From positions 113,071-177,070 of the forward strand of contig CAWGAO010000007.1 of the NCBI GenBank assembly GCA_963820595.1: 64,000 nucleotides of DNA, written 5' to 3'. The DNA comes from Candidatus Tagabacteria bacterium (GTDB lineage: Bacteria > Patescibacteriota > Minisyncoccia > GCA-002779875). Shown here one piece after another: positions 1 to 64,000 of the stretch (within the stretch, counting starts at the first letter, position 1; every line of letters starts with the position of its first letter). The notes under the pieces are model-generated. The model worked only from the letters and a program-made list of their open reading frames with translations. It ran no database searches and was not told the origin of the DNA. The translations under genes and the position numbers were made by a program.

Positions 1-1958
1 AACATATTGCCGAAGTTGGAACTAAGGCCCATCATTATGTATTTCATTATGTTCTGAAAAGTTTTTCTTCCCTCCACGACGCCGTCTTTCAAAACTCTCA
101 AGCTTTTCCGGATTAAAATGATGTCTGCCGTTTCTTTCGCGACGTCGACGGCGTTACTGACCGAAATGCCGATATCGGCAACCCTTAGCGCCGGCGCATC
201 GTTAATCCCATCGCCCAAATAGCCGACGGCGTTTCCGCTCCTTTTAAGGATTAAAATAATCCTTTCCTTTTGTTCTGGCGTAACGCGCGCAAAAACCGTT
301 ATATCTTTTACCTTTTGGCTCAGCTCGTCATCGCTCATTCGATTAAGTTCTTCACCGATTATAATTTCGCCATAGACTATATTGATTTCGGCGCATATTT
401 TTTTCGTCAGAACTTCGGAATCGCCGGTCAGAATCTTCAGCTCTATGCCCAAATCCCCAAGCTCGTCAACCGCTTCCTTAACTCCTTCTTTCGGCGGGTC
501 GAGAAAAGCCATAAAGCCCAAAAAGATCATTTTTTCCTCGTCTTCCTTTTTATAAACATCCTTCGCCGATGAATCGATTTCTTTTATTGCCAATGCCAGC
601 ACCCTAAAACCGTCGGCGCTCAACTCCCTGAATTTATTTTCGAAAATACGCTGCGACGCCGCGTCAAAATCGAACGTCTTGCTGTCGCCGTCGCTCTTTG
701 AATAAAATTTTGATATTTTGAAAATTTCTTCCGGCGCGCCTTTTGTAATCAAAATTCTTTTCCCCTCTTCTTCCGTCACTATCGAGTCTCTTTTTCTGAT
801 AAAATCGAATGGAATTTCGTCGATTTTTTTGTATCCCGAAACATCCAGTTTTCTGTACTCTTTAATGGCGGTCTCAAGCGGTTTTTTGGCACCGGTGTGG
901 AAAATACTGCTTACATAAGCGTACAGAAAAGTTTTTTCCGATTCGTTTCCGAAACCGTCAACATGCCTGATTAAAACTATTTTATTCTGCGTCAGCGTGC
1001 CGGTTTTATCGGTGCAAAGTATGTTCATACTGCCGAGACTGTGAATGGAAGAAAGATTTTTTACGATTACCTCTTTTTTCGCCATCCGGACGGAACCGCG
1101 GCTCAAAGAAACCGACATAATAACGGGTAAAAGTTCGGGCGTAAGGCCGATTGCGATAGCAAGAGCGAAAATAAACGATTCCAGCCAACCGCGATGACCC
1201 AAGGCGTTTGCGACGAAAACAAAGCTGACCATAATAAAAGTCAGCTGTAGCATAAAGTAACCGAATTTCCTGATGCCTATTTCGAATTCCGTCAAAGGAG
1301 GCGTTTCCTCCAGTTCTTTGGCTATCCTGCCGAACTCGGTTTGTGCTCCGGTTTTTTTAACCAACACTTTTGCATAACCGGAAACGACGCTCGTCCCCAT
1401 AAAAATGGCATAGCCGCTTTCAAGAGACACGTCTTCCGAAATTACGTCCGATGGCTTTGCGACTTTTTCCGCCGGAAAAGATTCGCCGGTAAGAGCCGCT
1501 TGATTAAGGAAAAAATCGTTTGCTTCCAAGATTACGCAATCCGCCGGCACGATGTCTCCGGCGGAAAGAGCAGCCAAATCGCCCGGGACAATCTCGTCCA
1601 AAGGAACCTCTTTTGACCGGCCGTCTCTCGTAACGGCAACGGTTGTAATAACTTTGGCAACAAGTTTTTCGACGGCTTTCTCCGATTTATAAGTGTTGAT
1701 AAATTCAAGAAGGCCGGAAACAAAAACCATCAGTAAAATAATCAGGGCGTTCGTGCGCTCGCCCAAAAAAAATGAAACTATCGAGGAGAAAACCAGGATA
1801 ATTAAAAGCGGATTGGTAAATTTTTTGGCAAACGCGATAAGCGGTCTTATTTTCCGCCGCTTAAAAACAATATTTTTCCCGTATTGCTTCAGGAGACTCG
1901 CCGCTTCCTTAGAGGAAAGTCCCCGGTAAATTTTTTGCTCTTTATTATTTTGCCTCAT
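1..1958 (-). CDS. P-type cation-transporting ATPase (MgtA/PMCA-like); 3' end runs off the left edge
   Basis: Absent from the ORF track because no stop lies in the window. My minus-strand translation from ATG 1958 reads MRQNNKEQKIYRGLSSKEAASLLKQYGKN..., with TGES, the DKTGTLT phosphorylation motif and the GDGINDAPAL hinge motif (near 180-215). Confidence 0.9.
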   Translation of the reverse strand, partial: MRQNNKEQKIYRGLSSKEAASLLKQYGKNIVFKRRKIRPLIAFAKKFTNPLLIILVFSSIVSFFLGERTNALIILLMVFVSGLLEFINTYKSEKAVEKLVAKVITTVAVTRDGRSKEVPLDEIVPGDLAALSAGDIVPADCVILEANDFFLNQAALTGESFPAEKVAKPSDVISEDVSLESGYAIFMGTSVVSGYAKVLVKKTGAQTEFGRIAKELEETPPLTEFEIGIRKFGYFMLQLTFIMVSFVFVANALGHRGWLESFIFALAIAIGLTPELLPVIMSVSLSRGSVRMAKKEVIVKNLSSIHSLGSMNILCTDKTGTLTQNKIVLIRHVDGFGNESEKTFLYAYVSSIFHTGAKKPLETAIKEYRKLDVSGYKKIDEIPFDFIRKRDSIVTEEEGKRILITKGAPEEIFKISKFYSKSDGDSKTFDFDAASQRIFENKFRELSADGFRVLALAIKEIDSSAKDVYKKEDEEKMIFLGFMAFLDPPKEGVKEAVDELGDLGIELKILTGDSEVLTKKICAEINIVYGEIIIGEELNRMSDDELSQKVKDITVFARVTPEQKERIILILKRSGNAVGYLGDGINDAPALRVADIGISVSNAVDVAKETADIILIRKSLRVLKDGVVEGRKTFQNIMKYIMMGLSSNFGNM

Positions 1959-2004
1959 CGCTCAATTTTTTAATATTTTTATTATAGCACCGACTTATTA
2001 GGAT

Positions 2005-2037
2005 TAAAAAATCCCGTCAGTTCAGAACTGACGGGAT
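2005..2037 (-). terminator. Rho-independent terminator after panB
   Basis: Hairpin ATCCCGTCAG/CTGACGGGAT. In minus sense it is followed by TTTTTTAAT. Confidence 0.6.
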
Positions 2038-2052
2038 TAAATTTGAAAATTT

Positions 2053-2995
2053 TTAACTCGTTACAAACGGCGCTTGAGCTTTTAATTTTTCAAGCTCCCC
2101 TTCCTTCATCTTATAACAATGTTTTTCGATATCAGGAAAGGTTTTCGCTTTCACTTCTCTCACGTATTCCTTAAAAGCCTGTAAAGTAATTTCAGCCAGA
2201 CCGACAGGCTCGGATTTCCCGATAACCTGCGAAGCTTGCAATATCATCAATGTTTGCGGAATAAAATCTTTCACGAATTTCGGCGTAAAAACTTCGCTTT
2301 TGCCCAATAAATCGATATCGAGCAATAACTGGCCGTCGCAAAGAGGACCGGCGCCGATAGAGAGAACCGGAATTTTCAATTTCTGGGTGATGATTTCGGT
2401 TACTTCGGGCGGAACTGCTTCCACTAATAGAGAAAAAGCTCCTGCTTTTTCTACCGCCAAAGCGTCCTTAATCACAGGCAGTGCGGTTTCGCAAGTAAGA
2501 CCCTGGGCCTTGAATCCGCCCATCTGCCCTGAAGACTGCGGTGTCAGGCCTATATGCCCCATTACATTCATGCCTGCGTCCACAATCGCCTTTAATCTGC
2601 GGAACAACGCGAACACCGCCTTCGAGTTTAATGGCATCAACCATTGCTTCTTTATAAAACCTTTCGGCGTTAATAACTGCCCATTCCGGACTTCTTTGAT
2701 AAGAACCAAACGGCATGTCGCCGATAATAAATGTATTCGGCGCCCCGCGCCGAACCGCTTCGCTATGATAAATCATCTGGTCCATCGTCACGGGAACCGT
2801 GCCGGGATAACCATAAATACTCATCCCGACCGAATCGCCGACTAAAAGCATATCCATTCCCGCTTCTTCGGCAAAATGGGCATTATGCCAATCGTAAGTC
2901 ACAAGATAAGCGATTTTCTCGCCGGCTTTCTTCATGTTCTGAAAATCGATAATACTCTTTTTCTTCGCTGCCATTTCACTTTTCTCCTTTTCCAA
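2053..2995 (-). CDS. panB: 3-methyl-2-oxobutanoate hydroxymethyltransferase (ketopantoate hydroxymethyltransferase), interrupted by a 1-nt frame break near 2611-2622
   Basis: ORFs 2468..2995 (LLVGDSVGM...AIKLEGG) and 2053..2709 (AIVDAGMNVMGHIGLTPQS...IPVLSIGAG) are the N- and C-terminal halves of PanB in adjacent frames. The switch is right after KLEGG. Confidence 0.85.
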
Positions 2996-3188
2996 ACAAT
3001 GCCTTTATCTCTTTCTCTGTTTCTATAAGATACTTATCAGTCGTGTTTTTCTTCTCACCTTCACTTATGTCAAGAGTTGCCCGAACGATTTTCTTTGCGA
3101 ATTCCAAAAGTATTGCCTCGAGCTTGCGGGATTGGGCTCCGGCTTTTGCCAACGCCTTCCCTAATTTTGCTTTATCCTTTTTCGTCAT
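2976..3188 (-). CDS. hypothetical small protein (70 aa)
   Basis: ORF packed tightly between the 429-aa ORF and panB. It overlaps the panB start by 20 nt. No motif recognised. Confidence 0.5.
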   Translation of the reverse strand: MTKKDKAKLGKALAKAGAQSRKLEAILLEFAKKIVRATLDISEGEKKNTTDKYLIETEKEIKALFGKGEK

Positions 3189-3189
3189 A

Positions 3190-4479
3190 CTATCTCGACG
3201 CGCACCTTTCTTTGGGATGCAGTTCGGCGCAAATAACCGGAATACCGACTTTGGTTAATGCCGCGGCGGTTCTCTGAACGGCAGAATGCTTATCCATATA
3301 ATTATTTTCTAAAATTAGCATCTGACCGTTTTTTTCAATTTCCGATTTTTCCCGGAAATAATCAAAAATACTGGAAGGATTGGCTCTATCTCGTTCAACT
3401 TCCGGACTGCCGCCTTCATGCTTCGCGGAGATATTCGGCACATCTGCCATTAAAACCAGATCCAGTAAATCATTCAGTCGGTCATAAGGCTGTCGAACAA
3501 TGCCTTTATAGGCTTCGACAATATGATGCTCGATGCGCACCTTGTCTTCCAACCCCAATTTTTTACGAATCAAAGCAATCTGGCTGATGGTATAGGGACT
3601 AACTGAATTGCTTAAATTAAATCCTTTAAGCGGAGTTGTTCCGTCGGGCCGACTGAAAAGTTTGGCCAACATTAGTATTGCAAAAGCGGAAAACGGATTA
3701 TCAATCCCGGTAAAAACGGAAATTTTAAATCCGATGTCAATTCCCCATTTATAGAGCCATAAAGCGGCTAAAATCGTGCCTAAATTGAAGTTTAAAACTT
3801 CTCTGACTCCGTAATTGGTGTAGTAATACAGAAGTTCTTTCGACCACTTAAAAACATAGTCGTTGGGCTGGCCAATGCCGCCAAAAAATCCCGTAAGCGT
3901 GTTCATTGGATTTGTCATATCAAGATGAACATTGGAGCCATCGGTTCCTTTGGTATCCAGCGTTTCAACGCAACTGGCGCCAATAATCTGCATAGCAGCC
4001 GTGATAGCCAGTAAATCGCCATCTTCTTCCTGCTCTTTCATCTTCCTAACAGCGATGAATCGGCCCGGCATTAACTCGCCGTGAACGATGGCCATTGTTG
4101 CTTCTGCAATCAGCCACGGAAAATATTGAAGGGCGCTGATCTCAAGCGTCACAGCTTTCTTTTCCTTAAAAACTGTTTTTGATGAATTTTTGCCGATAAT
4201 CTTTTCGCGGTATTCCGGTATGGAAATAAAAGCGTTACGAGCCTTCCATTCCGTTAACAGATCTAAACAAACAGCGGAACCGTTGTTTATTTTTCTTAAC
4301 CGTTGAATAAGATTTGAAAGTTCCCCGGCTTCATGGGCCTTTTGATTGATTTTCGCCACGCCGCCGTGTCGTTCAACCATCTCCCAAAGTTCCTGCGGCA
4401 AAGGATTATTAGAATCCTGTAAAAATTCATTGATATCAATCAGACACTTGCGGCTGATTTTTAAACTCTCCTTGTTCAT
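3190..4479 (-). CDS. hypothetical protein (429 aa), family not recognised
   Basis: Long intact ORF in the panB operon. I could not assign a family. Confidence 0.7.
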   Translation of the reverse strand: MNKESLKISRKCLIDINEFLQDSNNPLPQELWEMVERHGGVAKINQKAHEAGELSNLIQRLRKINNGSAVCLDLLTEWKARNAFISIPEYREKIIGKNSSKTVFKEKKAVTLEISALQYFPWLIAEATMAIVHGELMPGRFIAVRKMKEQEEDGDLLAITAAMQIIGASCVETLDTKGTDGSNVHLDMTNPMNTLTGFFGGIGQPNDYVFKWSKELLYYYTNYGVREVLNFNLGTILAALWLYKWGIDIGFKISVFTGIDNPFSAFAILMLAKLFSRPDGTTPLKGFNLSNSVSPYTISQIALIRKKLGLEDKVRIEHHIVEAYKGIVRQPYDRLNDLLDLVLMADVPNISAKHEGGSPEVERDRANPSSIFDYFREKSEIEKNGQMLILENNYMDKHSAVQRTAAALTKVGIPVICAELHPKERCASR

Positions 4480-4550
4480 TCCCTTCCTCCTTCTTTTTTA
4501 AGATTTATGCCTTTGAAAATCTGTCTTCGGGCAGAGTATCTAAGTAAAAC

Positions 4551-4799
4551 TTATCGGCTTCCTGCTTTGTTTCCTGTTGAGTCCTTATTCAAAGAATCAA
4601 GATTACCGCACAGCGCGGATAATCCTGAAAACAACCTTTTCCATGTTTCCGCCAGCTTTTCATTCGTCTGCCGGCTTTTCTCTTTGTTTATTTTTAGTTC
4701 TTTTTCCCTTTGGCGGCATTCCGCAATCAAATCCTTGAATTTCTCCCTCTCTTGAGGCAAAAGAGTCCCAACGTATTCATCGATGGTTTTAGCTTTCAT
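4551..4799 (-). CDS. hypothetical protein (82 aa)
   Basis: ORF in the same operon, charged and coiled-coil-like. Confidence 0.5.
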   Translation of the reverse strand: MKAKTIDEYVGTLLPQEREKFKDLIAECRQREKELKINKEKSRQTNEKLAETWKRLFSGLSALCGNLDSLNKDSTGNKAGSR

Positions 4800-4826
4800 T
4801 TTTTCCTCCTTACTTGTTTTATAAAG

Positions 4827-4937
4827 TTATCTCAGCGCCGCGGAGAAAAATAATCCGGCAAAAAAACCTACAACAAGTCCAACGACAAAAATAACCAAAC
4901 CTGCAACGACGCAAATACCCCAACCCCAAATCGGCAT
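4827..4937 (-). CDS. small hydrophobic membrane peptide (36 aa)
   Basis: My translation is MPIWGWGICVVAGLVIFVVGLVVGFFAGLFFSAALR. A purine-rich SD (AAGGAGAAGAAA) precedes it. It is below the ORF-track size cut-off. Confidence 0.4.
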   Translation of the reverse strand: MPIWGWGICVVAGLVIFVVGLVVGFFAGLFFSAALR

Positions 4938-4965
4938 TTTCTTCTCCTTTCTTCCTCTCCTTTCC

Positions 4966-5087
4966 TTATTTTTTCCCGACGTAAAGTCGGGATCCCGACT
5001 TCTTTATTTTAAAAGAACTATTAATGAAGCGTCGGGACAAAGTCCAAAATACCAAAAACAGGATAGCACATCTTGCTATCCTGTCAA
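4966..5087 (-). promoter_or_regulatory. Copy A of the duplicated ~120-nt promoter/hairpin/leader module
   Basis: In minus sense: TTGACA, then 16 nt containing the hairpin GGATAGCA-N5-TGCTATCC, then TATCCT and a T-run. The leader then carries GTCCCGAC ... GTCGGGATCCCGAC TTTAC GTCGGGA AAAAAA followed by the SD. It aligns with 30708-30828. Confidence 0.55.
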
Positions 5088-5117
5088 TCCTGTCAAAGAC
5101 CGGATATTCGCGAAATT

Positions 5118-6863
5118 TTATGACGGCATCTTTGCCGATGCCGATTGAAGTTCCCAAAAATGCCGGTAAATTCCGTCTTCAAGCCGCATCAGCTCTTCAT
5201 GAGTTCCCATCTCCAGCACTTCTCCTTTTTCCAAAACAATGATTTTATCGGAATGCTGAATAGTGCTCAGGCGATGAGCAATGACAAAAGTAGTCCTTCC
5301 TTTGATAAGCCTCATCAAAGCTTCCTGCACCAGCTTTTCCGAAACCGAATCGAGCGCCGAAGTCGCCTCATCCAAAATCAGAATTTTCGGGTTTCTTAAA
5401 ATCGCTCGGGCGATGGCAATGCGCTGTTTTTGGCCGGTAGAAAGTTTGATTCCCCTCTCGCCGACTACCTGATCGTATTTCCTCGGAAATTTTTCGATAA
5501 ACTCGTGGGCATTCGCGGCTTTCGCCGCTTCCGCAATCTGTTTGTCGGTAGATTCCAAATTTCCGTAACGGATATTATTTTTAATCGTATCATTAAAAAG
5601 CAGCACTTCCTGAGGCACGAGAGCCATCTGCCGCCTCAACGCGAGCAAATCAATCTTCCCTATATCAACGCCGTCAATCAGGATTTGGCCCTTGGTCGGC
5701 GTAATATATCTTCCGATAAGGTCAACCAACGTGGTTTTCCCCACTCCGCTTTCGCCGACAAGCGCTACGGTTTGGCCGGGCAGAACTTCAAAAGAAATAT
5801 TTTTAAGAATCATCTGGCTCTTTTTGTAGGCAAAGTCGGCGTCTTTAAAAACAACTTTGCCCTTAATTTCCATTTCTATCGCGTGAGGCGCGTTTTTTTC
5901 CGGAGGAATATTATAGTAGCTCATCGCCCGCTTAAAAGAATACATCCCGCTTTTTGCCATGCGGTACTGGTTCGCCAATTGCGACAAAGGAGCCGTTAAA
6001 AGACTTGTGTAGCCGACAAACATTATCAGTTTTCCTGCGCTTAATTGTCCGGCGCGAAGCATCAAAATTCCCACGCTCAAAACCGCGATGAAACTCAAAG
6101 TAAAAATAATTCTTTGCCAAGCGTTCATTTTCAGCCAAACGAAACGCCATTTTTCATAGATTCCCCCGGCCCAATTAAAATTTTTAACGTTTCTTTTGCG
6201 TTCAAATTCTTCGGCGGTCGACGATTTTACTGTTTGAACGTTTAAAACCGAGTCCCATAAAACTCCGTAGGATTTTTCCCATCCTCTATGCAGTAATTTT
6301 TGCGTTTCAATTATGTACTTCGAATAAACAAGCGTCACCAAAACGTAACCGATGCTCGTAGCCACTAAAATCAAACTTAACCTCCACTCGACGACCAGAA
6401 GAATCACAAAAGCCACAAAAAAGGAAAGAAGCGACGGCAAAAAAGAAAAAAGGGTATCATCTATAAGATTGAAAAGGTCATTATCAATGCCCCTGTCAAT
6501 CCTCCTCATTATCTTGCCCATTTTTCTCGCCTTATGAAATTTGAGCGGCAGATTAATGAGATGATGGAATATATCAACCATTAAATCGTTGGTAACCTCG
6601 ATGGCGATTTCGTAAGATTGGCGTTGGCTGTAACGCGAAAGAAATTCGTTTAAAAGAGATAAAAACAGCCAAAGAGAAATAAATCCTAAAATTATTTTTA
6701 GCTGGGAATGGGGAGCAATGGCGACATCAACCAGATGCCCGTAAATATAAGGTATAAACGACAAAGCGACTGCGGAAACGAGTGCGCTAACGGCGCCGAA
6801 ATAAATTCTTTTCCGGTTCTTGATTCTTGAAAAAATAAATTTAAATTCTTTGGGAATAGTCAT
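5118..6863 (-). CDS. ABC transporter, fused permease/ATPase (MsbA-like exporter)
   Basis: Six-TM N-terminal half followed by Walker A GESGVGKTT, signature LSTGQKQR and Walker B ILILDEATSALD. Confidence 0.9.
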   Translation of the reverse strand: MTIPKEFKFIFSRIKNRKRIYFGAVSALVSAVALSFIPYIYGHLVDVAIAPHSQLKIILGFISLWLFLSLLNEFLSRYSQRQSYEIAIEVTNDLMVDIFHHLINLPLKFHKARKMGKIMRRIDRGIDNDLFNLIDDTLFSFLPSLLSFFVAFVILLVVEWRLSLILVATSIGYVLVTLVYSKYIIETQKLLHRGWEKSYGVLWDSVLNVQTVKSSTAEEFERKRNVKNFNWAGGIYEKWRFVWLKMNAWQRIIFTLSFIAVLSVGILMLRAGQLSAGKLIMFVGYTSLLTAPLSQLANQYRMAKSGMYSFKRAMSYYNIPPEKNAPHAIEMEIKGKVVFKDADFAYKKSQMILKNISFEVLPGQTVALVGESGVGKTTLVDLIGRYITPTKGQILIDGVDIGKIDLLALRRQMALVPQEVLLFNDTIKNNIRYGNLESTDKQIAEAAKAANAHEFIEKFPRKYDQVVGERGIKLSTGQKQRIAIARAILRNPKILILDEATSALDSVSEKLVQEALMRLIKGRTTFVIAHRLSTIQHSDKIIVLEKGEVLEMGTHEELMRLEDGIYRHFWELQSASAKMPS

Positions 6864-6916
6864 ACGAAATAATTTTCTACAACCTCAGATTACCGGCGCC
6901 GCAGGCACTTAAAATC

Positions 6917-7528
6917 TTAAAAGTTTTGAACCGGTTCACCCGCTTTTTTATTCCCATTGGTTTTAAAATACCTGAAAGTCAGATAGATTGAGAATAAAAT
7001 TACAGCCGACAAAATCGCCAGATGCTCTATTCTTGTTATGTCCCTTCTTATCACTTCCAAACTGTCGCCGCCGACATAACCCAGCCCCAGCCAAATGGCG
7101 ATCGTAAATGCCGAAACGATAGCGTCGGTTACAAGGAATTTTACAAATGGTATTCTCATAATGCCCGCGACAATAAACATCTCGCCGATCAGATGCCCCG
7201 AAAGTATCGCAGGCAAACCGTCTTTTTTATTGACTTTGTTTTCAAGTTTTAAAAGTCTTTCGGGCGATATAATCCAGTGAAAACCCTTGTGCGTGACAAT
7301 CGCGCGGCCGTATTTTCTTCCGATAAAATAAGCGAGCACGTCCCCCGTCAATACTCCCGAATAAGAGATGATTAAGACAGCGATAAATTTTAATACGCTG
7401 GTGGATATTAAAAATCCGCCCGCGATAAGAACGGTGCCTTCGGGAAAAGGAAATCCGATAGCTCCGAGAATGAGGAGCGCAAAAAGTCCCAAATACGGAA
7501 ATTGCCCTATAATCGCCGGAATAAACAT
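6917..7528 (-). CDS. DedA family membrane protein
   Basis: Polytopic membrane ORF with the DedA-type motif GDVLAYFIGRKYGR. Confidence 0.85.
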   Translation of the reverse strand: MFIPAIIGQFPYLGLFALLILGAIGFPFPEGTVLIAGGFLISTSVLKFIAVLIISYSGVLTGDVLAYFIGRKYGRAIVTHKGFHWIISPERLLKLENKVNKKDGLPAILSGHLIGEMFIVAGIMRIPFVKFLVTDAIVSAFTIAIWLGLGYVGGDSLEVIRRDITRIEHLAILSAVILFSIYLTFRYFKTNGNKKAGEPVQNF

Positions 7529-7561
7529 TTATTTTCATTTAATTTTACCAGAATTGCGGAA

Positions 7562-7600
7562 AAAAATAAATAAAAAGGCCGAGTGATGAACACTCGGCCT
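7562..7600 (-). terminator. Rho-independent terminator
   Basis: Stem GGCCGAGTG/CACTCGGCC with a 5-nt loop. A T-run follows in minus sense, downstream of ORF 7622..8026. Confidence 0.6.
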
Positions 7601-7621
7601 TAAACATCGTTGTATTTTCCA

Positions 7622-8026
7622 TCATCCGGCTCCTAGCTCGGAAAGTTTTGCCTCAAGCCGTTCAATTTCGCCGGGGGTCACAGATATTCCTTCGGCCGCC
7701 GCCTGCTTCAATTCCTGAAGTTGATCTTTAGCCGCTTCTATCTGTTGTTTTTTGACCTTCTCATCCATATACAAATCTGATAAACCCGAATGAGAAGATT
7801 TTTTTGGTCGGCTGACATTCGTTGGTTCGTCTTTTTTGAAAACATGCTGTTTAACGTTCCAACCGTCCGATGACTCCGAACCGCCCTCGCCCCTTTTGTG
7901 CCAGTCCCGCGCAACACTTACTAATTTTCCCTCTCTGGCAAGCGTCACGTGAGTTTTCACATCACCCATACCCTTAATCTTTCTTTCGTTTCTCGCTCCT
8001 TTGATTCCTTTGATATGAACTAGCAT
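7622..8026 (-). CDS. hypothetical protein (134 aa)
   Basis: ORF only. The C-terminus is coiled-coil-like. Confidence 0.5.
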   Translation of the reverse strand: MLVHIKGIKGARNERKIKGMGDVKTHVTLAREGKLVSVARDWHKRGEGGSESSDGWNVKQHVFKKDEPTNVSRPKKSSHSGLSDLYMDEKVKKQQIEAAKDQLQELKQAAAEGISVTPGEIERLEAKLSELGAG

Positions 8027-8134
8027 ACGGCCTCCTTCTTCTTTATTTTGTTTTCAAACTAAAAAGAAGATAGCATGACACCATTATTTTGTCGAGCAAA
8101 ACAAAAGCCTTTGAAAGTCCAACCTTCGCAGGAA

Positions 8135-8476
8135 TTAACTCCCCCGATTGAAATGTTTTAGGAAAAAATTAACTATCGAAAGAATAAAACTTAAAAGCAA
8201 AGCCCACCAAAAATTAGCGACCCTGAATCCGGGAACCAAATAACTTACCAACAACACAAGCAGGGCATTTATCACGAACGCGAACAGGCCAAGAGTCAAA
8301 ACATTAATAGGCAGAGTCAAGAGTTTGACTATCGGCCTGATTATCAAATTTATCAAACCCAAAACAGCGCCCGCTATCAAGGCGACGTAAAAACTTGTCA
8401 CCGATATGCCGGGGAGAATATAAGCGGCGGCAACGATGACTAAAGAATAAACCAGCCATTTTATTAACAATCTCAT
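8135..8476 (-). CDS. DUF360 / phage-holin-4-like small membrane protein
   Basis: 113 aa with four TM segments. The pattern YILPGI...AGAVLGLINLIIRPIVKLLTLPINVLTLGLF is typical of that family. Confidence 0.75.
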   Translation of the reverse strand: MRLLIKWLVYSLVIVAAAYILPGISVTSFYVALIAGAVLGLINLIIRPIVKLLTLPINVLTLGLFAFVINALLVLLVSYLVPGFRVANFWWALLLSFILSIVNFFLKHFNRGS

Positions 8477-8675
8477 ATTATTTTTATTTTAATTTTAAAT
8501 TTAAATTTCGTTTGTTTTTTAAATTACCATCTTGAAATCTGCAAGCCGTTAAAAAATCCCCGACCCGATAACAATTTTTAGTAGCTTTAAAAATAGGAAT
8601 GAAATTATTTTTTGGATAAAATTTTAAGGCGATGGCGAAAAAACCAAGCGCTTTTAGGCGGTTTGGAATTTTTAT

Positions 8676-8972
8676 TTAAAATATTGCTTGAGCACGGCGG
8701 CGTTTTTCTTCTTCGTATTCTTTCCACGGCCCCGCTATTTTCGGTTCGAGCTTAACCAACTCGCCAAAAACGCATTCCGACAATTCGGTGGTGGCGATTT
8801 CTTCTTTACTGTTGGCAAGCTCCAGCGCGACGCCTAAAACCTGATTAACCACTTCGTTAACCCTGTCCATCGAAAGACCCGCGCTTAGGCCGGCGACTTC
8901 GATAGACTTTCGCATTTTCTCGCCGTCAAAAGGCTCTTTTGTCCCGTCTCTTTTTATAACTTGTCTGGCCAT
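8676..8972 (-). CDS. ATP-cone domain protein
   Basis: The N-terminus VIKRDGTKEPFDGEKMRKSI matches the ATP-cone signature. Confidence 0.7.
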   Translation of the reverse strand: MARQVIKRDGTKEPFDGEKMRKSIEVAGLSAGLSMDRVNEVVNQVLGVALELANSKEEIATTELSECVFGELVKLEPKIAGPWKEYEEEKRRRAQAIF

Positions 8973-9069
8973 AAAAAATTATTTTGTGTTTTCATTATAC
9001 CATATCCGGCAAAACAAAAAGGCCGCCTCAACAGCTTTGCTATATATGGCGGCCTTTGCATTTACGCGT

Positions 9070-10631
9070 TTAATACGAAGGTATTTCTTCCCCGAATACT
9101 TCGCGGAGAATGCCGCATATTTCACCCACGGTGGCGTAAGATTTCACTGCCTTCAAAATGACCGGCATCAGATTTTTTTCCGAACAAGCGGCTTCTTTCA
9201 GATTTTCGAGGGCCTTTTTGACTTCCCGATTGCCTCTTTTCTTCTTGAGCGCTTTCAATCTTTTAATTTGTCTTTCTTCCGTCTTGGGATCTATTTTAAG
9301 TAATTTGCAAACAGGCGGCTGGTCGGTAATATATTTATTCAATCCCACTACGACTCTTTGGCCAGCATCAGTTTCTTTCTGATACTGATATGCCGATTTT
9401 GAGATCTCGGATTGAGGAAAGCCAGCCTTGATGGCCGCCACCATCCCGCCCTTGGCTTCGATCTTTTCGAAATATTCGTAGGCTTTTTTCTCCATCTCGT
9501 CGGTTAAAGCTTCGATATAATAAGAGCCGCCAAGCGGATCAACTGTTTCAGTTACCCCGCTCTCGTAGGCGATTATCTGCTGGCTTCTTAGAGCAACGGT
9601 TACCGCTTCTTCCGTCGGCAGACAGCGGGCCTCATCATAAGAATTGGTGTGTAACGATTGAACTCCGGACAATGTGCCGGCCAAGGCCTGCAATGCAACC
9701 CGGACAATATTGTTCAGGGGTTGCTGGGCGGTCAGAGTGCAACCAGCTGTTTGACAATGACAGCGCATCAGCCAAGACCTGGGGTCTTTCGCTCCGAATT
9801 TTTCCTTCATCACTTTAGCCCAGATTCTTCGGGCCGCTCTGATTTTGGCAATCTCCTCAAAAAAATTATTGTGAAGATTGAAAAAGAAAGACAGCCGCGG
9901 AGCGAAGGAATCGACGGGAAGGCCGCGGTCGATGCCCGCCTTAATGTAAGTCATGCCGTCGGCCAGGGTAAAAGCCAGTTCCTGGGCCGCGGTGGCCCGG
10001 CTTCGCGGATATGATAGCCGCTGAAATCGAAATCGTGTTCCAATCGGGGAACATATCGCGAACAATAATCAAAAATATCGACGATTATTCTTAAAGAAGG
10101 TTCGGGCGGAAATATAAAAGTGTTTTGGGCAATGTACTCTTTCAGAATATCGTTCTGGATGGTCCCTCCTATTTTATCGAGAGCTACTCCCTGCTGTTCG
10201 GCTACGGCAATATACATCGCCAAAGCAATGGCCGCGGTCGAATTGATGGTCATCGAAGTAGTGACGCCGTTGGCGGCGGTGCTGTCGAGATTGATTCCGT
10301 CGAAAAGAATTTCGAAATCTTTCAAGGAATCGACCGCCACGCCGTCTCTTCCGACTTCGCCCTCGGATAAAGGATAATCGGAATCAAGCCCCATTAGGGT
10401 CGGCAGATGGAAAGCAACACTTAATCCGGTTTCCCCTTGAGACAAAAGGTATTTGAACCTTCTGTTCGTTTCTTCGGCCGAACCGAAGCCTGCAAACTGC
10501 CGCATCGTCCAAAGACGACTGCGATACATATCTTTGTGGATTCCTCTGGTAAAAGGAAATTCACCGGCTTCTCCTAAATCTTTTTGGTAATCTATACCGT
10601 TTAAATCTTCGGGTGTATAAATTGTTTTCAT
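9070..10631 (-). CDS. methylmalonyl-CoA mutase family, large catalytic subunit, with a frame break near 9994-10001
   Basis: [21 protein letters not shown], then ...SGYHIREAG (frame 1) and [14 protein letters not shown]...HTNSYDEA (frame 2). The break is in a G run (GCCGGGCC where GCCGGGGCC is expected). The start is the ATG at 10631, behind AGAGGAGGAG. Confidence 0.9.
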
Positions 10632-10708
10632 TTCTCCTCCTCTTTTCAATGTGCTTGAAGTGCTTTTTGAATTTGTTTCAGAGTACTAAAAATCTTCCAT
10701 ATTGTCAA

Positions 10709-10934
10709 CCCCGTTAGAAGTTCAGCCAAGATTATCATAACATAATCTTTTTACTGCGAACTCGCCTTACCCCGTTAGAAATTTTCAGCGCGTATAAATT
10801 TTAAATTATATTGTAGCCGAAGGCGGATTCGCTCGACAAATAATGCGATACCAAGAGCCCTTGTTGAATTTCTAACGGGGCTTACGGCTTTGTTTTCGAA
10901 TAAAATATAGGCTAGATGAAAACTTCTAACGGGG
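10709..10934. repeat. Nested inverted repeats of CCCCGTTAGAA
   Basis: Forward copies at 10709-10720 and 10770-10781, reverse copies at 10870-10880 and 10924-10934. The same motif pair recurs at 44524-44617. Confidence 0.7.
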
Positions 10935-10938
10935 TCAA

Positions 10939-10977
10939 TAAAAAATCGCCCTACTAACATGTAGTATGTAGGGCGAT
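10939..10977 (-). terminator. Rho-independent terminator after the oxidoreductase operon
   Basis: Stem ATCGCCCTAC/GTAGGGCGAT. TTTTTTA follows in minus sense. Confidence 0.6.
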
Positions 10978-10989
10978 AAAATTAATTTG

Positions 10990-11748
10990 CTATTCTTCTT
11001 TGCCTTTAAAAAATACGCCTAAATGCGGCGTGGATGAAACTGGCGTTTCTGCCAGCCTTAGCGCCGCGTTTATGTCACTCGAGTCATGGCTTTCCAGATA
11101 GACGCACCGCGATTTTATTTCCTCAAATAACTCTTTGCGGTAGGTCGCGCAAAGAGTCAACACGCTAATGAAGGAAAAGCCCTTGTGCCTGATTCCTTCA
11201 ACGATAAGATTTGTGAGATGAGGCACATCCGTCGAGATTCCCTGAGCAATGAAACTTCGGCGGTCCCGATACTGTAGGCGATCATAGCGAAGACCGGATC
11301 TACCGGCGCGCAACCGCTTTGACTGCCATCGGCATCAATGAAGAGGCGTGGTCGGGCTGAAGTTTGACCTTTAGTCAAGCCGTAAACGAAATTGTTCACC
11401 ATAATGCAGGTGATATCGATATTCGCATCTGACGGCGTGAGGCATGTGGCCAGCGCCAATACTGAAAAGGTCTCCATCGCCGCCTATGACAAGAATCGTC
11501 AATGACGGGTTTGCCAGTTTTGCTCCTTCGGCAACCGGAACCGACCGGCCGTGAAGAAGATTAAAACCGAAAGTATTAAGGTAACCGGTTATTCTTGCGG
11601 AACATCCGATTCCGGAAAAAATTCCGATTTTATGATTTGGAATTTCAAGATTCTCAAACGCTCTGACGATTGCCGCCAATACTCCAAAATTTCCGCAGCC
11701 CGGACACCAGATGGGCTTGCGTTCGGTTAGGTATGTTTTTTCTTTCAT
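10990..11748 (-). CDS. korB: 2-oxoacid:ferredoxin oxidoreductase beta subunit, with two frame breaks (near 11421-11440 and 11243-11260)
   Basis: Three ORFs in three frames together give the KorB pattern: WCPGCGNFG...GGDGD..SIGAGH..HAVR / NIDITCIMVNNFVYGLTKGQTS / FIAQG...HKGFSFISVLTLC. Confidence 0.85.
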
Positions 11749-13475
11749 TTTTCCAACCTCACAAATTCTTCAATCGGTTTGACTAATTCCGAAATATTAA
11801 ACGGTTTCGCTCCCGATCTTTTGTAAAGCACCGTATTCTTCGGCACATCGATTTGCGAACGCAGGTAATGGTAAAATTGGCCCGAAGAGTTCATCTCTAT
11901 TACTAACAAGCTCTCGGCCGACCGGACGAATTCTTCGACTCTGTCGGGCAAAGGATAGATCAGTTCCGGGACACAGACAGCCACTTTATCTTTCAGGCCG
12001 GCTTCTTCCACGGCCGCCATAACCGCTTGGGCAGTAGAGCCCCAGGCAATGATTCGGTTGACCGAATCAAGATTGCCAAAAAGCTTCACCAAATCATTTC
12101 TTCGTTTGACCGGCTCCAGTTTCCTTGAGAGTTTTTCGTGCCATTGTTCGAGCGTTTTAAAATCGGGCTCGTGCGAACCGTCGGCAGTATGAGAAAGACC
12201 CGCTGTCTGGTAAACGCCGCCCTCGTCTCCGATACTCGACATTGGTGAAACGTAATCACCCGTTTCTTCGTATCGGCGATAGTTATCGCGTTCCGCTTCC
12301 GACGGCTTTTTCCTTCCTATAATCGGGTATTCCCTTTTCAAAAAATCATCATCAAGCGATACAGGAGTTTGGCTGAGCAACTGATCGGACAAAATTATCA
12401 CCAGCGTCTGGTAATACTCGGACAAGTTGAACCCTTTAATGACCAACCGATAAGCACTTTCCACATCGTAAGGAGACAGCACTATTCTCGGTGCGTCCCC
12501 ATGGCCTCCAAAGACGGCATGATAAAGATCGGATTGCTCCGTCTTTGACGGAACGCCCGTGGAAGGTCCGGCTCTTTGTGCGTCAACTATAACCATCGGC
12601 ACTTCCAAACTGACGGCCAAAGCCATTGCCTCGGTCGCCAGACTCATTCCCGGCCCGCTGGTGGCTATTAATGATTTGACGCCGGCCAGCGATGCGCCGA
12701 TACCGTTGTTAACGGCGGCGATTTCATCTTCCGATTGCCGGAAAACTCCGCCGATTTTTGAAAGTTTCTCCGCCATTTCTTCCATTATTTCCGTGGCGGG
12801 CGTAATCGGATAGCCGAAGAAAGCCCGGCATCCCGCGTATATCGCCGCCATAACAATCACTTCATTGCCGGAAAGTATGATTTTTGAAGATGGCGCTTGA
12901 GGCGAAACCAATTCTATTTTCGGCAAACCGGAAAATTCGGCTAACAGATTTTTTCCGCTTTCAAAAACCGGAAAAGTTTTTTTCAAAAGGCTGAATTTTG
13001 CGTCGCCTTCGATGACAGTTTTTATTTTTTCCAACGGCAAACCAAGAATCATTTCCGCTAAAAGACCGAGCGCAAGAACATTTTTGTTCCTTCGCTCGCC
13101 GGTCACCCTGACGCTTATTTCCGTAAACGGGATTCGGAAAGAATTCTTCGGAAGAATAATTTCTCCGACTGGTTCATTCTCATACATAACGATTGTGTCT
13201 TTATCAATAGGCAATTCGTCCCTGAATTCAAAGTATTTTTCCCAGTTAAAACACACCAGAACGTCCAATTCATCTTTTGGCAAAGACGGTGTTAAAGAGT
13301 TGAGGTTCAATTTAACCGCCGAACCCCCTCCTCTTATTTGCGCCCCGTAATATTTCGGCATTTGACCGAAATATCCTTGCGACGCAGCCAGACGTTGGAG
13401 CAGACTCCCCAAAACGACTACGCCGTCCCCTCCCGCTCCGACCAGTCCAATAGTCAAATTATCGGTTTTTTCCAT
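11745..13475 (-). CDS. korA: 2-oxoacid:ferredoxin oxidoreductase alpha subunit (fused gamma-alpha type)
   Basis: 576 aa. The N-terminal gamma-like domain (GAGGDGVV) is followed by the alpha domain (GYPITPATEI...GPGMSL). It overlaps the beta-subunit start by 4 nt. Confidence 0.9.
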   Translation of the reverse strand: MEKTDNLTIGLVGAGGDGVVVLGSLLQRLAASQGYFGQMPKYYGAQIRGGGSAVKLNLNSLTPSLPKDELDVLVCFNWEKYFEFRDELPIDKDTIVMYENEPVGEIILPKNSFRIPFTEISVRVTGERRNKNVLALGLLAEMILGLPLEKIKTVIEGDAKFSLLKKTFPVFESGKNLLAEFSGLPKIELVSPQAPSSKIILSGNEVIVMAAIYAGCRAFFGYPITPATEIMEEMAEKLSKIGGVFRQSEDEIAAVNNGIGASLAGVKSLIATSGPGMSLATEAMALAVSLEVPMVIVDAQRAGPSTGVPSKTEQSDLYHAVFGGHGDAPRIVLSPYDVESAYRLVIKGFNLSEYYQTLVIILSDQLLSQTPVSLDDDFLKREYPIIGRKKPSEAERDNYRRYEETGDYVSPMSSIGDEGGVYQTAGLSHTADGSHEPDFKTLEQWHEKLSRKLEPVKRRNDLVKLFGNLDSVNRIIAWGSTAQAVMAAVEEAGLKDKVAVCVPELIYPLPDRVEEFVRSAESLLVIEMNSSGQFYHYLRSQIDVPKNTVLYKRSGAKPFNISELVKPIEEFVRLEK

Positions 13476-13530
13476 ATCATCGCTCTCCTTTAAACAAATT
13501 TATTTCAATGTAAAAGTTCTATCGAAAGCA

Positions 13531-13559
13531 TACTATCACTTTTTTTCTTCTAAAGTCAA
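13531..13559 (-). promoter_or_regulatory. Candidate sigma70-type promoter of the oxidoreductase operon
   Basis: In minus sense: ACGGGG TTGACT, then an 18-nt spacer including TGA, then TAGTAT. It shares the GGGGTTGAC feature seen at 10701-10712 and 19376-19386. Confidence 0.3.
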
Positions 13560-13646
13560 CCCCGTAAAGCAATATTTGCATAAAAACAAAAGCCGCCGGT
13601 TCGTGCCGGTGGCTTGATAAAAACTTGGTTTTCAAACTTAAGACAA

Positions 13647-13961
13647 TTATGCGGTTATCAATTGGAATAAATTGCCTGCCGCAAAAATCAATAAATACGC
13701 AAAAATCAAAAACTTATAGCAAGTTCTGATTCTCCGCCTTGCTCCCGGGTCATATTTCCGAATTATTTCAAGAATCAAAATCGGAACGACCACCCAAAAC
13801 AGTTTGTATAAAATGAGACCGGACAAATTCCATTTAACGAAAAAATATCGCAGTGTCGGATTTGCCTCCCATAAACCAAAGAAATGTATACCCAGCGCGG
13901 TGCCAATCAAATCCAAAAGGCAGATGATTAATAATGTGAGACCCAATCTGTTCACGGCCAT
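13647..13961 (-). CDS. small polytopic membrane protein (DUF5658-like)
   Basis: 104 aa with three or four TM helices and a WEANP motif. Confidence 0.6.
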   Translation of the reverse strand: MAVNRLGLTLLIICLLDLIGTALGIHFFGLWEANPTLRYFFVKWNLSGLILYKLFWVVVPILILEIIRKYDPGARRRIRTCYKFLIFAYLLIFAAGNLFQLITA

Positions 13962-14085
13962 TTCCCCCTTTTTTTATTTTTCAAAATCCGAAGCAATAAT
14001 AGCACGGACGTGTTATTATGTCAAATGCTGACCGGGACGAAAGAGGGGGGTTTGCGAATTTTTTACCCCGAAAAATACTTTTAAT

Positions 14086-14962
14086 TTATTTTTGTCCTCC
14101 CAACTTTTTCATCCGCGCCAGCGATTCTTTGAATATCTGGATATTCGCGAAGACAGCGCCCGGGATGTTCTTTTTTTCAAATTCCAGCATTTTAATCTGC
14201 TCCTCAAAAGACACCATCAATTGATTAAAAACTTTTAATTCTACTTCCGAAACTTTACTCTCGAGCTGATAACTCATGCCGCTAAGCATCTCCCGCAATT
14301 CCTCTTTAGTCAAAGAAACCAAAAACAGCGGAAGGTTACGAATTTCTTTCTTGACGAGTTTTTGCTCGCCGCTTTGCGGATTTTTTTCCAAATTAACCCC
14401 ATATTTGAGCCTCGCGCCTCCCTCTTTTCGCTTTTTTGAGCGTCTTTTCTTTTTTTTCGCGGTTGCGCTCAAAAATCTCTTCGCCCTTGACTTCGTCAAA
14501 TGCGCCGATTACTTTTTGCGTTTTGGAATCAACAATTATAGTATCAATGCCATTTACATAATCATCGTGAGTTGACGCTCTCACCACTAAAAATTCCGAA
14601 CGCAAAATTTTATGAAACAAAACTACCACCGCTTTTTCCAATTTTTCATTTTCACTTGCCTCTTTTTTATTTTTCCAATAAACCAGCCTGGCCTCGGGCG
14701 TGTTTAGCCCAAAATCTGAAAAATAAGCCAGGCGATTTTCGTTTGTCGTGTTAGCGTCGCTCCACTCAGCCTCTTTAGCCTCAATTTCTTTTTTATCTGC
14801 CTCAACATCATAGCCGCTCATTCCGGCAAAATTATCCATATTCACCGAACAATCCGCATTCAAAACCGGCCCAAATTTTGCGTTCTCCGCTTGCGCAATT
14901 TGAGCCATCAAAATGTCTAAATTTTGTATTTTTTCCGGACTTTTAAAAATTTCGGCAGGCAT
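14086..14962 (-). CDS. hypothetical protein, probably one gene with a frame break near 14400-14440
   Basis: ORFs 14393..14962 and 14086..14499 overlap in adjacent frames across a Lys/Arg-rich A-run region. No family recognised. Confidence 0.5.
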
Positions 14963-15198
14963 ATTAATATAAATTTATATTGCTATTTATCCCGAGCATT
15001 GTCGAGGGATTTTTCCGCTTTCCCCTGTCCGCCTTCGCTACGCGAAAGCGTTGCGGGCGGGCGTCTCTTCCCAAAATAAGTCCCCAAAACAACACCCGCT
15101 ATTCCCGCAATGATTAAAATTACGTAATCCATAAATTTACTGTGCCCTTCCGTAGCTTTACGCGAAGGAGGGTTTTGCTGATTTTTTTGTTGGCCAAG

Positions 15199-15660
15199 TC
15201 ATATTTTGTTTTTATTATTTTTCAAAGCTTCGATAAAATAACGACTAAATTCTGAATTGAGTTTCCTTATCCATTCAACGGTTGTTTGTTCTTTGAAAAA
15301 ATTTTCGAAGCGTTCGTCGTGGTATCGTCGTTTTTTCGGATAGTGAAAGGAGGCATTTCGATAGTGTTTTAGTAAATCAGTATTAGGTGACTTTAATAGT
15401 TCATCTATGATAACATCACTCAATTTCAGCGATTCCCATCCTTCTATAACCACATATAGCAATCCGTACCATAGCGACATATACATCATCGATTCTATTC
15501 CGAATCTATGCTCATCAATTTGTTGCTTCGTGTGTTTATCTAAAATTTCTTCAAAGTGTATACGCATTCTGTTGGCCCAAATAAAGTATCGGTGAAGAAT
15601 ATTCACAGGATTATCAGCGACCGTATTATCATCTCCTAATTTTTTTGTTGGCCAGGGCAT
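15199..15660 (-). CDS. hypothetical protein (153 aa)
   Basis: ORF only. Confidence 0.55.
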   Translation of the reverse strand: MPWPTKKLGDDNTVADNPVNILHRYFIWANRMRIHFEEILDKHTKQQIDEHRFGIESMMYMSLWYGLLYVVIEGWESLKLSDVIIDELLKSPNTDLLKHYRNASFHYPKKRRYHDERFENFFKEQTTVEWIRKLNSEFSRYFIEALKNNKNKI

Positions 15661-15748
15661 TAAACTAAAATTGAGACTATAAAAACCTCATAAATTACGG
15701 TGGCAATTCCGCCGGAAAAATCAACTTAAATTTTTCCTTCCACAATTT

Positions 15749-16724
15749 TTAGCCAAATAATCTATTATAAAATTCCTCCCTGCCAATTGAATTCAAATAC
15801 TCTATTTTTCTCTTTTCGTAGAAATCTTTTGCATTTCCTCTTTTAAAATACCAGATACAATCAAACATAATGCTTAATTTGAATACATCAAACAAGTGCT
15901 CCTTTTCACTATCACTTAGTGGGCGATATTTCATATACTCTGATACTATTTTTCTGGCTTCTCTAAAATCAAAAACATTTTCATCTTTTTTGAAATTAGA
16001 CCAAGTGTTCCATTCAAAAGACGATTTAAAGGGGCTGATTAGAGCGGCAAGATCATAAATAAGAAAGGTGTAATTGGCGTCATCAAAATCTATGAGCGCA
16101 CTGAATTTACCATTTTTGAAAAAGTACATTTGAAAAGTGAAAGTCAGAATGGCATATGCCTTTTGGCAAAGATTTCGGAAGATTCAGTTTTAACAATTCG
16201 CTCTCAAACCACTTTAGCTTTTCTCTTGCATTTGCCGTGTTTATCTTTTTTGCTTCTTTTCGAGCCAATTCTCAACAATTTTCGATGTTATAATTCAACC
16301 TGTACTTTTTATTGTTTGGTCTGTAATTTTTAGTAATGTTTTGCAATTCTGCCACCTTTTTTATGAGTTGCTTCTTTTGATTTTCATTCTGGGTTTTTAA
16401 GTGTTGACCTTCTACAAATTCAAAAATACTATAAGGCTTTTCTTTATAAATACTGACAAATTTCCCGTGTTTATTTTTAAATTGAGCTGGGCACGGATAA
16501 TTTTTATCTTTTAGGTATTTTATCAAGCCGCTTTCAAATAGAACTGAATTTTTTGAACGGTTTTCATAATACCTAAAAACAAATTTGCCTTTCGTTGTTT
16601 GAAGTAAGTAATTTGTTTCTACCGCCCCGGTAGTAAATAGTCTAGAATCTTTATATTCTCCCAGATTGTAATTTGAAAGAATATCGGTAAAATCTTTTTT
16701 TGAAAATATTGTTTTTACTACCAT
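15749..16724 (-). pseudogene. aminoglycoside/homoserine-kinase-type phosphotransferase (APH fold), disrupted
   Basis: The N-terminal lobe is in 16272..16724. After an in-frame TGA (16272-16274) the same frame continues to the catalytic loop GICHSDFHFSNVLF. A frame break in an A run near 16112-16120 then leads into NGKFSALIDFDDA (15749..16129). Confidence 0.7.
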
Positions 16725-16905
16725 ATATAAATTATTTCAACAAATCTTCTATTGGAACACCTAATGCTTTGGCGATTTTTTGAGGTATATATATTTAATT
16801 CTGCCCTAAATTTCAGGATTTTTCTAGTCCTTCGCAGAAGTTACGGAACTACGAACAGTCCTTCGATGCAAACAAAAAGCCCCGCTGAGCGGGGCTGACA
16901 GAAAT

Positions 16906-18138
16906 TTATTTTTTTATTACTCCCAATTCTTTTCCGATTTTAATAAAAGCGCTAATTGCTTTGTTTAAATCGGCGATGGAATGGGCGGCTGAAAGCTGGA
17001 CGCGAATTCGCGCCTTGCCTTTGGGAACGACGGGATATGTAAAACCGATAACATAAATCCCTTCCTTGAGCAGCATATCAGCCATCTTCACCGCTAAAGG
17101 CTCTTGATAAAGCATCACAGGAACAATCGCGGTTTGTCCCGGAACAATGTCAAAACCGGCTTCTTCCATTTCGCATCTGAAATAAGAAGCATTATACATG
17201 GCTTTATTGCGAAGTTCGGAAGATTTGTTCAGTATATCCAGGGCTTTCAGGCTTGCACCTACAATAGCCGGTGCAAGAGTATTGGAAAAAAGATACGGAC
17301 GGGATTTCTGACGAAGCATTTCGATTATTTCTTTTCTTCCGGACGTGCAACCGCCCGACGCCCCGCCCAAAGCTTTCCCGAAAGTGGTGGTAATGATGTC
17401 AACTCTTCCCATCACGTTGCAGTGCTCGGGAGTGCCGCGACCAGTCGCTCCGATATATCCGGTGGCATGGGAATCATCCACCATTACCAAAGCGTCGTAT
17501 TTTTCCGCCAAATCGCAGATTTCCTTCAGCTTGGCGATATCGCCATCCATGGAAAAAACTCCATCGGTAGCGATTATGCGATATCGGCAATCCTGGGTTA
17601 TCTTCAAACAATACTCAAGACCTCTGGAGAATTTTCCGCCAGTCTCATCTACGCAAATATCACGCATATCGCTGTGTTTATATATCAAGCGTTTGGCTTT
17701 AGCCATACGAACGCCGTCTATAATAGAAGCGTGGTTTAACTCGTCGGTAATAATGGCATCAGCCTCTCCAAGTAATGCTTCGAATAAACCCGCATTTGCG
17801 TCAAAACAAGCGGCGTAAAGAATGGTGTCTTCGGTTCCCAAAAATTCGGAAACTTTTTGCTCCAATTCCTTATGAATCTTCTGGGTTCCGCAGATAAAGC
17901 GAACCGAAGAAAGTCCATAGCCCCACTTTTCCATCGTCTTTTGAGCGGCTTTTACCAGCCGGGAATCATTGGCCAAACCCAAGTAATTATTGGAGCAAAA
18001 ATTTAAAACTTTTTTGCCTCCCGCGGTGCGAATTTTAACTCCCTGCGGCGTGACAATGATTCTTTCTGTTTTGTAAGTCCCCTGGACTTTTAATTCCTCA
18101 AAAGTTTTCCGCAAATCTTCAATTATTCTTTTGGACAT
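16906..18138 (-). CDS. kbl: 2-amino-3-ketobutyrate CoA ligase (glycine C-acetyltransferase)
   Basis: RFICGTQKIHKELEQK...CFDANAGLFEALL...DELNHASIIDGVR closely parallels E. coli Kbl. Confidence 0.9.
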   Translation of the reverse strand: MSKRIIEDLRKTFEELKVQGTYKTERIIVTPQGVKIRTAGGKKVLNFCSNNYLGLANDSRLVKAAQKTMEKWGYGLSSVRFICGTQKIHKELEQKVSEFLGTEDTILYAACFDANAGLFEALLGEADAIITDELNHASIIDGVRMAKAKRLIYKHSDMRDICVDETGGKFSRGLEYCLKITQDCRYRIIATDGVFSMDGDIAKLKEICDLAEKYDALVMVDDSHATGYIGATGRGTPEHCNVMGRVDIITTTFGKALGGASGGCTSGRKEIIEMLRQKSRPYLFSNTLAPAIVGASLKALDILNKSSELRNKAMYNASYFRCEMEEAGFDIVPGQTAIVPVMLYQEPLAVKMADMLLKEGIYVIGFTYPVVPKGKARIRVQLSAAHSIADLNKAISAFIKIGKELGVIKK

Positions 18139-19132
18139 TTTTCCTCCTTTGTTCCGATTTTGTCAAAAAGCTTGCCTCCAAGCCCAAAAGTCTGGGGCGC
18201 AAAACCTCTATCATATTTCCCGTCATTTTTGCCAAATCGTATTCGGCATACCAATCCCACTCTTCGCGGGCGCATGAATCGTCCATCTTATTCGGCCAGC
18301 TTTCGGCAATCGCCTGTCTGACCGGATCGATTTCATAATCTATTGTAAATTCGGGAATGTATCTTTTTATTTCCGCCGCCAGCATTTCCGGCTCAAAACT
18401 CATGGCCGTAACGTTAAAGGCATTTCTATGTTCTAGCCTTGAAGGGTCTGCTTCCATTAAATCAATGGCCGCGTTAATAGCATCGGGCATGTACATCATA
18501 TCCAAGTACGTACCCTTTTTAATATAGCAAGTATATCTTCCGGACTTGATTGCCTCATAAAACATATGAACGGCGTAATCGGTGGTTCCGCCACCGGGCA
18601 ACGTAACATTGGAAATTATTCCCGGATAACGGACGCCACGGGTGTCAACGCCGAATCTTTTGAAATAGTAATCACAAAGCAGCTCGCCAGCCACTTTTGT
18701 GATACCGTACATCGTCCAAGGCCGCTGGATAGTATCCTGCGGAGTACTATCCAAAGGCGTCGAAAGACCGAAGGCGCCAATCGAACTCGGCGTGAAAACC
18801 GAACATTTATATTCGCGCGCTATTTCCAAAGCATTGTAAAGGCCGTTCATGTTCACGTCCCAGGCAAGAGCAGGATTTGCCTCCGCCACCGCGGAAAGTA
18901 TCGCCGCAAGGTGGTAAATTCTCCCCACCTTGTATTTCTTGACAACTTGGTCAAGCTTTTTGATGTCGAGGCAATCAAGACGTTCAAACGGACCCGCCTC
19001 CAGAAAACTTTCACTCGGTCTTTTTTTGTGGCCTCCGGCTATTATATTATTACTGCCATATGCCTTGCGAAGCGCAGGCACAAGCTCGGAGCCAATCTGT
19101 CCCGTAGCGCCAATCACTAATATCTTCTTCAT
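18119..19132 (-). CDS. tdh: L-threonine 3-dehydrogenase, short-chain (NAD-epimerase-like) type
   Basis: MKKILVIGATGQIGSELV Rossmann N-terminus and SDR-type TDH length. It is translationally coupled to kbl with a 20-nt overlap. The start is the ATG at 19132, behind GGAGGA. Confidence 0.85.
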   Translation of the reverse strand: MKKILVIGATGQIGSELVPALRKAYGSNNIIAGGHKKRPSESFLEAGPFERLDCLDIKKLDQVVKKYKVGRIYHLAAILSAVAEANPALAWDVNMNGLYNALEIAREYKCSVFTPSSIGAFGLSTPLDSTPQDTIQRPWTMYGITKVAGELLCDYYFKRFGVDTRGVRYPGIISNVTLPGGGTTDYAVHMFYEAIKSGRYTCYIKKGTYLDMMYMPDAINAAIDLMEADPSRLEHRNAFNVTAMSFEPEMLAAEIKRYIPEFTIDYEIDPVRQAIAESWPNKMDDSCAREEWDWYAEYDLAKMTGNMIEVLRPRLLGLEASFLTKSEQRRKNVQKNN

Positions 19133-19235
19133 AATTCTTCCTCCAATATGGTTTGTCTCCGCCACATTATTTTTAAAAATATCAAAGTACGGCGGATCAG
19201 CCTTTGGCTGAAAAGAAGTTTAAAAAACTAAAGTA

Positions 19236-19264
19236 AGGATAGCGAAAAACCGTATTGTCGTCAA
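19236..19264 (-). promoter_or_regulatory. Candidate promoter for tdh-kbl
   Basis: In minus sense: TTGACG, 17 nt, TATCCT. Confidence 0.3.
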
Positions 19265-19321
19265 TGTTTTTTCGGAAAAAATCGTCATTAGATTTTATTA
19301 GATTATTGAAATCAGGGTTGA

Positions 19322-19380
19322 CCCCGCACCTTTCTAGATTAAGAACATAATTAAGGTTTGAATTATTGAAAGGTGCGGGG
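19322..19380. repeat. Perfect 13-bp inverted repeat in the tdh/grdE divergent region
   Basis: CCCCGCACCTTTC (19322-19334) and GAAAGGTGCGGGG (19368-19380), with a 33-nt AT-rich spacer. Each arm adjoins a GTTGAC. Confidence 0.7.
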
Positions 19381-19409
19381 TTGACTGGAACGTTAAAAGT
19401 TGCTAGACT
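19381..19409 (+). promoter_or_regulatory. Candidate promoter for grdE-grdB
   Basis: TTGACT, 17 nt, TAGACT, immediately after the right arm of the inverted repeat and about 55 nt upstream of the grdE ATG. Confidence 0.4.
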
Positions 19410-19463
19410 TTTTGCGAAGTTCATTGAAATTTCTCTAAAAAATCGTTGATTTCGGAGGTTAAA

Positions 19464-20747
19464 ATGAGTCTGTTATTAGGTAAAATATGCATTAGCGATG
19501 TCCAATTTTCCAGAAAGAACGGCATAAAAGACGGCATCCTTTTCATTAAAAAAGAGGATTTGATAAAAAGGGTTTCCTTTGAAGACCCAAGATTAAATTC
19601 CGTGCGAATAGAAATCGCGAGGCCCGGAGAAAAAACGAGAATTATTCCGGTAAAAGACATCATAGAGCCGAGAATCAATCTGACGGCAAAAAATAGTTAT
19701 TTTCCGGGAGTTCTTACGCCGCCAAAAAAAGTTGACCGCGGAAGAACCAACGCCCTTAAAGGAATTTCTGTTGTCACCTGCGGACAGATTATCGGAGCCC
19801 AGGAAGGAATACTGGATATGAGCGGCCCGGGAGCCGAATACTCTCTTTTTTCGAAATTGATAAATATCGTTGTCACGGCCGATGTTGTTAAGGATTTGGA
19901 AAAACATCAGCATGAAGAAGTTTTAAGGCTGCTCGGCTTAAGAACGGCTGCCTTCATCAGCGAAATTGCAAAAAAAACAGAACCGGATGAATTGGAAATA
20001 TTCGAAAAAATAAATCCGGCGGAAAAACATTATTGCGAATTGCCCAGGATTGTTTATATCTACCCACTTCTAAGCCAAGGGTTGCTCCATGATACTTATG
20101 TTTACGGAGTGAACTCCCAAACAATGGACCCCGTCTTCATCCAGCCGATAGAAATCATGAACGGAGCCGTTGTCAGCGGAAATTGCGTTTCCGCGTGTGA
20201 TAAAAACGTAACTTATCACCATCAGAATAACGCAGTTATCCGCGAGCTTTACAAAGCCCACAGGAAAAAAATAAATTTTTCCGCCGTCATTCTGACGCCC
20301 TTAAAAACTTCCCAAGGCGAGAAAGATTTATGCGCCCAAAAAACCGCCGACTTAATCGCTCTTATCCGACCCGATGGCGTAATCCTCTCGAAAGAAGGAT
20401 TCGGCAATCCGGACGCGGATTTTATGTCCATCGTATCAAAAGTTGAAGAGATGGGCGTAAAAACCGTCGGCATAGTCGATGAATTCGCCGGAAGTGACGG
20501 CGCTTCACAGTCTTTGGCGGACAGCCATCCGTCGGCAGATGCCATCATTTCCGTAGGCAACGCCAATGAATTGATTATTCTTCCGCCTATGGAAAAAACC
20601 ATCGGCGATGCGAGTTTACTTACCAATCTGGCGGGCGGCTATCCGAAAAGCTTAAAGCCGGACGGAAGCATAGAGATAGAATTACAGGCGATTATCGGCG
20701 CCACCAATCAGCTGGGATCCGAAAGACTTTCGGCAAAAGAGGAATAA
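19464..20747 (+). CDS. grdE: glycine reductase complex component B, GrdE proprotein (alpha/beta subunits)
   Basis: ARPGEKTRIIPVKDIIEPR...QEGILDMSGPGAEYSLFSK...HQHEEVLRLLGL parallels clostridial GrdE. The start is the ATG at 19464, behind GGAGG. Confidence 0.9.
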   Translation: MSLLLGKICISDVQFSRKNGIKDGILFIKKEDLIKRVSFEDPRLNSVRIEIARPGEKTRIIPVKDIIEPRINLTAKNSYFPGVLTPPKKVDRGRTNALKGISVVTCGQIIGAQEGILDMSGPGAEYSLFSKLINIVVTADVVKDLEKHQHEEVLRLLGLRTAAFISEIAKKTEPDELEIFEKINPAEKHYCELPRIVYIYPLLSQGLLHDTYVYGVNSQTMDPVFIQPIEIMNGAVVSGNCVSACDKNVTYHHQNNAVIRELYKAHRKKINFSAVILTPLKTSQGEKDLCAQKTADLIALIRPDGVILSKEGFGNPDADFMSIVSKVEEMGVKTVGIVDEFAGSDGASQSLADSHPSADAIISVGNANELIILPPMEKTIGDASLLTNLAGGYPKSLKPDGSIEIELQAIIGATNQLGSERLSAKEE

Positions 20748-20748
20748 A

Positions 20749-22062
20749 ATGGAAAAGAAAAAATTCACCGTTGTTCATTATCTGAACCAGTTCTTCGGCG
20801 GAATCGGCGGCGAAGACAAAGCCGATTTTGCTCCTGCTTACGCGGACGGCCCCAAAGGACCGGGAATCGCGCTCCAAAAACTTTTTGCCGAACAGGCGGA
20901 AATTACAGCCACGATTATCTGCGGCGACAATTATTTCGCCGAGCATGCGGAAAAAAGTCTTGAGGAAATTATTTTTCTGACACGGAGCTTTAAACCGGAT
21001 TTGGTTATCGCCGGACCGGCGTTCAATGCGGGACGATACGGCATGGCTTGCGCCGAAGTTTGCAAAGCGGTAGGCGAAAAATTGAAAATACCTGCGATTA
21101 CCGCCCTATCTCCTGAAAATCCGGCAGTGGAAATTTATAAAAAGTCCGTCTTTTTTATCGTTCCGACAAGAAATTCCGTAGTCGGGATGAACGATGCTTT
21201 AAAGGGCATGACTCGTCTTTCACTTAAACTTCTTAATAATGAAACATTGGGTCCTGCCGGGGAAGAAGGCTATATTCCGAAGGGGTTAAGAAAAAATTGT
21301 TTCGTTGAAAAAACCGGCGCCGAAAGAGCGGTTGAAATGCTGATTGAAAAAATCAGCGGCGGCAAAATTAAAACCGAACTTACGTTGCCCGTCTTTGATA
21401 AAGTCAAACCCCTTCCTCCGCTCGAAGATTTGTCGAAAATAAAATTATGCCTGATAACCTCGGGCGGGATAGTGCCCAAAGGCAATCCCGACATGATTTC
21501 TTCTTCGAGCGCTTCCAGGTTTGGAAAATATAGCATTGAAGGATTGGAAACCATTTCCAGTTTGACGCATCAAACATGCCACGGCGGTTATGACCAGACT
21601 TACGCCAACGAAAATCCGAACAGAGTTCTGCCGCTCGATGTGATGCGGGATTTGGAGCGCGAAGGAATAATCGGCAAACTTCATGATTTTTACTACGCCA
21701 CTGTGGGCAATGGCACTTCGGTAGCCAATGCGAGAAAATTTGCCCAGGAAATTGCGGCCGAACTCAAAGAAGCCCAGGTCTCCGCGGTGATTCTCACGTC
21801 CACATGAGGAACATGTACTCGTTGCGGGGCAACGATGGCGAAAGAATTGGAAAAAAATGGAATCGTTACGGTTCATATCTGCACCATTGTTAAAATTTCG
21901 AAAACGGTTGGCGCGCCAAGAATTGTGCCAGCCGTAGCAATTCCCCATCCCCTGGGGAATCCGAAAATTTCCGAAAGCGAGGAAAAAAATCTTCGCCGGA
22001 AAATCGTGGAAAAAGCGCTTCTTGCTCTTGCCACAAAAACAGAAGAACAAACAATATTTTAA
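20749..22062 (+). CDS. grdB: glycine reductase selenoprotein B (component B gamma), with TGA 21805-21807 read as selenocysteine
   Basis: ORFs 20749..21807 and 21835..22062 are in the same frame. The junction reads AVILTST-U-GTCTRCGATMAKE..., the conserved GrdB Sec site. The joined length is 437 aa. Confidence 0.9.
21819..21835 (+). promoter_or_regulatory. Candidate SECIS hairpin of grdB
   Basis: Stem TCGTTGC/GCAACGA with a GGG loop, starting 11 nt after the UGA. Confidence 0.55.
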
Positions 22063-22082
22063 AACAACATCTCGAAAATGAA

Positions 22083-22105
22083 AGTCCGGGCAACCGGACT
22101 TTTTA
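22083..22105 (+). terminator. Rho-independent terminator after grdB
   Basis: AGTCCGG GCAA CCGGACT followed by TTTTT. Confidence 0.6.
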
Positions 22106-22299
22106 ATTGGCCTGTTGACTTTTGAATATCAAATTGCTATGAATCAAAAAAAGAATAATCTGCGTCTTTTAAAATCCACTGAAGTTAAAAATCTCTAAAA
22201 ATCCCTAAACAGACAATCTCTGTTGTAGGAAAAAGGTCGATAGAGATTAAGAACAGTTATTAACTAAATATTATTAATTAATACAATATAAAAACTATT

Positions 22300-23325
22300 A
22301 TGAAAAACTTAATAATTTTGGTTTTAATAGTAATTTCTTTTTTAGGTATCCGTATAGCGAAAGCAGATACGCTGCCAGTTTATCTGAGTAATAATAATCA
22401 ATATCTCAACTATACGCAACAAGGGTATAATGGCTGTGTCTTTATAAATGATGTTTTTTTTCATCAGACAAGTCATTTAACTTCAACCGGTTACCTCATA
22501 ATTTTTCCTGGAACAACTGATTATACGCTTCAAGGAGGAGGCACTTATACTACTAGTTTTGTGAATGGCGATAAAGTTACTATTACTCTTATAACCGGAG
22601 GAATTGGAGTACAACACGGCTGTTCAGGCACTTTGGCCGGCGACGAAGCTAATCCTTATTTTTACCAAAAATACGATTTTTGGAATGACAATAGGGTAGC
22701 TTGGAGTACTATGCCGCCCCCATCCACTAACGTAACAAGCAGTTCCGCCTCCTCTAATTTCCAGCAGATAATCCATGGAGCCAGCAATCTTATGGCAGCC
22801 ATCGTTGACGCTTCCTATGTTCCGGTTGCCAATCCTTCAATAGTAATGAGTCCGGTTACTCAAGGTTTATCCTGCCAGACATCCACCGGCAATTTCGGCA
22901 CCGCCACTCAACAAATTTACGTTAAAAATATCGAAGCCGCAGATAGCGGTTGGACTTTGACGCTCGCGGGAACAGCTACTTCCTCCGCCTGGACCAGTTC
23001 CAGCGCAAATGCAAACTACAGTTTCAACAATCCCGACGGTTCAGGCTGCACTCACGGCCAGATGACCGTTAATCCTTCTGTCGGAACACTAAGCATTGGC
23101 CAATGCCAGAGCGGCTGTTCTATCAACCATCTTAGTTTGGGCAATCCTGTCGCCTTTAGCAGAGGTTTAACAGACAGCATTACCCTGCTTTCGGCAACAG
23201 CTGACGCCGACCACATCGGCGATTGGGCCCTGAAAAATGTTTCCATCAGCCAGAATATCCCGGCAGGTCAGGCAGTAGCGGATGATTACAATATCAATAT
23301 GGTGCTCACGGTTACCGCTTATTAA
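22300..23325 (+). CDS. secreted surface protein, WxL-domain-like C-terminus
   Basis: Has a signal peptide. The C-terminal region carries DSGWTLTL and a later ...IPAGQAVADDYNINMVLTVT segment, arranged like WxL domains. Confidence 0.5.
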   Translation: MKNLIILVLIVISFLGIRIAKADTLPVYLSNNNQYLNYTQQGYNGCVFINDVFFHQTSHLTSTGYLIIFPGTTDYTLQGGGTYTTSFVNGDKVTITLITGGIGVQHGCSGTLAGDEANPYFYQKYDFWNDNRVAWSTMPPPSTNVTSSSASSNFQQIIHGASNLMAAIVDASYVPVANPSIVMSPVTQGLSCQTSTGNFGTATQQIYVKNIEAADSGWTLTLAGTATSSAWTSSSANANYSFNNPDGSGCTHGQMTVNPSVGTLSIGQCQSGCSINHLSLGNPVAFSRGLTDSITLLSATADADHIGDWALKNVSISQNIPAGQAVADDYNINMVLTVTAY

Positions 23326-23415
23326 GCTTGACTTCCATCAGTTGCCCGGCTATCCGGGTAACTGATGAGGAGAATATTAAAAGAATTAAGAAAAGAGATT
23401 AAAAGAAAAAACAAA

Positions 23416-24599
23416 ATGAATAAAAAAATCTTATCTTCGAAAAGAAAAAGGTTCAGTTTAAATTATGGCATTGGTTTAATTTTAATAATCCTATCGGGTA
23501 TCGCGATTTTAACTAACAACGCTTTGGCCGTTGAATACGGCGGCATCGGCGGCAAGCCGGCTTATCCGCGTTCAGATAATCCGAGAACCAAATCCATTTT
23601 TGTTTACACTCTTGAGCCGGGCGCTGTTCAAAAAGACGGCGTTTTATTGATGAACAACGCGAACGAAACAAAAACGCTTTTATTGGACGCCGTTGATTCA
23701 ATGATTTCTTCCGGCGGCGCTTTTGCGTGCCGGCAATCGGGTGAACCCAAAAGTGATGTCGGCAGCTGGATTACGCTTGCCAAATCAGAAGCAGCGCTTG
23801 CTTCAGCCGCCACTAAAATCATTCCTTTTACGATTAACGTTCCTCAAAATGCCGATGTCGGCGAACATGACGGCTGTATTATCATTCAAGAGAAAAAAGA
23901 ACCCACATCGGTCCAATCCGGCGTGACGCTTTCTTTTCGAACCGGTATCAGGGTAGCTATTACCATCCCGGGAGAAATTACTAAAAACTCGAAACCACCG
24001 GCTTGAAAATAGGGCGAGACGCAAGAAGCGGTGGCGGTCTTTTATTGCAACCCTCGGTTAAAAATCTTGGTAATGTTTCGGTTGACGCCGACGTTCAAGT
24101 GGTTACCAGCGACTTTTCGGGTTTGCTGTTTCATGCCCAAAGCACCGGCAAATTCCCCGTTTTACGGGGCGCAACATCGGATTTGAGTTTTGAACTGGAA
24201 AAACCGTTTTGGGGCGGTTTGTATCGCTCAAGTTTTACCGTATCGTATGACGCAACGCCGTCAGCAGAAATCGGGAAAGAAACAAATCAGCCAAAAACCA
24301 CAGTGCAAAGCGCTTCGGTTTGGTTTTTCAGTTTCCCGATGCCGCTGGCTTTAGTAATCGAACTCGCGGTTATATGCCTGATTGTCTTTTTGGGATTTCT
24401 TTTCTATTCTGGCCGAAAACGCCGGAAATGGATAATGGAAAGCTGGATAGAATACGAAGTGAAAGCAAGCGATGATATTAAAACTATTGCCGAAAAATTC
24501 GATGTTTCCTGGAAATTACTTATCAAAGCAAATAAAATCAAGCCGCCTTATAGAGTTAAAGCAGGAGAGGTGATTAAGGTGCCGCCGACGAAAAATTAG
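23416..24599 (+). CDS. cell-surface protein (DUF916/DUF3324-like) with a TM anchor and C-terminal LysM; frame break in an A run at 23983-23987
   Basis: 23365..24006 (signal peptide, YPRSDNPRTKSIFVYTLEPGAVQKD) and 24003..24599 (LLLQPSVKNLGNVSVD..., TM helix, LysM-like DIKTIAEKFDVSWKLLIKANKI) join if AAAAA is read as AAAAAA. Confidence 0.6.
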
Positions 24600-24733
24600 A
24601 TACAAAACCGGAATTGATTTTTATCGTATTATTCTTGATAATCATTCGAGCTTTCTCCGTTTACTTTACCTTGAGTCAAAAATAATTTAAAATCAGAGAG
24701 GGAAAACCATTATTCAATAATACCGGTCTTGCA

Positions 24734-26200
24734 ATGATATCAACCCTGCGTCAAAAGTGGAAAATTTCGCTGCTGTTGTTTTTATTGCTGGCAACTTTTT
24801 TTATTTTCCTCTTTAGGCTCGGTCATTTCGCCTTGTTTGATTACGATGAGGCGACATACGCCCGCGTAACGCAGGAAAGCATGCAGCGCGGCGATATTTT
24901 ATCCTTTCAATACTTTGGCAATAATTGGTTTGAAAAGCCGCCGTTATATTTTTGGCTGGCGATGGCCAGCGTTAAGATTTTTGGGTTTAACGAATTTGCG
25001 CTGCGTCTGCCGTCCGCCTTATCGGGCGTGCTGGCGGTTTTACTGGTTTGGCTGATGACCTGGTATCTAACGAAGCGATATTGGACAGCTTTTTTCGCCA
25101 GCGCCATTCTGCTGTTTACCGGCGAATTTGTTTTTGCCAGCCGTCAATTCCGGACGGATGTACCGGTGACAGCTTCAATTCTCGCTGCAGTTTATTTTTT
25201 CATCCGCGGTTGGGACGAAAGAAAATGGTATTTGGGGTTTGGAATGGTTTTGGCGACCGGAGTCCTTTTTAAGAACATTATCGGTTTTTTTGCTTTACCG
25301 ATTGCTTTTATTTTCTGTTTGGTTTACAAAAAATGGGATTGGCTTAAAAATTCGTATTTTTGGATGGGCACGGCGCTGGCTGTTGTTCTAGTAGCGCCAT
25401 GGCATATTTACGAGTCAATAAAATTCGGAAAAACTTTTTGGGAAATATATGCCGGCTATCATCTTTTTCAGCGATTTATCAGGCCGATTGTAGGCGGGGG
25501 AGTAAGCACATGGTCTTATATTGTTTTTCTTTTTAGGTTTGCGGAGCCGTGGATTGTAGTTTTTATCATAGCGGTCATTTGGCTCTTTTTAAAATACAAG
25601 GGCAGGATTTACAGGGGCGATAAACTATCCTTGGCGTCTTTAGGCGCAATTTTATTTATTTTTTTAACCTTTGCGGTTGCGCGCACGAAGATATTTTATT
25701 ATCTGGAACCCGTATATCCCTTTATGGCGATGTTTTTGGCTTCGACTGCTGTTCTGTTTTATGAATCAATTGCTCCGTCTATAAAAAAATCGATTTCAAT
25801 ATCAAAAACCGATATTAAGGCAGGATTAATATTTTTAACGGTTATTTTATTTTCATGGGGTGCGGCCAGCACTTTCTGGCAGTCATTTGGCGATCGCATC
25901 GGCCAATATGCTATTGCAGCAGAGGAAAAGAAAGTGGGGCAGTATATAGCTTCCCAGCACGATTCTCAAAAAATATATACGCTTAACTGGCTTTGGTTGG
26001 AAACGGTAAGATTTTATAGCGAGAAGACAATCGCTCAAGCCGATGAATCAAAAATTGAAGCAGGCTCTTTCTACTTAATTATGCCCACAGATCTCATTAA
26101 ACTATACAATCCATCAAAAGAATTTCAAAAAAGGGCACGCCTTATTTTTCAAGGAGAGAATATAAGTCTTTATCAATTTGAGAAAAAATTTCTTCAGTGA
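24734..26200 (+). CDS. GT39/ArnT-like membrane glycosyltransferase (PMT_2 family)
   Basis: 488 aa, polytopic, with an N-terminal DYDEATY motif and the FEKPPL loop typical of ArnT/PMT-type transferases. Confidence 0.85.
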   Translation: MISTLRQKWKISLLLFLLLATFFIFLFRLGHFALFDYDEATYARVTQESMQRGDILSFQYFGNNWFEKPPLYFWLAMASVKIFGFNEFALRLPSALSGVLAVLLVWLMTWYLTKRYWTAFFASAILLFTGEFVFASRQFRTDVPVTASILAAVYFFIRGWDERKWYLGFGMVLATGVLFKNIIGFFALPIAFIFCLVYKKWDWLKNSYFWMGTALAVVLVAPWHIYESIKFGKTFWEIYAGYHLFQRFIRPIVGGGVSTWSYIVFLFRFAEPWIVVFIIAVIWLFLKYKGRIYRGDKLSLASLGAILFIFLTFAVARTKIFYYLEPVYPFMAMFLASTAVLFYESIAPSIKKSISISKTDIKAGLIFLTVILFSWGAASTFWQSFGDRIGQYAIAAEEKKVGQYIASQHDSQKIYTLNWLWLETVRFYSEKTIAQADESKIEAGSFYLIMPTDLIKLYNPSKEFQKRARLIFQGENISLYQFEKKFLQ

Positions 26201-26316
26201 ACATTAGAACTCTATACCACAATCCCCTAGCTCTATGCGTCTTGCAAATAGCGGAAAGTCGTGCTATTTTCCAGTTGTAAAAGTTCTTCGAAAACCGAAT
26301 AAAATGGGGTATAAAA

Positions 26317-26625
26317 ATGATTAAAGAGATAACCCAAGAGGCTTTTGAGCAAGAAGTGCTTAAAGAACAAGGGCTCGTTCTTCTCGATTTCTGGGGGCCG
26401 CAATGCGCAATATGTAAGGCTTTGGAGCCGAAAATAGAAAAACTGGGAGAAGATTATCCCGAATTGAAAGTGGTAAAGATGAACATCGTCGGCAACAGAA
26501 AATTCTGCATGGCTCTGCATGTGATGAGCCTACCCACTTTCATTTTTTACAAAAATGGCCAGCTGCTGAAGGCTTTCGTTATGCCCGAAGCCGCGAAATA
26601 TTTCGGGGTTGGAAAAATTCATTAA
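26317..26625 (+). CDS. thioredoxin-fold protein (CxxC = CAIC)
   Basis: LLDFWGPQCAICKAL...LPTFIFYKNG matches the thioredoxin pattern. It lies directly upstream of grdC. Confidence 0.8.
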   Translation: MIKEITQEAFEQEVLKEQGLVLLDFWGPQCAICKALEPKIEKLGEDYPELKVVKMNIVGNRKFCMALHVMSLPTFIFYKNGQLLKAFVMPEAAKYFGVGKIH

Positions 26626-26668
26626 AGAAAACATTCCCATTCCCAAAAAACAACAGAATCCCTGTGCG

Positions 26669-28195
26669 ATGAATCCGGTCATAAAGGCGAGTGCTCAAAT
26701 ATTGATTCACTCGCCGGATTTCGTGCGATACGGCTCCAAACCATATCGCGAGATAGAAAAATACAAACCCAAAGAAAGAGGCTGGTGGGAAAAAATCCTA
26801 AACTGGCTGCGATTGAATCGCATTAACGAGGAGGAACGACCTTTAGAAATTATCGGAAAATACCTGCGTTCATTCGCCGAAGCGGTTGTCTATCCTCCAA
26901 ATCAGGCTTTTATAGGAAACATCGACCCCGAGGAATTAAGAAATCTGGCTTCGCCTTGGCTTGAAAGTAAAACTTCTCTTGGCCCTTCCGGTAAATTCGG
27001 CGAAATATTGTCGGAAGAAGAATTCTATATCGCTTTGAAAATCGCCGACGCTTATGACGTAATTTGGCTTGAGGAATCATTTGTTAGCCAAGCAAAATGC
27101 CAGCCTTGGTATCAAAAGATTCCCGATTCAGAATCCCAAAAAATAGGAAACGGAAAACCGATAAAGGAGATTGAGAACGAGCTGGGACGCGGAAAATATT
27201 GGACATTACCGCTTTTTCACAAAGGAAAACTTGTCGGCTGTTTCAGAAGAGCGCCGGATGATCATGCAATCGAAGATGATAACCTCGGACCGCACCTGAT
27301 GATGGAAGATTTAATTACAAAAGCTTCGGGCGCGCTCGCTCTCGAAAAACTTCTTGAACAGGCAAAACTGGCGGCTACCGACATAGATTTTGTGATAAGC
27401 GGTTCCGAAGAAGCCATAGGCGATCGTTACAATCGCGGCGGCGGCAGTATGGCCAAAGCCATTGCGGAAGTATGCGGCTGCGAAAACGCCACCGGCCCCG
27501 ATGTCAAAGCATTCTGCGCCGGCCCGATATACGCCGCAATACTCGGCGCGAGTCTGGTTAAAGCCGGAGTATGCAAAAATGTGGCAATAGTCGGAGGCGG
27601 CTGCCTGGCAAAAATAGGAATGAAATACCAGGGCCATGTTGCGGCAAATATGCCGATACTTGAAGACATGCTCGGCTCGATAGCATTTTTGATTTCCGAA
27701 AACGATTTCGAAAGTCCGGTTATAAGACTGGATTCTATCGGAAAATGCGATATAAAAAACGGCACAAGTCAGCAGGCTGTCATGGAATCGTTGACCTTGA
27801 ATCCTCTGAAAAAATTGGGTATGAAGTTGAGCGATGTCGATAAATTCGCCGTAGAACTTCATAATCCCGAAATCACGATTCCTTCGAAGACGGGCGATGT
27901 GCCGAGAAAGAATTACGAAATGATCGCCGCGTTGGCGGTAAAAAATAAAGAGATAACCAGAGACCAATTCGAAGATTTCATAAAATCGCACGGCATGCCC
28001 GGTTTCGCGCCGACTCAAGGTCACATACCGGCGGGAATCCCTTTTTTAGGACACGCCATCAGTCAAATAAAAAACGGCAAAATAAAAAACGCAATGTTTA
28101 TCGCGCGAGGCAGTCTATTTTTAGGAAGAATGTCCCATCTATATGACGGAGCCTCATTCTTACTGGAACAGAATAAAGAGCATAAATCCGAATAA
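26669..28195 (+). CDS. grdC: glycine reductase complex component C, beta subunit-like
   Basis: MNPVIKASAQILIHSPDFV..., SEEAIGDRYNRGGGSMAKA, KAFCAGP, MPGFAPTQGHIPAG and SLFLGRM resemble GrdC as I recall it. 508 aa from the ATG at 26669; the track start at 26609 is an upstream TTG. Confidence 0.7.
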   Translation: MNPVIKASAQILIHSPDFVRYGSKPYREIEKYKPKERGWWEKILNWLRLNRINEEERPLEIIGKYLRSFAEAVVYPPNQAFIGNIDPEELRNLASPWLESKTSLGPSGKFGEILSEEEFYIALKIADAYDVIWLEESFVSQAKCQPWYQKIPDSESQKIGNGKPIKEIENELGRGKYWTLPLFHKGKLVGCFRRAPDDHAIEDDNLGPHLMMEDLITKASGALALEKLLEQAKLAATDIDFVISGSEEAIGDRYNRGGGSMAKAIAEVCGCENATGPDVKAFCAGPIYAAILGASLVKAGVCKNVAIVGGGCLAKIGMKYQGHVAANMPILEDMLGSIAFLISENDFESPVIRLDSIGKCDIKNGTSQQAVMESLTLNPLKKLGMKLSDVDKFAVELHNPEITIPSKTGDVPRKNYEMIAALAVKNKEITRDQFEDFIKSHGMPGFAPTQGHIPAGIPFLGHAISQIKNGKIKNAMFIARGSLFLGRMSHLYDGASFLLEQNKEHKSE

Positions 28196-28210
28196 TCGGG
28201 AGGTAAAAAA

Positions 28211-28687
28211 ATGTTAGAAATATTGGAAGGAAAGAAAATCGTAGTTTTAGGCGAAAGAGACGAAATTCCCGATATGGCCATCAAAGCCGTATTGAAGGCG
28301 GCCGGAGTGGAAGCCGAGAATGTCATCTACTCCGTGACGGAATGTTTCGTCTGAACTTCCGCCGGCGCAATGGATTTGCGTCAACAGGATATTATAAAAA
28401 ACCTGGCGGAAAAAAACGAGAAAAAATTAGCCGTCGTGCTTGGGTTTACCGACTTGGAACTCGTCGAAATCATCGCGGAAACGCTGACCTTGGGCGACCC
28501 GAGCGGAGCCGGTTCCCTGGCCGGAGTGCAATTGGGACTTAAAGTCTACCATATCCTGGAAGACGAATTCAAAAATAATGTCCCAGCCGACGTCTGGGAA
28601 GAACAAATGGGTCTGATGGAGACAATCGTCGGCCCGGAAAAAATCGAAGAAATTAACAAATTAATGAAAAAAATAAGAAACGAATAA
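28211..28687 (+). CDS. grdA: glycine reductase selenoprotein A, with TGA 28352-28354 read as selenocysteine
   Basis: My translation from the ATG at 28211 is MLEILEGKKIVVLGERDEIP...TECFV-U-TSAGAMDL..., which continues into track ORF 28370..28687 (GDPSGAGSLAGVQLGLKVYH). 158 aa, with the canonical GrdA CFVU site. Confidence 0.9.
28365..28381 (+). promoter_or_regulatory. Candidate SECIS hairpin of grdA
   Basis: GCGCAA UGGAU UUGCGU, starting 10 nt after the UGA. Confidence 0.5.
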
Positions 28688-28705
28688 AAAACTTAGGAAA
28701 CAAAT

Positions 28706-28738
28706 AAAAAAGCTATGGTTCGATAACCATAGCTTTTA
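28706..28738. terminator. Bidirectional terminator between grdA and the DUF35 gene
   Basis: Stem AGCTATGGTT/AACCATAGCT, flanked by an A run on the left and a T run on the right. The flanking genes converge on it. Confidence 0.6.
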
Positions 28739-28756
28739 ATTTTCTCTCAACTCTCT

Positions 28757-29242
28757 CTAGTTTTCGCTCTCTAGCGGAATCCAATAGAGGTCAAGGATTG
28801 TATTAGTGGGATTCTTTGTCCGGAATCCCGCCTTAACTTTCATTCCGATGTAGGGCTCGCCGTAAAGGAGATAGCCTTTCGGAATTGTCGCGAGTCCGGG
28901 AATCCTGACGTCAATTTGATAATACGGCAGGGATAATTCAATGCCCGTCCCCGCATACTCAACTTTGGTAAAAGTAAAAACTTCTCCGATAACCGGATTT
29001 GGCAATTGTTTCCATCGCATCCCGGCATGACAATCAGGACAATCGGCTCTGGGCGGAAGCCATAATCGCTTTTCTTCACATTCGGGATTAGGGCAATAAG
29101 TTGCAAAAAGTTTTCTTTTTTTTAATCCTAGGAAAAATTTCGAAAGAAGACCGTAAGTGTGATAATGAGTTATCGTTCTTGGCCACTCTATCACCGTCGG
29201 ATTTTCCTGAACGGTTGTTAACGGAGTCCCGACAAACTGCAC
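28757..29242 (-). CDS. DUF35 OB-fold/zinc-ribbon protein (thiolase partner)
   Basis: The ribbon CPNPECEEKRLWLPPRADCPDC is followed by an OB-fold region. It lies downstream of the thiolase. Confidence 0.8.
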   Translation of the reverse strand: MQFVGTPLTTVQENPTVIEWPRTITHYHTYGLLSKFFLGLKKRKLFATYCPNPECEEKRLWLPPRADCPDCHAGMRWKQLPNPVIGEVFTFTKVEYAGTGIELSLPYYQIDVRIPGLATIPKGYLLYGEPYIGMKVKAGFRTKNPTNTILDLYWIPLESEN

Positions 29243-29272
29243 TTTATGTTTTGATTTTTTCCCCTCTTCATC

Positions 29273-30680
29273 TTAGTATGCCCTCCTCAAAACTCCCATT
29301 GTGACGTGAGACCCAACGCCGGCGTGAGAAACCCACGCTGCCTGCCTGGCATTCGGCACCTGAAGGCTTTTCCAATCTTCCGGCTTTCTCCTGGGTTTTG
29401 CCGCGAATTCTCCTTTATCCGCCCATTTATCCCAAATTTTCGGGTCGCCGTGGAATTTGTTATACTTTTGCTGCAACTGCCAGAGACATTCCACGCCCTG
29501 AAAAATTCCCGTTGCGCCAACCGCGTGCATCGTTCCCAAAAGACCGCCGGAAAGATTAGATGGGCACTTGCCTCCATAGTAGGCATCTCCGGACTCGATA
29601 TATTCGGCCTCTTGGCCATAGGGTCTAAGACCGATATCACCGTAAGTCTGGATATCAGAAATTGTAAAAGCGTCGTGAAGCTCCACAAGGTCAAAATCTT
29701 CGATTGGGTTTTGAATCCCGGCCATTCGATAAACAAGATAGGCGGCGAAACGAGCGGCCAGAAAACTTTCGAATCCCGGCCACCGATCATCTATTCTCTT
29801 TCATTTCTTTTAAAAGTTTGTCATACATTCCGGGTTCCTCGTGGGGCAAAAGCAGAATTTCCATATGGCGCCTGTCGGCCACTCGTAAGGTATGAGTGCC
29901 GCCGGCGATAAAAAGCTCGCATGGTTTATCGGTCAGTTTATAGGCCATTTCTTCTGAACACAAAAGCATACAAGCCGCGCCAACGCTCATGGCGCAGCAT
30001 TCTAAAATCCTTAATGGATCGCAAATGACCTTTCCGGAAAGGACTTCTTCAACTGTATGTTTCCCCGCCTGCTGGGCATACGGGGAATAATATGCGTAGC
30101 CGCGATTTTTCACGGCCACCTTTGCTCTGGTTTCTTCGGATAAATTGTATTTCCAGGAAAAACGCCGAGCCATCGGCGCGTAATATGAAGCGTAGATTCG
30201 GGCCAGCCGTGTTTCAAAATCTTTGCAGGCCGCTTGTGCAATGTAGAGATTGCCGGTCCGCGTATCAACTTCGTCCATACGCTCCCAGCCCATTGCCAAC
30301 GCAACATCAGCATACCCGCTCGCGATAGCCATTGCGGCATTCATGACTGTACTGCCGCCGGTTGCTCCTCCGGTTTTAACGCCGATGTTATAAAGAGGGT
30401 CGAGCCCGAGATAATCATGAATTTTTGCTTCGCCAAGAAGCTGATCTTGAAAATGATCAGCGAAGGCGCCATAAGCGGCAAAATTCAGAAAACCTTTTAC
30501 GTCTTTCGGCGAAAGCCTCAAATCGTTTTCTTCAAGCATCTGGCGAAATGCCATCATGCACAACTCTTCCAGTTTGTATTCCGGGAACTTCTTCCGATAG
30601 GCCGTCAGTCCGCCGGCCACGGCGTAAACAGGTCTTTGCCACCTTGGAATCCTCAAATTTCCCTTGCTAAACTTAATCAT
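29273..30680 (-). CDS. thiolase-fold acyl-CoA acetyltransferase (SCP-x/archaeal type), with a frame break near 29790-29803
   Basis: 29787..30680 is the N-terminal domain and 29273..29725 is the C-terminal domain (VELHDAFT...GGLLGTMHAVGATG). The C-terminal frame is open back to KRIDDRWPGFESFLAARFAAYLVYRMAGI, starting right after a TGA, so the switch lies in GAAATGAAAGAGAAT. Confidence 0.85.
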
Positions 30681-30707
30681 TTTTTCCTCCTTGTCTCTGA
30701 GTTTTCT

Positions 30708-30828
30708 TTATTTTTTCCCGACATAAAGTCGGGATCCCGACTTCTTTATTTCAAAGGACTATAAACAGAGCGTCGGGACAAATTTCAAAATCCGAAACAA
30801 AAATAGCACTCTTCGTGCTATTTGTCAA
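30708..30828 (-). promoter_or_regulatory. Copy B of the duplicated ~120-nt promoter/hairpin/leader module
   Basis: In minus sense: TTGACA, then 17 nt containing the hairpin AATAGCAC-N5-GTGCTATT, then TATTTT and a T-run. The leader then carries GTCCCGAC ... GTCGGGATCCCGAC TTTAT GTCGGGA AAAAAA followed by the SD AAGGAGG and the thiolase ATG. Confidence 0.55.
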
Positions 30829-30845
30829 TAATTTCAGTCGGCTCA

Positions 30846-31014
30846 CCCCGCCTTAATTTTACAATCCAATATATCGGCTCGACGCTTCGCGCAAAAGGCC
30901 TGCCTGCCGGCAGGCAGGGGTGCGGCTATTCGCCGCCCGCATCTCGCGACAGGCAAATAAATCTTTTAATTATAAAAATTTAGATTACATGTGGACGGTA
31001 AAATTAAAGCGGGG
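30846..31014. repeat. 17-bp inverted repeat enclosing a 20-bp GC palindrome
   Basis: CCCCGCCTTAATTTTAC (30846-30862) pairs with GTAAAATTAAAGCGGGG (30998-31014) with one mismatch. The central perfect palindrome is CCTGCCTGCCGGCAGGCAGG (30899-30918). Confidence 0.6.
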
Positions 31015-31158
31015 TTCTCAAAAATCATAGTCGTCCCGCCCTAGCGGAACTCCTTGATTTTTGGAAAATAAAAAACGGATGTCGGTTTTTCCGCCTTCAT
31101 CCGCTTTAAACATCGTTGGTTTCTTTTTCACCTTACTTCTTTCAAAAACTTTATCAAA

Positions 31159-31500
31159 CTAATCCAGTAATCCCCCTACTCCCGCTATTATCGCCCAGGC
31201 AGCTTTTTCGGTAATGCCCATTTTCTCGACCGTTTTTTTCACTAATTTCTTAAGCGCATCATTTTTATACTCATCACACAATAATCTGTAATTTGGGCTG
31301 TTTATTAATTCCACAACCCCGATCCCGTGATGTTTTGCGATGAGCTCGTTCAATTCTTTTTTGTCTGTGGCAGAAAATTCCGCAGACATCTCATTTTCAA
31401 TCTCCATTAATTGTTTATCTAACTTTTCCTCATCATCTAACGACAGTTTCAGTTCCGCTAGGGCAATCAGCAATTCGAATTTTGTGTAAGGAATTTCCAT
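31159..31500 (-). CDS. hypothetical protein (113 aa)
   Basis: ORF only. Confidence 0.5.
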   Translation of the reverse strand: MEIPYTKFELLIALAELKLSLDDEEKLDKQLMEIENEMSAEFSATDKKELNELIAKHHGIGVVELINSPNYRLLCDEYKNDALKKLVKKTVEKMGITEKAAWAIIAGVGGLLD

Positions 31501-31531
31501 TTTTGCATTTCCTTTCTCGCGGTATTTTTAT

Positions 31532-31867
31532 TTAAAGAGGTAAAACTTTTAGTTGATTCAATATCGTGCAAACATTCAGAATTATGCCGCAGGTCAACCC
31601 GTCGTTGCCAGTATCGCTTGAAGTATAGAAAGTGTCGTCGCTTAAATCAATCCCTATTGTTATATTATATACTTCTTTCATATTTTGCTCTCTGCCATCT
31701 CCTCCTCTGCCCATTTGGTCATGCAGATAATCGCCGAGAAGGTCTTGCAGCCTTTCGGGTTTAACATTCGTTTGAATAAGCGATTTTTCCGGCTTTTTCA
31801 AATCGTAAGAAATCTTAATTAAAAGATCTACCTTTTGGTTTGGCATAATCGCCTCCTCTTTTTTCAA
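31532..31867 (-). CDS. hypothetical protein (about 104-111 aa)
   Basis: ORF only. The internal Met (MPNQKV) is an alternative start. Confidence 0.5.
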   Translation of the reverse strand: MKKEEAIMPNQKVDLLIKISYDLKKPEKSLIQTNVKPERLQDLLGDYLHDQMGRGGDGREQNMKEVYNITIGIDLSDDTFYTSSDTGNDGLTCGIILNVCTILNQLKVLPL

Positions 31868-32139
31868 AGAAATTTTTACTTAGATACTTCCAATATAGCC
31901 AAATTCTATCCTATTATATTATAGTAGCGGCCATTATTTTTGTCAACCCAAATGATAGAAACTGCTGTGCCCCGTAGTTAACCGAAGGTTATACTATCGG
32001 GGTTCGGGCTTATTTCTTAAGTCCCTTGACCATAACAACATGATATAAAATCATCTGTTATTTTGTCGCCGAGCTTGCTTTTTAAAAAGATTTTTGATAA
32101 TCTAAGCAAGGATTGAAAATCCAAGAAAGGAGGAGGAAT

Positions 32140-32676
32140 ATGGGCATAAAAAGGACGATTTTCTATTTATTGTTTGGTTTTGCGTTGGCTTTGGGTCTTA
32201 GTTTTATCCTGGTTAAGGCGGGGTCTATTGATTTTTCAAAGCCGGGCGTTTCCATGTGGGTATATCTGACGGTGGCGGCATTCGTGCTTTTACTGGAAAC
32301 TGGCCCCGTGGTAATTCTATTAACCAGTATTAAAAGCCTAATGCGCCGACCGATAGATTGGAATCCAATCAGATGGAAATCTGCATGCTGGATTGCCGGC
32401 CTTATCATCGGTTTTATTCTCGGCTCCAACGTTGTCTGGGCGAGGTCAATTAATATCTCGCAAGCCGGAACAACGCTTTGGATTTTCATTGGAATAGGAT
32501 TAGTTATAGTCCTTCTACAGCTCATCCCGGCAATTATTCTATTTATCAGTCTTGTCGGCTACGCGACTAAATTAATTCACGATAAAATTCCCGTCGAGGA
32601 CAAAGCGACAATTCCGTTTTCTGAAAAAGAAAAATGCGGATGCGGCGAAAAAAACAAAAATCAGCCAAGTGGCTGA
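32140..32676 (+). CDS. membrane protein with an internal two-fold repeat
   Basis: The ATG at 32140 lies behind AGGAGGAGG. Two similar TM-pair modules are present (GSIDFSKPGVSMWVYL... and RSINISQAGTTLWIFI...). Confidence 0.7.
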   Translation: MGIKRTIFYLLFGFALALGLSFILVKAGSIDFSKPGVSMWVYLTVAAFVLLLETGPVVILLTSIKSLMRRPIDWNPIRWKSACWIAGLIIGFILGSNVVWARSINISQAGTTLWIFIGIGLVIVLLQLIPAIILFISLVGYATKLIHDKIPVEDKATIPFSEKEKCGCGEKNKNQPSG

Positions 32677-32683
32677 AAATACG

Positions 32684-32716
32684 AATCGCGGAGGAAAACT
32701 CTCCGCGATTTTTTAT
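32684..32716 (+). terminator. Rho-independent terminator
   Basis: AATCGCGGAG GAAAACT CTCCGCGATT followed by TTTTT. Confidence 0.65.
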
Positions 32717-32945
32717 TTAATTCCGCCCCTCAAGAATTTATCTGCCCCGCAGGACCCGCCCCCACACCTCTTCGAGTCCGAAGACTCATCAGAGTCTGAG
32801 CGACCCTCCTTTCCTTTTTGCCCGCCCGCTAACTGACTCAAAATTTTTGACAAGTGAACTTGTCCTGAGTTTATCGAAAGAGAACTCTGGATTGGATTAC
32901 GATTAGGAAAGAAATGGGAAAACTAATATATTTTTACTATTACAA

Positions 32946-32977
32946 CCAAAAACCGCCTCATTAGAAAGGCGGTTTTG
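32946..32977 (-). terminator. Rho-independent terminator (could act on either strand)
   Basis: Stem AACCGCC/GGCGGTT, flanked by an A run on the left and a T run on the right, downstream of 32997..33524. Confidence 0.6.
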
Positions 32978-32996
32978 GGATAAGTAGTATCAGTAA

Positions 32997-33524
32997 TTAT
33001 TTATTGAATAATTTTACAAACCAACCGAATAGGCTGAATTTACTCTCGTTGGCCGTCAAGAAATCATTAATCTTTTGCTGTTCCTGTTCTAATGTTTGGA
33101 TTTGTCCCTGAAGAACTGTTTTGCTTTCTTCACTCGTTGTTTTATCCAATAATCTTTTTAACCAGTCAATCTGATTTCTGGTTTTCACCATCTCGCTACG
33201 CAACTGACCAATATTTTTATAATCAGTCCCGATTAAAAATGTTTTTACCTTATTTCTATTCTGAATTTTATCTAGCGCGTCAGCTACCTTGTCCTTAGAT
33301 TCATTCTGTTGTTGAGCCACCACCCGCACCTGTTCACCTACTCCTCCCTGTTCTTTATCGGCTACATTCAAAAGGGTCTGAATAAAAGTTGACACTGTGC
33401 TTTGGTGTTCCGCACTATTAACTTGCTTCTCATCTTGTGCCTTGGCAAGGGCGACTGAAAAACAAAGAGTAGTTGCTAATGCTAAAGAAGCTATAAGCAG
33501 TGAGTTATTTTTAATTTTTCGCAT
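32997..33524 (-). CDS. secreted coiled-coil protein, hypothetical
   Basis: Signal peptide (LLIASLALATTLCFSVALAKA) followed by a Gln/Lys-rich helical region. Confidence 0.6.
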   Translation of the reverse strand: MRKIKNNSLLIASLALATTLCFSVALAKAQDEKQVNSAEHQSTVSTFIQTLLNVADKEQGGVGEQVRVVAQQQNESKDKVADALDKIQNRNKVKTFLIGTDYKNIGQLRSEMVKTRNQIDWLKRLLDKTTSEESKTVLQGQIQTLEQEQQKINDFLTANESKFSLFGWFVKLFNK

Positions 33525-33565
33525 AGTTTTTTGTATATTAGTTAATGGTATAATTTGACCTTTCC

Positions 33566-33718
33566 TTATTTAAACGGATTCTTGCCGCGTATAACTCTCC
33601 ACAAGAACATAATAACAGCTACCACTAATAAAATATGGATGAACCAACTAAGAATATGGAAACCGAGAAATCCTATCAGCCAAAGAGCTAATAAGACAAA
33701 TATGATAGTAATAAGCAT
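33566..33718 (-). CDS. small membrane protein (lmo0937-like, 50 aa)
   Basis: My translation is MLITIIFVLLALWLIGFLGFHILSWFIHILLVVAVIMFLWRVIRGKNPFK. It is below the ORF-track size cut-off. Confidence 0.55.
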   Translation of the reverse strand: MLITIIFVLLALWLIGFLGFHILSWFIHILLVVAVIMFLWRVIRGKNPFK

Positions 33719-33766
33719 AATTTAATTATACACCCGTCTGATTAAAAAGATATCCGCATATTTGAT

Positions 33767-34717
33767 TTACTTGATTCCGCACACCTTTTTTAGAGCCGCG
33801 AGATCATCTGCCGTCAATTTTTCATTTATACCTTCATCTTCATTAAGGTAATACATGATGGCCTTAGGATTATCAAGATGCCCCAGTCCTAGCGCGTGTC
33901 CAAGCTCGTGGGCGAGAACCCTCACAAGCTGATTCGTATCATTAAATTGGAAAATATTAATTGCCGTTCCACTTGCGTCGCTTACATATTCGCCCTCACT
34001 AAATTCCTTGCCAGTTGATGAACCAACTGTATTATATGTACTTACCTGAAGATTGAGCGTAACAATTAATTTATTAAGAACTATCTCTGCTGAATTTATA
34101 GTATCAACTAATCCATTTAAAGAGTTTTCGGCTTGATTAATTATTATAACTTGATTATTTAAATCAACTCTTTTCTGTTCCAATATATTACGTTCTGCCT
34201 TCGACGCTCCGCCATGGCTATTCCAATAATTAACATCTTTTTCGAAAGCGCTTTTGTCTGCGTTATAGGTCGCAATCAAGGTCTCTAATTGTGCTTTTTC
34301 TTTATTATACGAGACAACAAGTAAATCATACTTGGCTTTTAATACGTCATAGGTAGATTGATCATCATTAATAACTATTCCTATTTTTCTCAATGCATCC
34401 GTAGCTTTCTGCCGATAGTCATAGATAAGACTTATTTTTAAGTCTCCTGTGGGAGAATATTCGAATAATTGTTTGTTGATTGGCGATTCCCATATTTTTT
34501 CAGCTTGTTTTATATCATCCAATAATTCTTCTTTTGTTAAACCAAAACGCGGATCAATATTTACAATAGAATATGTTATCGGCCTTTGGCAGGGTTGAAA
34601 TCGATTTAGAAACCCTTGCGAAAAACGACTAGCATCTTCCCTATAGTAGTAACCAAAGCCCAGAAGCAATAAAATAGCGAATATACTGACAAAAAATTTA
34701 ATTCGGAAGGGTTTCAT
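33767..34717 (-). CDS. membrane-anchored zinc metalloprotease (matrixin/metzincin type)
   Basis: HELGHALGLGH (HExxHxxGxxH) followed by the Met-turn IMY. N-terminal TM helix. Confidence 0.85.
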   Translation of the reverse strand: MKPFRIKFFVSIFAILLLLGFGYYYREDASRFSQGFLNRFQPCQRPITYSIVNIDPRFGLTKEELLDDIKQAEKIWESPINKQLFEYSPTGDLKISLIYDYRQKATDALRKIGIVINDDQSTYDVLKAKYDLLVVSYNKEKAQLETLIATYNADKSAFEKDVNYWNSHGGASKAERNILEQKRVDLNNQVIIINQAENSLNGLVDTINSAEIVLNKLIVTLNLQVSTYNTVGSSTGKEFSEGEYVSDASGTAINIFQFNDTNQLVRVLAHELGHALGLGHLDNPKAIMYYLNEDEGINEKLTADDLAALKKVCGIK

Positions 34718-34795
34718 ATTTTATATTGGATTCGTATATAGCTATTATGTAATATTTTCATGAAAAAAATAATAACTCCTGCTAATCGTCAAACA

Positions 34796-35774
34796 TCAAC
34801 TCCCTCTCTGATATTTTTGCTTGATAATCTCTCGCAATATTTCTTCAACGCGGCTGATACTGGCATCGTCTATCACCGAAATTGCCATCGCTTCCTTGCC
34901 GACGGCTTTTAATTCGTCTAGCTTTTTATCAACTTCATCTTTATCCAACAAGTCGGCTTTGCTTAAAAAAATGTATTCGGGCTTATCCAGCAATTCTTTA
35001 TTATACGCGCCAAGCTCATTTCTGATGATTTGATAATCCTTTTCCGGGTCGGACTGACTCCGCGGAAATAAAATGGAAAAGGGTTTTAGTGCGTTCAATA
35101 TGGCGCAAAAATTTAACGCCCAGCCCTTTGCCACCTGATGCTCCTTCAATGAGTCCGGGAATATCGGCTAAAATTAATTCATAATAAACGCCGAGGTTCG
35201 GCTCAAGGGTTGTGAAGGAATAATTGGCCACTTTGCTTTTGGCGTTGGTCAGTTGATTCAGTAAGCTCGATTTGCCGACATTTGGCAAACCGATAAAACC
35301 AACATCGGCGATTAATTTAAGCTCCAATCTTAATTCGTATTCCTCCCCCGGCAAACCCTCTTGAAATTCCGTGGGACTCGTATTAACCGATGAGCGAAAT
35401 TTAAAATTACCTTTTCCGCCTCGCCCGCCTTTAACCGCCAATAGACGTTGGCCGATAGAAATAATCTCATCGTCTTTGGCGGTCGATAGATTATGCACCA
35501 CCGTGCCAATGGGCACCTTCAAAATTAAATCATCACCATTTGACCCGTCGTTAAGCTGATCTTTTCCCCTTTCTCCGTCTTGTGCCACTAATTCTTTTTT
35601 ATAACGAAACTGCCCAAGCGCGCCCAAATCCGACACGCCTTCAAAATAAATACTGCCGCCGTTGCCGCCGCTGGCGCCTGTCGGACCAAGAGTCATCTTT
35701 GCGTTATTGAACGCCACTTTGCCATCACCGCCCCGACCGGCCTTTACTTTAATTTTTACATCATCAATCAACAT
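34796..35774 (-). CDS. obg: GTPase Obg, with a frame break near 35048-35060
   Basis: Obg fold (VKAGRGGDGKVAF, GGRGGKGN), G domain (GLPNVGKSSLL, DIPGLIEGAS), then a shift into ...DPEKDYQIIRNELGAYN...LSKADL in ORF 34796..35149. Confidence 0.9.
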
Positions 35775-35783
35775 GCTTAAATA

Positions 35784-36350
35784 TTATAATATTTCCCTTA
35801 ATAATTCCTTTACGCCGATCTTCTTTTTTGCTGAATAAGGAATAATCTGATGGACTCCGATAAGCTCTTTGATTGTTTTGAATTGCTCTTCGTATTCTGC
35901 CTGCTTTATCCTATCTATCTTATTTGCCACAACAATAATGTCTTTCTTATAATCATCTAAGCTATAAAGCATGTCTAAATCATCTCTAGTCGGACCAACG
36001 CTAGCATCAATTATCAAAACTACTTTCTTCTGTTCATAATTAGAAACGAAAAAATACCAATTTACCATAGCCTTAAGGCTATTCTTTAATTTATCCGGAA
36101 CCTTGACATAGCCATAGCCCGGTAAATCGACAAAATACAAAGAATTATTAATCAAAAATAGGTTTATCTTCTGGGTACGCCCCGGGAAAGAACTGGTCTT
36201 AGCTAAATCATTCCGATTAACCAAAGAATTGATGACGCTAGACTTCCCTACATTTGAACGGCCGATAAAGGCAACCTGGGGAATGCCATTCTCAAATATA
36301 CTATCGCTACCAAGCACGCCTTTTATAAATTGAGCTGATTCTATTTTCAT
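35784..36350 (-). CDS. engB: ribosome biogenesis GTP-binding protein EngB/YsxC
   Basis: [28 protein letters not shown] and ANKIDR motifs. Confidence 0.9.
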
Positions 36351-36530
36351 ATGTATTCAATATAGCGACGAAAATTAGATACTCTTTTTCTTAGTATCCA
36401 TTAATATTACTTAACTACAAATAACCAAATTATTTCTTCTTGTCTTTCTTCGGCTTTTTTGTTTCTTTTCTTCTGGAATTGTTTCCTTTTGCCATAGCTT
36501 TATTAATAATTATAATATCGGGTTTCTTAG

Positions 36531-37052
36531 TTAGACCCTTTTAGACTTCTTTACTTTTTCTTTCTTTTTAACTACTACTTCCTTCTTTTCAGCTATTACC
36601 TCTTTCTTTTCCTCTTTTACTGGAACAGCTGGAGTTAAAGATTTTATAATCCTATCAAGCTTAGCATTCAATATGTCAAACTGCTTCTTCAACTCATCAT
36701 TATTTCCTTTACTAATATTACTCCCGAGATCAGTTTTGACGGGAGTTTTGTAACTATTAAAATTTTTTTGCGGGAATCTATCGCCCCCTCTATTATTTCC
36801 GGTTTCTTTCTTGCTTTCAAAACAAACATTGCAATACACTGGCTTGCCAGCAGTTGGACGGAAAGGTACCTCGCAAGGCTTCTTACATTGATCACAAACT
36901 GCTTGATGCATAGTGACTGGGCCACGATCTCTACCGCCTGATCCGCCCCAGCTTTTCCTGGGAAAATTTGGTCGGCCTTCGTCTCGTCTACCAAATCCGC
37001 CTCCATGGCCCCCACCGAAACGTTTTCCTCTATCTTGTCTAAAATCTCCCAT
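36531..37052 (-). CDS. zinc-ribbon protein with an RGG-rich N-terminus and Lys-rich C-terminus, hypothetical
   Basis: CDQCKKPCEVPFRPTAGKPVYCNVC (CxxC...CxxC), flanked by Gly/Arg repeats. Confidence 0.6.
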   Translation of the reverse strand: MGDFRQDRGKRFGGGHGGGFGRRDEGRPNFPRKSWGGSGGRDRGPVTMHQAVCDQCKKPCEVPFRPTAGKPVYCNVCFESKKETGNNRGGDRFPQKNFNSYKTPVKTDLGSNISKGNNDELKKQFDILNAKLDRIIKSLTPAVPVKEEKKEVIAEKKEVVVKKKEKVKKSKRV

Positions 37053-37296
37053 ATATTTATATATTAATTATTATAATATAGAGTATGCACTATTTTTATT
37101 CAAAAAGCAATTGGTTTAAAAATTATTATACTGAGCCGGGTCGAAGTACCCCGCCCTGTTTATCCTGAGTAAACTTGTAGTGAGCTAGTCGAATCTATCG
37201 AAGGGCTACTCACTATAAAAACCCTGTTATTCATTAATTGAACTGATATAATAATATTGGACCATTGAAGAAAGTTCTTTTAGAGGGGGCGATAAC

Positions 37297-37668
37297 GTGC
37301 AGGATACTGAAAAAGAAAACAACTGTTACGAGCGGTATCAAGAACTGGGCGGTATTATCAATGAGAAAGATTACGAAAGCGCTCTTAATAGGGCTAAAAA
37401 TACAACCACGCTGGATATAGCGCTGATAAAAGAATTGGAATTCATCGCGCATATTGCGGGGATTGAGTTGCACAACACAAAAGACACTATCGACCAAAGA
37501 ACTATATTATACGGAATATTACGCACCGATGCTATGCCAAAAGGGGTTAAATACCACCACAATCAAATGAGTGACCAGCGTTTATTCGCAGAAGCGTTGC
37601 GAATGTTAGGAGACGTTGATTCGCTCAATAAATTAATTAATACACATCCCAATATCGCTTTTGACTGA
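37297..37668 (+). CDS. hypothetical protein (123 aa)
   Basis: ORF with a GTG start, flanked by inverted copies of the ATCCTGAGT...TCGAAGG module. Confidence 0.5.
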   Translation: MQDTEKENNCYERYQELGGIINEKDYESALNRAKNTTTLDIALIKELEFIAHIAGIELHNTKDTIDQRTILYGILRTDAMPKGVKYHHNQMSDQRLFAEALRMLGDVDSLNKLINTHPNIAFD

Positions 37669-37690
37669 AAATGGTGGGCATAAAAAAACT

Positions 37691-37715
37691 ACCGCATACG
37701 AATGCGGTTTTTTTT
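37691..37715 (+). terminator. Rho-independent terminator
   Basis: ACCGCAT ACGA ATGCGGT followed by TTTTTTT. Confidence 0.65.
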
Positions 37716-37737
37716 ATAATACCGCGCTTTATATTCT

Positions 37738-37830
37738 ACTCCGCATCGTGGATAACGTTATCCTTCGATAAACTCAGGATGAAAATATTTGATGGTAAGC
37801 GAAGTCGAACCAGAACCATTATCCAGCGGC
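37738..37830. repeat. Repeat R1 (long form)
   Basis: ACTCCGCATCGTGGATAACGTTA ... AACCATTATCCAGCGGC. It contains the 14-bp palindrome GGATAACGTTATCC (37750-37763) and the hairpin ATCCTTCGATAAACTCAGGAT (37760-37780). Confidence 0.7.
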
Positions 37831-37881
37831 AATTCGGGGCGGGATTGACGGCTAATCAAGTATCTCTTAGAATATAGGAGT

Positions 37882-38301
37882 ATGATTTATGAACAACCGG
37901 AAATTAAAGAAAAAAACTCGGCTTTGGAAAAGTTTCATCGGGAAATTCAGGAATTAAAAGAGGAAGAAGAAAGGAAGTTCAAGGAAAAAGAAGCTAGTGG
38001 AGGCGGGGGCAGCATTCATTTGCAGAAATTGAACCCGAAAGAGCTGACACAGGAAGACGAGGTAATTTATAATAAGTTTAAAAATCTAGAACTTGAAAAA
38101 AATGATTTTGAAAATTGGAAGAAAAAAATGACAGAAGAATTAGAGGAAATGGCGCCCGACGACCCGGAAAAAAATGATGAATTTTCCGCCGAAAATTCCC
38201 GATATATTTTTTCGCAGTTCATCGCCAATAAAATCATTGACTGGGGTGTTTGGGAAATGAAAAAGAAGAAAAAAGAAAGGGCCCTGCCCGAGATTAAATA
38301 A
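37882..38301 (+). CDS. hypothetical Glu/Lys-rich protein (139 aa)
   Basis: ORF bracketed by direct repeats R1 and R2. Confidence 0.55.
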   Translation: MIYEQPEIKEKNSALEKFHREIQELKEEEERKFKEKEASGGGGSIHLQKLNPKELTQEDEVIYNKFKNLELEKNDFENWKKKMTEELEEMAPDDPEKNDEFSAENSRYIFSQFIANKIIDWGVWEMKKKKKERALPEIK

Positions 38302-38340
38302 TCAGAAAAAACGAAAACCAAAAAGGTGATATTTTCTTGA

Positions 38341-38380
38341 CTCCGCATCGTGGATGACGTTAAAACCATTATCCAGCGGC
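38341..38380. repeat. Repeat R2 (short form of R1)
   Basis: CTCCGCATCGTGGATGACGTTA AA AACCATTATCCAGCGGC. It equals R1 without internal segment 37761-37813. Confidence 0.7.
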
Positions 38381-38872
38381 GAAATGATTATATTTACATC
38401 ACAGATTTTGCTCCACAAGTATAGATTTATTTTATCGATAACTTACCCTACCCCGTAGTTCTCTACTGCTTAAAAACAAAAAAACAACCCACCAAAAAGA
38501 TGGGTTGTTTAAAATTTTGTTATAAATTTTATTTATGCTTTCTTTTGTTTGCCTTGGCTTCGAGCATAAGCCGCTTTATTTCCAATCGCTTCTTGGTTTT
38601 ATGAGAATGTGACTTTTTATTTTTTCCGACTCCCGTGCTTCTTTTTGCCATATAGATATTTTATTAATTAGTTAATTATTCTCTAAGTGTAACAGAAAAT
38701 ATTAGCAAAGGAAAACGTTCTTATTGGCTCGCGTGGAGGGACAGCTTTCGAACCTTTGACTGGAGTAAGGCATTGCCAGTTCCGGAGTTGGTTTTAAGCC
38801 AAGTAAAGCAACTAATGTCTCTGGTCTGACATTTCGAAAGTAATTATTCCTACACTATTACCAACCATTTAT

Positions 38873-40774
38873 TTAAGGGGATACTCGTGTGAGACTCCAA
38901 CTTATAAATCTGGGGTTGCAATACGTTTTATTAGGTCCGGTTTGCGTGTTTATTGACAAAGGCCCTACTCCGCTTTTGTTTCCGCTTACGGCCTCCCATG
39001 TATTACTGGGCATGAACGGATCGCTAGGATTGTGAGGGTAGCTGTGTAGCGACGTCCCGTCAGGGCTCACATAATAGCCATCCGGCGCGTAGTTACCCAA
39101 TGAAAGCTCGGCATCACCCTCAACCGGAAACTCAAAACGGATACCATGTTGCGACAAAGGATCCTGTTTTTTCCCATCAGGGTACTGGGCGCTTTTTTCA
39201 ATAACAGCATAATTATACGGGTCATCTGCCGACCTTGGTATCATCGGAAGAATCAATTCTACCGGCTTGCCATAATTTTTTGGAGCAACACCACCTGCCC
39301 CCGTGTCAAAGTCCGGGTCATCTGTCCAGATTTTGGCGACATTGACCGTAAAAGGATGCCACATCTCGGACGACATGTCGGTAAAAGGCGTTGTTTCAAA
39401 AGTTATGCGAACCTTGAGAACTACCGGAATCCATCCGACCAATCCCTCCTTGCCTTCACAACCTCTACCCTTGCTGTCTCTCTGCTTGTATTCATAAATA
39501 AAATCGCCTTCATATGTCCCTTCGTAAACTGATTGGCGAGTATCCTTTTTCGGAGATTCCGCAATTGCATATTTAATATATGTATATATGTCAGACGGTC
39601 CCCCATGAAGTTTGTAATTAATCACGCGAGTTCCGTTTATTTCATACATATCCAAAGAATCGCGTCCGCGCGATAATGGGTCATGAATTCCCAAAAACAC
39701 CGAACCACCGGCCGCCCACGCGCCAACGGCCGTTACCACATGCCCGCCGACCCTGCTATAGGAGCCGTCCGCCGCATACACGCCAAATTCCATGCCAACT
39801 TCAACGTCTTGCCCCTTCTTGAGCTCCCCGGCTATTTTCGAAACAATCCCGAGATCAAACAGCGACCCAACCTGATGCATTTCGATTGGAATTTTATGCC
39901 GGCTCTTAAAAGCATTTAGGCCAGGAAGAATATCTTCGCGGAAAACTCCCTTATTATCCCACTTCATATCATTTTTAAGTTCGGAGATAAGCCCGGCATT
40001 GCCGCCCGCGGGCATTTTGTCCGTAAAATTATTTTTATCGGCAAGCCATAAAAGGGAATTGGCAACCGCAGTCGGGACGCATTCATTTGTTTCCTGATTT
40101 ATATCCGGTACATCGGAATGGAATACATCAAACGCTGTTTCTGCCGTCCGAACTCCGGCGCTCAACCCGGGCGGAACGTCCGGAACCGAATCATCGGCAA
40201 ATACATAAGTTGGCTGAAGCCAATCGGACGAAAACCCTCCATCTCTTAACCCTTCCGGATCCGGAGAATAATACGGACCGTAATCCATGTGCAGAAGCAC
40301 GGATATTTTTGCTTCTTTTAATAATCCACCAGACGCGGAACGTCCGTCCCAGCCGTCGAGATTATTTTTGCCGAGCACGATATAAGCCGGAAAGTCTATC
40401 CGCTCTTCGATAGTTTTATCCGGAATAAGAATGGAGTAACTATTTGCGACATTTTCCGATACGCGGGCGCGCATATTTTTTACCAGCCATTCTTCCTGTG
40501 TCACTCCGCCGACAATATAAGACCCGATGGCGCCGTCTTTATTCAAATCAACGGCAATATTTATAAAAGTATACTCTTCACTATCCTTCAAAAACGGAAC
40601 GGAGAAAAAACCGTTTGGAGAAACATCGCTTCCCCTGACCAGACGCGTCATATTGATCTCAGTCCCTATCAATATTGGCGCCGAACCGCCACGGAATAAA
40701 AAGAGTGCGCCAATTACGACTACAAATACTGCTATTAATATCGGCAAATATTTTTTGTTTTTCACATATTTCAT
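38873..40774 (-). CDS. membrane-anchored exported protein, hypothetical (possible Cys/His peptidase fold)
   Basis: 633 aa with an N-terminal TM anchor. NECVPTAVANSLLWL and GGHVVTAVG could be a papain-like Cys...His pair; this is inference only. Confidence 0.6.
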   Translation of the reverse strand: MKYVKNKKYLPILIAVFVVVIGALFLFRGGSAPILIGTEINMTRLVRGSDVSPNGFFSVPFLKDSEEYTFINIAVDLNKDGAIGSYIVGGVTQEEWLVKNMRARVSENVANSYSILIPDKTIEERIDFPAYIVLGKNNLDGWDGRSASGGLLKEAKISVLLHMDYGPYYSPDPEGLRDGGFSSDWLQPTYVFADDSVPDVPPGLSAGVRTAETAFDVFHSDVPDINQETNECVPTAVANSLLWLADKNNFTDKMPAGGNAGLISELKNDMKWDNKGVFREDILPGLNAFKSRHKIPIEMHQVGSLFDLGIVSKIAGELKKGQDVEVGMEFGVYAADGSYSRVGGHVVTAVGAWAAGGSVFLGIHDPLSRGRDSLDMYEINGTRVINYKLHGGPSDIYTYIKYAIAESPKKDTRQSVYEGTYEGDFIYEYKQRDSKGRGCEGKEGLVGWIPVVLKVRITFETTPFTDMSSEMWHPFTVNVAKIWTDDPDFDTGAGGVAPKNYGKPVELILPMIPRSADDPYNYAVIEKSAQYPDGKKQDPLSQHGIRFEFPVEGDAELSLGNYAPDGYYVSPDGTSLHSYPHNPSDPFMPSNTWEAVSGNKSGVGPLSINTQTGPNKTYCNPRFISWSLTRVSP

Positions 40775-40973
40775 ATACTTTTATTATACCCCTTCGACTA
40801 TGCTCAAGACAATCAAAATACTCCGAAAGTTCGAATCCACGCCAAGGTAAGAAAAATGAGCCTTAATTTATAAAGCTCAAGATGTGGCTCCCGATAAAAA
40901 ACAGCAACAAACTTTTGAAATTATCTTGCCGAATCTGATACACAAATCCAAAAAGCGAAAACTGAAATGATGC

Positions 40974-40990
40974 GCCCCGCCAACGGCGGG
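40974..40990 (-). terminator. Possible terminator hairpin after tRNA-Asn
   Basis: CCCCGCC AAC GGCGGGG. The U tract is not immediately adjacent. Confidence 0.35.
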
Positions 40991-41043
40991 GCTGGGCGAG
41001 CGAACCCTCTCATCTTCAAAAAATGAGTTCGTATCTAATTTGT

Positions 41044-41118
41044 TGGCTCCCCGGGTAGGACTCGAACCTACAACCTTCTCGTTAACAGCGAGCCGCTCCA
41101 CCATTGAGCTACCGGGGA
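41044..41118 (-). tRNA. tRNA-Asn: tRNA-Asn (anticodon GTT), CCA encoded
   Basis: The reverse complement is TCCCCGGTAGCTCAATGGTGGAGCGGCTCGCTGTTAACGAGAAGGTTGTAGGTTCGAGTCCTACCCGGGGAGCCA. It has a 7-bp acceptor stem, a GTTCGAG T-loop and the anticodon loop CT-GTT-AA. Confidence 0.9.
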
Positions 41119-41150
41119 ATCATTAAATTTTAAAAGAAAATCGTATTCTT

Positions 41151-41495
41151 TCAATTCATCTTAGTTATACCATTTTCTAATTCGGTATGACAATTTTTAC
41201 AAAGCAACGCGCACTTCTTCGCTTCCTTTAAAACAGCGCTCCAAGAATAAGATAAACCTTTAACGCTTAGGGCGAAAGATTTATTTTTGGGATTGATATG
41301 GTGAAAATCTAACGCTCCAATATATTTTTTATAACCGCATATTTTGCACTTCCCTCCAAAAATATTCACAAGTTTTTCTTTTTTCTTAATTCTACTATCT
41401 ATCACCCAACGGGAAGCGCATTGACCGCAACGAAACGAACCGTCCTTTCTCTTAAAATGAAAAGTTTTGCCATGCTTTTTGCAAATTTTAAGCAT
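41151..41495 (-). CDS. HNH endonuclease-like zinc-finger protein
   Basis: CKICGYKKYIGALDFHHINP...LLCKNCH. Confidence 0.7.
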   Translation of the reverse strand: MLKICKKHGKTFHFKRKDGSFRCGQCASRWVIDSRIKKKEKLVNIFGGKCKICGYKKYIGALDFHHINPKNKSFALSVKGLSYSWSAVLKEAKKCALLCKNCHTELENGITKMN

Positions 41496-41555
41496 AAATC
41501 TATTATAACACCTTATGTTAAGGTTACAAAAAGCCTTTTCTCTATATTTAATATT

Positions 41556-42760
41556 TTAGTATTCTTTCAACTTTTTGGCTTTTTCGTGCTGGCGGATTTT
41601 TTCGAGGGCTTTGGCCTCGATTTGGCGGATACGTTCCCGGGTAACGCCGAATTCTTTGCCGACTTCTTCCAGGGTTCTTGTAACGCCGTCAATCAGACCA
41701 AAACGCATTTCCAAGAATTTTTCGTTCTCTCGGCGTCAAGATCAATTAAAATTTCTTTCACCTGGTCAACCAAAAGCCGCTGGGCAGTCTGCTGAACCGG
41801 CGAAAGAATTTTTTCATCCTCGATAAATTCGCCAAGAGTTGAATCTTCGTCTTCGTCCCCCACCGGCGCCTCAAGCGAAACCGTTTCCTGATTGATTTTC
41901 TGGATATGGCGGACTTTTTCCACATCCAATCCCATTTCCGCGGCAATTTCCTCAACTAAAGGGTCTCTGCCCAAATCCTGCGACAGGCGTCGGGTAATCT
42001 GTTTATATTTTGAAATTGTTTCAACCATATGAACGGGAATGCGAACCGTTGAAGCCTGATCAGCCAAAGCGCGGGTAATCGCCTGCCGAATCCACCAAGT
42101 CGCGTATGTCGAAAACTTGTAGCCGCGGCGCCAATCAAATTTTTCCACCGCCCTAAAAAGACCCAAATTGCCCTCCTGTATAAGGTCCAAAATCGTGAGA
42201 TGCGGACTGCGGTTTATGTAGCGTTTTGCGATGGAAACGACGAGGCGCAGGTTCGCCTGGGCCAGCTTGCTTCTCGCTTCTTCGTCGCCCTTCTCGATGC
42301 GTTTGGCAAGCTCGCGTTCCTCTTCCGCCTTTATAAGCGAGATTTTTCCGATTTCTTTCAAATACATTTGCACCGAATCGTAAGAGCCTAAGTCGGCGAG
42401 TTGGGTTTTTTTAAGCTTCGGAATTTTTTCCTCGGAAATTTCGAGGAGATCTTTGCCTTCCAAAACATCAATTCCCGCTTCCTGGAAACGAGTGTAAAGG
42501 TCATCAAGAAAAATAATGTCTTCTTCGATTAAAGGAAATTCTTTTAGAATTTCCGAATGAGTAATAAATCCGCGAAGCCGGCCTTTTTTCAAAAGATTGT
42601 CAACTTTTTCTTCGATGACTTTCGCCTTATACGCCAACTCTTCTTTTCTGCCGAGCTTTTTGGTTTTCTGCGGAACTTCTTTTTTTGCCATCTTTCTTAT
42701 GGCGGCTTTCGCGAGTTTTTTTACTTTTTTTATTTTTGGCTTAGTTTTTTTTGATTTCAT
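41556..42760 (-). CDS. rpoD: RNA polymerase sigma factor RpoD (sigma-70), with a frame break near 41723-41737
   Basis: Regions 1.2 to 4 are present ([35 protein letters not shown]). After ...ILIDLDA the frame shifts to [43 protein letters not shown], ending at 41556. The likely start is the ATG at 42760, overlapping the dnaG end. Confidence 0.9.
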
Positions 42761-44496
42761 TATTTTTTGAAAGCTGACTAATTTGTTTGTTGAGCTCGTT
42801 AAATTTATTAAGCTGTTCGGCAAGCGCTTTTTCATCTCCCTTAGCTTCAATCATTTTGATGTTTGCCATGATGGCTTCCCGCTGTTCTTGAAGCACTTCC
42901 TTTTCCAATTCGTTTAAAAGAATTTTTACCTCGTCTTCCAATTTCTCCGTTTTCATGCCGCCATAGGACAGTTCGCCTTCCAAAGCAAGCCTCTCGCAAT
43001 AATGCTTACTCTCGCCTTGAAGTTTTTCCCGCGCTTCGGAATTTTTAAGCAAAAACTGGTGTTTTTCCGAAAAAAACGGATATTTGTCGGCAGGTATTAT
43101 ATTAACATCATTTTTCCAAAAGACAATGCCCAAAAGCCGCTCTTCAATAAGTAAATGCCGGTTTTTCGGAACGGCGGTTTGGATTTCGGAAGCTTCTTTT
43201 CCTTTTAATATTTTTACTTTCAGTTTTTTCAACTCTTCCCAAATCGGCTCTTCGCGCATATTCAAACGCTTCGCGATTTCGCCAACCCAATGGCTGCGAT
43301 CGATTTCGCTGTCAATAAAATTAACGTAAGGCAAAACAATTTTCTCAACCCTATTTTTAAGCGTTCTTGGGTCGGTGATTTTTTCCGAAAGCGTTCGGAG
43401 ATAAAAATCGATAACGTGACGCGACTCGTCAACCGCTTTTTGCCAAGCCGCTGGCTCTTTCGACGCCACATCCGCCGGATCTTTGCCGAACGGAACAGAA
43501 ACAACTTTTACTTCAAATCCTCTGCTTAACGCGAGGTCAATCCCCCTGCCTGCTGCAATAAGCCCCGCCTCGTCGCTGTCAAAAGAAACAATTAAATTAT
43601 TCGTAAGCCGGCCGATGGATTCCAGATGAAACGGCGTCAGGCCGGTGCCCGAAACCGCGACGGCGTTCAAAACGCCGGCTTGGTGAGACATCAAAATATC
43701 CATTTGTCCTTCCACTATCACGCACGCGTCTTTCTTGCGAATTTCTGTTTTTGCCTTGTCAAAACCGTAAAGAATTTTCGATTTATCGTATAAAATCGTT
43801 TGTGGGCTGTTAATGTATTTCCCGACACCTTCTTTTTCCGTTTCGGGATATAGCCGGCCGGAAAAAGCGACAACTCTTCCGGAAAAATCAAAAATCGGAA
43901 ACATTATCCGGCCCCTGAATCTATCGTAATATCTTTTCTCCCGTCTGGTTCGGCTTTAATCGCCATTCCGGTTTTTTCCATTTCTTCATCCGAATAACCT
44001 TTTTCGAGCAGAAATTCGTAAAGATGCCTCCAGCCTTCGCTTTCCGGCGGGGCATAACCCAAAAGATAAGATTGAATTGTCTCGTCTTTCAATCCGCGCT
44101 TATGCAAATATTCCAAAACATTTTCCCGCTTGGAAAGTTCACTCCTGTAAAAATCGGTGGCGGCTTTCATAAGTTCCAGAAGCCGCGTGCGCTCGTTTCT
44201 CAATCGGGGGTCTTCCATTTTCAGTTTTACTCCCGCGCGTTCGGCCAAAATCTTAAGCGCTTCAATAAACTCCACTCCTTCGATTTCCATCACAAAACCG
44301 AAAATATCTCCGCCGCGGGAACAGCCGAAACAGTGCCAGATGTCGCGGGAGGGCGAAACAAAAAATGAAGCCGATTTTTCCGAATGAAAAGGGCAGCGCG
44401 CCTTGAAATTCGCGCCTGCCTTGTCGAGTTTGATGTAAGATTGAATAACGTCAACACGCTAAGCCGCTGTTTGATTTGTTCCACGGAAGATGACAT
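42741..44496 (-). CDS. dnaG: DNA primase DnaG, with two frame breaks (near 44449-44465 and 43930-43942)
   Basis: [13 protein letters not shown], then a shift to [50 protein letters not shown] (zinc finger), then a shift in an A run to [16 protein letters not shown] plus the TOPRIM domain (VEGQMD). Confidence 0.9.
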
Positions 44497-44523
44497 ATAT
44501 AATGTAAGTTTACCCCGTTAGAA

Positions 44524-44617
44524 ATCTTATCGCAACTTCTTCTAAAAATTCAAATCATTAAAGACTTTTTCTTCGCTTTAAAAAATAGTCAAAAATTATT
44601 TGCAATTTCTAACGGGG
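44524..44617. repeat. Inverted pair of the CCCCGTTAGAAAT motif
   Basis: CCCCGTTAGAAAT (44524-44536) and ATTTCTAACGGGG (44605-44617), the same motif as at 10709-10934. The left copy ends about 25 nt upstream of the dnaG start. Confidence 0.7.
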
Positions 44618-44641
44618 TTTATTCTAAAAATCCCAGAAAAT

Positions 44642-44662
44642 CAAAAAGCCCCATTTGGGGCT
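44642..44662 (-). terminator. Rho-independent terminator
   Basis: In minus sense: AGCCCC AAAT GGGGCT followed by TTTTTG. Confidence 0.65.
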
Positions 44663-44667
44663 CTGAT

Positions 44668-45429
44668 TTAATCACGAACTAGAAACATATTGGTTTGCTC
44701 AACAACAGTCCTCGCCCTTTCTTCCGTCGCAAAATATTCCCTGATACAATTGCCGCAATGCCGGCAAGCCGATGTTCCTTTTTCTCCTTCGGTTTTTCCG
44801 CAGGAATGAACGAATTTGTTATATTTATATCGCGCCATAATTTCTTCCCAGGCAGCCGTGGTAATCGCCCAGTAAGAATTTAATGTTCTCTTTCGAAAAA
44901 TATATTTTCCTTCATGGCCTTCGGGAATTTTTCCTTCAAAATATGCCATAAAAGTAAGAACAATTGGAATTTCGCGAGCTGAATAATACTCCACGACTTT
45001 ATCCACTAAATCCAAATTCCAAGCGTTAACGCGAACCCTGACAAACATCAAATTGATAGGTATCGGGTCCAAAAGGTAAGCGTCGATGTCCGTCATTCTG
45101 CCGGGGTTAACTGTTAAAACAACCGGGGCGTCGAATTTTTCCAAATCCTTGGGAATGGCGGTGTTATAGAACTTCATCTCATAATCCCGTGTTGCCTCAA
45201 TAACCTTCTTTCTTTGAACATTGCTGTCGTTTCCGTCATTCACTCTGACGATTCTGCCTTTTGCCATTTCAGCGCTCGGCATATTGGGTAAATTTTCTTT
45301 AAACGGCTCGAGATATGAACGGCCCGACTGGAAAAAACAATCTTCGCATTTGTTGGGACAAGTGCCTTTTTGGGGAATCGCCGTAATAATTCCGCTTCCT
45401 TTTGTCTTGGGGTTTTCTTTATAGGTCAT
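44668..45429 (-). CDS. hypothetical protein with a CX3CX2C (radical-SAM-like) cysteine motif
   Basis: GTCPNKCEDCFF near the N-terminus, and a C-terminal CRHCGNC. The start is the ATG at 45429, behind GGAGGAG. Confidence 0.5.
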   Translation of the reverse strand: MTYKENPKTKGSGIITAIPQKGTCPNKCEDCFFQSGRSYLEPFKENLPNMPSAEMAKGRIVRVNDGNDSNVQRKKVIEATRDYEMKFYNTAIPKDLEKFDAPVVLTVNPGRMTDIDAYLLDPIPINLMFVRVRVNAWNLDLVDKVVEYYSAREIPIVLTFMAYFEGKIPEGHEGKYIFRKRTLNSYWAITTAAWEEIMARYKYNKFVHSCGKTEGEKGTSACRHCGNCIREYFATEERARTVVEQTNMFLVRD

Positions 45430-45501
45430 CTTTCTCCTCCTTTTTGTCAAAAATCAAACCATTTAAATCTTACAAAAATTATAAAAATAACGCAACCCCC
45501 A

Positions 45502-45540
45502 ATACCAAAACGGCCCGCTGTTGGCGGACCGTTTTGGTAT
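45502..45540 (-). terminator. Long hairpin downstream of rpoC (weak terminator call)
   Basis: 12-bp stem ATACCAAAACGG/CCGTTTTGGTAT. No clean U tract follows on the minus strand. Confidence 0.4.
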
Positions 45541-45553
45541 TTAATTTAATTTT

Positions 45554-48500
45554 TTATTCGTTGTCGTCTACCGATTCTTCCGTTTTCTTTTCCGGTTCAG
45601 GCATTTCATCTTCTTCGGGAGCGTAGGCCGTTTGAAATTCTTTTCTGAAACCGGTGCCCGCCGGAATGAGCCGTCCGATAATAACGTTTTCTTTCAACCC
45701 GCGCAAATAATCTATCCCGCCTCTTACCGCAGTTTTTATTAAGACTCTTGCCGTGTCTTGGAATGACGCGGCGGACAGGAAACTGGAGGTTGAAAGCGCG
45801 ACTTTGGAGATGGGCATAACAAGCGGCACGGATTTTGCCGGAGTCTTCCCTTCCTGTTCCAATCGGATGTTCTCTTCGAGAAAATCGGCGCGTTCGACGA
45901 CTTCGCCTTCACCGAAATAACTGTCGCCGACTTCTTTAATTCGATAACGGGAAAACATCTGCCTGACAATCACTTCAATATGTTTTTTATTTATCGGGGC
46001 TCCCTGCATCGCGTAAATCTTGCCGACTTCGTTAAGAATATAATTCTGAACGGTCTCGTGCGATGAGATATTGAATAAATGTTTAATCTCTATCGAACCA
46101 GAAGAAAGCGCGTCGCCCGCTTTTATCTCATCTCCTTCTTTTATCAGCAGCGTTTTGCCGAAAGGAATCGCGTATTCTTTCACGTCCTCTTTCTTGACTC
46201 CGCCGAGACCACGGCGGGCAGTTTTTTCGCAGGTTTTTCGCTGACTTTTTTGTCGCCGGAATCCTCCACTAAAATCCTTATTATCTTTTCATGGTTTTCA
46301 ATATGTTTTATTTCCAAAACTTTGCCGTCAACTTCGGAAACAATGGCGGGACGAGCCGGCATGCGCAATTCAAAAATTTCTTCAACCCGAGGTAAACCCA
46401 AAGTGATATCTCCTCCGCCTGCCACGCCTCCAACGTGGAACGTCCTCATTGTAAGCTGGGTGCCCGGTTCGCCAATGGCCTGAGCGGCAATAATCCCTAT
46501 CGCTTCGCCCAGCTTAATTAAAGAACCCGAACCCAAATCGTTTCCGTAACACATCTGACAAACGCCTCTTATCGATTGGCAGGCGATCGGCGAACGGACA
46601 AAAATTTCTGCCGCGCCGGATTTCTTAATCATTTCCGCCTCTGCGGCATCTATAATGTGATTTCGCTTGAAAACTTTTTTCGAACCGTCTCCGAGGACAA
46701 TTGTCAAATCGCGGGCCAAAGTTCTGCCGACCAAGCGCTTCGCGAAATCATCGCCGTGCGTTTCAACATCGGCTCTCGACAAACGAAATCCATGTTTGGC
46801 CTGGCAATCCCTTTCCCGAACAATTACGTCCTGGGCAACATCCACCAAACGCCGCGTCAAATAACCCGCTTTTGCGGTTTTTAAGGCCGTATCGGTCGTG
46901 CCTTTTCTTGCGCCGTGAGTAGAAATAAAATACTCCAAAACGTTCAAACCTTTTTTGTAACTTGAAATAATCGGCAAATCTATAATTTTCCCGGCCGGGT
47001 TAACCACCATACCCTTTCATTCCGGTCATTTGAGATACCTGTTCCCAAGAACCGCGAGCCGCAGAAGAAACCATGCTTCTGACGGGGCCGAATTCATCAA
47101 GAGTCACCCGCACCAAATCGTCGATTTTTTTCTTTACTCCCTGCCAGATTTCGATAATTTTATCATAACGTTCTTCGGCCGTTAAAAGACCGTTGTTATA
47201 ATGTTTTTCAACTTCGTGTTCTTGCTTCATGGCATCGCTAACGATTGATTCCTTTTCTTTGGGTTCGACTAAATCGTTAATCCCCCAACTGATGCCCGAC
47301 CGGGTGGCGTATTCGTAACCGAATGATTTTATTTTGTCGAGAATCGGAGGAGTAGCGTCAACGCCGTAACGAAAGATAAGCTGTTTTACTATCGCGCCGA
47401 TTTTTTTCTTATCCAAATCTTCGTTGATAAACTCAAAATCCGAAGGCAAAACGCTGTTAAAAAGAAGCCGACCGACATTGGTTTCAATAATTTTTTCCTC
47501 AAACATTCGATATTTCGGCGTCGGAGTGACAAGCACTTTAATCGGCGCCTGAAGGTTTACAAATCCGAAATCATGCGCCGTAATAGCCTCATTCGGGCTT
47601 GAAAATATCAAGCCTTCGCCTTTCGTTCCTTTGCGGATTTTAGTCATCCAGTGGCAGCCGAACACGATATCCTGCGACGGATTAACAATCGGCTCGCCGG
47701 TGCCGGGCCCCAAAAGATTTTTAACAGAAGCCATAATCTCTTTCGCTTCTTTTTGAGCCGCTTCCCCTAAAGGAATATGGACGGCCATCTGGTCTCCATC
47801 GAAGTCCGCATTGAAAGCGGTACAAACCAAAGGATGAATCTGGATAGCGTTTCCTTCAATAAGAATCGGTTGAAATGCCTGGATGCCCAAACGATGAAGC
47901 GTTGGTGCGCGGTTCAGAAGAACGTATTTATCTTTTATTACTTCTTCCAAAATCGCCCAAACATCCGGAGTGGCATCATCTATCAGACGGCCTGCGCCGC
48001 GCACGTTGTAAGCGAGTTCCTTCTGAATTAATTTTGAAATAATAAAGGGACGGAAAAGTTCAAGAGCCATGTGCTTGGGAAGACCGCACTGATGCATTTT
48101 AAGTTCGGGGCCGACGACAATAACGGAACGGCCCGAATAATCAACGCGCTTGCCCAATAAATTCTGACGGAATCTTCCCTGTTTCCCTCGGAGCATGTCG
48201 GATAGAGAGCGCAATGGTCTCCTTTGCGCTTGACTCAAGGCCGCGGCTTGTCCTCTTCGGATGGAATTGTCGATTAAAGCATCGACTGCCTCCTGAAGCA
48301 TTCTTTTTTCATTGCGGCAGATTACTTCGGGCGCTTTGAGCTCGAGAAGTTTTTTAAGCCGGTTGTTTCTGTTGATAACTCTGCGATACAAATCGTTCAC
48401 GTCCGAAGTCGCGTGCCGGCCGCCGTCCAATTGAACCATCGGCCGAAAAGCGGGCGGAATAATCGGAAGAGCCGTCAAAAACATCCACTCGGGCCGGACG

Positions 48501-49288
48501 CCGGCACGCTCCATTGCCTTAATAAGACTGATTTGTTTTAGAAATTTTTTCTGCAATTGAGGATTTACCGTATGCTCTGCCTCGTCGGTAAGCGTTTTTC
48601 TAAGTTCCGCAAGGTCTAACTTCTTACATATATTATAGAGGGCTTCGGAACCTATTTCCGCTTCAAACACATCTCCGTATTTAAGGCTAAGACGGTGATA
48701 CTCGATTTCGCTAAATACTTTATTCAGGTGCAGGTCGTTAATCTCGTTTTTTGATTTATTAAAAGCTTGTTTAAGCGCGGTTTTTTTCTCTTTTTCGGTG
48801 AGGTTTTTTGATTTTGCCTTGTATTCTTTATCCAAATTCTGAAACATCTCCATTTTGGCTTTCTCGTTTACTTTCGTAATAATGTAACTGGCAAAATAAA
48901 TCACCTTTTCCAGCTCCGGAACGGAAAGATTTAAAAGGAGACCGAGAACCGAGGGAATGCCGCGGAAAAACCAAATATGGGAAACGGGTGAAGCCAAAGC
49001 AATGTGACCCATCCGTTCCCGCCTTACGATGGAACGCGTCACTTCAACCCCGCATTTTTCGCAAACAATTCCCTTATATCTGATGCGCCGGTATTTTCCG
49101 CAATAACATTCGTAATCTTTTTCCGGCCCGAAAATGCGCTCGTCAAAAAGGCCGTCCCTCTCCGCGCGCTGGGTTCTATAATTGATGGTTTCCGCTTTGG
49201 TCACTTCGCCGTGGGACCATGACAAAATCTTCTCCGGCGAAGCGAGTTTTAACATTATAGATTTGAAATCTGTAACTTTTATATCCAT
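45554..49288 (-). CDS. rpoC: DNA-directed RNA polymerase subunit beta', with two frame breaks (near 47005-47017 and within 46180-46260)
   Basis: 47000..49288 carries the zinc ribbon [20 protein letters not shown] and NADFDGDQM. 46180..47010 continues as [14 protein letters not shown]...[13 protein letters not shown]. 45554..46183 carries the conserved C-terminus ([11 protein letters not shown]...[17 protein letters not shown]). Confidence 0.95.
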
Positions 49289-49304
49289 AAGAAAATTATT
49301 GCCG

Positions 49305-52300
49305 TTACGCTTCTAAATTATCATTAAACTCATCCAGCTCCACATCCAAGCAAAGACCTTTAAGTTCGTTAAGTAAAACATAAAAAGAAGCGGGCAGATG
49401 AGGATTTTTAAATTTCTCTCCTCTCACGATGGCTTCATAAGCGCTGGTCCTGCCCAACATATCATCCGATTTAATGGTAAGCATTTCCTGCAAAGTGTGG
49501 CTGGCGCCGTATCCTTCAAGAGCCCAAACTTCCATTTCTCCGAAACGCTGACCTCCTCCTTGAGCTTTACCTCCTAAAGGCTGCTGAGTGATAAGAGAGT
49601 ACGGGCCGATTGAACGCATATGAATTTTATCTTCGACCATGTGCGCCAATTTCATCATGTAAATATTTCCGACGGTTACTTTTTGCTGGAATGGCTCTCC
49701 TGTTCTGCCGTCATAAAGAGTTACTTTGCCGTCCGCCGGCAATCCCGATTTTTGCATTTCATCAATAATCTCCTCGTCGGAAGCGCCGTTTAAAGAAGGA
49801 CAAATCGCCTGATAGCCGAGCTTTAAAGCGGCCCAGCCAAGATGAGTTTCAAGAATTTGACCGATATTCATGCGCGAAGCAACACCCAAAGGATTTAAAA
49901 TAATATCCACTGGCGTGCCGTCCTCAAGATAAGGCATATCTTCCGGAGGCAAAATCCTTGAAATAACGCCTTTATTGCCGTGACGGCCGGCAAGTTTGTC
50001 GCCCACCGAAATTTTGCGAATTTGGGCAATTTCGACGCGAACCTGTTTGATGACACCGACATCCAACTTGTCGCCTCTGTCTCGGGAGAAAACTTTTACG
50101 CCGACGACTCTTCCCTGTTTGCCGTGCTCAAGTCTAAGACTGGTATCTTTGACGTCGCGCGCTTTTTCTCCGAAGAAGGACCTTAACAAGCGCTCTTCGG
50201 GCGTCAATTCCGCTTCGCCTTTCGGGGAAATCTTGCCGACTAGAATGTCGCCCGCCCTGACCTCGGCGCCGACACGGACAATTCCTTCTTCATCAAGGTC
50301 TTTAAGTTTTTCTTCGCCTACGTTCGGAATATCGTAAGTGGTTATTTCCGGACCCAATTTGGTGTCTCTAACGTCCACGAAAAATTCTTCGACGTGGACG
50401 GAGGTGAATTTGTCAGCTTCAACTAACCGACGCGACAATATTATCGCGTCTTCGAAATTGGCTCCGCTCCAGGAAAGAAAAGCGACGGTAACGTTCTGAC
50501 CCAAAGCCAACTGTCCCCTGTCGCTCGAGGCCGTATCGGCAAGAACCTGACCTTTAGCAACTTCTTCTCCGACATTTACAATGGGGCGCTGATGGATTGT
50601 CGTAAAATCGTTTGAGCGCAGAAAATTAACCATTTTATAAACTTTTTCTTTTCCTGATTTATTTTTCATCGCGATGGATGACGCGTCAACATAAGATATT
50701 TTTCCGTCCTCTTCGGCAATAATAAGCCGGCCGCTGTCATGAGCCGCTCTTTCTTCCGTGCCCGTCGCTACGCGCGGCGCTTCGGCAATAAGACAGGGAA
50801 CTGCCTGCCTCTGCATATTTGAACCCATCAAAGCGCGATTCGCGTCGTCGTGTTCCAAAAAAGGAATTAAGCTCGTGGCGATAGAAAAGGCCTGCTGCGG
50901 CGCAACATCTATAAAATCAATTTTGTCTAGGGAAATAATTCCCGGCTGGCCGTGAACGCGGGCTTCAACTTCTTCATCAAGAATCTTTCCAGCCTTATCG
51001 TACTCAATACCGGCATGCGCAATGTTGTATTTTGATTCTTCCGAGGCGTCGAGATAAACAATCTCGGGAGTAATGGCGCCTTTTTTAACTCGCCGATAAG
51101 GCGTTTCAAGAATTCCGTATTCGTTCAAGCGGCTGTAGCTTGCCAAGTGCACGACAAGACCGATAGTCGGACCTTCGGGCGTTTCAATGGGACAAATTCT
51201 GCCGTAATGGGAAATGTGAACGTCGCGCACTTCGAATCCCGCCCTCTCTTTCGTGAGGCCGCCCGGTCCCAAAGCCGAAAGCCGCCTCAAATGCTCGAGT
51301 TCGTCCAGAGTATTCTTCTGGTTCATAAATTGAGAAAGCTGGCTTGTGGTAAAAAATTTCTTTAAAACTGCGGAAAAAAGGCGGCTATTGATAAGATTAA
51401 AGGGCGTTAACACGTCGGGATCGAGCGTCGACATCCGATCCTGAATGTTTCTCTTCATCCGCGCCATTCCAATCCGAAGCTGATTTTGAAGCATTTCTCC
51501 GACCGCCCGAATTCTGCGGTTGCCCAAATGGTCGATATCATCCGGTTGGGCTTCGGGATTATTATTTAAATTAATGACTTCCGAAACAACGGAAATCAAA
51601 TCGCCAACGGATAAAATTCTGGAGGCTTTTTTGATATTTTCGAGCGACAGGCCGAGGCGCTGATTGAATTTATAGCGACCGACGGAAGAAAGGTCATACC
51701 GGCTGGGAGAAAACATATCCTCCAAAAGCTCTTTCGCGTTTTCAACCGTTGCCAGCTCTCCGGGCCTGATACGCTTGTAAATTTCGACGAATGCCTCGTC
51801 TACGGTGGCGGCGTCATCCTTTTCGAGGGTCCGCTTGATGTAAGCGATTTCACTATTGTCGGTTTTTTCGAAACGTTTTTCTATTTCTTTCGAATCCTTT
51901 AAACCAAAAATCCGCAAGAAAGTCGTAGCAGGTATTTTTCTCTTGCGGTCAATGCGAACGTAAATTACGCCGTCGGCGTCGGTTTCCACCTCGATCCAAG
52001 CGCCGCGGTTTGGAATTATTTTCGCTCCGAAAAGTTTTCTGCCGCGCAAAACGTTCATCGTGAAATAAACTCCGAAGGAACGGGCAAGCTGCGAAACCAC
52101 CACCCTTTCAACGCCGTTAACGATAAACGTGCCGTGCGACGTCATTAATGGCATATCGGTCAAAAACACTTCCTGCTCTTTGGACTCTCCCGATTCTTTT
52201 TTCGTGAGCCGCACTTTAATTTTGAGCGGCGTTTCATATGACAAGTTATTCGCTTTAGCCCAATACTCGTCAAACTTCGGCTCATCGATGGAGTAATCCG

Positions 52301-52517
52301 TGAATTCCAAAACAAATTCTTTCCCCGCATAATCGTTAATCGGGGAAAATTCCTGAAATAGTTCCTTAAGCCCTTCTTTTAAAAACCAAGAGAAAGAATT
52401 TAATTGGATTTCCACCAAATTCGGCAGAGGTATAAAAGGCTCCTTGTATTTTGAAAAAAATTTCTTTACCAAATTTATATGAGCGTTAGCGAATAATAAA
52501 TTTGCGTACCCCCTCAC
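49305..52517 (-). CDS. rpoB: DNA-directed RNA polymerase subunit beta
   Basis: 1070 aa with canonical RpoB blocks (GTFIVNGVERVVVSQL, SQLSQFMNQKN, GRHGNKGVIS, GEMEVWALEGYGA). The start is uncertain: the track GTG at 52517 lies inside the inverted repeat flanking the GIY-YIG gene, and a downstream TTG is possible. Confidence 0.95.
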   Translation of the reverse strand: MRGYANLLFANAHINLVKKFFSKYKEPFIPLPNLVEIQLNSFSWFLKEGLKELFQEFSPINDYAGKEFVLEFTDYSIDEPKFDEYWAKANNLSYETPLKIKVRLTKKESGESKEQEVFLTDMPLMTSHGTFIVNGVERVVVSQLARSFGVYFTMNVLRGRKLFGAKIIPNRGAWIEVETDADGVIYVRIDRKRKIPATTFLRIFGLKDSKEIEKRFEKTDNSEIAYIKRTLEKDDAATVDEAFVEIYKRIRPGELATVENAKELLEDMFSPSRYDLSSVGRYKFNQRLGLSLENIKKASRILSVGDLISVVSEVINLNNNPEAQPDDIDHLGNRRIRAVGEMLQNQLRIGMARMKRNIQDRMSTLDPDVLTPFNLINSRLFSAVLKKFFTTSQLSQFMNQKNTLDELEHLRRLSALGPGGLTKERAGFEVRDVHISHYGRICPIETPEGPTIGLVVHLASYSRLNEYGILETPYRRVKKGAITPEIVYLDASEESKYNIAHAGIEYDKAGKILDEEVEARVHGQPGIISLDKIDFIDVAPQQAFSIATSLIPFLEHDDANRALMGSNMQRQAVPCLIAEAPRVATGTEERAAHDSGRLIIAEEDGKISYVDASSIAMKNKSGKEKVYKMVNFLRSNDFTTIHQRPIVNVGEEVAKGQVLADTASSDRGQLALGQNVTVAFLSWSGANFEDAIILSRRLVEADKFTSVHVEEFFVDVRDTKLGPEITTYDIPNVGEEKLKDLDEEGIVRVGAEVRAGDILVGKISPKGEAELTPEERLLRSFFGEKARDVKDTSLRLEHGKQGRVVGVKVFSRDRGDKLDVGVIKQVRVEIAQIRKISVGDKLAGRHGNKGVISRILPPEDMPYLEDGTPVDIILNPLGVASRMNIGQILETHLGWAALKLGYQAICPSLNGASDEEIIDEMQKSGLPADGKVTLYDGRTGEPFQQKVTVGNIYMMKLAHMVEDKIHMRSIGPYSLITQQPLGGKAQGGGQRFGEMEVWALEGYGASHTLQEMLTIKSDDMLGRTSAYEAIVRGEKFKNPHLPASFYVLLNELKGLCLDVELDEFNDNLEA

Positions 52518-52800
52518 TCGAAAATTTAATCTTTAAGGCTATTTGTTAATCGACGTTTTAGACTAACAAATGCTTTTGCTCTTCTTTTAATTTGTCTTTC
52601 TCTTTCACGAGCATCCTTTTTGGATTTATAAGATTCGTAATAAATAATCTCAAATGGTCGTCTCTTTTTCGTTGAAATTACTTTTCCACTATTATGTTTT
52701 TTTAATCTTTTCCGTAAGTCATCGCTATATCCGAAATACAAATCTTTATCTCTGCGTGATTTCAAAATATAGAAATAAAACATGAATTTTCGAGTGAGGG
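52511..52800. repeat. Perfect 16-bp inverted repeats enclosing the GIY-YIG gene
   Basis: CCCTCACTCGAAAATT (52511-52526) and AATTTTCGAGTGAGGG (52785-52800). The stop and start codons of the enclosed gene abut the repeats. Confidence 0.75.
52526..52783 (-). CDS. small GIY-YIG (URI-domain) nuclease family protein, 85 aa
   Basis: MFYFYILKSRRDKDLYFGYSDDLRKRLKKHN...IIYYESYKSKKDARERERQIKR. The track ORF (52526..52870) begins further upstream, but the ATG at 52783 gives the family-typical N-terminus. Confidence 0.75.
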   Translation of the reverse strand: MFYFYILKSRRDKDLYFGYSDDLRKRLKKHNSGKVISTKKRRPFEIIYYESYKSKKDARERERQIKRRAKAFVSLKRRLTNSLKD

Positions 52801-53066
52801 AGTTTGTCAAAATATAGTCGTTCGTCTGAAGCAAACTTCTTATTTTGACAAAAAAATACCTAACAAGCAAAAACGCCCTTTCTAAACTTTTTTCCCAAGG
52901 GAATCCAGATAATTTATTTTTATTTACTTAAATATGGTGAAATAAACCACCCAATATTTAATAATAAATCTATTTAATCCGGACGGCAAGCCCCGCCCAC
53001 TACTAAAAATGAAATATAACAAATCTTCTAAAAATTGTCAAATTTTATCGACCTCCTTCCGTCTTC

Positions 53067-53083
53067 CTAAGGTCCGACCTTGG
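53067..53083. repeat. REP palindrome copy 1 (imperfect)
   Basis: CTAAGGTC C GACCTTGG. Confidence 0.7.
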
Positions 53084-53762
53084 TAACCCCATAATCTAAC
53101 CAAATATCAATGAAATCTTGAAAATCTTTTATGTTTTTAAAATATTCCGGAAAGGCTTTTCTATCCAGGAGATTATTGTTTTCTCCTTTAGTATAATTTG
53201 TATAGCTAGACCATTGATAATTATTTAAAAATTTCTTAATACGGGAAATATCTTTAACTCTTTTGTCCTTCCATGTCGGATCTATTAATTTAATTGGATT
53301 CAGATGGATGTAAGCAAAAATATATTTCAAATAATTGTCGTCATCCAATAATTCAGCGCCAAATCTACCTTGGAATAAACTACCGCTTCTATTATTCTTT
53401 TTATTAAAATACATCGCGTAAGCAGTGTTTAATTTTCGCATAAAATTTGTGATTCCGTTTTCGCTCTTTTCTTTAGTCAGCAAATGAAAATGATTCGGCA
53501 TTAAACAATATGCTCCTATATCCACCAATCGCTCTTTTTTATTTTTCTCCAACATTTCCAAGGTCCGACCTTGGAAATGTTGGAAATGGGAACGACCTTG
53601 AAAATATTCTTTAGTAATTACTGCTTTCCTGCCATTGCATAAAGAAAGTAAAAGCAAAAATCTTTGGTAATCATTCACTTCTAAAAAGATTTTTCTTTTT
53701 TCAACGCCGCGATCATAAATATGATAATAATTTCCTGGAGCGAATTTTATCTTGCGGTTCAT
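53067..53762 (-). CDS. IS200/IS605-type Y1 (HUH) transposase, REP-associated (RAYT-like)
   Basis: NYYHIYDRGV, HUH motif CLMPNHFHLL and catalytic Tyr region YIFAYIHLNP. The likely start is the ATG at 53762 (MNRKIKF). The stop codon lies inside the 3' REP copy. Confidence 0.8.
   Translation of the reverse strand: MNRKIKFAPGNYYHIYDRGVEKRKIFLEVNDYQRFLLLLSLCNGRKAVITKEYFQGRSHFQHFQGRTLEMLEKNKKERLVDIGAYCLMPNHFHLLTKEKSENGITNFMRKLNTAYAMYFNKKNNRSGSLFQGRFGAELLDDDNYLKYIFAYIHLNPIKLIDPTWKDKRVKDISRIKKFLNNYQWSSYTNYTKGENNNLLDRKAFPEYFKNIKDFQDFIDIWLDYGVTKVGP
53551..53581. repeat. REP palindrome copy 2 (31-nt perfect palindrome, inside the transposase ORF)
   Basis: AACATTTCCAAGGTC C GACCTTGGAAATGTT, followed by a tandem duplicate TTGGAAATG and a half-site GACCTTG at about 53595. 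Confidence 0.85.
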
Positions 53763-53778
53763 GAAAATAATTATATTC

Positions 53779-53795
53779 CCAAGGTCGGACCTTGG
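53779..53795. repeat. REP palindrome copy 3
   Basis: CCAAGGTC G GACCTTGG, followed by a half-site GACCTTGG at 53799-53806. Confidence 0.8.
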
Positions 53796-53862
53796 CAAGA
53801 CCTTGGATCTTGTCGGCGGTCGGTAAAAGATGTCGGGAAGGTTAAGTTATTAAGAATAAGTA

Positions 53863-55257
53863 TTAAGGGGTGGTTGACGCGGTTTCTGTGGTAGTAGTTG
53901 CCACGGTTTCCGGTGTAGTAGACACCCCGACGTCCGGTGTCGGGGTAACGGGAATGGTGGTTGAAATAGTTTCCGGCGTGGTGATCGGAGTTGATGTTGC
54001 TGTTAAAATACCAGACGCACCGACGTCCGGTGTCGGGGTAACGGAAGTGATGGTTGAAATAGTTTCCGGCGTGGTGGTCGGAGTCCCGACCTCTCCAAGC
54101 GTCGGGATTGATGATGTAGAATTCTCCGGAAATTCCAAGGCGCTGACAGTGCCAGCTAATGAACCAATGCCAGCCAGCGCTTCGGCTCCACACTCGCCCG
54201 GAGTAGATTTCAAAATTCCGGATTCAAGATAAACGCAAGCAGGTTCGCCGGACAATTTGTCAAAAATAGTGATGCCAGTCGGCTTTTCTTTTGAACCCAC
54301 AACCAGCTGTTCTTTAGCCTGCACATAGTCGGCCGTCATCTCGTGAGTAGTAATCGCGTCGGCGATAAATCCTTTCGCCTGAATCACGCCGTCGGCAATA
54401 ATAATGCCGGCGGTTTTAAATTGCTCCAAAATCCAGTTAAACGCTTGGGATATAACGCTGTCGCTAGTAGTAGCGTTTCCAAGGTCCGACCTTGGAAAAG
54501 TGAACGGAGTGCTGGAGGCCATAATATTTTCCAGATTCGCGACTCGCAATTCCAAATCCGCGATTTTTGTTTCGCTGTCTGTTATTCTTTGTTCGTGATT
54601 TTTGATTATGGGTTCGTCTTCCAAGGCAAGCCGGTACTGGCTTAAATTAACAAATACTAAAATCTTTCCGACGGCATTTCTATCGTAAGTTATTGTCCCA
54701 TCAACTGCTACTTGTCCTGAGCCTGTCGAAGGAAAATCTTCCAAGGCAATGCCGACTGTTTGTTGAGAAGACGTCCCCGCTCTCATTCCCACGCCTGAAG
54801 TATTTGAAACAGTAATCCTGTCCCCTATTTTGATTTCTCCTCCGTCAAGATTAACCTTGACCGGAACGCGGCCGGAAAGAGCCACGGGTATAGTGGTGGC
54901 TGTTAATGAACCGTTTCCAAGGTCCGACCTTGGAAAAGAATTTCCCAAAAGAACGCCGGGTTTTTCGGAAACAACGCCGATAATCGAGTCTGTGGAAGAA
55001 CCGGCTTTTTCAATGAAAACTTTGTCGCTTCCAAGGTCCGACCTTGGAAAAGCAACAGGGGCGACTATGTCGCCAGCTTCAAGACTGATGTCATTTGTCG
55101 GATAGTTTTCCGCGACATCGGAAGAAACAGTATTAAAAGATGAAGCGGAAACGCTACCGCCAACGTCAACATTTCCGCTGGCGAAAACGCCGCCGTTGGC
55201 AAAAACATCGCCGTTAACATCTAACTTATAACCCAACGGCGAAGTCGTTGAACCCAT
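53863..55257 (-). CDS. fibre-like surface protein with a coiled-coil and a Thr/Pro-rich C-terminus; carries three in-frame REP insertions
   Basis: 464 aa. The N-terminus ...KLDVNGDVFANGG...SDVAENYP resembles the repeat modules of the upstream fibre genes. It has a coiled-coil (IADLELRVANLENI) and three FPRSDLG motifs. Confidence 0.7.
   Translation of the reverse strand: MGSTTSPLGYKLDVNGDVFANGGVFASGNVDVGGSVSASSFNTVSSDVAENYPTNDISLEAGDIVAPVAFPRSDLGSDKVFIEKAGSSTDSIIGVVSEKPGVLLGNSFPRSDLGNGSLTATTIPVALSGRVPVKVNLDGGEIKIGDRITVSNTSGVGMRAGTSSQQTVGIALEDFPSTGSGQVAVDGTITYDRNAVGKILVFVNLSQYRLALEDEPIIKNHEQRITDSETKIADLELRVANLENIMASSTPFTFPRSDLGNATTSDSVISQAFNWILEQFKTAGIIIADGVIQAKGFIADAITTHEMTADYVQAKEQLVVGSKEKPTGITIFDKLSGEPACVYLESGILKSTPGECGAEALAGIGSLAGTVSALEFPENSTSSIPTLGEVGTPTTTPETISTITSVTPTPDVGASGILTATSTPITTPETISTTIPVTPTPDVGVSTTPETVATTTTETASTTP
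53880..54075. repeat. 93-nt tandem repeat (two full units plus a partial one) in the 3' end of the 464-aa gene
   Basis: The units carry the hairpin palindrome CCCCGACGTCCGGTGTCGGGG (53925-53945; second copy at 54019-54038) and encode a Thr/Pro-rich TTPETIST..VTPTPDVG sequence. Confidence 0.6.
54476..54498. repeat. REP palindrome copy 4 (inside a coding sequence)
   Basis: TTTCCAAGGTC C GACCTTGGAAA, read as FPRSDLG in ORF 53863..55257. Confidence 0.85.
54914..54936. repeat. REP palindrome copy 5 (inside a coding sequence)
   Basis: TTTCCAAGGTC C GACCTTGGAAA, read as FPRSDLG. Confidence 0.85.
55029..55049. repeat. REP palindrome copy 6 (inside a coding sequence)
   Basis: TTCCAAGGTC C GACCTTGGAA, read as FPRSDLG. 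Confidence 0.85.
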
Positions 55258-55299
55258 ACCTATCCCGACCTGTCCGCCGAAGAGGACGTTGCCAAAACG

Positions 55300-56925
55300 T
55301 CAATATTCATAAACGGCGTTGATTGTGCCGAAAGCGGAATCAATGCCAATGCCGTAATAAAGCGGTGAAATCTGCTGCTGCTGTTCCTGTATCCCTGCGG
55401 TCAGAATCGCCTCAAAGCCCGAAGGATTATACATATAGTATCCGTTGGCCGCCAGAGTAATGAATTCTGGCACCACTTTCATCATCTCTTGGGCAATAAA
55501 GCCATACATAACTGTATCAGTAGAAGTGCCGTATAATTGCTGATGCAAAGCGTTCCACTCATATTTAATGGGGTGCATTTGGGAAATCTTATCCAGAGCC
55601 GTTCCCTTGAGCTCGCCCAAAATATTCTTTAACCTGGCATCGGACTGATTTTCCCAAGCAGTGCCGCCCACGGTCTTACCTGCATCGCCCACAACCTCCA
55701 ATTTGTAGGTTGCGGGGTTAATTTGCCCGATGCCGACGTTGCCGCCAGCTGGATTAAGGGATATTGGTTCTGCGGCGCTTGAATACGATCTTGCCTGTAT
55801 GTAGTATCCCCAACCTGCTCCAGCATCCCAACTCATCACCATCTCGGCATTTCCACCAGGAACATCCAATCCAAATGCTGCGGGTGAATGATAAGTCAAG
55901 CTCGGAGTCGCATAACTGTAACCGGACTGATGAATGGCATAGCTCGGATTCGTCGTCCCGATGCCGACGTTGCCACCTGTTTGGAATGTTACTCTAGTAG
56001 TACCAGCATTCAAAGGATCACCATTTTGAGCATTAGACTCTCGCAGTTCAAGGGTATTATCAGCAGACCAAGGAGACACCAATGCCCAATTATGACTATT
56101 GCTGGAGGGGAAAGTAGAATACCATTGGTAATTAGGATAGTACCCTTCACTACGAATTCCGTCACCAGCCGCATATGTTACTCCATGATATTCGTGAAGC
56201 TTCGCCCCCGGCGTCGTCGTCCCGATGCCGACGCTGCCGCTCTTATCAATTCTCATTCGTTCTCCTGAAGAGATACCACTGTCATGAGTGTGAAACGCAA
56301 GGTATCCCTCGCCTGTTCCGGCCGGCGGACCAAACTCTATACCAGAAAATCCGGAGTTGGCTCCAAATGAAGCACCAGTAGCTGTCCCGATATACTTTGA
56401 AGCTGTTGCTGTTTCTTTTCCTATCTGAATCCAATCGTTATTACCATCTCCTGAGTTTATAGACAATATTCCTTCCGGACTCGCCGTCCCGATGCCGACG
56501 TTGCCAGTGCTTCCCTTTATTCTCATATACTCTGTCAACGTTCCCGCACCATTCATAACCCAAAAAGCCAAATCGGCATCATTACCCAAAGAGGGATTAT
56601 AATTTCTAATTTCTGATCCAGCCCCCGCATTTGTTGAACTGTGCTGAAAACCGATAGCCGCATAATCTCCAGATGAAACAGAATTTTGATAGACAGACAA
56701 AACTCGGGTATTTACTACGCCATTAACTCCCAGCTTATGAGCTGGCGCCGTCGTCCCGATGCCGACGTTGCCGTTATACGTCCCACCTAAACCGATATAC
56801 ATAGTAGTTGCGCCACCGGCATAAGTCTGAAAATAATAGCCGTTTGTGGTACCACTTGAAACAATCGCCCGATAGGCGCCGTTAATTGCATCCTGACAAT
56901 ATCCGGCGGAGCAGCCAGTACACAA
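55300..56925 (-). CDS. fibre protein C-terminal portion with a peptidase-S74 intramolecular chaperone domain
   Basis: Six GNVGIG/GSVGIG modules, then ...WENQSDARLKNILGEL...HPIKYEWN...YGFIAQEMMKVVPEF, the endosialidase/tail-fibre chaperone signature with the SDxRxK autocleavage site. It joins 56787..57260 across a G-run frame break near 56935-56945. Confidence 0.8.
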   Translation of the reverse strand: MCTGCSAGYCQDAINGAYRAIVSSGTTNGYYFQTYAGGATTMYIGLGGTYNGNVGIGTTAPAHKLGVNGVVNTRVLSVYQNSVSSGDYAAIGFQHSSTNAGAGSEIRNYNPSLGNDADLAFWVMNGAGTLTEYMRIKGSTGNVGIGTASPEGILSINSGDGNNDWIQIGKETATASKYIGTATGASFGANSGFSGIEFGPPAGTGEGYLAFHTHDSGISSGERMRIDKSGSVGIGTTTPGAKLHEYHGVTYAAGDGIRSEGYYPNYQWYSTFPSSNSHNWALVSPWSADNTLELRESNAQNGDPLNAGTTRVTFQTGGNVGIGTTNPSYAIHQSGYSYATPSLTYHSPAAFGLDVPGGNAEMVMSWDAGAGWGYYIQARSYSSAAEPISLNPAGGNVGIGQINPATYKLEVVGDAGKTVGGTAWENQSDARLKNILGELKGTALDKISQMHPIKYEWNALHQQLYGTSTDTVMYGFIAQEMMKVVPEFITLAANGYYMYNPSGFEAILTAGIQEQQQQISPLYYGIGIDSAFGTINAVYEY

Positions 56926-57753
56926 TACCGCAGAGGCCCCGGCGTGAACGTGCCGGTTGTCGCTATAATATTTCCGGCTGTCGATGTAATATTTCCAGAA
57001 CCGGAATAAGTGGTCCCGCCGCTGATGGCTCCGGAAAGAGTCAAGCTGGTAACCGCCGCCAATGCGCCTGCATTTTCAGTTACTGTCCCCCAGGCGCCAG
57101 TGCCTGCTGTTCCGCTGTTCTTTAAGATTTGGTTGGATGCACCGCCTGCCGGAAGATGGATATTCCCGGCTGTCGTGAGCGTGGGCAATAGTGATAGCGG
57201 TTCCAGCCGTGGCGTGCAGCATATATGCATCTGCGGTGATTGATAAGGCGCCGGAGACACCTAAAGCAGCGCTGATATGCTTATCATCAACTCGGTCTAC
57301 GTTTAAGTTTGATACTTTTGTCGTGGAAGTTATTACAAATGGAGCTGTCCCGTCAGCTTTGGTATTAGTAAGCTGGTCGTTCATGGACAAGGTGGTAACC
57401 GCCGCTAAAGCACCGGCATTTTCAGTTACTGTCCCCCAGGCGCCAGTACCTGCTGTTCCGCTGTTCTTTAAGATTTGGTTGGATGCACCAGCTGCCGGAA
57501 GATGGATATTCCCTGCTGTCGTGAGGTGGGCAATAGTGATAGCGGTTCCAGCCGTGGCGTGCAGCATATATGCATCTGCGGTGATTGATAAGGCGCCGGA
57601 GACACCTACAGCAGCGCTGATATGCTTATCATCAACTCGGTCTACGTTTAAGTTTGATACTTTTGTCGTGGAAGTTATTACAAATGGAGCTGTCCCGTCA
57701 GCTTTGGTATTAGTAAGCTGGTCGTTCATGGACAAGGTGGTGATACCACCCAA
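56787..57753 (-). CDS. fibre protein fragments carrying 351-nt tandem repeats
   Basis: ORFs 57076..57753 and 56787..57260 repeat the unit ...TTLSMNDQLTNTKADGTAPFVITSTTKVSNLNVDRVDDKHIS...TAGNIHLPAAGASNQILKNSGTAGTGAWGTVTENAGALAAV. The frames are linked by a 1-nt insertion relative to the upstream repeat copy. Confidence 0.5.
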
Positions 57754-57960
57754 AGCGCCGCTGGTTTCGGTAACCGAGGAATTTTCTAACGTAGTCCCGC
57801 CAGAGTTATAGCGAATAAGTCTTGTATCAGTTAAAGCCGCAATATGGTACTATCAACTCGGTCCATGTTTAAGTTTGATACTTTTGTCGTGGAAGTTATT
57901 ACAAATGGAGCTGTCCCGTCAGCTTTGGTGTTAGTAAGCTGGTCGGACATGGACAGGGTG
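57040..57960. repeat. Tandem repeat, unit about 351 nt (two full copies plus a partial one)
   Basis: The landmark CTTATCATCAACTCGGTCTACGTTTAAGTTTGATACTTTTGTCGTGG recurs at about 57271 and 57621, with a diverged copy at about 57845. Confidence 0.7.
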
Positions 57961-58797
57961 GTGATATTAAGACAAAGCGCCGGCAGTATAAAGTCTGGTG
58001 GTGCCGCCTGTTTGGATGCCGGTGACCGTAGAATTGATGGCGCCTGGCGGCAACAATTGTGCCGGCCGAAGTGTTGACCAAACCGACTCCCAAACCTCCG
58101 GTGAAATATCCGCTGCCTCCGACAGCCAGCGTTGCCGCGGGCGTATCCGTCGCTATGCCGACGTTGCCGTTGTTATCAATTCTCATCCTTTCAGCTGGAG
58201 GAAATCCAGATCCAACTCCTCCTACAGCCGTATAAAACGCCAGCTGGCTGCTGCCGTTGGCAAAGTTTCTTTGGCCGTTGATTGAAACAATCGCGCTCCC
58301 TCCCACTAGAAAATTGCCGGTGACGTCCCGAGTGGCAAAAACAAGCTGGGTAAGATTATTCGCCGTTGTGTTGTTGTTTATCAAAACAAGCTGGGGAGAA
58401 GAACCGTCAAATGTGGTTAAAGTGTCGCTGATTCTTGACCGCCATTTCAGCGGTGTTTGAAGTAAGTTGATTATTCCAATAACCCGTTGTGTCTAGTTCC
58501 GACGCCGAAATTTGCTATCCGGAGTAATAAAAATAGTAGAGGTTCCGGATATGGTATTTCCATCTGAAAGATAATATCCAACATAACCGGCAAAACTCGG
58601 ATTAACAGTGCCAAAACCTAAAGTTGAGGTAGCCACCCATTGCGTTGCCGAGCCGGTTGATTGAAGAAGCTAACCGTTTGACCCCGGCCCAGTGGCATTA
58701 TTGTAAATAGCGCCGGTAAGGTAGAGAGAACCATTGACCGAAAGTTTTTGAGAGGGCGTATCCGTCGCGATGCCGACGTTGCCGCTCGAGTCAATTC
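57754..58797 (-). pseudogene. Heavily frame-shifted stretch of the fibre locus, with an in-frame TAG
   Basis: By comparison with the paralogous segment in ORF 58798..61536, homologous sequence must be read in all three frames within about 100 nt (ANFGVGT / ELDTTGYWNNQLTSNTAEMAVKNQ / SDTLTTFDGSSPQLVL). A TAG also interrupts GPGSNG*LLQSTG. Confidence 0.5.
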
Positions 58798-61765
58798 TCA
58801 CCTTTCTTCCGGAATAACTCCAAAATTAACTCCTCCCGCGGATCCGTATAAAATGCCAGTTGGCTGCTGCGTTACCATAGATTTCTCTCGACCGTTGATT
58901 GAAACAATCGCGCTTTCTCCCGTTAAAACGTTGCTGTTGTTTTGAGTGGCGAAAACAAGCTGGGTAAGATTATTAGTCGTCTTGTCGCTATTTACTAAAA
59001 CAAGCTGGGGCGAAGAGCCGTTGAACGTGATTGAAGTGTCGCTGTTCTGAACTGCCATTTCAGCGGTTTTTGCGGTACCTTGATCATTCCAAAGATTCGT
59101 TGTATTCGTGATGCCGACTCCGACACTGCCGCCAATAGTTGCAAGATAAGCTGAACTCGTGGCGGTTAATTGGGTTGTTGAAGCGTTGCCGTTAATTGTA
59201 AAAAGTTTCGTAGTTGAAGCCCACGTGAAATTAGCGTCTCCGCCGAATGCCCCGCCGTTATTGTATTGAACGTAAGTATCAGAACCGGCAGCCGTACCGG
59301 TAATCCCTAAAGTGTCAGTGGCGGTCCAAGTTGGGATTCCGGTTCCTATGCCCAGCATCAGAACGTTTCCGTCTGTGGAAGAAGCGATTTTTGCGAATGT
59401 CGTCGCAGTATCAGCATAAAGCATGTCTCCGGGAGTGTATGAAAAATATCCTGTGCCTCCGTAGCCGACATCGATTATTCCTCCATTCCAGGTTCCCAGG
59501 GAAAATGTTCCGCCGTAAGCGTTTCCTGAAATGTAGAGGTCGGTAGTGGAAGCGGTTCCGGAAACAGTCAAAGCGGTTGTGGATGCGTAAGGAATAGTTA
59601 CTTTTCCGTTACCGAAAGTAACAGGCTGGTTGTTTGAAGTATTTATGGAAAGAAGTGAGCCGGAATTAATAAGGTATGCTCCGCTTGCAGTTAACTGGGA
59701 ACCGGTGGAAGTGGCTGTTCCTCCATAGTCTGTTGTTCCGAAATATCCGGTTCCCGAAACAGTCAAAGCGGTTGAGGAAGCGTAAGGAAATGTTGAAGCG
59801 ATTGAAGTCGAAGTGGCGGTGATGTAGTTGACTGTCGGACTTGTGGAAGCCGCCAGGGCCGAAGTTCCTCCCGTGGAATAAAGCCAGCCTTGGCCGAAAG
59901 AATTGGCGCCAGTGCCGCCGTAGCCAACATCAATTGTTGAACCGTTCCAAGTTCCGCCGATTACCGTTCCTAAAACCGAGTTAGTTGAAACAGTAAGATT
60001 GGAAATTGTCGTTGAGGCGGCATTTGTATCTACAGTGAATACCGAACTCGTTGCCGCGTTCAATATCTGAAAAGCTGTGGCTGAATTTGAAGTTGTCTGA
60101 AAAGCCACGTTCCCTCCGTAAACATTTAGTTTAGCCAGAGGCGTTGTCGTCCCGATGCCGACGTTGCCAGAAGTTGAAATAAATAAAGTTGAAGTGGCTT
60201 GCAAAGCGCTGGCGGAATTGCCGATTAAAGCGTAGCCGGCAGTGGCTGAACCGATTCCCGTGCCTCCACGGGAGACATTGAGATATTGTTCGGATGAAAT
60301 TGTGTTTGCATCAGTCCAATAAGCAGCATAGTCAGTCTGGCCGTTTCCCCTGCCCTGGACTCCGATTGTTGAAGTGGCTTGCCAGGAAGGAAGGCCGTTA
60401 AATGAAGTTAAAACGTATCCTCCTGTTCCGATGTTCAGTTTGGCTAAACTGTCGTTGTTGTCAGAATAGAGCAAATCTCCTTTTGTCCATGTTGTTTGAT
60501 TTGTTCCACCGTGGGTCGCGTCAATTGCTGTGCCGTTCCAGGTTCCTCCGACAACTAATCCAACATTTGAATAATTAGAAGCAAGGTACGGGAAAGTTGA
60601 AGTGGCTGATGTCGAAGTGGCGGTGATGTAATTGACTGTCGGACTTGTGGAAGCCGCCAGAGCCGAAGTTCCGCCCGTGGAATAAAGCCAGCCTTGGCCG
60701 AAAGAATTAGCGCCTGTGCCTCCTTTGTTTACGTCCAATGTTCCGATAATGGTTGCCAATGTTGTGGTCGGCTGCCAGGTCGGAACTCCGTTAAATAAAG
60801 CAAGAACTTCTCCGTCTGTTCCGCTTGAAGTTGTGGCAACTGCTCCTGCGCCGTTGCCTAATAAAATAGAATTGGAATAGAGATTGTTCCAGCCCGTGCC
60901 TCCGTAGCCGACATCGATTATTCCTCCGTTCCAAATTCCCAAGGAAAATGTTCCGCCGTAAGCGTTTCCTGAAATGTAGAGGTCGGTAGTGGAAGCGGTT
61001 CCGGAAACAGTCAAAGCGGTTGAGGAAGCGTAAGGAATGGTTACTTTTCCGTTGCCGAAAGTGACTGGCTGGTTGTTTGAAGTATTTATGGAAAGAAGTG
61101 AGCCGGAATTAATAAGGTATGCTCCGCTTGCAGTTAACTGGGAACCGGTGGAAGTGGCTGTTCCTCCATAGTCTATTGTTCCGAAATATCCGGTTCCCGA
61201 AACAGTCAAAGCGGTTGAAGAAGCGTAAGGAATAGTAACGTAGATTCCGTTGTCAATGATGGCCGAATCGTTGAAAACATTCGTCGTTCCGTTCCATTTC
61301 GGTATGTAGTTATTCGAAAGAGAAGCGATAGTAGAAGAAGACATTTTTTCATTGAAAGTTGTCCAGTCGGTTCCCGAAAGCAAACCAAACACATTGCTCG
61401 ATTTAGCCTGTGGAATATTTAAAGTATGAGTATCGGTAAGAGAAGAAAATCCCCAACCGCCGTCATTTGAGCTGGTAGCAAAATATTGAGTGTTTGCCGT
61501 AAGACCGTTAAGACTTTGAAGTCCCGCGCCTGCCACGCCACAATCTCCGCCAGTTCCAGAAATTACGCCTGATGAATTTACATGAAGACATTGCGTAGAC
61601 CCCGTTATTCCCGAAAGCGTGACGCTATTTGCTAATGTCGCGCCGCCACTAAAAGTATTAAGACTGGAAAATGTATTGGAAGTCGTCGTGCCAAAAGCGG
61701 TGCTAATTGCATTTGAAAAACGCTGTAAAGGATAAGCGAAAGTCAGAGGAAATTCGTAATCTGAT
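58798..61765 (-). CDS. fibre protein, central portion (continues 61703..64000 after a frame break near 61759-61771)
   Basis: The frame of track ORF 58798..61536 is open upstream through SDYEFPLTFAYPLQRFSNAISTAFG...GDCGVAGAGLQ, which directly follows ...GILKGNGTNPIQTAVGG of the upstream ORF. Confidence 0.7.
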
Positions 61766-64000
61766 TCCTCCGACGGCAGTTTGAATCGGATTGGTTCCGT
61801 TTCCTTTTAATATTCCGGTTAAAGTGGTTGAACCGGTTCCGCCGTAGCCGACATCGATTATTCCTCCGTTCCAGATTCCCAAGGAAAATGTTCCGCCGTA
61901 AGCGTTTCCTGAAATGTAGAGGTCGGTGGTGGAAGCGGTTCCGGAAACAGTCAAAGCGGTTGTGGAAGCGTAAGGAATAGTTACTTTTCCGTTGCCGAAA
62001 GTGACTGGCTGGTTGTTTGAAGTATTTATGGAAAGAAGTGAGCCGGAATTAATAAGGTATGCTCCGCTTGCAGTTAACTGGGAACCGGTGGAAGTGGCTG
62101 TTCCTCCATAGTCTGTTGTTCCGAAATATCCGGTTCCGGAAACAGTCAAAGCGGTTGAAGAAGCGTAAGGAATAGTTGAAGCGATTGAAGTCGAAGTGGC
62201 GGTGATATAATTGACTGTCGGACTTGTGGAAGCCGCCAGAGCCGAAGTTCCGCCCGTGGAATAAAGCCAGCCTTGGCCGAAAGAATTAGCGCCAGTGCCT
62301 CCTTTGTTTACGTCCAATGTTCCGATAATGGTTGCCAATGTTGTGGTCGGCTGCCAGGTCGGAACTCCGTTAAATAAAGCAAGAACTTCTCCGTCTGTTC
62401 CGCTTGAAGTTGTGGCAACGGCTCCTGCGCCGTTGCCTAATAAAATTGAATTGGAATAGAGATTGTTCCAGCCTGTGCCTCCCCTATCGACGGCGAGGGT
62501 GCCGGTCCAGCCCGGACTGAAAGTATGGATAGAACCCGAGGAAGTGATTGATAAAGTGATGTTGGCATCCGAAGTTGTGGCAAATGTTTGGTCTGCGGCA
62601 TTTAAGCCGTTCAAAGAAGTTATCCCTCCTCCGCCTCCTATTCCCGCGCAAGAACCGTCGGGCAACCTGAAACAACCGGCCGAAATCTGAATTCCATTTG
62701 CAAAAGTTGAAGTGGCGGAACTGCTGGTTACATTTAAAAGATTTGCTTCGATGCCTCCGGCAAAAGTTGAAGTGGCGGAAGTGGCGACAGCTGTAAAATA
62801 ATCTCCGGCAATCTGACCTGCCACCGATAGCGTCGCGAATGGAGAAGTGGTTCCGATGCCGACGCGATTTGAATAAGGATCAATTACGAAAGTCCCGGAA
62901 GTAAAATCAATGCCGCTTGTCATCGCCACTGTCGTGGTTGCCGTGCTCGAGGCAAGATTCCAAACAGTCGAGTTAATATTTAAAACATCGGAGTCCTGAT
63001 TGCCAATGGTCGTTGTGCCGTTGGACCAAAAATAATCTGAAACAGAGAGTTGAGTCGTTGAAGCTATAGTTGCGTTTAGCTTGAAAACATTAAGATTGGA
63101 CAAAGTGCTTGTTCCCGAAACGTTAAGCGCGGCAAAAGAAGCTGCACCGGATTTTGCAATGTACCAATTCTGAGATGTAATGTTCACATCTTTAGAAATA
63201 TAACCGAGCCGAACGTTTCCTGTCGCGGAAAAATCTCCGCCCACACCCAAGCTGATGTCGAAATCTCCGCTCCTTGCCTGCAGACCGGAATTAAAAAAAG
63301 CAAATCCGCCGAATACGCTCTGACCTCCGACGTTAAAGTTTCCATCCGAAGCTAAAGATTGGGAGGCGCTGATGGTTGGAGCATTCACGAGTTGGGCGCT
63401 CACGGTTCTGCCGGTTATAATTCCCGCCGCGACAACATCCTGCGCGTTAACAGCGCCTCCCACATTGAGGGACTTTTTAAAGTTCGCATTGCCAAAAACG
63501 CTTATTTCTCCATCTACTTCCAGGCTCGACAAGAGCCGGGTTGCGCCTTTAACCAGCAGAGTTCTGCCGACTTCGACTTTGCCGTCCAAATAAACGTCTT
63601 CGGTAGTAATATTGCCGTTCTTAGTTACATATGCCAAAGTAAATTCTTCCGCGTGAAGATTGTCCAAATAATCGGCGTTCAGATTTTCAACTTTTGTTTT
63701 TGAATCTACGACAATGGGCGCGATGCCGTCTTTCACGAATGATCGAAACTGGCCTTCGGTTTCGATGTGGCCGGAAATAGAAATATTTCCGCGTTTGTCT
63801 AAAAGCAAAATTTCATTTTCGTGAGTGCCGGGACGAAAACCTAAAACAGTTTGCGCATCGCGCAACTTGTTCCAAGCGCCGTTCAATGCGTCATCGACAA
63901 ATCCGAAAATGGATCGCGCGGGAAAAACCATCAATAAAATCAAGGCAACGATAAAAAGCGAAAAAAGAAACGAGTGAGAAAAAACGGATTTAAAAGAATT
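61703..64000 (-). CDS. fibre protein, N-terminal portion (partial; the frame is open to the right edge)
   Basis: N-terminal TM/signal-like segment FLFSLFIVALILLMVFPA, then beta-rich Gly/Thr/Ser repeats and the motif VENLNADYLDNLHAEEF. The frame is open past the track start at 63943. Confidence 0.7.
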   Translation of the reverse strand, partial: NSFKSVFSHSFLFSLFIVALILLMVFPARSIFGFVDDALNGAWNKLRDAQTVLGFRPGTHENEILLLDKRGNISISGHIETEGQFRSFVKDGIAPIVVDSKTKVENLNADYLDNLHAEEFTLAYVTKNGNITTEDVYLDGKVEVGRTLLVKGATRLLSSLEVDGEISVFGNANFKKSLNVGGAVNAQDVVAAGIITGRTVSAQLVNAPTISASQSLASDGNFNVGGQSVFGGFAFFNSGLQARSGDFDISLGVGGDFSATGNVRLGYISKDVNITSQNWYIAKSGAASFAALNVSGTSTLSNLNVFKLNATIASTTQLSVSDYFWSNGTTTIGNQDSDVLNINSTVWNLASSTATTTVAMTSGIDFTSGTFVIDPYSNRVGIGTTSPFATLSVAGQIAGDYFTAVATSATSTFAGGIEANLLNVTSSSATSTFANGIQISAGCFRLPDGSCAGIGGGGGITSLNGLNAADQTFATTSDANITLSITSSGSIHTFSPGWTGTLAVDRGGTGWNNLYSNSILLGNGAGAVATTSSGTDGEVLALFNGVPTWQPTTTLATIIGTLDVNKGGTGANSFGQGWLYSTGGTSALAASTSPTVNYITATSTSIASTIPYASSTALTVSGTGYFGTTDYGGTATSTGSQLTASGAYLINSGSLLSINTSNNQPVTFGNGKVTIPYASTTALTVSGTASTTDLYISGNAYGGTFSLGIWNGGIIDVGYGGTGSTTLTGILKGNGTNPIQTAVGGIRLRISSDFRLSFTAFFKCN

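Follow-up and report, generated by a model that had tools for sequence, protein, structure and literature searches.

A TCCCGAC double-hairpin repeat of Patescibacteria, probably selfish, nested in a promoter cassette upstream of panB and thiolase operons

A leader module occurs twice in a 64-kb stretch of DNA from a candidate phyla radiation (CPR) bacterium, upstream of a panB operon and of a thiolase operon. We read this module as a propagated promoter cassette carrying a selfish hairpin repeat, similar in kind to REP sequences and Rickettsia palindromic elements (RPEs) and co-transcribed in the 5′ UTR; the module would therefore comprise two repeats, one nested in the other. Judging from sequence, we put the probability of this explanation at roughly 70%. 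The observations on which it builds are direct: the module is duplicated, its hairpin element belongs to a family, the element is a discrete insertion with an empty counterpart site, the family occupies a range of contexts, and the element is absent at orthologous loci. Throughout, "the window" denotes the whole 64-kb stretch that was analysed.

The two modules lie on the minus strand at 5087–4935 (copy A, 153 nt) and 30828–30678 (copy B, 151 nt). As the original prediction had it, they align on the same strand, with 82.4% identity from the −35 hexamer to the ATG, and the part nearest the genes is almost invariant: a single base differs between the copies in the gene-proximal ~44 nt, AAATAAAGAAGTCGGGATCCCGACTTTAYGTCGGGAAAAAATAA. 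A repeat search of the window recovered the pair as 79 nt at 81%, and the hairpin element alone (64 and 63 nt) is 87.5% identical between copies A and B. Neither layer of the module is a commonplace of the local sequence. The 14-nt perfect palindrome GTCGGGATCCCGAC has two exact matches in the 64-kb window and four with up to two mismatches, as compared to 0.16 expected from shuffles; ATAGCA-N-TGCTAT is found in the window only at copies A and B, as compared to 0.01 expected.

Copy A begins 30 nt past an ABC-transporter gene (5118–6863) and is followed by open reading frames of 36, 82, 429 and 70 amino acids and then by panB, while copy B stands upstream of a thiolase and a DUF35/ChsH2-like protein. 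The operons are thus largely those first described, except that panB and the thiolase are each split in two: panB as two overlapping ORFs, and the thiolase into pieces of 297 and 167 amino acids where its orthologues are single proteins of 456 amino acids. The RpoB encoded in the window is 88–89% identical to Candidatus Tagabacteria proteins and the thiolase 82–85% identical to Candidatus Portnoybacteria proteins; the window therefore derives from a CPR bacterium, in agreement with the distribution of the repeat family described below.

Read in the minus sense, each module has three parts: a promoter and palindrome layer that we call H0, the 63–64-nt element, and an A-run with a leader rich in Shine-Dalgarno sequences (Table 1). 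The order of parts in the original prediction holds in both copies: TTGACA, a 16–17-nt spacer and TATCCT or TATTTT (10 of 12 consensus positions in each, with TG before the −10), overlapped by a hairpin whose outer pairs are compensated, then a T-run and a conserved leader. Absent from that description was the structure of the leader itself, which consists of four 7-mer half-sites and thus of two adjacent hairpins; in copy A their loops are a 31-nt AT-rich stretch (hairpin 1) and TTTAC (hairpin 2).

Table 1. Features of the two full modules and of the degenerate repeat copy, in window coordinates.
Feature	Coordinates	Strand	Details
Promoter-like site, copy A	5060..5087	−	TTGACA 5087-5082, 16-nt spacer, TG-extended TATCCT 5065-5060; 10/12 matches
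H0 palindrome/hairpin and T-run, copy A	5047..5085	−	GACAGGATAGCA-AGATG-TGCTATCCTGTT; 12 pairs; −18.3 kcal/mol, z = −5.5
TCCCGAC double-hairpin repeat, long form, copy A	4974..5037	−	64 nt; covariance model R1 87.2 bits; −25.3 kcal/mol, z = −4.7
Half-site arms, copy A element	5037-5031, 4999-4993, 4992-4986, 4980-4974	−	
A-rich leader with Shine-Dalgarno-like GGAG runs, copy A	4938..4973	−	Up to ATG (4937), 36-aa ORF
Promoter-like site, copy B	30800..30828	−	TTGACA, 17-nt spacer, TG-extended TATTTT; 10/12 matches
H0 hairpin and T-run, copy B	30793..30823	−	AAATAGCAC-GAAGA-GTGCTATTT; −11.5 kcal/mol, z = −4.8
TCCCGAC double-hairpin repeat, long form, copy B	30716..30778	−	63 nt; covariance model R1 81.8 bits; −26.0 kcal/mol
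Half-site arms, copy B element	30778-30772, 30741-30735, 30734-30728, 30722-30716	−	
A-rich leader and Shine-Dalgarno sequence (AAGGAGG), copy B	30681..30715	−	Up to thiolase ATG (30680)
Third, degenerate repeat copy	54059..54112	−	TCCCGAC-GCTTGGAGAG-GTCGGGA then CTCCGAC...; covariance model R1 26.6 bits, E = 8e-5

The element in the window, 63–64 nt long, runs from TCCCGAC through an AT-rich loop of 30–31 nt to GTCGGGA, followed directly by TCCCGAC-TTTAY-GTCGGGA; it is, in other words, two TCCCGACG-loop-GTCGGGA units, inverted and back to back. It is predicted to fold into two adjacent 7-bp G+C-rich hairpins (−25 to −26 kcal/mol, z = −4.6). Scanning a one-genome-per-species collection for the pattern GTCGGGATCCCGAC-N3-8-GTCGGGA revealed at least 119 loci, where we estimate that chance would supply ~1–2 matches to the 21 specified bases. 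Further copies, for which a search had been proposed at the outset, thus exist both in this genome collection and in metagenome contigs. Among the matches listed, almost all come from Patescibacteria/CPR metagenome-assembled genomes (MAGs) of many classes, including Saccharibacteria, Nomura-, Gottesman-, Roizman-, Adler-, Terry-, Falkow-, Doudna-, Magasanik- and Buchananbacteria, Paceibacterota and others, and several MAGs supply two to five loci each. Two Omnitrophota MAGs are among the other sources listed; about six non-CPR matches, all G+C-rich, have no first arm and are probably fortuitous. The scan favours exact stems, and the taxonomic range is that of a sample, namely the matches listed.

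Short forms (36–45 nt, loops of 4–8 nt) make up the majority of the copies listed, and some 30 of those listed are long forms, with an AT-rich loop of 15–45 nt in the first hairpin. Across the family the inner core CCGAC/GTCGG is invariant, the loops are variable, and the outer pairs vary with compensation, as in CCCCGAC/GTCGGGG, CTCCGAC/GTCGGAG and TTCCGAC/GTCGGAA, all of which retain typical loops. The feature that sets the element apart is that its sequence is identical across a superphylum. A covariance model (R1) built from 18 long forms detected two full copies in the window (87 and 82 bits) and one degenerate copy inside an ORF; in the 683 kb that surround the seed loci it detected a further nine, which corresponds to roughly one copy per 30–75 kb. 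The literature search retrieved neither the GTCGGGATCCCGAC 14-mer nor any paper on palindromic repeats of CPR bacteria; the TCCCGAC repeat family in Patescibacteria is apparently undescribed so far.

A 32-mer specific to the long form of the window matched six metagenome contigs. The eight window-type copies are 79–100% identical within the element, and their flanks are unalignable. At two of these loci (L121 and L124) the same long form stands behind different promoters, the element being independent of H0, and the elements of L122 and L124 are 100% identical. Seven of the eight are in the sense orientation, between a sigma-70-like −10 and a Shine-Dalgarno sequence with a start codon, while in the family as a whole copies occur in both orientations. 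When either window copy is read in the antisense direction (plus strand), its hairpin is followed by CTTTATTTT, a configuration that the scan flagged as terminator-like; the bias in orientation can thus be put down to selection against termination. The AT-rich loop was inspected as the site of an internal sigma-70 promoter, and this idea was dropped: it holds −10-like strings and no −35 at a usable spacing. A phage vector was likewise discarded as a candidate, a collection of viral contigs having yielded no match to the element or to the H0 pattern.

Copies of the repeat occur in many different settings. Twenty of the 48 short copies lie within open frames of at least 150 amino acids with coding sequence on both sides, and four in-ORF copies checked against Pfam fall in LepA GTP_EFTU, SecA_DEAD, ComEC DUF4131 and FAD-oxidase_C. 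The peptides that these insertions are predicted to encode are of the type VPTEVGIPTxVGK. A further copy is located inside a 23S rRNA gene (L010), and from their sequences the family appears to include in-frame, stop-free insertions into functional protein genes and an RNA gene, in the manner of RPEs. Lengths divisible by three are found in 17 of 20 in-ORF copies and in 10 of 17 elsewhere, an excess that is weak and indecisive, the usual sizes of the family being 36 and 39 nt in any case. Other copies stand 20–140 nt upstream of 23S (L048, L017) and 16S (L110) genes, beside tRNAs, around rplJ, at the rpsC/rplP junction and, behind a CIRCE site, in the 5′ UTR of groES (L123). Near one and the same gene (lepA and the rplJ region are examples), the copies sit at positions that vary from genome to genome, and the sites are hence not orthologous.

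Two sets of loci deserve separate mention. At five loci, the element lies inside a duplicated 5′ fragment of a tRNA; a small GIY-YIG ORF is immediately downstream, and beyond this ORF stands the intact tRNA. At L078, L102 and L106 our first guess had been that the copies lay in the P3 helix of RNase P; the neighbouring ORF proved to be ribosomal-protein-L10-like (rplJ), and Rfam models detected neither RNase P nor an L10 leader at these three loci.

The loci orthologous to the two window operons provide the empty sites. Orthologues of the 429-amino-acid protein encoded behind copy A are present at L126 (74% identity) and L127 (81% identity), and the gene order at L126 is that of the window (a 43x-amino-acid protein, a small ORF and panB). 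At both loci H0 stands directly upstream of the gene and is followed by the A-run and Shine-Dalgarno sequence with no TCCCGAC element; in L126 it reads TTGACA-AGATAGCATAATATGCTATCTTG-TTTTTGGCATTTGGACATTG and continues immediately with AAAAAAGAAGGGAGG...ATG. The filled site thus has ...TTTG, the element and AAAAAA..., as compared to ...ATTG joined directly to AAAAAA... in the empty site, with no duplication of the flanks; elsewhere in the family the flanks have the consensus AG^...^CT. These data indicate that the element is a discrete insertion, extending exactly from TCCCGAC to GTCGGGA, without target duplication. At five orthologous thiolase loci (L128–L132; 81–87% identity) we found neither H0 nor the element, from which it follows that the thiolase module of the window is a lineage-specific acquisition.

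H0 is a putative sigma-70-like promoter, to judge from its −35, which matches TTGACA perfectly or nearly so, its TG-extended −10 and a spacer of 16–17 nt, within the 16–18 nt taken as the range for hexamer spacing. In both copies the spacer and −10 fold as a hairpin of 9–12 bp followed by a T-run, and the same architecture is found in L120, L122, L126 and L127. Changes in its arms are compensated, a G:C pair being replaced by A:T in L126 and the stem being shifted in copy B. In four of five cases (copy A, L120, L126 and L127), H0 lies no more than 30 nt past a co-directional stop codon, while that of copy B lies 330 nt past the previous ORF. A G+C-containing hairpin with a T-run downstream of a co-directional gene is what defines an intrinsic terminator, and the H0 of copy A looks like that of the ABC-transporter gene, whose end is at 5118. 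Given the compensated arms, the T-run and the position after stop codons, H0 fits a combined terminator and promoter; the original suggestion that the hairpin is a terminator, a palindrome within a promoter or both is plausible.

H0 and the element are also found together upstream of unrelated genes in two metagenome contigs (L120 and L122). The resulting four modules, copies A and B and those of L120 and L122, precede four different genes and are 76–89% identical over ~150 nt from the −35 to the ATG. Copy B and L120 have their leader in common right up to the ATG, the two leaders being nearly identical in front of unrelated genes. Thus, the propagated unit is a complete promoter-to-RBS cassette.

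These observations suggest the following sequence of events. H0, a unit of ~55 nt with an A-rich Shine-Dalgarno leader, would be specific to a lineage and would have been copied before unrelated genes, where it may end the upstream transcript and start the next one. Into this cassette the 63–64-nt double hairpin would have been inserted, between ...TTTG and AAAAAA.... The element itself would be a non-autonomous selfish repeat, maintained by its structure and behaving like REP dimers or RPEs, which survives wherever it is harmless: in 5′ UTRs, in rRNA and tRNA leaders, in rRNA helices and in frame within surface loops of proteins. In the window, its copies would form the first part of the mRNA as two stable hairpins that leave the RBS free, and only the sense orientation would be tolerated there, the opposite one presenting a hairpin and T-run terminator. 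Mobility may proceed through single-stranded hairpin DNA, by means of a Y1/HUH-type (RAYT-like) or other enzyme, and the effect on the mRNA is presumably neutral or mildly stabilising. H0 and the element probably reached the thiolase operon as one unit.

The window does encode a candidate enzyme of this type. A Y1 (IS200-like, RAYT-like) transposase gene at 53067–53798 (PF01797, 1.3e-11) specifies a protein with the motifs YHIYDRG, HFHLL and YIHLNP that scores 52 bits against the NCBIfam model REP_Tyr_transpos, below the cutoff of that model. The gene is flanked and interrupted by another palindrome, CCAAGGTCCGACCTTGG, of which six copies lie at 53062–55052, three of them in frame in the ORF at 53863–55257; hairpin repeats that invade coding sequence are thus present in this genome. 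The degenerate copy of the TCCCGAC element likewise lies in frame within this ORF. TCCCGAC flanks neither the window gene nor its four CPR homologues (phmmer, all loci); their flanks hold other palindromes instead, and linkage of the element to a RAYT at these loci was rejected on these grounds. That no transposase is linked to the element counts against the selfish-repeat explanation. Speculatively, a putative hairpin-recognising machinery, perhaps a new transposition or homing system that may be associated with small GIY-YIG nucleases or RAYT-like Y1 enzymes, might keep the element identical superphylum-wide, and the cell might have co-opted the element as a portable leader for 5′ UTRs and stable RNAs; we regard this extension of the model as possible but doubtful.

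Other features of the family also sit awkwardly with a selfish repeat. Its copy number is modest (~1 per 30–75 kb) and 21 or more nucleotides are identical across distant CPR classes, a combination unusual for REPs that might point to a function and to a conserved host factor instead; moreover, the sense orientation of seven of the eight window-type long forms, from promoter to RBS, is compatible with a selected role in the 5′ UTR. The double hairpin might accordingly be a functional signal for a conserved CPR factor that acts on RNA or single-stranded DNA, its presence in both 5′ UTRs being selected; an mRNA 5′ stabiliser, an RNase processing site and a ribosome-associated site were considered as roles. 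Conservation of the sequence in many CPR classes would fit such a signal, as would its recurrence near rRNA leaders, rplJ, rpsC/rplP, tsf, lepA and groES, the sense orientation of seven of eight close relatives in 5′ UTRs, and the conserved ends of the long-form loop (GC[AT]C... and ...ATAA[AGT]GAAG). We nonetheless consider it unlikely. The element is missing at orthologous sites, is found in either orientation, interrupts protein domains at points that are not homologous, and takes positions near one gene (lepA, the rplJ region) that vary by genome. Housekeeping genes make up most of a CPR genome, and nearness to them is expected on that account; the orientation bias is explained by avoidance of the terminator-like reading. 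A different possibility, compatible with a cassette plus repeat, is that the H0 palindrome (…GATAGCA-N5-9-TGCTATC…) is an operator through which one repressor co-regulates the panB operon, the thiolase operon and the other cassette genes, in which case the shared control element would be H0 and not the TCCCGAC leader. The palindrome does overlap the spacer and −10, the classic position of a repressor site; three genomes retain it at the orthologous operon, four other genes have it upstream, and the 64-kb window contains no further copy. Yet the compensated arm changes in L126 and copy B point to the requirements of a hairpin rather than to those of protein half-sites, and the T-run that always follows the palindrome, with four of five cases within 30 nt of a co-directional stop codon, is as expected of an intrinsic terminator. 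No regulator gene is associated with the palindrome, and the downstream genes have no recognisable common function; a CIRCE/HrcA reading of H0 was rejected because its spacing and sequence are unlike those of the real CIRCE in L123. We regard an operator as possible but doubtful.

Control of both operons through the leader is a different matter. The original prediction held that the two operons probably share one control element; however, the conserved leader proved to be a copy of a repeat that occurs at 119 or more loci and in every type of context. At the orthologous 429-amino-acid/panB operon of two relatives the same promoter module stands without the element, and both layers are missing upstream of five orthologous thiolase genes; these absences, too, argue against a dedicated leader control element. 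The covariance-model search that had been recommended did recover family copies, in the window and around the seed loci. More specifically, the leader could be a riboswitch, like the pan motif or of another kind, for a metabolite related to CoA or pantothenate that links panB with the thiolase. The gene theme of panB and an acetyl-CoA-type thiolase would suit this, and the four half-sites could in principle pair alternatively. We consider it highly improbable. At gathering score, Rfam detected only a tRNA and SECIS_4 in the whole window, and at E values up to 10 the region 4700–5300 gave three weak, unrelated matches, none of them relevant; the suggested comparison with the pan motif (RF01749) thus returned no match. 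The element has variable loops on stems with an invariant inner core, the opposite of a ligand-binding RNA with its covarying stems and conserved loops. In the sense orientation its hairpins are not followed by a U-run, ORFs and rRNA contain the same element, and it is not retained upstream of orthologues of either the panB operon (L126, L127) or the thiolase (L128–L132); these grounds led us to reject an attenuator or riboswitch in which the four half-sites take part. Finally, the pair might simply reflect one promoter region that was duplicated locally and recently and belongs to no wider family, and the window does contain only two full copies. This is scarcely credible and was rejected, since full modules precede other genes in two metagenome contigs and the element recurs at 119 or more genome loci.

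The repeat-in-cassette model has parallels in several known systems. The element resembles the RAYT-mobilised REP, BIME and REPIN sequences in that all are short, G+C-rich, multi-copy palindromes that form inverted pairs, have a compensated structure, are co-transcribed or predicted to be so, and cause no target duplication; the window, moreover, encodes a RAYT-like protein with flanking palindromes of its own. REPs are normally lineage-specific, whereas the TCCCGAC element has a low copy number and 21 or more nucleotides common to a superphylum, not to one genus. REPs inside ORFs have been documented (PMC3733652); the TCCCGAC copies differ in being often intragenic (20 of 48 short copies), not predominantly extragenic. 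REP units have an unpaired head, GTAG or CGTC, on one side (PMC3733652), whereas TCCCGAC units finish with the base of the stem and have no unpaired head, and their CGTC lies at the stem-loop junction. They differ further from REPs in that TCCCGAC flanks no RAYT gene, either in the window or at the four CPR loci.

The likeness to Rickettsia palindromic elements is one of behaviour: both are palindromes, probably selfish in the TCCCGAC case, of reduced, host-dependent bacteria, and both occur in protein genes, RNA genes and intergenic regions. Ogata and colleagues, in 2000, are said to have reported the Rickettsia elements in frame inside functional protein genes; we know of no transposase for them. 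RPE-1 is ~100–150 nt long and RPEs are confined to one genus, whereas the TCCCGAC element measures 36–64 nt. The Correia elements of Neisseria (CREE/NEMIS) have terminal inverted repeats, a TA target duplication and promoter hexamers of their own, and are limited to one genus. They too are small palindromic repeats that come to lie between promoter and gene and are co-transcribed as hairpins, and they can alter the expression of neighbours; the TCCCGAC element, in contrast, has none of the terminal inverted repeats, TA duplication, own promoter hexamers or one-genus limit. A comparison of empty and filled sites reveals no target-site duplication, which sets the element apart from MITEs. With the pan RNA motif (RF01749) it shares only its position upstream of a panB operon: there is no covariance-model match, and architecture and conservation differ. 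The cassette as a whole fits the operational definition of a putative mobile promoter, an upstream sequence of 50–100 nt that recurs with at least 80% identity before non-homologous genes (Matus-Garcia et al., 2012; PMC3488235), its four genes being preceded by ~150 nt of 76–89% identity. Beyond what such promoters carry, the cassette has a terminator-like palindrome and a hairpin repeat inserted into it.

Patescibacteria (the CPR) account for much of bacterial diversity; their genomes are tiny, and most of them have never been cultured. The cassette would be a case of promoter reuse, with one promoter-to-RBS unit standing before unrelated operons, and would give a candidate strong-promoter part for organisms without genetic tools. 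Recognising the repeat would improve annotation, where it may otherwise appear as spurious inserts of 12–15 residues, as rRNA expansions or as false "conserved leaders". It also offers a handle for finding the enzyme that moves the TCCCGAC element. If the identity of the core holds, the repeat would be a counterpart, in a second reduced, host-dependent group, to the "selfish DNA in protein-coding genes" of Rickettsia, with insertions tolerated in SecA, LepA, rRNA and mRNA leaders.

We found that one layout combining a tRNA fragment with the TCCCGAC element (a double-hairpin repeat) is common to different tRNA species. It runs from a duplicated tRNA 5' fragment (positions 1-10/12) through the element to the fragment's D-loop part. 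Next comes a small GIY-YIG ORF in some loci and a short AT-rich spacer in others, and last the intact tRNA gene. Small GIY-YIG ORFs lie downstream of the element in five CPR loci, and the GIY-YIG gene of the window occupies the usual place of rplL, beside rpoB.

The element also occurs within an rRNA gene and within the leader of a protein-coding gene. Its long form is present in a 23S rRNA gene, where the two flanks of the element pair with each other and the element looks like an expansion at an rRNA helix tip. The groES leader of another locus reads, in order, sigma-70-like promoter, canonical CIRCE (TTAGCACTC-N9-GAGTGCTAA), TCCCGAC element and groES; a position inside this known regulated leader is tolerated by the element.

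Other palindromes lie nearby or at equivalent sites. For the gene upstream of copy B, the promoter and element module before the thiolase operon, the actual terminator is probably the G+C-rich palindrome CCTGCCTGCCGGCAGGCAGG, and a terminator role is therefore not required of copy B's promoter-like hairpin (H0). At L128, a locus from outside the window, the equivalent site upstream of thiolase holds a different hairpin repeat. The RAYT-like gene of the window carries a second palindrome, TTTCCAAGGTCCGACCTTGGAAA, on its flanks and as an in-frame interruption; three of the six copies are in frame within an adjoining 464-aa ORF (53863-55257).

Coordinates of the features discussed
Feature	Location	Strand	Remark
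tRNA-fragment and TCCCGAC layout	L045 1733-2140; L072 4548-4965; L040 3380-3537
Same layout, further loci	L039, L042, L117, L015, L026, L077
Long-form element in 23S rRNA gene	L010 933-991		gene at 1-1402, minus strand
groES leader with element	L123 6806-6930	-
~70-nt palindromic unit, tandem duplication	L128 about 9760-9930		GGGCTTGCCCGGTAGTAGAAGTTGCAC...GTGCAACTTTCACTACCGGGCTTG; upstream of orthologous thiolase gene
Perfect palindrome CCTGCCTGCCGGCAGGCAGG, then CCTTTTG	window 30897-30920		~70 nt upstream of copy B
Small GIY-YIG nuclease gene	window 52526-52870	-	between RAYT-like gene and rpoB
rpoB	window 49305-52517
Y1/IS200-like (REP-associated-type) transposase gene, RAYT-like	window 53067-53798	-
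TTTCCAAGGTCCGACCTTGGAAA palindrome	window 53062-55052		six copies
Dispersed and tandem repeats, extensive	window 55700-62500		families D1-D14, in very large minus-strand ORFs
panB	window 2053-2995		two overlapping ORFs
Thiolase	window 29287-30680		split, 297 + 167 aa; orthologues 456 aa
rpoC	window 44668-49288		several pieces
Methylmalonyl-CoA mutase	window 9070-10065		profile positions 213-512 only
Glycine reductase, methylmalonyl-CoA mutase, pyruvate:ferredoxin oxidoreductase	window 19446-21845 and 9070-13475

The repeat-rich ORFs seem to encode repetitive proteins of a surface or tail-fibre-like kind, and a Peptidase_S74 (endosialidase chaperone) domain is present in one of them. Elsewhere in the window, the apparently broken state of panB, thiolase, rpoC and the mutase points to frameshifts by assembly error, or to pseudogenes.

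The window encodes glycine reductase, its GrdB with a SECIS_4 element (21808-21845), and methylmalonyl-CoA mutase and pyruvate:ferredoxin oxidoreductase share the contig with a Tagabacteria-like (CPR) RpoB. This metabolism is unusual for CPR; the lineage is a notable one unless the contig is chimeric.

Follow-up and report, generated by a model that had tools for sequence, protein, structure and literature searches.

Around and inside a tyrosine transposase gene of a Candidatus Tagabacteria bacterium, and again inside the gene next to it, one short palindrome recurs. Is it a private repeat that happened to colonise its own transposase, as the original prediction had it, or does this locus belong to a more widespread pairing of an enzyme with its repeat? 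We analysed the locus within a window of 64 kb (the whole stretch of DNA considered here) and in other genomes.

Palindromes and transposase gene of the window

The palindrome under study has the form CCAAGGTCNGACCTTGG; other loci carry locus-specific variants such as GGTT/AACC and GGAC/GTCC. The pattern CCAAGGTC-S-GACCTTGG matches six times within 53067-55049, against an expectation of 0, and is absent from the rest of the window; none of 100 shuffled controls contained any match. The six copies and their confinement to this region are thus as first reported. The half-site CCAAGGTC, an 8-mer, occurs 14 times in the window (1.24 expected), of which 12 lie inside 53076-55047, one of them being an extra site at 53799-53806; the remaining two, at 28486 and 39231, are at chance level. 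The features of the region are as follows.

53067..53762, minus strand: gene of the Y1/HUH tyrosine transposase (231 aa), running from an ATG at 53762 to the TAG codon at 53067-53069
53067-53083: copy 1, palindrome on the downstream side, one mismatch (CTAAGG), overlapping the last transposase codons
53546-53586 (extended; core 53558-53574): copy 2, internal, read FQGRTLE, transposase residues 63-69
53589..53603: degenerate older internal copy, TTTCAAGGTCGTTCC on the minus strand, read FQGRS
53770..53798, minus strand: promoter-like site TTGCCA-17-TATAAT, 11 of 12 consensus positions
53779-53795: copy 3, upstream palindrome, centre G on the plus strand, centre 24 nt 5' of the ATG
53799..53806: extra half-site GACCTTGG, adjoining copy 3
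53863..55257, minus strand: gene containing copies 4-6, coding for a 464-aa protein of surface or fibre-like type, no Pfam domain
54474..54500 (core 54479-54495): copy 4, 27-nt unit CTTTTCCAAGGTCGGACCTTGGAAACG on the minus strand, read (T)FPRSDLGN(A)
54912..54938 (core 54917-54933): copy 5, 27-nt unit identical to copy 4, read (S)FPRSDLGN(G)
55026..55052 (core 55031-55047): copy 6, 27-nt unit with one difference (GGAAGCG), read (A)FPRSDLGS(D)
55300-56925, minus strand: Peptidase_S74 ORF, with the 464-aa gene downstream of it

The transposase (identical to protein P0001, 231 aa) scores 45.1 bits against Pfam Y1_Tnp (PF01797; cut-off 23, E 1.3e-11). It carries the HUH motif NHFHLL at residue 90, an FQ motif at 129, the Tyr motif YIHLNP at 151 and WSSY at 184, and H91, H93 and Y151 are invariant across 120 sequences. 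With its AF2 model (pLDDT 87.8), the top Foldseek match was 4er8_A, the E. coli RAYT-REP complex (E 2e-6, probability 1.0), and further matches were the ISDra2 and IS608 transposases (2xm3, 2a6m; each probability 1.0). A sequence search of the PDB with the family profile gave no chain at E <= 0.01, so that only the fold search matched. Profile, motifs and fold all bear out the proposed Y1/HUH transposase, whose ORF is intact. Its assignment as a RAYT stands in part: the REPtron-like layout and the 4er8_A match speak for it, whereas the score against NCBIfam NF047646 (REP_Tyr_transpos), 52 bits, is below the equivalog cut-off of 80, and the GT[AG]G tag is missing. An HTH-like C-terminal Pfam domain was not detected in the protein at E <= 0.01. 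The gene is present once in the window and sits in a 30%-GC island.

The TAG stop codon lies within copy 1 and owes its existence to the single mismatch of this copy; the imperfect copy does supply the transposase stop, as had been noted. Copy 2 can be extended to a palindrome of 37-41 nt (at 41 nt, 20-nt arms with one mismatch) and has a tandem duplicate of TTGGAAATG beside it at 53571-53588. In the AF2 model the residues it encodes fall into a low-pLDDT loop (~50-70). In the direction of the gene, the degenerate copy precedes copy 2 by 27 nt, approximately at the usual internal site of the family, and the window transposase is 8 aa longer than its homologues at the loop that holds both. Upstream of the gene, the half-site adjoining copy 3 is possibly the remnant of a palindrome doublet. 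Folded as ssDNA, copies 2, 4, 5 and 6 reach -9 to -18.6 kcal/mol (z -3.5 to -9.5), with the hairpin of copy 2 at -18.6 kcal/mol and z -9.5. A profile of 88 flanks revealed only (G)TTT ahead of CCAAGG; GTAG and GTGG were absent. There was no match to Rfam families in the palindrome region, and a scan of viral contigs for the 21-mer form of the palindrome found 0.

In-frame copies in the neighbouring gene and in other genomes

In the 464-aa protein, FPRSDLG occupies residues 70-76, 108-114 and 254-260, and the antisense ORF 54830-55105 encodes the identical peptide; these readings agree with the original prediction, as do FQGRTLE in the transposase and the TTGGAAATG duplicate. In 13 homologues the peptide is missing from each of the three sites, and copies 4-6 have 27 nt (9 codons) in common, including 4 bases past the conserved 23-mer. 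They are therefore insertions, and the claim that the gene has acquired in-frame insertions rather than retained a conserved peptide motif holds. Copy 5, for instance, lies in a loop ahead of the conserved PVALSGRVPVKV segment. The 27-nt unit contains a stop codon in none of its six frames, so that copies in permissive loops survive as insertions of 7-9 residues, as happened three times in the 464-aa gene.

That the 7-aa segment is a clean insertion could be upheld only as far as its absence from the 13 homologues goes, since the loops bearing the copies are variable among these proteins and do not show clean additions of 7 or 9 residues. An exact insertion length was also sought in relatives of a leucyl-tRNA synthetase (LeuRS) with the palindrome, and was abandoned, the loop there being remodelled (+5 aa or 0). 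As neither host loop represents a clean insertion, the 27-nt unit is defined by the three local copies only. A frame rule, suggested by the common frame of copies 4-6, was likewise rejected: such agreement has a chance of 1 in 9, and other genes use all three frames.

The palindrome had been regarded as private, which it is not. Other genomes, nearly all of them CPR (Patescibacteria), carry the identical 21-mer at 33 loci. In Saccharibacteria it flanks transposases just 33-44% identical (L029-L031), and in another sample (L034) the same architecture surrounds a 64%-identical homologue. The 21-mer is also found in frame within the genes for LeuRS (two genomes, same loop), TsaD, UvrC, PIF1, an M20 peptidase, GrpE, RNase HII and a NUDIX protein, the palindrome DNA being read in all three frames among different genes. 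Orthologous copies in LeuRS have decayed in relatives. A Saccharibacteria contig of 698 kb (CAYPDT010000001) contains at least 17 dispersed copies, with a transposase in one of 15 sampled 8-kb loci.

The transposase family and possible roles of its palindrome

The architecture of the family was counted over 83 non-redundant homologous loci. A locus-specific palindrome was found upstream of the gene in 73 of 81 testable loci and downstream, at the stop codon, in 66 of 78; in 20 loci the centre of the downstream copy lies at -8 or -2 nt from the stop. An internal palindrome occurs at the same loop of the gene in 34 of the 83 loci, at +164 to +182 nt, and its codon phase is identical in 32 of these 34. 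Where all three copies are present (32 loci), 25 loci have an inner arm common to all of them (<=1 mismatch), whereas between loci more than 20 different arm types were seen. The peptides at the internal site vary too (QGRTL, EGLTF, QGSTL, QGLPL, IGEAY and others), only the glycine being constant. Thus, the internal copy tracks the flanking repeat while the peptide drifts, which makes a DNA-level constraint within a coding sequence directly visible. The copy inside the transposase gene is not a one-off self-colonisation: the same loop and codon phase are common in the family, and the copy matches the flanking palindrome of each locus.

The family comprises 335 clusters at E <= 1e-30 and 21,225 at E <= 1e-3. 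REPIN-like palindrome doublets were seen at family loci. No orientation rule emerged for the centre bases of upstream, internal and downstream copies, whose patterns are mixed by eye (upstream differing with internal and downstream equal; all alike; others). The genes next to the transposase are not the same between loci, and the GC content of the transposase gene is lower than that of its flanks in all 55 of 55 loci; this low GC and the 30%-GC island of the window are signs of a mobile or foreign gene. A GIY-YIG neighbour was considered as partner of the transposase and rejected, as it stands beside none of the other loci.

We consider it probable that the locus is a REPtron-like unit of a Patescibacteria-wide Y1 (HUH) family, with a cognate palindrome, mobilisation through ssDNA hairpins and stop-free solo copies. 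The enzyme gene bears its cognate palindrome at the putative promoter, in the segment encoding a surface loop upstream of the HUH motif, and at the stop codon. The enzyme probably recognises the palindrome as an ssDNA hairpin, which it would cut and rejoin in analogy to IS608 TnpA and E. coli TnpA-REP, and in this way the transposase would mobilise the palindrome and disperse short solo copies. In the window the unit that spread appears to be 27 nt, or nine codons, long, and this would then be the mobile unit. The upstream and internal copies may have a regulatory role.

A more far-reaching idea, which we think somewhat unlikely, is a CPR-wide domesticated ssDNA editing system rather than a mere parasite. 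The gene may keep a functional target hairpin at a fixed codon position, cis-acting or autoregulatory and co-evolving with the flanks, and the system may write 27-nt stop-free cassettes into surface loops of essential proteins, such as a hot-spot loop in the editing domain of LeuRS, and donate -35 boxes.

Alternatively, the palindromes could be the left and right ends of an autonomous IS200-type insertion sequence, whose whole unit of ~750 bp transposes and whose solo copies are relics or miniature derivatives. The tight bracketing of the gene by palindromes in most loci, together with the changing neighbours and low GC described above, would fit such an element. It is nevertheless unlikely: autonomous IS200-type elements have several near-identical full copies per genome, whereas just one is present in 64 kb here, and the 698-kb Saccharibacteria contig has at least 17 palindromes and a transposase in only one of the 15 loci sampled. 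Moreover, the ends consist of one perfect palindrome and not of distinct imperfect left-end and right-end hairpins, and the Tyr motif is of class 2 (Y---NP) instead of the IS200 type (Y---Q; PMC6006769).

It is less probable still that the palindrome is mainly a regulatory site, of the host or of the element itself, and not a mobile unit; it would then be an operator or bidirectional -35 box bound by a dimeric protein, possibly a domesticated Y1 protein. This reading draws on copy 3, which occupies the -35 hexamer and the spacer of the promoter-like site at 53770..53798. With its match to 11 of 12 consensus positions, the site may act as a promoter, and its -10 hexamer ends 7 nt 5' of the ATG, which suggests a leaderless mRNA. 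Across the family, an arm TTGNNN stands 16-18 nt from TANNNT in 18 of 53 loci (shifted controls: 5-13); these TANNNT hexamers end 4-12 nt 5' of the ATG, in most cases at 6-8 nt, and a conserved -10-like flank follows solo copies in Saccharibacteria. The enrichment is only about 2-fold, so that we treat the palindrome arm as -35 box of the transposase promoter only as a lead. In addition, operators would explain neither identical 27-nt cassettes in coding loops of unrelated genes nor the REPIN-like doublets.

It is very improbable that FPRSDLG and FQGRTLE represent conserved peptide motifs or repeats within the proteins, with incidental palindromy: transposase homologues do show a weakly conserved Q-G-R-x-L at the loop of the internal copy, but FPRSDLG occurs in 0 of 13 homologues, internal-site peptides follow the DNA palindrome of each locus, and the same DNA is read in three frames across genes. 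An assembly, linker or chimera artefact is hardly conceivable, given the 21-mer in independent assemblies from many studies, the L034 locus from another sample and the intact reading frames.

Comparison with known systems

Rather than a novel class of element, the system is a variant of the known pairing of REP repeat and RAYT transposase, and one that extends across a lineage. Work on REP/RAYT systems has dealt chiefly with Proteobacteria, Cyanobacteria and Bacteroidetes; in the literature, a description of such a system in Patescibacteria was not found. It is of interest because ultra-small genomes carry the same 21-mer within essential genes, with the frame kept, and as a tractable system for hairpin choice by HUH enzymes and for protein remodelling by short mobile cassettes.

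The closest parallel is provided by REPtrons, RAYT/TnpA-REP genes with flanking REPs, reportedly described by Nunvar in 2010, by Bertels and Rainey in 2011 and by Ton-Hoang in 2012, with 4er8 as structure. As in REPtrons, a Y1 HUH enzyme with the class 2 Tyr motif Y---NP (YIHLNP here) is encoded by a gene flanked by its cognate palindromic repeat (copies 1 and 3 in the window), there are solo copies and doublets at other places, the sequence of the repeat is particular to each locus, and the best structural match of the enzyme is the RAYT-REP complex itself. On the other hand, we find perfect palindromes of only 17-27 nt whereas REPtron repeats are imperfect, the 5' GT[AG]G tetranucleotide of canonical REPs is missing at the foot of the hairpin, the protein stays below the NCBIfam RAYT cut-off, and the hosts are Patescibacteria. 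A further difference from REPtrons is that an identical repeat is shared across distant genomes whose transposases are only 33-64% identical. For a REPtron one would expect many repeats scattered over one genome and one or few copies of the gene; in the window, a single gene and all six palindromes fall within 2 kb out of 64 kb, and the 698-kb Saccharibacteria contig has at least 17 scattered palindromes and one transposase among its 15 sampled loci. Unlike the ends of IS608, perfect palindromes offer no strand asymmetry.

Rickettsia palindromic elements, reportedly described by Ogata in 2000, and intragenic REPs resemble the present copies in being inserted in frame in unrelated genes, those for housekeeping and repair among them, and in being tolerated in loops. 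RPE-1 type elements are about 100-150 bp long and have no linked transposase, in contrast to the unit of ~27 nt with an adjacent Y1 gene. Rolling-circle HUH initiators such as phiX174 gene A and pT181 repC have their origin inside their own gene and thus share with our transposase a cognate hairpin or nick site within the coding sequence of the HUH enzyme; this likeness is an analogy only, as nothing points to a replicon here.

The original prediction held the layout to be unusual, but in-frame REPs are known within host genes (Di Nocera 2013, PMC3733652) and, in subclass 2.4 of TnpAY1, within tnpA-REP genes (Quentin 2018, PMC6006769). In subclass 2.4 the insertions, which are of varying length and sequence, are placed between HuH and Tyr motif and accompany the motifs WQ and YIxNNP (PMC6006769). 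Common to both is a cognate repeat within the enzyme's own gene, in a peripheral loop and with the frame intact. In our family, by contrast, the internal site is fixed and upstream of HUH (residues 54-70 versus 90), the internal copies keep one codon phase in 32 of 34 loci, and the motifs differ.

In a visual comparison with Table 1 of PMC6006769, the motifs and length of the enzyme match subclass 2.1 (TIRYT), which is characterised by NH[YF]H, FQ for WQ, Y[IV]HLNP, an 'SS' tail and ~238 aa; here we find NHFH, LFQGRF, YIHLNP, WSSY and 231 aa. Members of this subclass have either no REPs or long terminal inverted repeats with GGGGWSAS (PMC6006769; PMC3733652). Our enzyme differs from them in its short, perfect flanking palindromes and in the HTH-like C-terminal domain, which was not detected. 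Across a large family, motifs of a subclass reportedly devoid of REPs are thus combined with a palindrome that is clearly cognate and keeps to three fixed positions.

The palindromes and the transposase gene of the window

Six matches to CCAAGGTCSGACCTTGG (copies 1-6, starting at 53067, 53558, 53779, 54479, 54917 and 55031) were found in the window with up to two mismatches permitted, whereas shuffled controls gave none, which bears out the palindromes of the original prediction. For the half-site CCAAGGTC, 14 occurrences were counted where 1.24 were expected; 12 of them fall within 53076-55047, an additional one at 53799-53806 included. Folded as single-stranded DNA, copies 2, 4, 5 and 6 reach energies of -9 to -18.6 kcal/mol, far lower than shuffles; no Rfam family matched the palindrome region. 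Copy 2 does extend, to a palindrome of 37-41 nt, and also correct were the tandem duplicate of TTGGAAATG, the TAG stop within copy 1, the predicted antisense ORF, and the readings FQGRTLE in the transposase and FPRSDLG in the 464-aa gene. The association of palindromes and transposase in the window is real. The genes concerned are:

52526-52870, minus strand: GIY-YIG nuclease, 114 aa
53067-53762, minus strand: Y1 transposase, 231 aa counted from the ATG; copy 1 at the stop codon, copy 2 internal, copy 3 upstream
53863-55257, minus strand: fibre-like 464-aa gene, host of copies 4-6
55300-56925, minus strand: 541-aa ORF with a C-terminal Peptidase_S74 chaperone domain

An alternative, longer TTG start of the transposase ORF merely reads through copy 3. 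Its assignment as a Y1 transposase is supported by the Pfam profile Y1_Tnp (45.1 bits, cut-off 23); with the NCBIfam RAYT equivalog it scores 52 bits, under the cut-off of 80. A profile built from 18 homologues matched no PDB chain by sequence. The AlphaFold model, with 120 homologues as input, is confident (pLDDT 87.8), and in structure comparison it comes closest to 4er8_A, the REP-associated tyrosine transposase of E. coli in complex with a REP hairpin, followed by the ISDra2 and IS608 transposases. The family comprises 21,225 clusters (50% identity) at E <= 1e-3 and 335 at E <= 1e-30, and nearly all of its named members are Patescibacteria. Going by the names of the closest homologues, the organism that the window comes from is probably a Patescibacteria MAG.

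The transposase lies in a low-GC island (52450-53800, ~0.30 vs 0.47-0.52 in the flanks) between rpoB and the fibre-like gene. Its homologues likewise have a GC content under that of their flanks in 55/55 loci, as would be expected if the gene had a mobile or foreign past. The island holds two selfish-type genes, the transposase and the GIY-YIG nuclease, the latter with its own strong promoter-like site (TTGACA-17-TATATT, 53041-53013); the nuclease gene is not a recurrent neighbour in other transposase loci.

Elsewhere in the window, we noted a probable selenocysteine read-through gene (20749-22062, plus strand), as judged from the following features:

20749-21807, plus strand: glycine/sarcosine/betaine reductase selenoprotein B ORF (Pfam GRDB, E 1.5e-152), ending at TGA 21805-21807
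21808-21845: SECIS_4 (Rfam, 53.8 bits vs gathering score 38), directly after the TGA
21835-22062: next ORF, in frame with the selenoprotein B ORF

If the source is indeed a Patescibacterium, such a gene is not what one would expect.

Palindrome positions across the transposase family

We scanned 80 metagenome loci (homologues 43-64% identical), the window and three Saccharibacteria loci, together 83 non-redundant loci, for palindromes of the AAGG...CCTT type.

Palindromes at the transposase gene
Upstream: 73/81 testable loci; centre mode -40 nt from the ATG
At or just past the stop codon: 66/78 testable loci; centre -8 or -2 nt in 20 loci
Internal: 34 of 83 loci; centre +164 to +202 nt

All three positions are filled in 32 loci, with inner arms alike in 25 of them. 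From locus to locus the palindromes differ (e.g. CAAGGTTCAACCTTG, AAAGGTTTAACCTTT, CAAGGACGGTCCTTG, CAAGGGTTACCCTTG, CATAGGCGAGGCCTATG), with more than 20 arm types, and REPIN-like doublets occur (e.g. loci L040, L078, L090, L102, L103). The internal centres share one codon phase in 32/34 cases. At this site, which the model places in a low-confidence loop (residues 50-70) that precedes the HUH strand, the peptide tracks the DNA palindrome (QGRTL, QGSTL, EGLTF, QGRSL, QGLPL, IGEAY and others), glycine being the sole invariant residue. Since internal palindromes are common across the family, copy 2 is not a singular colonisation by the element of its own transposase. The window does stand out in having a fresh, perfect internal copy beside a decayed one: the degenerate copy, read FQGRS (53589-53603), is at a distance of exactly 27 nt from the perfect one, and at this pair the transposase exceeds its homologues by 8 aa.

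The Y1 HUH enzyme shares its fold with transposases that bind hairpins, and from locus to locus the gene is accompanied by a cognate repeat able to form a hairpin. By analogy with IS608 and TnpA-REP biochemistry (PMC6006769 and references therein), the transposase would bind the palindrome hairpin on single-stranded DNA, cut it and rejoin it, and short palindrome copies might spread in this way, selection retaining those in intergenic DNA or permissive loops; mobility of the palindrome is inferred on this basis. Copy 3 is enclosed in a promoter-like site (TTGCCA-17-TATAAT, 11/12 consensus matches), the -10 hexamer of which ends 7 nt ahead of the ATG. Protein binding there could repress the transposase gene; across the family, the palindrome arm is weakly enriched as a -35 box. 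One role that the internal copy could have is that of a cis-acting or autoregulatory element; another possibility is that this site is overwritten repeatedly, new copies landing beside old ones, as the adjoining perfect and decayed pair suggests.

Copies in host genes and other genomes

The view of copies 4-6 as insertions holds: of the 13 homologues aligned (31-56% identity), not one carries FPRSDLG at these three sites, which are in variable loops adjoining well-conserved blocks, e.g. GVVSxxPG and PVALSGRVPVKV. The three copies have 27 nt in common (CTTTTCCAAGGTCGGACCTTGGAA[A/G]CG), i.e. 9 codons and 4 bases more than the 23-mer conserved across genomes, and the palindrome is stop-free in every frame. 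On the evidence of the window's own copies, 27 nt is the likely local unit.

The 541-aa ORF is co-oriented with the 464-aa ORF at a gap of 42 nt, and some 464-aa homologues have long N-terminal GxGTTxP-repeat regions like its own; the two may be a split gene or a single functional unit. A homologue of the fibre-like 464-aa protein (31% identity) also lies directly upstream of the transposase in a locus with palindrome TCCAAGGACAGTCCTTGGA (L068:1721-2740). A 345-bp unit occurs twice (96% identity, 57042-57741) inside fibre-like ORFs upstream, and the C-terminal, Thr/Pro-rich part of the 464-aa protein contains shorter tandem repeats (53873-53921).

Far from being private, as first described, TTCCAAGGTCNGACCTTGGAA was found at 33 loci in one-genome-per-species contigs, against an estimated ~2 by chance. 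Nearly all belong to the candidate phyla radiation (CPR; Saccharibacteria, Kaiserbacteria, Paceibacterota, 'Patescibacteria group'); none was found in viral contigs. The only 21-mer match in a named organism outside the CPR, at the very 5' terminus of a 769-aa ORF of a Kyrpidia sp. MAG (L016), is compatible with the estimated chance matches. At three loci (L029, L030, L031) the palindrome again flanks Y1 genes, 33-44% identical to that of the window, and one 698-kb contig has at least 17 copies, with a transposase in 1/15 sampled loci. Nine copies lie well within Pfam-verified genes (LeuRS twice, TsaD, UvrC, PIF1 helicase, M20 peptidase, GrpE, RNase HII and a NUDIX protein), all three frames being used. 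Solo copies of other palindrome types occur in neighbouring ORFs, e.g. the 706-aa ORF of L106.

Intergenic solo copies in Saccharibacteria (L001, L003, L005-L008, L011, L018, L020, L021, L024, L030) have a conserved one-sided flank, AAATGTGGTGTnnTAT, which places a -10-like hexamer 17 nt past the arm's TTGGAA. There, the palindrome may serve as a transportable -35 box; alternatively, the unit that is repeated may be longer.

In both palindrome-bearing LeuRS proteins (43% identical) the same editing-domain loop is hit. Among 95 Paceibacteria relatives, the loop has its baseline length of 30 residues in 60 and contains QGRTLE in 8, while others have different palindrome-like peptides (QGLTL, EVRTSDV) in the same place; orthologous palindromes in two relatives are partly decayed. 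In Paceibacteria-type genomes this loop (WIGKSEGA...TTRPDT) is a hot spot of short insertions (P0205-P0324; L009, L033, L114, L115), including single and repeated EVRTSDV-like peptides, and these LeuRS also bear an inserted NUDIX domain. The loop variants suggest several palindromic repeat families.

Relation to known REP/RAYT systems

In-frame copies had been regarded as the unusual part of the system, yet they have precedents: Di Nocera et al. 2013 (PMC3733652) reported REPs in frame in host genes, repair genes included, as well as their kinship with Rickettsia RPEs, while in subclass 2.4 they lie in frame within the RAYT gene itself (Quentin et al. 2018, PMC6006769). In our literature collection, which is incomplete, so that this is absence of evidence only, no description of a REP/RAYT-type system in Patescibacteria was found. 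The transposase motifs (NHFH, LFQGRF, YIHLNP, WSSY) agree with the TnpAY1 subclass 2.1 row in Table 1 of Quentin et al. 2018 (PMC6006769); that subclass was described as lacking REPs, whereas the present protein combines 2.1-like motifs with palindromes. In contrast to known REPs, these palindromes are perfect and have no GTAG tag, an identical repeat is common to distant CPR genomes, and the host phylum is different; unlike the in-frame REPs of subclass 2.4, the internal site is fixed, upstream of HUH. The feature is a new, lineage-wide variant of an already known kind of system.

Follow-up and report, generated by a model that had tools for sequence, protein, structure and literature searches.

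The right end of a 64,000-nt stretch of Candidatus Tagabacteria DNA (the window) carries a series of minus-strand ORFs with similarity to phage tail fibres, and the question is whether these are pieces of one cellular gene, separate genes, the remains of a gene, or part of a prophage. The sequence-only reading had taken them for one frame-broken gene whose product is a surface fibre of the cell, assembled from parts of phage fibres, and not for a prophage module, and every test that could be run agrees with it. We conclude, with a probability of roughly 0.7, that the locus represents a single giant gene in the chromosome of a Patescibacteria (CPR) bacterium, encoding a membrane-anchored trimeric fibre, that its breaks are mostly assembly errors, and that the downstream ORF most likely belongs to the same polypeptide.

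Table 1. Features of the fibre locus, in window coordinates
Feature	Position	Strand	Basis
Whole locus read as a single gene	53866..64000	minus	stop-free segment chain, junction peptides, single in-frame TM segment, family sizes 1,200-7,920 aa
Transmembrane anchor helix VFSHSFLFSLFIVALILLMVFPA	63917..63985	minus	hydropathy scan; aligns with TM segment of ~30 homologues
Conserved membrane-proximal 'base' domain DAQTVLGFRPGTHENEILLLDK...LEVDGEISVFGNA	63485..63859	minus	invariant and near-invariant columns of alignment A1
Repetitive Ser/Thr/Gly-rich stalk	58801..63484	minus	repeat search; one frameshift at 61765
Frameshift-dense stretch	56790..58900	minus	11 of ~12 breaks and in-frame TAG at 58670-58672
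Five consecutive ERMRID..GNVGIGTTxPxxKL modules	55723..56772	minus	adjoin chaperone domain; string and regex scans
Peptidase_S74 intramolecular chaperone domain	55462..55644	minus	Pfam E 1.2e-11; aligns with tail fibre 8JOV
Single TGA between S74 ORF and next ORF, same frame	55300..55302	minus	reading-frame scan
phi29-gp12-type (Peptidase_G2-like) self-cleaving chaperone domain	54637..55125	minus	begins SSDVAENY; AF2, Foldseek, hhalign
Tail of downstream ORF	53866..54636	minus	AF2 secondary structure, alignments A2 and A3
Three REP-like hairpins	54479-54495, 54917-54933, 55031-55047		inside downstream ORF, in frame as FPRSDLG

The reading frame and its breaks

Stop-free minus-strand segments link up from 64000 down to 55303, in agreement with the earlier claim that the ORFs from the right edge to 55300 continue one another. 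Both of the joins given as examples were recovered. Between 61703..64000 and 58798..61536, frame 0 reads '...NPIQTAVGG' up to 61766 and frame 1 takes over with 'SDYEFPLTF' from 61764, a one-base offset; between 56787..57260 and 55300..56925, 'TGTFTPG' ends and ASAVLCTGCSAG begins at 56937. Module and repeat continuity holds across every frame break. The locus has ~2,899 codons up to the TGA and 478 further codons past it, so that at least 3,378 codons of the fibre gene lie inside the window; the frame is still open at base 64000, with the 5' end beyond.

We counted ~12 frameshifts, of which the one at 57180 comes from a single additional G that the sister 345-nt repeat does not have, and one in-frame TAG, which stands where the motif GSNG-Q-LLQS would need CAG. 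The density of frameshifts is very uneven, with 11 breaks in ~2 kb (56.9-58.9 kb) and 1 in the 5.1 kb upstream, compared with ~0.5 per kb in housekeeping genes. The dense stretch holds three copies of a ~345-nt tandem repeat unit (115-nt core copies at 57286-57400, 57631-57745, and 57852-57966) as well as a copy, now diverged, of the module at 58.9-59.1 kb.

Such a concentration of frameshifts together with a nonsense codon, far above the rate in rpoC, dnaG, and obg, would suit a once-intact fibre gene that is being lost, in which the frameshifts, TAG, TGA, and REP insertions are all real; the invasion of the downstream ORF by REP hairpins, near a Y1 transposase, points the same way. However, essential genes of the same window are broken too. 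The rpoC gene has one frameshift inside the motif beginning GMKG and another at 46180, dnaG is shifted at least twice, and obg has one frameshift at ~35050, as does the methylmalonyl-CoA mutase gene at ~9996. Because these genes are frameshifted as well, the ~12 breaks in the fibre gene are probably assembly errors, and since essential genes are broken too, breaks alone are no sign of decay. The closest relative, ENA locus L014, is equally fragmented, and so is its GatB. Also speaking against decay, stretches of 765 and 1,002 codons are still open within the locus, each module again reads as a good family member after frame correction, and the REP insertions keep the frame and fall in loops. 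We therefore regard a decaying pseudogene as improbable. Against the one-gene reading, the in-frame TAG and TGA are substitutions rather than indels, and the uneven break density leaves room for local decay or population heterogeneity.

From the membrane anchor to the S74 chaperone

The hydropathy scan found one in-frame TM-like segment in the locus, with a predicted N-in, C-out topology. An N-terminal TM or signal-like helix had been noted earlier; the hydrophobic helix is indeed present, but with the frame running on through base 64000 the helix is an internal membrane anchor rather than the N-terminus. In ~30 aligned homologues, a cytoplasmic helix-turn-helix (HTH) region lies upstream of this helix. 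The base domain is 69% identical to those of Tagabacteria L007 and ENA locus L014 and 34-39% identical to a T4-like cyanophage 'YadA domain structural protein'; its AF2 monomer model has pLDDT <40 across the conserved part. The stalk (~1,700 aa), which yielded no match in Pfam, PHROG, NCBIfam, or the PDB, contains 300-nt repeats that are 95-96% identical (copies at 59450, 60893, and 61833, with others at 60578 and 62157).

The locus has about 11 copies of the GNVGIGT module. In the five consecutive copies next to the chaperone, the G-N-V-G-I-G codons occupy 56752-56772, 56485-56505, 56218-56238, 55954-55974, and 55723-55743, and other GNVGIG-type modules lie at 62840-62869, 60148-60168, 59110-59130, 58763-58783, and 58148-58168. 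The DNA string CCGATGCCGACGTTGCC occurs between 55277 and 60168 in 5 exact copies, 8 at ≤2 mismatches, and 9 at ≤3 (chance expectation 0.05). At the protein level, a regex for the module gave 10 matches (55255-60168); beyond the regex are NRVGIGTTSP at 62840-62869 and the frameshifted IANFGVGT at 58495-58518. Thus the earlier count of about ten copies between 55.7 and 62.9 kb holds only if near-matches are included, and the DNA string itself stops short of 62.9 kb. The best PDB sequence matches of the module stretch were the Bdellovibrio MAT fibres 8OND (E 1.5e-6), 8OML, and 8OJN, and PHROG tail-fibre families were matched as well. Judged by sequence, the distal modules are homologous to those of the Bdellovibrio beta-helical fibres.

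An S74 chaperone signature had been recognised from the sequence alone, and the Peptidase_S74 HMM found the domain at E 1.2e-11 (45.2 bits, where the cut-off is 22; residues 428-488 of ORF 55300-56925) with an intact SDxxxK. This motif and the S74 mechanism are as described in PMC10769870 and PMC4690869. Here it reads SDARLK (55627-55644), with the predicted scissile/nucleophilic Ser encoded at 55642-55644 and the Lys at 55627-55629, and the region aligns with 'SDERLK...GFIAQQ' of tail fibre 8JOV.

The TGA and the downstream ORF

Past the TGA lies an ORF that had been called a second fibre-like gene (53863..55257). The ORF exists, and database protein P0197 (464 aa, on a 191,993-nt contig) is identical to it; instead of being a separate gene, however, it probably encodes the C-terminal portion of the S74 fibre protein. 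The frame is open from 53866 to 55299, in frame with the S74 ORF and with no spacer. Its chaperone domain gave an AF2 model with pLDDT mostly >85, dipping in two loop blocks that carry REP insertions. By Foldseek, the best PDB match of this model was 3SUC (pre-mature phi29 gp12; E 8e-5) and the best BFVD match a 'preneck appendage protein' (E 2e-13), and hhalign aligned the domain with gp12 residues 687-742 (92% probability, E 6e-7); Pfam PF11962 (Peptidase_G2) was not matched at E≤0.01. The motifs W-S-D-F-A-E-Y and IIGVIS of gp12 align with S-S-D-V-A-E-N-Y and IIGVVS of the downstream ORF, and the aligned gp12 stretch presumably includes the gp12 self-cleavage site. The tail consists of a coiled coil (54523-54597), a small Cys-containing beta domain (54187-54249), and, at its end, a Pro/Thr-rich stretch typical of the fibre family; in P0311 and P0320, each a single ORF, the part that comes after S74 is homologous to this tail (E 1e-14). 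The REP hairpins fall in loops whose length differs from homologue to homologue, and where the model has low pLDDT. Y1 transposase and GIY-YIG mobile-element genes adjoin the fibre locus.

Alternatively, the locus may comprise two or more real genes, with the S74 fibre stopping at the TGA and ORF 53863-55257 specifying a separate protein. That protein might work on its own as a chaperone or tail subunit, or the ORF might be a spare C-terminal cassette able to take the place of the S74 end through recombination at the conserved GNVGIG-coding string. The recorded gene call, P0197, treats the ORF as such a separate protein, and recombination would suit the 17-mer GNVGIG-coding string, which is exact in 5 modules though their flanks are only 67-74% identical. 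Moreover, S74 and gp12-like domains are alternative endings in this family: a motif scan of 65 members of ≥1,200 aa found S74 in 20, the gp12-like motif in 5, and both in none. On the other hand, the hydropathy scan detected no signal peptide or anchor in the downstream ORF, and its proposed ATG cuts a GxVGIG module that starts right after the TGA. Just 58 residues precede its cleavage motif, a 'mature' part that would make no sense for a fibre. Among 70 metagenomic loci scanned by motif, most have hundreds to >2,200 in-frame residues upstream of the gp12-like cleavage motif, the shortest upstream regions being truncated by a contig edge.

Split inteins and bacterial intein-like domains in surface proteins offer a further comparison. 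In relatives L009, L011, and L012, the homologous halves lie on either side of a split intein inserted at about the TGA position. The fibre gene closes with the intein N-half, which in L009 and L011 comes after the S74 region, and the C-half precedes the gp12-like ORF; the interval contains small ORFs and a gene for a PD-(D/E)XK nuclease. In relatives, such an N-half begins 115-125 residues past the SDxxxK Ser; our TGA comes 113 codons past the Ser of SDARLK. Because the gp12-like protein of these relatives starts with an intein C-half, it is made for ligation to the preceding protein, and because this homologue follows a split intein near the TGA position in three relatives, the downstream ORF is probably the C-terminus of the S74 fibre. 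The window differs in lacking an intein: its two exteins adjoin one another in a shared frame, and the TGA would be read through or erroneous. Since no uninterrupted ORF with both S74 and the gp12-like domain was found (0 of 387 fetched proteins and none of the motif-scanned loci), the evidence for tandem chaperones comes only from the split-intein loci. Taken together, we consider separate genes somewhat unlikely.

A cellular family and its known counterparts

Proteins with this anchor and base domain make up a family of 284 cluster representatives (E≤1e-30), whose named members are nearly all Patescibacteria. Intact members span 1,200-7,920 aa, the upper value being the largest in the protein library, and most complete ones finish with a PT-rich tail. 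Intact single-ORF homologues of 1,654 aa (Zambryskibacteria, 464-kb contig) and 2,226 aa (Yanofskybacteria) have the same N-terminal architecture. The neighbours of homologues are SecA, Obg, GatB, MurJ, RF2, and ribosomal protein S2 rather than phage genes, with the orders SecA..Obg-GatB-fibre in L002 and L005 and GatB-signal peptidase-fibre in L014; in L009 the fibre gene has RF2 and S2 close by.

The fibre could nevertheless belong to a prophage or other element of phage origin (e.g., a tailocin) as its tail-fibre module, the remaining genes lying past the right edge, since the right flank falls outside the window. S74 and gp12-type chaperones, PHROG tail-fibre matches, cyanophage-like modules, and the adjacent Y1 transposase and GIY-YIG genes would fit such an origin. 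However, the phage similarity, though real, is partial and distant, comprising the base domain, the two chaperone domains, and the C-terminal ~450 aa, which match PHROG tail-fibre families and are 23-27% identical to cyanophage and pelagiphage fibres. A TM anchor, and in homologues an N-terminal cytoplasmic HTH, is ill-suited to a virion fibre. The anchor/base module has no relative in 2.9 million viral contigs (IMG/VR), intact homologues lie between housekeeping genes in five other genomes, and their 5' neighbour is GatB or another housekeeping gene. The left 54 kb of the window contains rpoB, rpoC, dnaG, rpoD, and obg. As noted earlier for capsid, terminase, portal, and integrase genes, no phage family appeared among the 49 ORFs tested: Pfam revealed no phage structural, terminase, portal, or integrase family among 39 window ORFs, and the ten that Pfam scans did not identify (seven without a match, three unscanned) had no PHROG match. 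A prophage origin is thus very improbable, and the locus encodes a cellular fibre, a variant of an already known kind.

By sequence, the closest solved structures are the mosaic adhesive trimer (MAT) fibres of Bdellovibrio bacteriovorus, S74 subgroup (8OJN, 8OND, 8OML; Caulton et al. 2024, PMC10769870). Both kinds are chromosomally encoded and share a conserved cell-proximal domain of ~130 aa, a long stalk, beta-helix modules whose loops carry the motif V-G-x-G...P...L, and a terminal S74 chaperone with SDxxxK; both organisms also live through contact with other cells. A signal peptide is present in MAT fibres, whereas the Tagabacteria fibre has a TM helix anchor and homologues with a cytoplasmic HTH; it is also at least 3 times the typical MAT size of ~1,000 aa, its stalk is unrelated, and after S74 it has another chaperone, of the gp12 type, and a PT-rich tail. 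Patescibacteria do not appear in the text of PMC10769870 or in the searched parts of its supplement.

Phage S74 fibres and spikes (K1F endosialidase 3GW6, T5 pb1 4UW8; PMC4690869) have the chaperone domain and Ser/Lys motif in common with the locus, with distant similarity over the last ~450 aa and, presumably, the same folding-then-cleavage logic. In contrast, the Tagabacteria fibre has a membrane anchor and a cellular neighbourhood free of phage genes, is not part of a virion, and its S74 is not at the very end of the coding region. The downstream domain has the fold of the C-terminal auto-chaperone of the phi29 gp12 pre-neck appendage (3SUC; Peptidase_G2, PF11962), but comes after S74 and a 58-residue stub and is followed by the coiled coil, Cys domain, and PT-rich tail. 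The eukaryotic membrane-bound transcription factor MYRF likewise combines a DNA-binding-type domain, a membrane span, and S74 (S74/ICA) in one protein, and its structure 7DC3 gave a weak sequence match (E 1.3). The topology differs: because the fibre HTH and S74 are on opposite membrane sides, S74 cleavage cannot release the HTH. The MYRF likeness is a curiosity and no evidence of relationship.

The complete chain would begin with a cytoplasmic HTH region, outside the window and deduced from homologues, followed by one transmembrane helix, the base domain, the long repetitive stalk, the distal modules, and the S74 chaperone; past the TGA would come the module stub, the gp12-type chaperone, the coiled coil, the small Cys domain, and the Pro/Thr-rich tail. 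By analogy with published work on S74 and gp12, trimerisation would start in the C-terminal chaperone domains, which would template the folding of the three chains toward the membrane. Once the helix had formed correctly, the Ser/Lys dyad (SDARLK) would cut the chain and the chaperone part would depart. Cleavage would expose the fibre tip, which may bind a surface structure of the episymbiont's host cell. The fibre probably serves this ultrasmall bacterium (Patescibacteria/CPR) for holding on to its host cell.

Reading frames and frame breaks

As the sequence-only reading had proposed, the minus-strand ORFs continue one another from the right edge of the window to 55303, with stop-free segments that chain across the frame breaks (table). 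Both joins it quoted hold exactly: ...NPIQTAVGG runs to 61766 and SDYEFPLTF starts at 61764, while TGTFTPG meets ASAVLCTGCSAG at 56937. We counted ~12 frameshifts in the fibre locus. At 57180, the shift stems from a single surplus G that is lacking in the sister copy of a 345-nt tandem repeat. The correct reading from 58.9 to 57.8 kb can be traced by comparing paralogous modules: SINGRE (frame 1), SSQLAFYT (frame 2), GSAGGVNFGVIPEER (frame 1) and VRIDSSGNVGIATDTP (frame 0), for instance, together correspond to the intact copy SINGQRNFANGSSQLAFYTAVGGVGSGFPPAERMRIDNNGNVGIATDTP. An in-frame TAG lies where the motif GSNG-Q-LLQSTG calls for CAG.

The shared GNVGIGT-type module is present ~11 times at the protein level (55.26-62.87 kb), and the stalk is built from 300-nt repeats that are 95-96% identical. 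The 17-mer CCGATGCCGACGTTGCC does recur, but the earlier estimate of about ten copies was too high for exact matches, of which there are 5; 8 copies are found at ≤2 mismatches (chance expectation 0.05). This GNVGIG-coding 17-mer is identical in 5 modules, whereas the flanking 54 nt are just 67-74% identical (55723-56772, 58148-58783, 60148-60168), which could stem from codon preference or make the string a substrate for recombination that shuffles modules.

Coordinates of features in the window and in relative loci (L0xx)
Feature	Locus	Position	Strand, frame	Remark
Stop-free segment	window	64000-61706	minus, frame 0	765 codons, open at window edge
Stop-free segment	window	61806-58801	minus, frame 1	1,002 codons
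Short stop-free segments	window	58.9-56.8 kb	minus, alternating
Stop-free segment	window	57075-55303	minus, frame 1	591 codons
TM-like stretch	window	63917-63985
Base domain (window share)	window	63485-63859
In-frame TAG	window	58670-58672
SDARLK	window	55627-55644
TGA	window	55300-55302
Downstream ORF	window	53866-55299	as S74 ORF	called as 53863-55257
Y1/IS200-like transposase ORF	window	53067-53798
Small GIY-YIG nuclease ORF	window	52526-52870		Pfam E 6e-17; between Y1 transposase and rpoB
rpoB	window	49305-52517
rpoC	window	45554-49288
dnaG	window	43850-44700
obg	window	34817-35774
Methylmalonyl-CoA mutase	window	9070-10649
Gene order	L005 (Zambryskibacteria, 464-kb contig)			SecA...Obg-GatB-fibre (1,654 aa)...MurJ; intact
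Gene order	L002 (Wolfebacteria)			SecA...Obg-GatB-fibre
Gene order	L014			GatB-signal peptidase-fibre
Gene order	L009 (Yanofskybacteria)			RF2, S2...fibre (2,226 aa); intact
Split-intein region	L009	13791-16660
Split-intein region	L011	2221-5070
Split-intein region	L012	205-2640

Frame breaks also occur in other genes of the window. The rpoC gene is broken inside a universally conserved stretch beginning GMKG and a second time at 46180, dnaG has at least two breaks, and the frame shifts at ~35050 in obg and at ~9996 in the methylmalonyl-CoA mutase gene, where the Pfam profile coordinates are contiguous (212/213); rpoB is unbroken. Because the organism cannot live with broken rpoC, dnaG, obg and mutase genes, the assembly must carry indel errors, which are probably assembly-wide. 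In L014 (ENA 'contig_103030'), the closest relative of the fibre N-terminus at 69% identity, the fibre gene is fragmented likewise, as are its GatB and signal peptidase genes. Since essential genes and L014 are broken in the same way, we read most frame breaks in the fibre locus as assembly artefacts, not biology. The breaks are unevenly clustered, with 11 of the 12 falling within ~2 kb at a density ~10x that in housekeeping genes, and both stop codons (TAG and TGA) are substitutions rather than indels; for these reasons, local decay or strain heterogeneity may lie behind some of them. An alternative genetic code was not supported: the 1,070 codons of rpoB are open under table 11, the ends of the 40 stop-free segments of ≥200 codons fit ordinary stop use (TGA ends 13 and TAG 5), and the internal stop is a TAG at an expected Q.

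Membrane anchor, family and genomic setting

The sole in-frame TM-like stretch of the whole fibre locus lies near its right end. The helix that had been described as an N-terminal TM or signal-like segment is real, but it is not the N-terminus, because the reading frame is open at base 64000. An in-frame hydrophobicity scan of the whole locus revealed no further signal peptide or anchor that could point to a gene start inside the locus.

Using the first 450 codons as a query, we obtained matches to 71 proteins and 10 genomic loci. Organism-named matches were nearly all Patescibacteria (Tagabacteria, Paceibacterota, Wolfebacteria, Zambryskibacteria, Yanofskybacteria and others); among the 71, one is labelled Omnitrophica and two only 'bacterium'. 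An alignment of the anchor and base region revealed a fixed family order of a cytoplasmic HTH region, a variable linker, the TM helix and a base domain of ~125 aa, with 20 invariant and 31 near-invariant columns. The HTH region, present in 27 of 31 aligned homologues, carries the motif PYSxEYLSLLARKxKLxAKKxGxxWxTT and matches Pfam HTH_17 in several members; its counterpart in the window would fall to the right of base 64000. After the TM helix, the window matches the base domain consensus GFRPGTH.NE.LLLDK.GN.SI.GH.ETEGQ...APIVVDS.TKVENLNADYLD...FTLA.VTKNGN, and this region is 69% identical to L007 and L014.

When 1.84 billion cluster representatives were searched with a profile, 284 proteins matched at E<=1e-30 and 3,512 at E<=1e-10. 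They include full-length members, in which the profile match starts at the protein's own N-terminus, with sizes from 1,200 to 7,920 aa, so a gene of >3,300 codons is ordinary for the family. An AF2 monomer model of the anchor and base region had a pLDDT of 61, falling below 40 in the most conserved part, and was not used for fold searches. For the N-terminal 765 aa and the 1,002-aa stalk, searches of Pfam, PHROGs, NCBIfam and PDB sequences returned nothing of use, and HYR and WD40 matches were rejected as below cut-off. Scanning metagenomes with the C-terminal 591 aa turned up no relative.

The left 54 kb of the window contains rpoB, rpoC, dnaG, rpoD, obg and metabolic genes, and, in agreement with the earlier statement that no phage structural genes lie nearby, none of the 49 window ORFs tested matches virion, lysis or integrase families. 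Homologues, intact ones among them, have housekeeping genes as neighbours in L005, L002, L014 and L009 (table). The anchor and base module had no relative among 2.9 million IMG/VR contigs. The idea of a fibre made from phage-tail-fibre parts holds at the domain level only: the last ~450 aa match PHROG tail-fibre families, with 23-27% identity to cyanophage and pelagiphage fibres, and ~130 aa of the base domain are 34-39% identical to an internal part of a 1,988-aa T4-like cyanophage structural protein. The GatB-then-fibre order is kept in three Patescibacteria lineages (L002, L005 and L014), and in L002 and L005 GatB is itself immediately preceded by Obg, with SecA farther away on that side; the window copy sits elsewhere, by rpoB. 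The shared gene order points to vertical inheritance of the fibre gene rather than mobility.

Several other features of the window were observed. As had been noted, the fibre locus lies next to RAYT/REP and GIY-YIG elements. A near-perfect hairpin, TTTCCAAGGTC-(C/G)-GACCTTGGAAA, occurs in 6 copies within 53067-55047 and nowhere else in the 64 kb; two copies flank the Y1 transposase ORF, one is inside it, and three are inside the ORF downstream of the fibre chain, where they fall in loop regions and encode FPRSDLG in frame. The pattern resembles a RAYT/REP system that inserts into coding sequence and is reminiscent of Rickettsia palindromic elements. The region 9070-30680 encodes glycine reductase B subunits including GrdB (19446-21807), methylmalonyl-CoA mutase, a thiolase-like gene and, at 11745-13475, a pyruvate:ferredoxin oxidoreductase-type gene. 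This metabolism is unusually rich for Patescibacteria; the genes may have been acquired horizontally, or the contig may be chimeric. Within 22300-24599, an unannotated 341-aa ORF precedes an ORF with a WxL-interacting-protein-like peptidoglycan-binding domain (23365-24006) and a LysM ORF (24003-24599), which may form another cell-envelope cluster.

Two chaperone domains and the stop codon between them

The suggested search with the Peptidase_S74 HMM gave a match to PF13884 over profile positions 1-56 of 58, with an E-value of 1.2e-11 and a score of 45.2 bits (cut-off 22). The domain opens with an intact catalytic S-D-x-x-x-K motif, SDARLK, which aligns with SDERLK of 8JOV; this Ser/Lys motif has been described for Bdellovibrio mosaic adhesive trimer (MAT) fibres and phage fibres (PMC10769870; PMC4690869). 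Three crystal structures of MAT fibres were the best of all PDB sequences by phmmer (8OND, E 1.5e-6; 8OML, 3.3e-5; 8OJN, 4e-3), matching through ERMRID..GNVGIGT..P..KL modules. The published MAT motif, V-G-G/N-pi-x-x-P-x-x-x-L, has a spacing one residue off GNVGIGTTxP of the window. MAT fibres are chromosomally encoded, surface-exposed trimers with a conserved cell-proximal domain, and they end either in S74, for which cleavage was shown and was blocked by Ser-to-Ala substitution, or in other tips (PMC10769870). They begin with a signal peptide followed by a beta-rich domain of ~130 aa, whereas in the window protein, as in its homologues, the membrane segment is a TM helix internal to the chain, preceded by a cytoplasmic region, and not a signal peptide; a conserved domain of ~125 aa comes after it. 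In the portions of the MAT paper and supplement covered by our term searches, S74-like relatives are listed in Micavibrio, Omnitrophica and others, and Patescibacteria, Parcubacteria and Saccharibacteria do not appear (PMC10769870). For phage T5 pb1, folding starts from the C-terminal chaperone, and Ser/Lys cleavage requires a correctly formed trimer (PMC4690869).

A second fibre-like gene had been thought to follow. The ORF is present, but it does not look like a separate gene: it shares the frame of the S74 ORF after a single TGA and has just 58 residues ahead of a putative cleavage motif. A GxVGIG module begins directly after the TGA, and the annotated ATG cuts through it. No signal peptide or anchor was found in this ORF by hydropathy scan. 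Because a promoter and terminator scan of 52.4-56.0 kb was indistinguishable from shuffled sequence, it is uninformative about a boundary at the TGA.

The downstream ORF had no Pfam match at E<=0.01, and hence none to PF11962 (Peptidase_G2). Its AF2 model was confident over residues 60-220, and the best PDB hit in Foldseek was 3SUC, the uncleaved phi29 gp12 appendage (E 8e-5); the best BFVD viral models were preneck appendage proteins (E down to 2e-13). A 51-homologue profile aligned by hhalign with gp12 residues 687-742 (92% probability, E 6e-7), including an S-D-x-A-E motif, and paired SSDVAENY...IIGVVSEKPGVLLG with gp12 WSDFAEYF...IIGVISETAGFVLG. The self-cleavage site of gp12 lies in this stretch. 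From the fold, the alignment and this site, the downstream domain is predicted to be another self-cleaving chaperone, of a type different from S74.

At least 576 metagenomic loci encode the gp12-like domain. In the 70 where a motif scan located it, mostly hundreds to >2,200 same-frame residues lie upstream, the shortest upstream parts being cut by a contig edge; as a stand-alone gene, the 'headless' downstream ORF would therefore be abnormal. The same scan found S74 upstream of the gp12-like domain in none of the 70 loci. Among 65 library family members of ≥1,200 aa, scanning by motif detected S74 in 20, the gp12-like motif in 5 and both in none. Most complete family members end in a PT/ST-rich region, and the window has both chaperones and such a tail.

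Relatives provide a link between the two domains. In L009, L011 (Giovannonibacteria LCIV01000014) and L012 (a Logan contig), the fibre gene ends in an intein N-half (CVTGDTRL...HPYL...), which follows the S74 region in L009 and L011 and in L012 closes a partial fibre gene that the contig edge truncates. In all three, an intein C-half (...VYDIEVEGTHNF.GN.I.AHN|T) opens a downstream gene, and behind it come a short stub and then the gp12-like domain. The halves are separated by small ORFs and a PD-(D/E)XK nuclease gene, with an additional NYN gene in L011; it looks as if the homing-nuclease function of the split intein is encoded by free-standing genes. S74 is likewise followed by an N-half in P0047, a WWE3 protein, and in P0122-P0124. 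In the five proteins scanned (P0002, P0047, P0122-P0124), 115-125 residues separate the SDxxxK Ser from the start of the N-half; nucleotide positions give distances of 110 and 115 residues for L009 and L011, and the TGA of the window lies 113 residues after the SDARLK Ser. The intein motif scan covered the fetched loci. In the window there is no Pfam Intein_splicing match, and translation of 55.2-55.4 kb gave no intein-half motif between the S74 ORF and the next module, where the single TGA lies instead.

Protein homology connects the two ORFs as well. P0199, from L012, is 36-41% identical to the downstream ORF over its full length, and a Y1 transposase gene follows both. Residues 245-370 of the downstream ORF are homologous to the post-S74 region within single ORFs of P0311 and P0320 (E 1e-14); by eye, from printed sequences, the post-S74 region of P0263 and P0271 resembles the C-terminal half of the L009 intein-C protein. 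Taking together the intein loci, the matching TGA and N-half distances, P0199 and the P0311/P0320 homology, we give a probability of roughly 0.6 to the reading that the two window ORFs correspond to the two exteins of one protein, free of an intein, and that the TGA is one more sequence error or a recent nonsense mutation. The main point against one protein is that an uninterrupted ORF with S74 and the gp12-like domain was found neither among 387 proteins nor in the fetched relative loci scanned.

Proposed function of the fibre

The data show the order of domains, with the TM helix, base and stalk first, then the beta-helix modules and S74, and after these the stub, the gp12-like chaperone, a coiled coil, a Cys domain and the PT-rich tail; they also show an intact S74 motif, conservation across the family and a chromosomal setting. 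In the mechanism we propose by analogy with the S74 and gp12 families, three chains would be inserted N-in, C-out; the C-terminal chaperones would trimerise and template folding towards the membrane; and self-cleavage would remove the chaperone part, exposing the tip. The fibre would then project from the small cell and bind a host surface structure, in parallel with phage receptor-binding proteins and MAT fibres. The cytoplasmic HTH might act as an anchor, a sensor output or a nucleoid tether.

The window copy is one error-ridden member of this family. A wider proposal, which we put forward as a long shot, is that Paceibacteria-type CPR bacteria share lineage-wide giant fibres (up to ~7,900 aa) as a host-contact organelle joined by one membrane helix to a cytoplasmic DNA-binding-type domain, so that contact with the host could signal inwards; that this sub-branch matures them through S74 and then phi29-gp12-type chaperones; and that some genomes join the two-chaperone C-terminus post-translationally by a split intein with a PD-(D/E)XK nuclease cassette. 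If true, the split intein with its cassette would provide a mobile means of swapping fibre ends. Kinship between bacterial S74 fibres and phage fibres has been known from Bdellovibrio since 2024. Our literature searches found no description of a TM- and HTH-anchored Patescibacteria fibre family of up to 7,920 aa, nor, for Patescibacteria fibres, of the two chaperone types or the split-intein junction of the relatives.

For annotation, repeats and long-read indels routinely shatter such genes into 'hypothetical proteins'. The split-intein-linked chaperone cassettes of the relatives would represent unusual protein splicing in a surface structure. The proposal predicts that a Ser-to-Ala change stops cleavage, that the fibres are visible by cryo-ET and that tip swapping tracks host range. 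To our knowledge, little beyond type IV pili has been described for the way ultrasmall CPR bacteria recognise and hold their hosts. A widespread, chromosomally inherited, phage-fibre-like family with self-cleaving chaperones would offer concrete candidates for a determinant of attachment and specificity, and would extend the MAT-fibre finding from predators to episymbionts.
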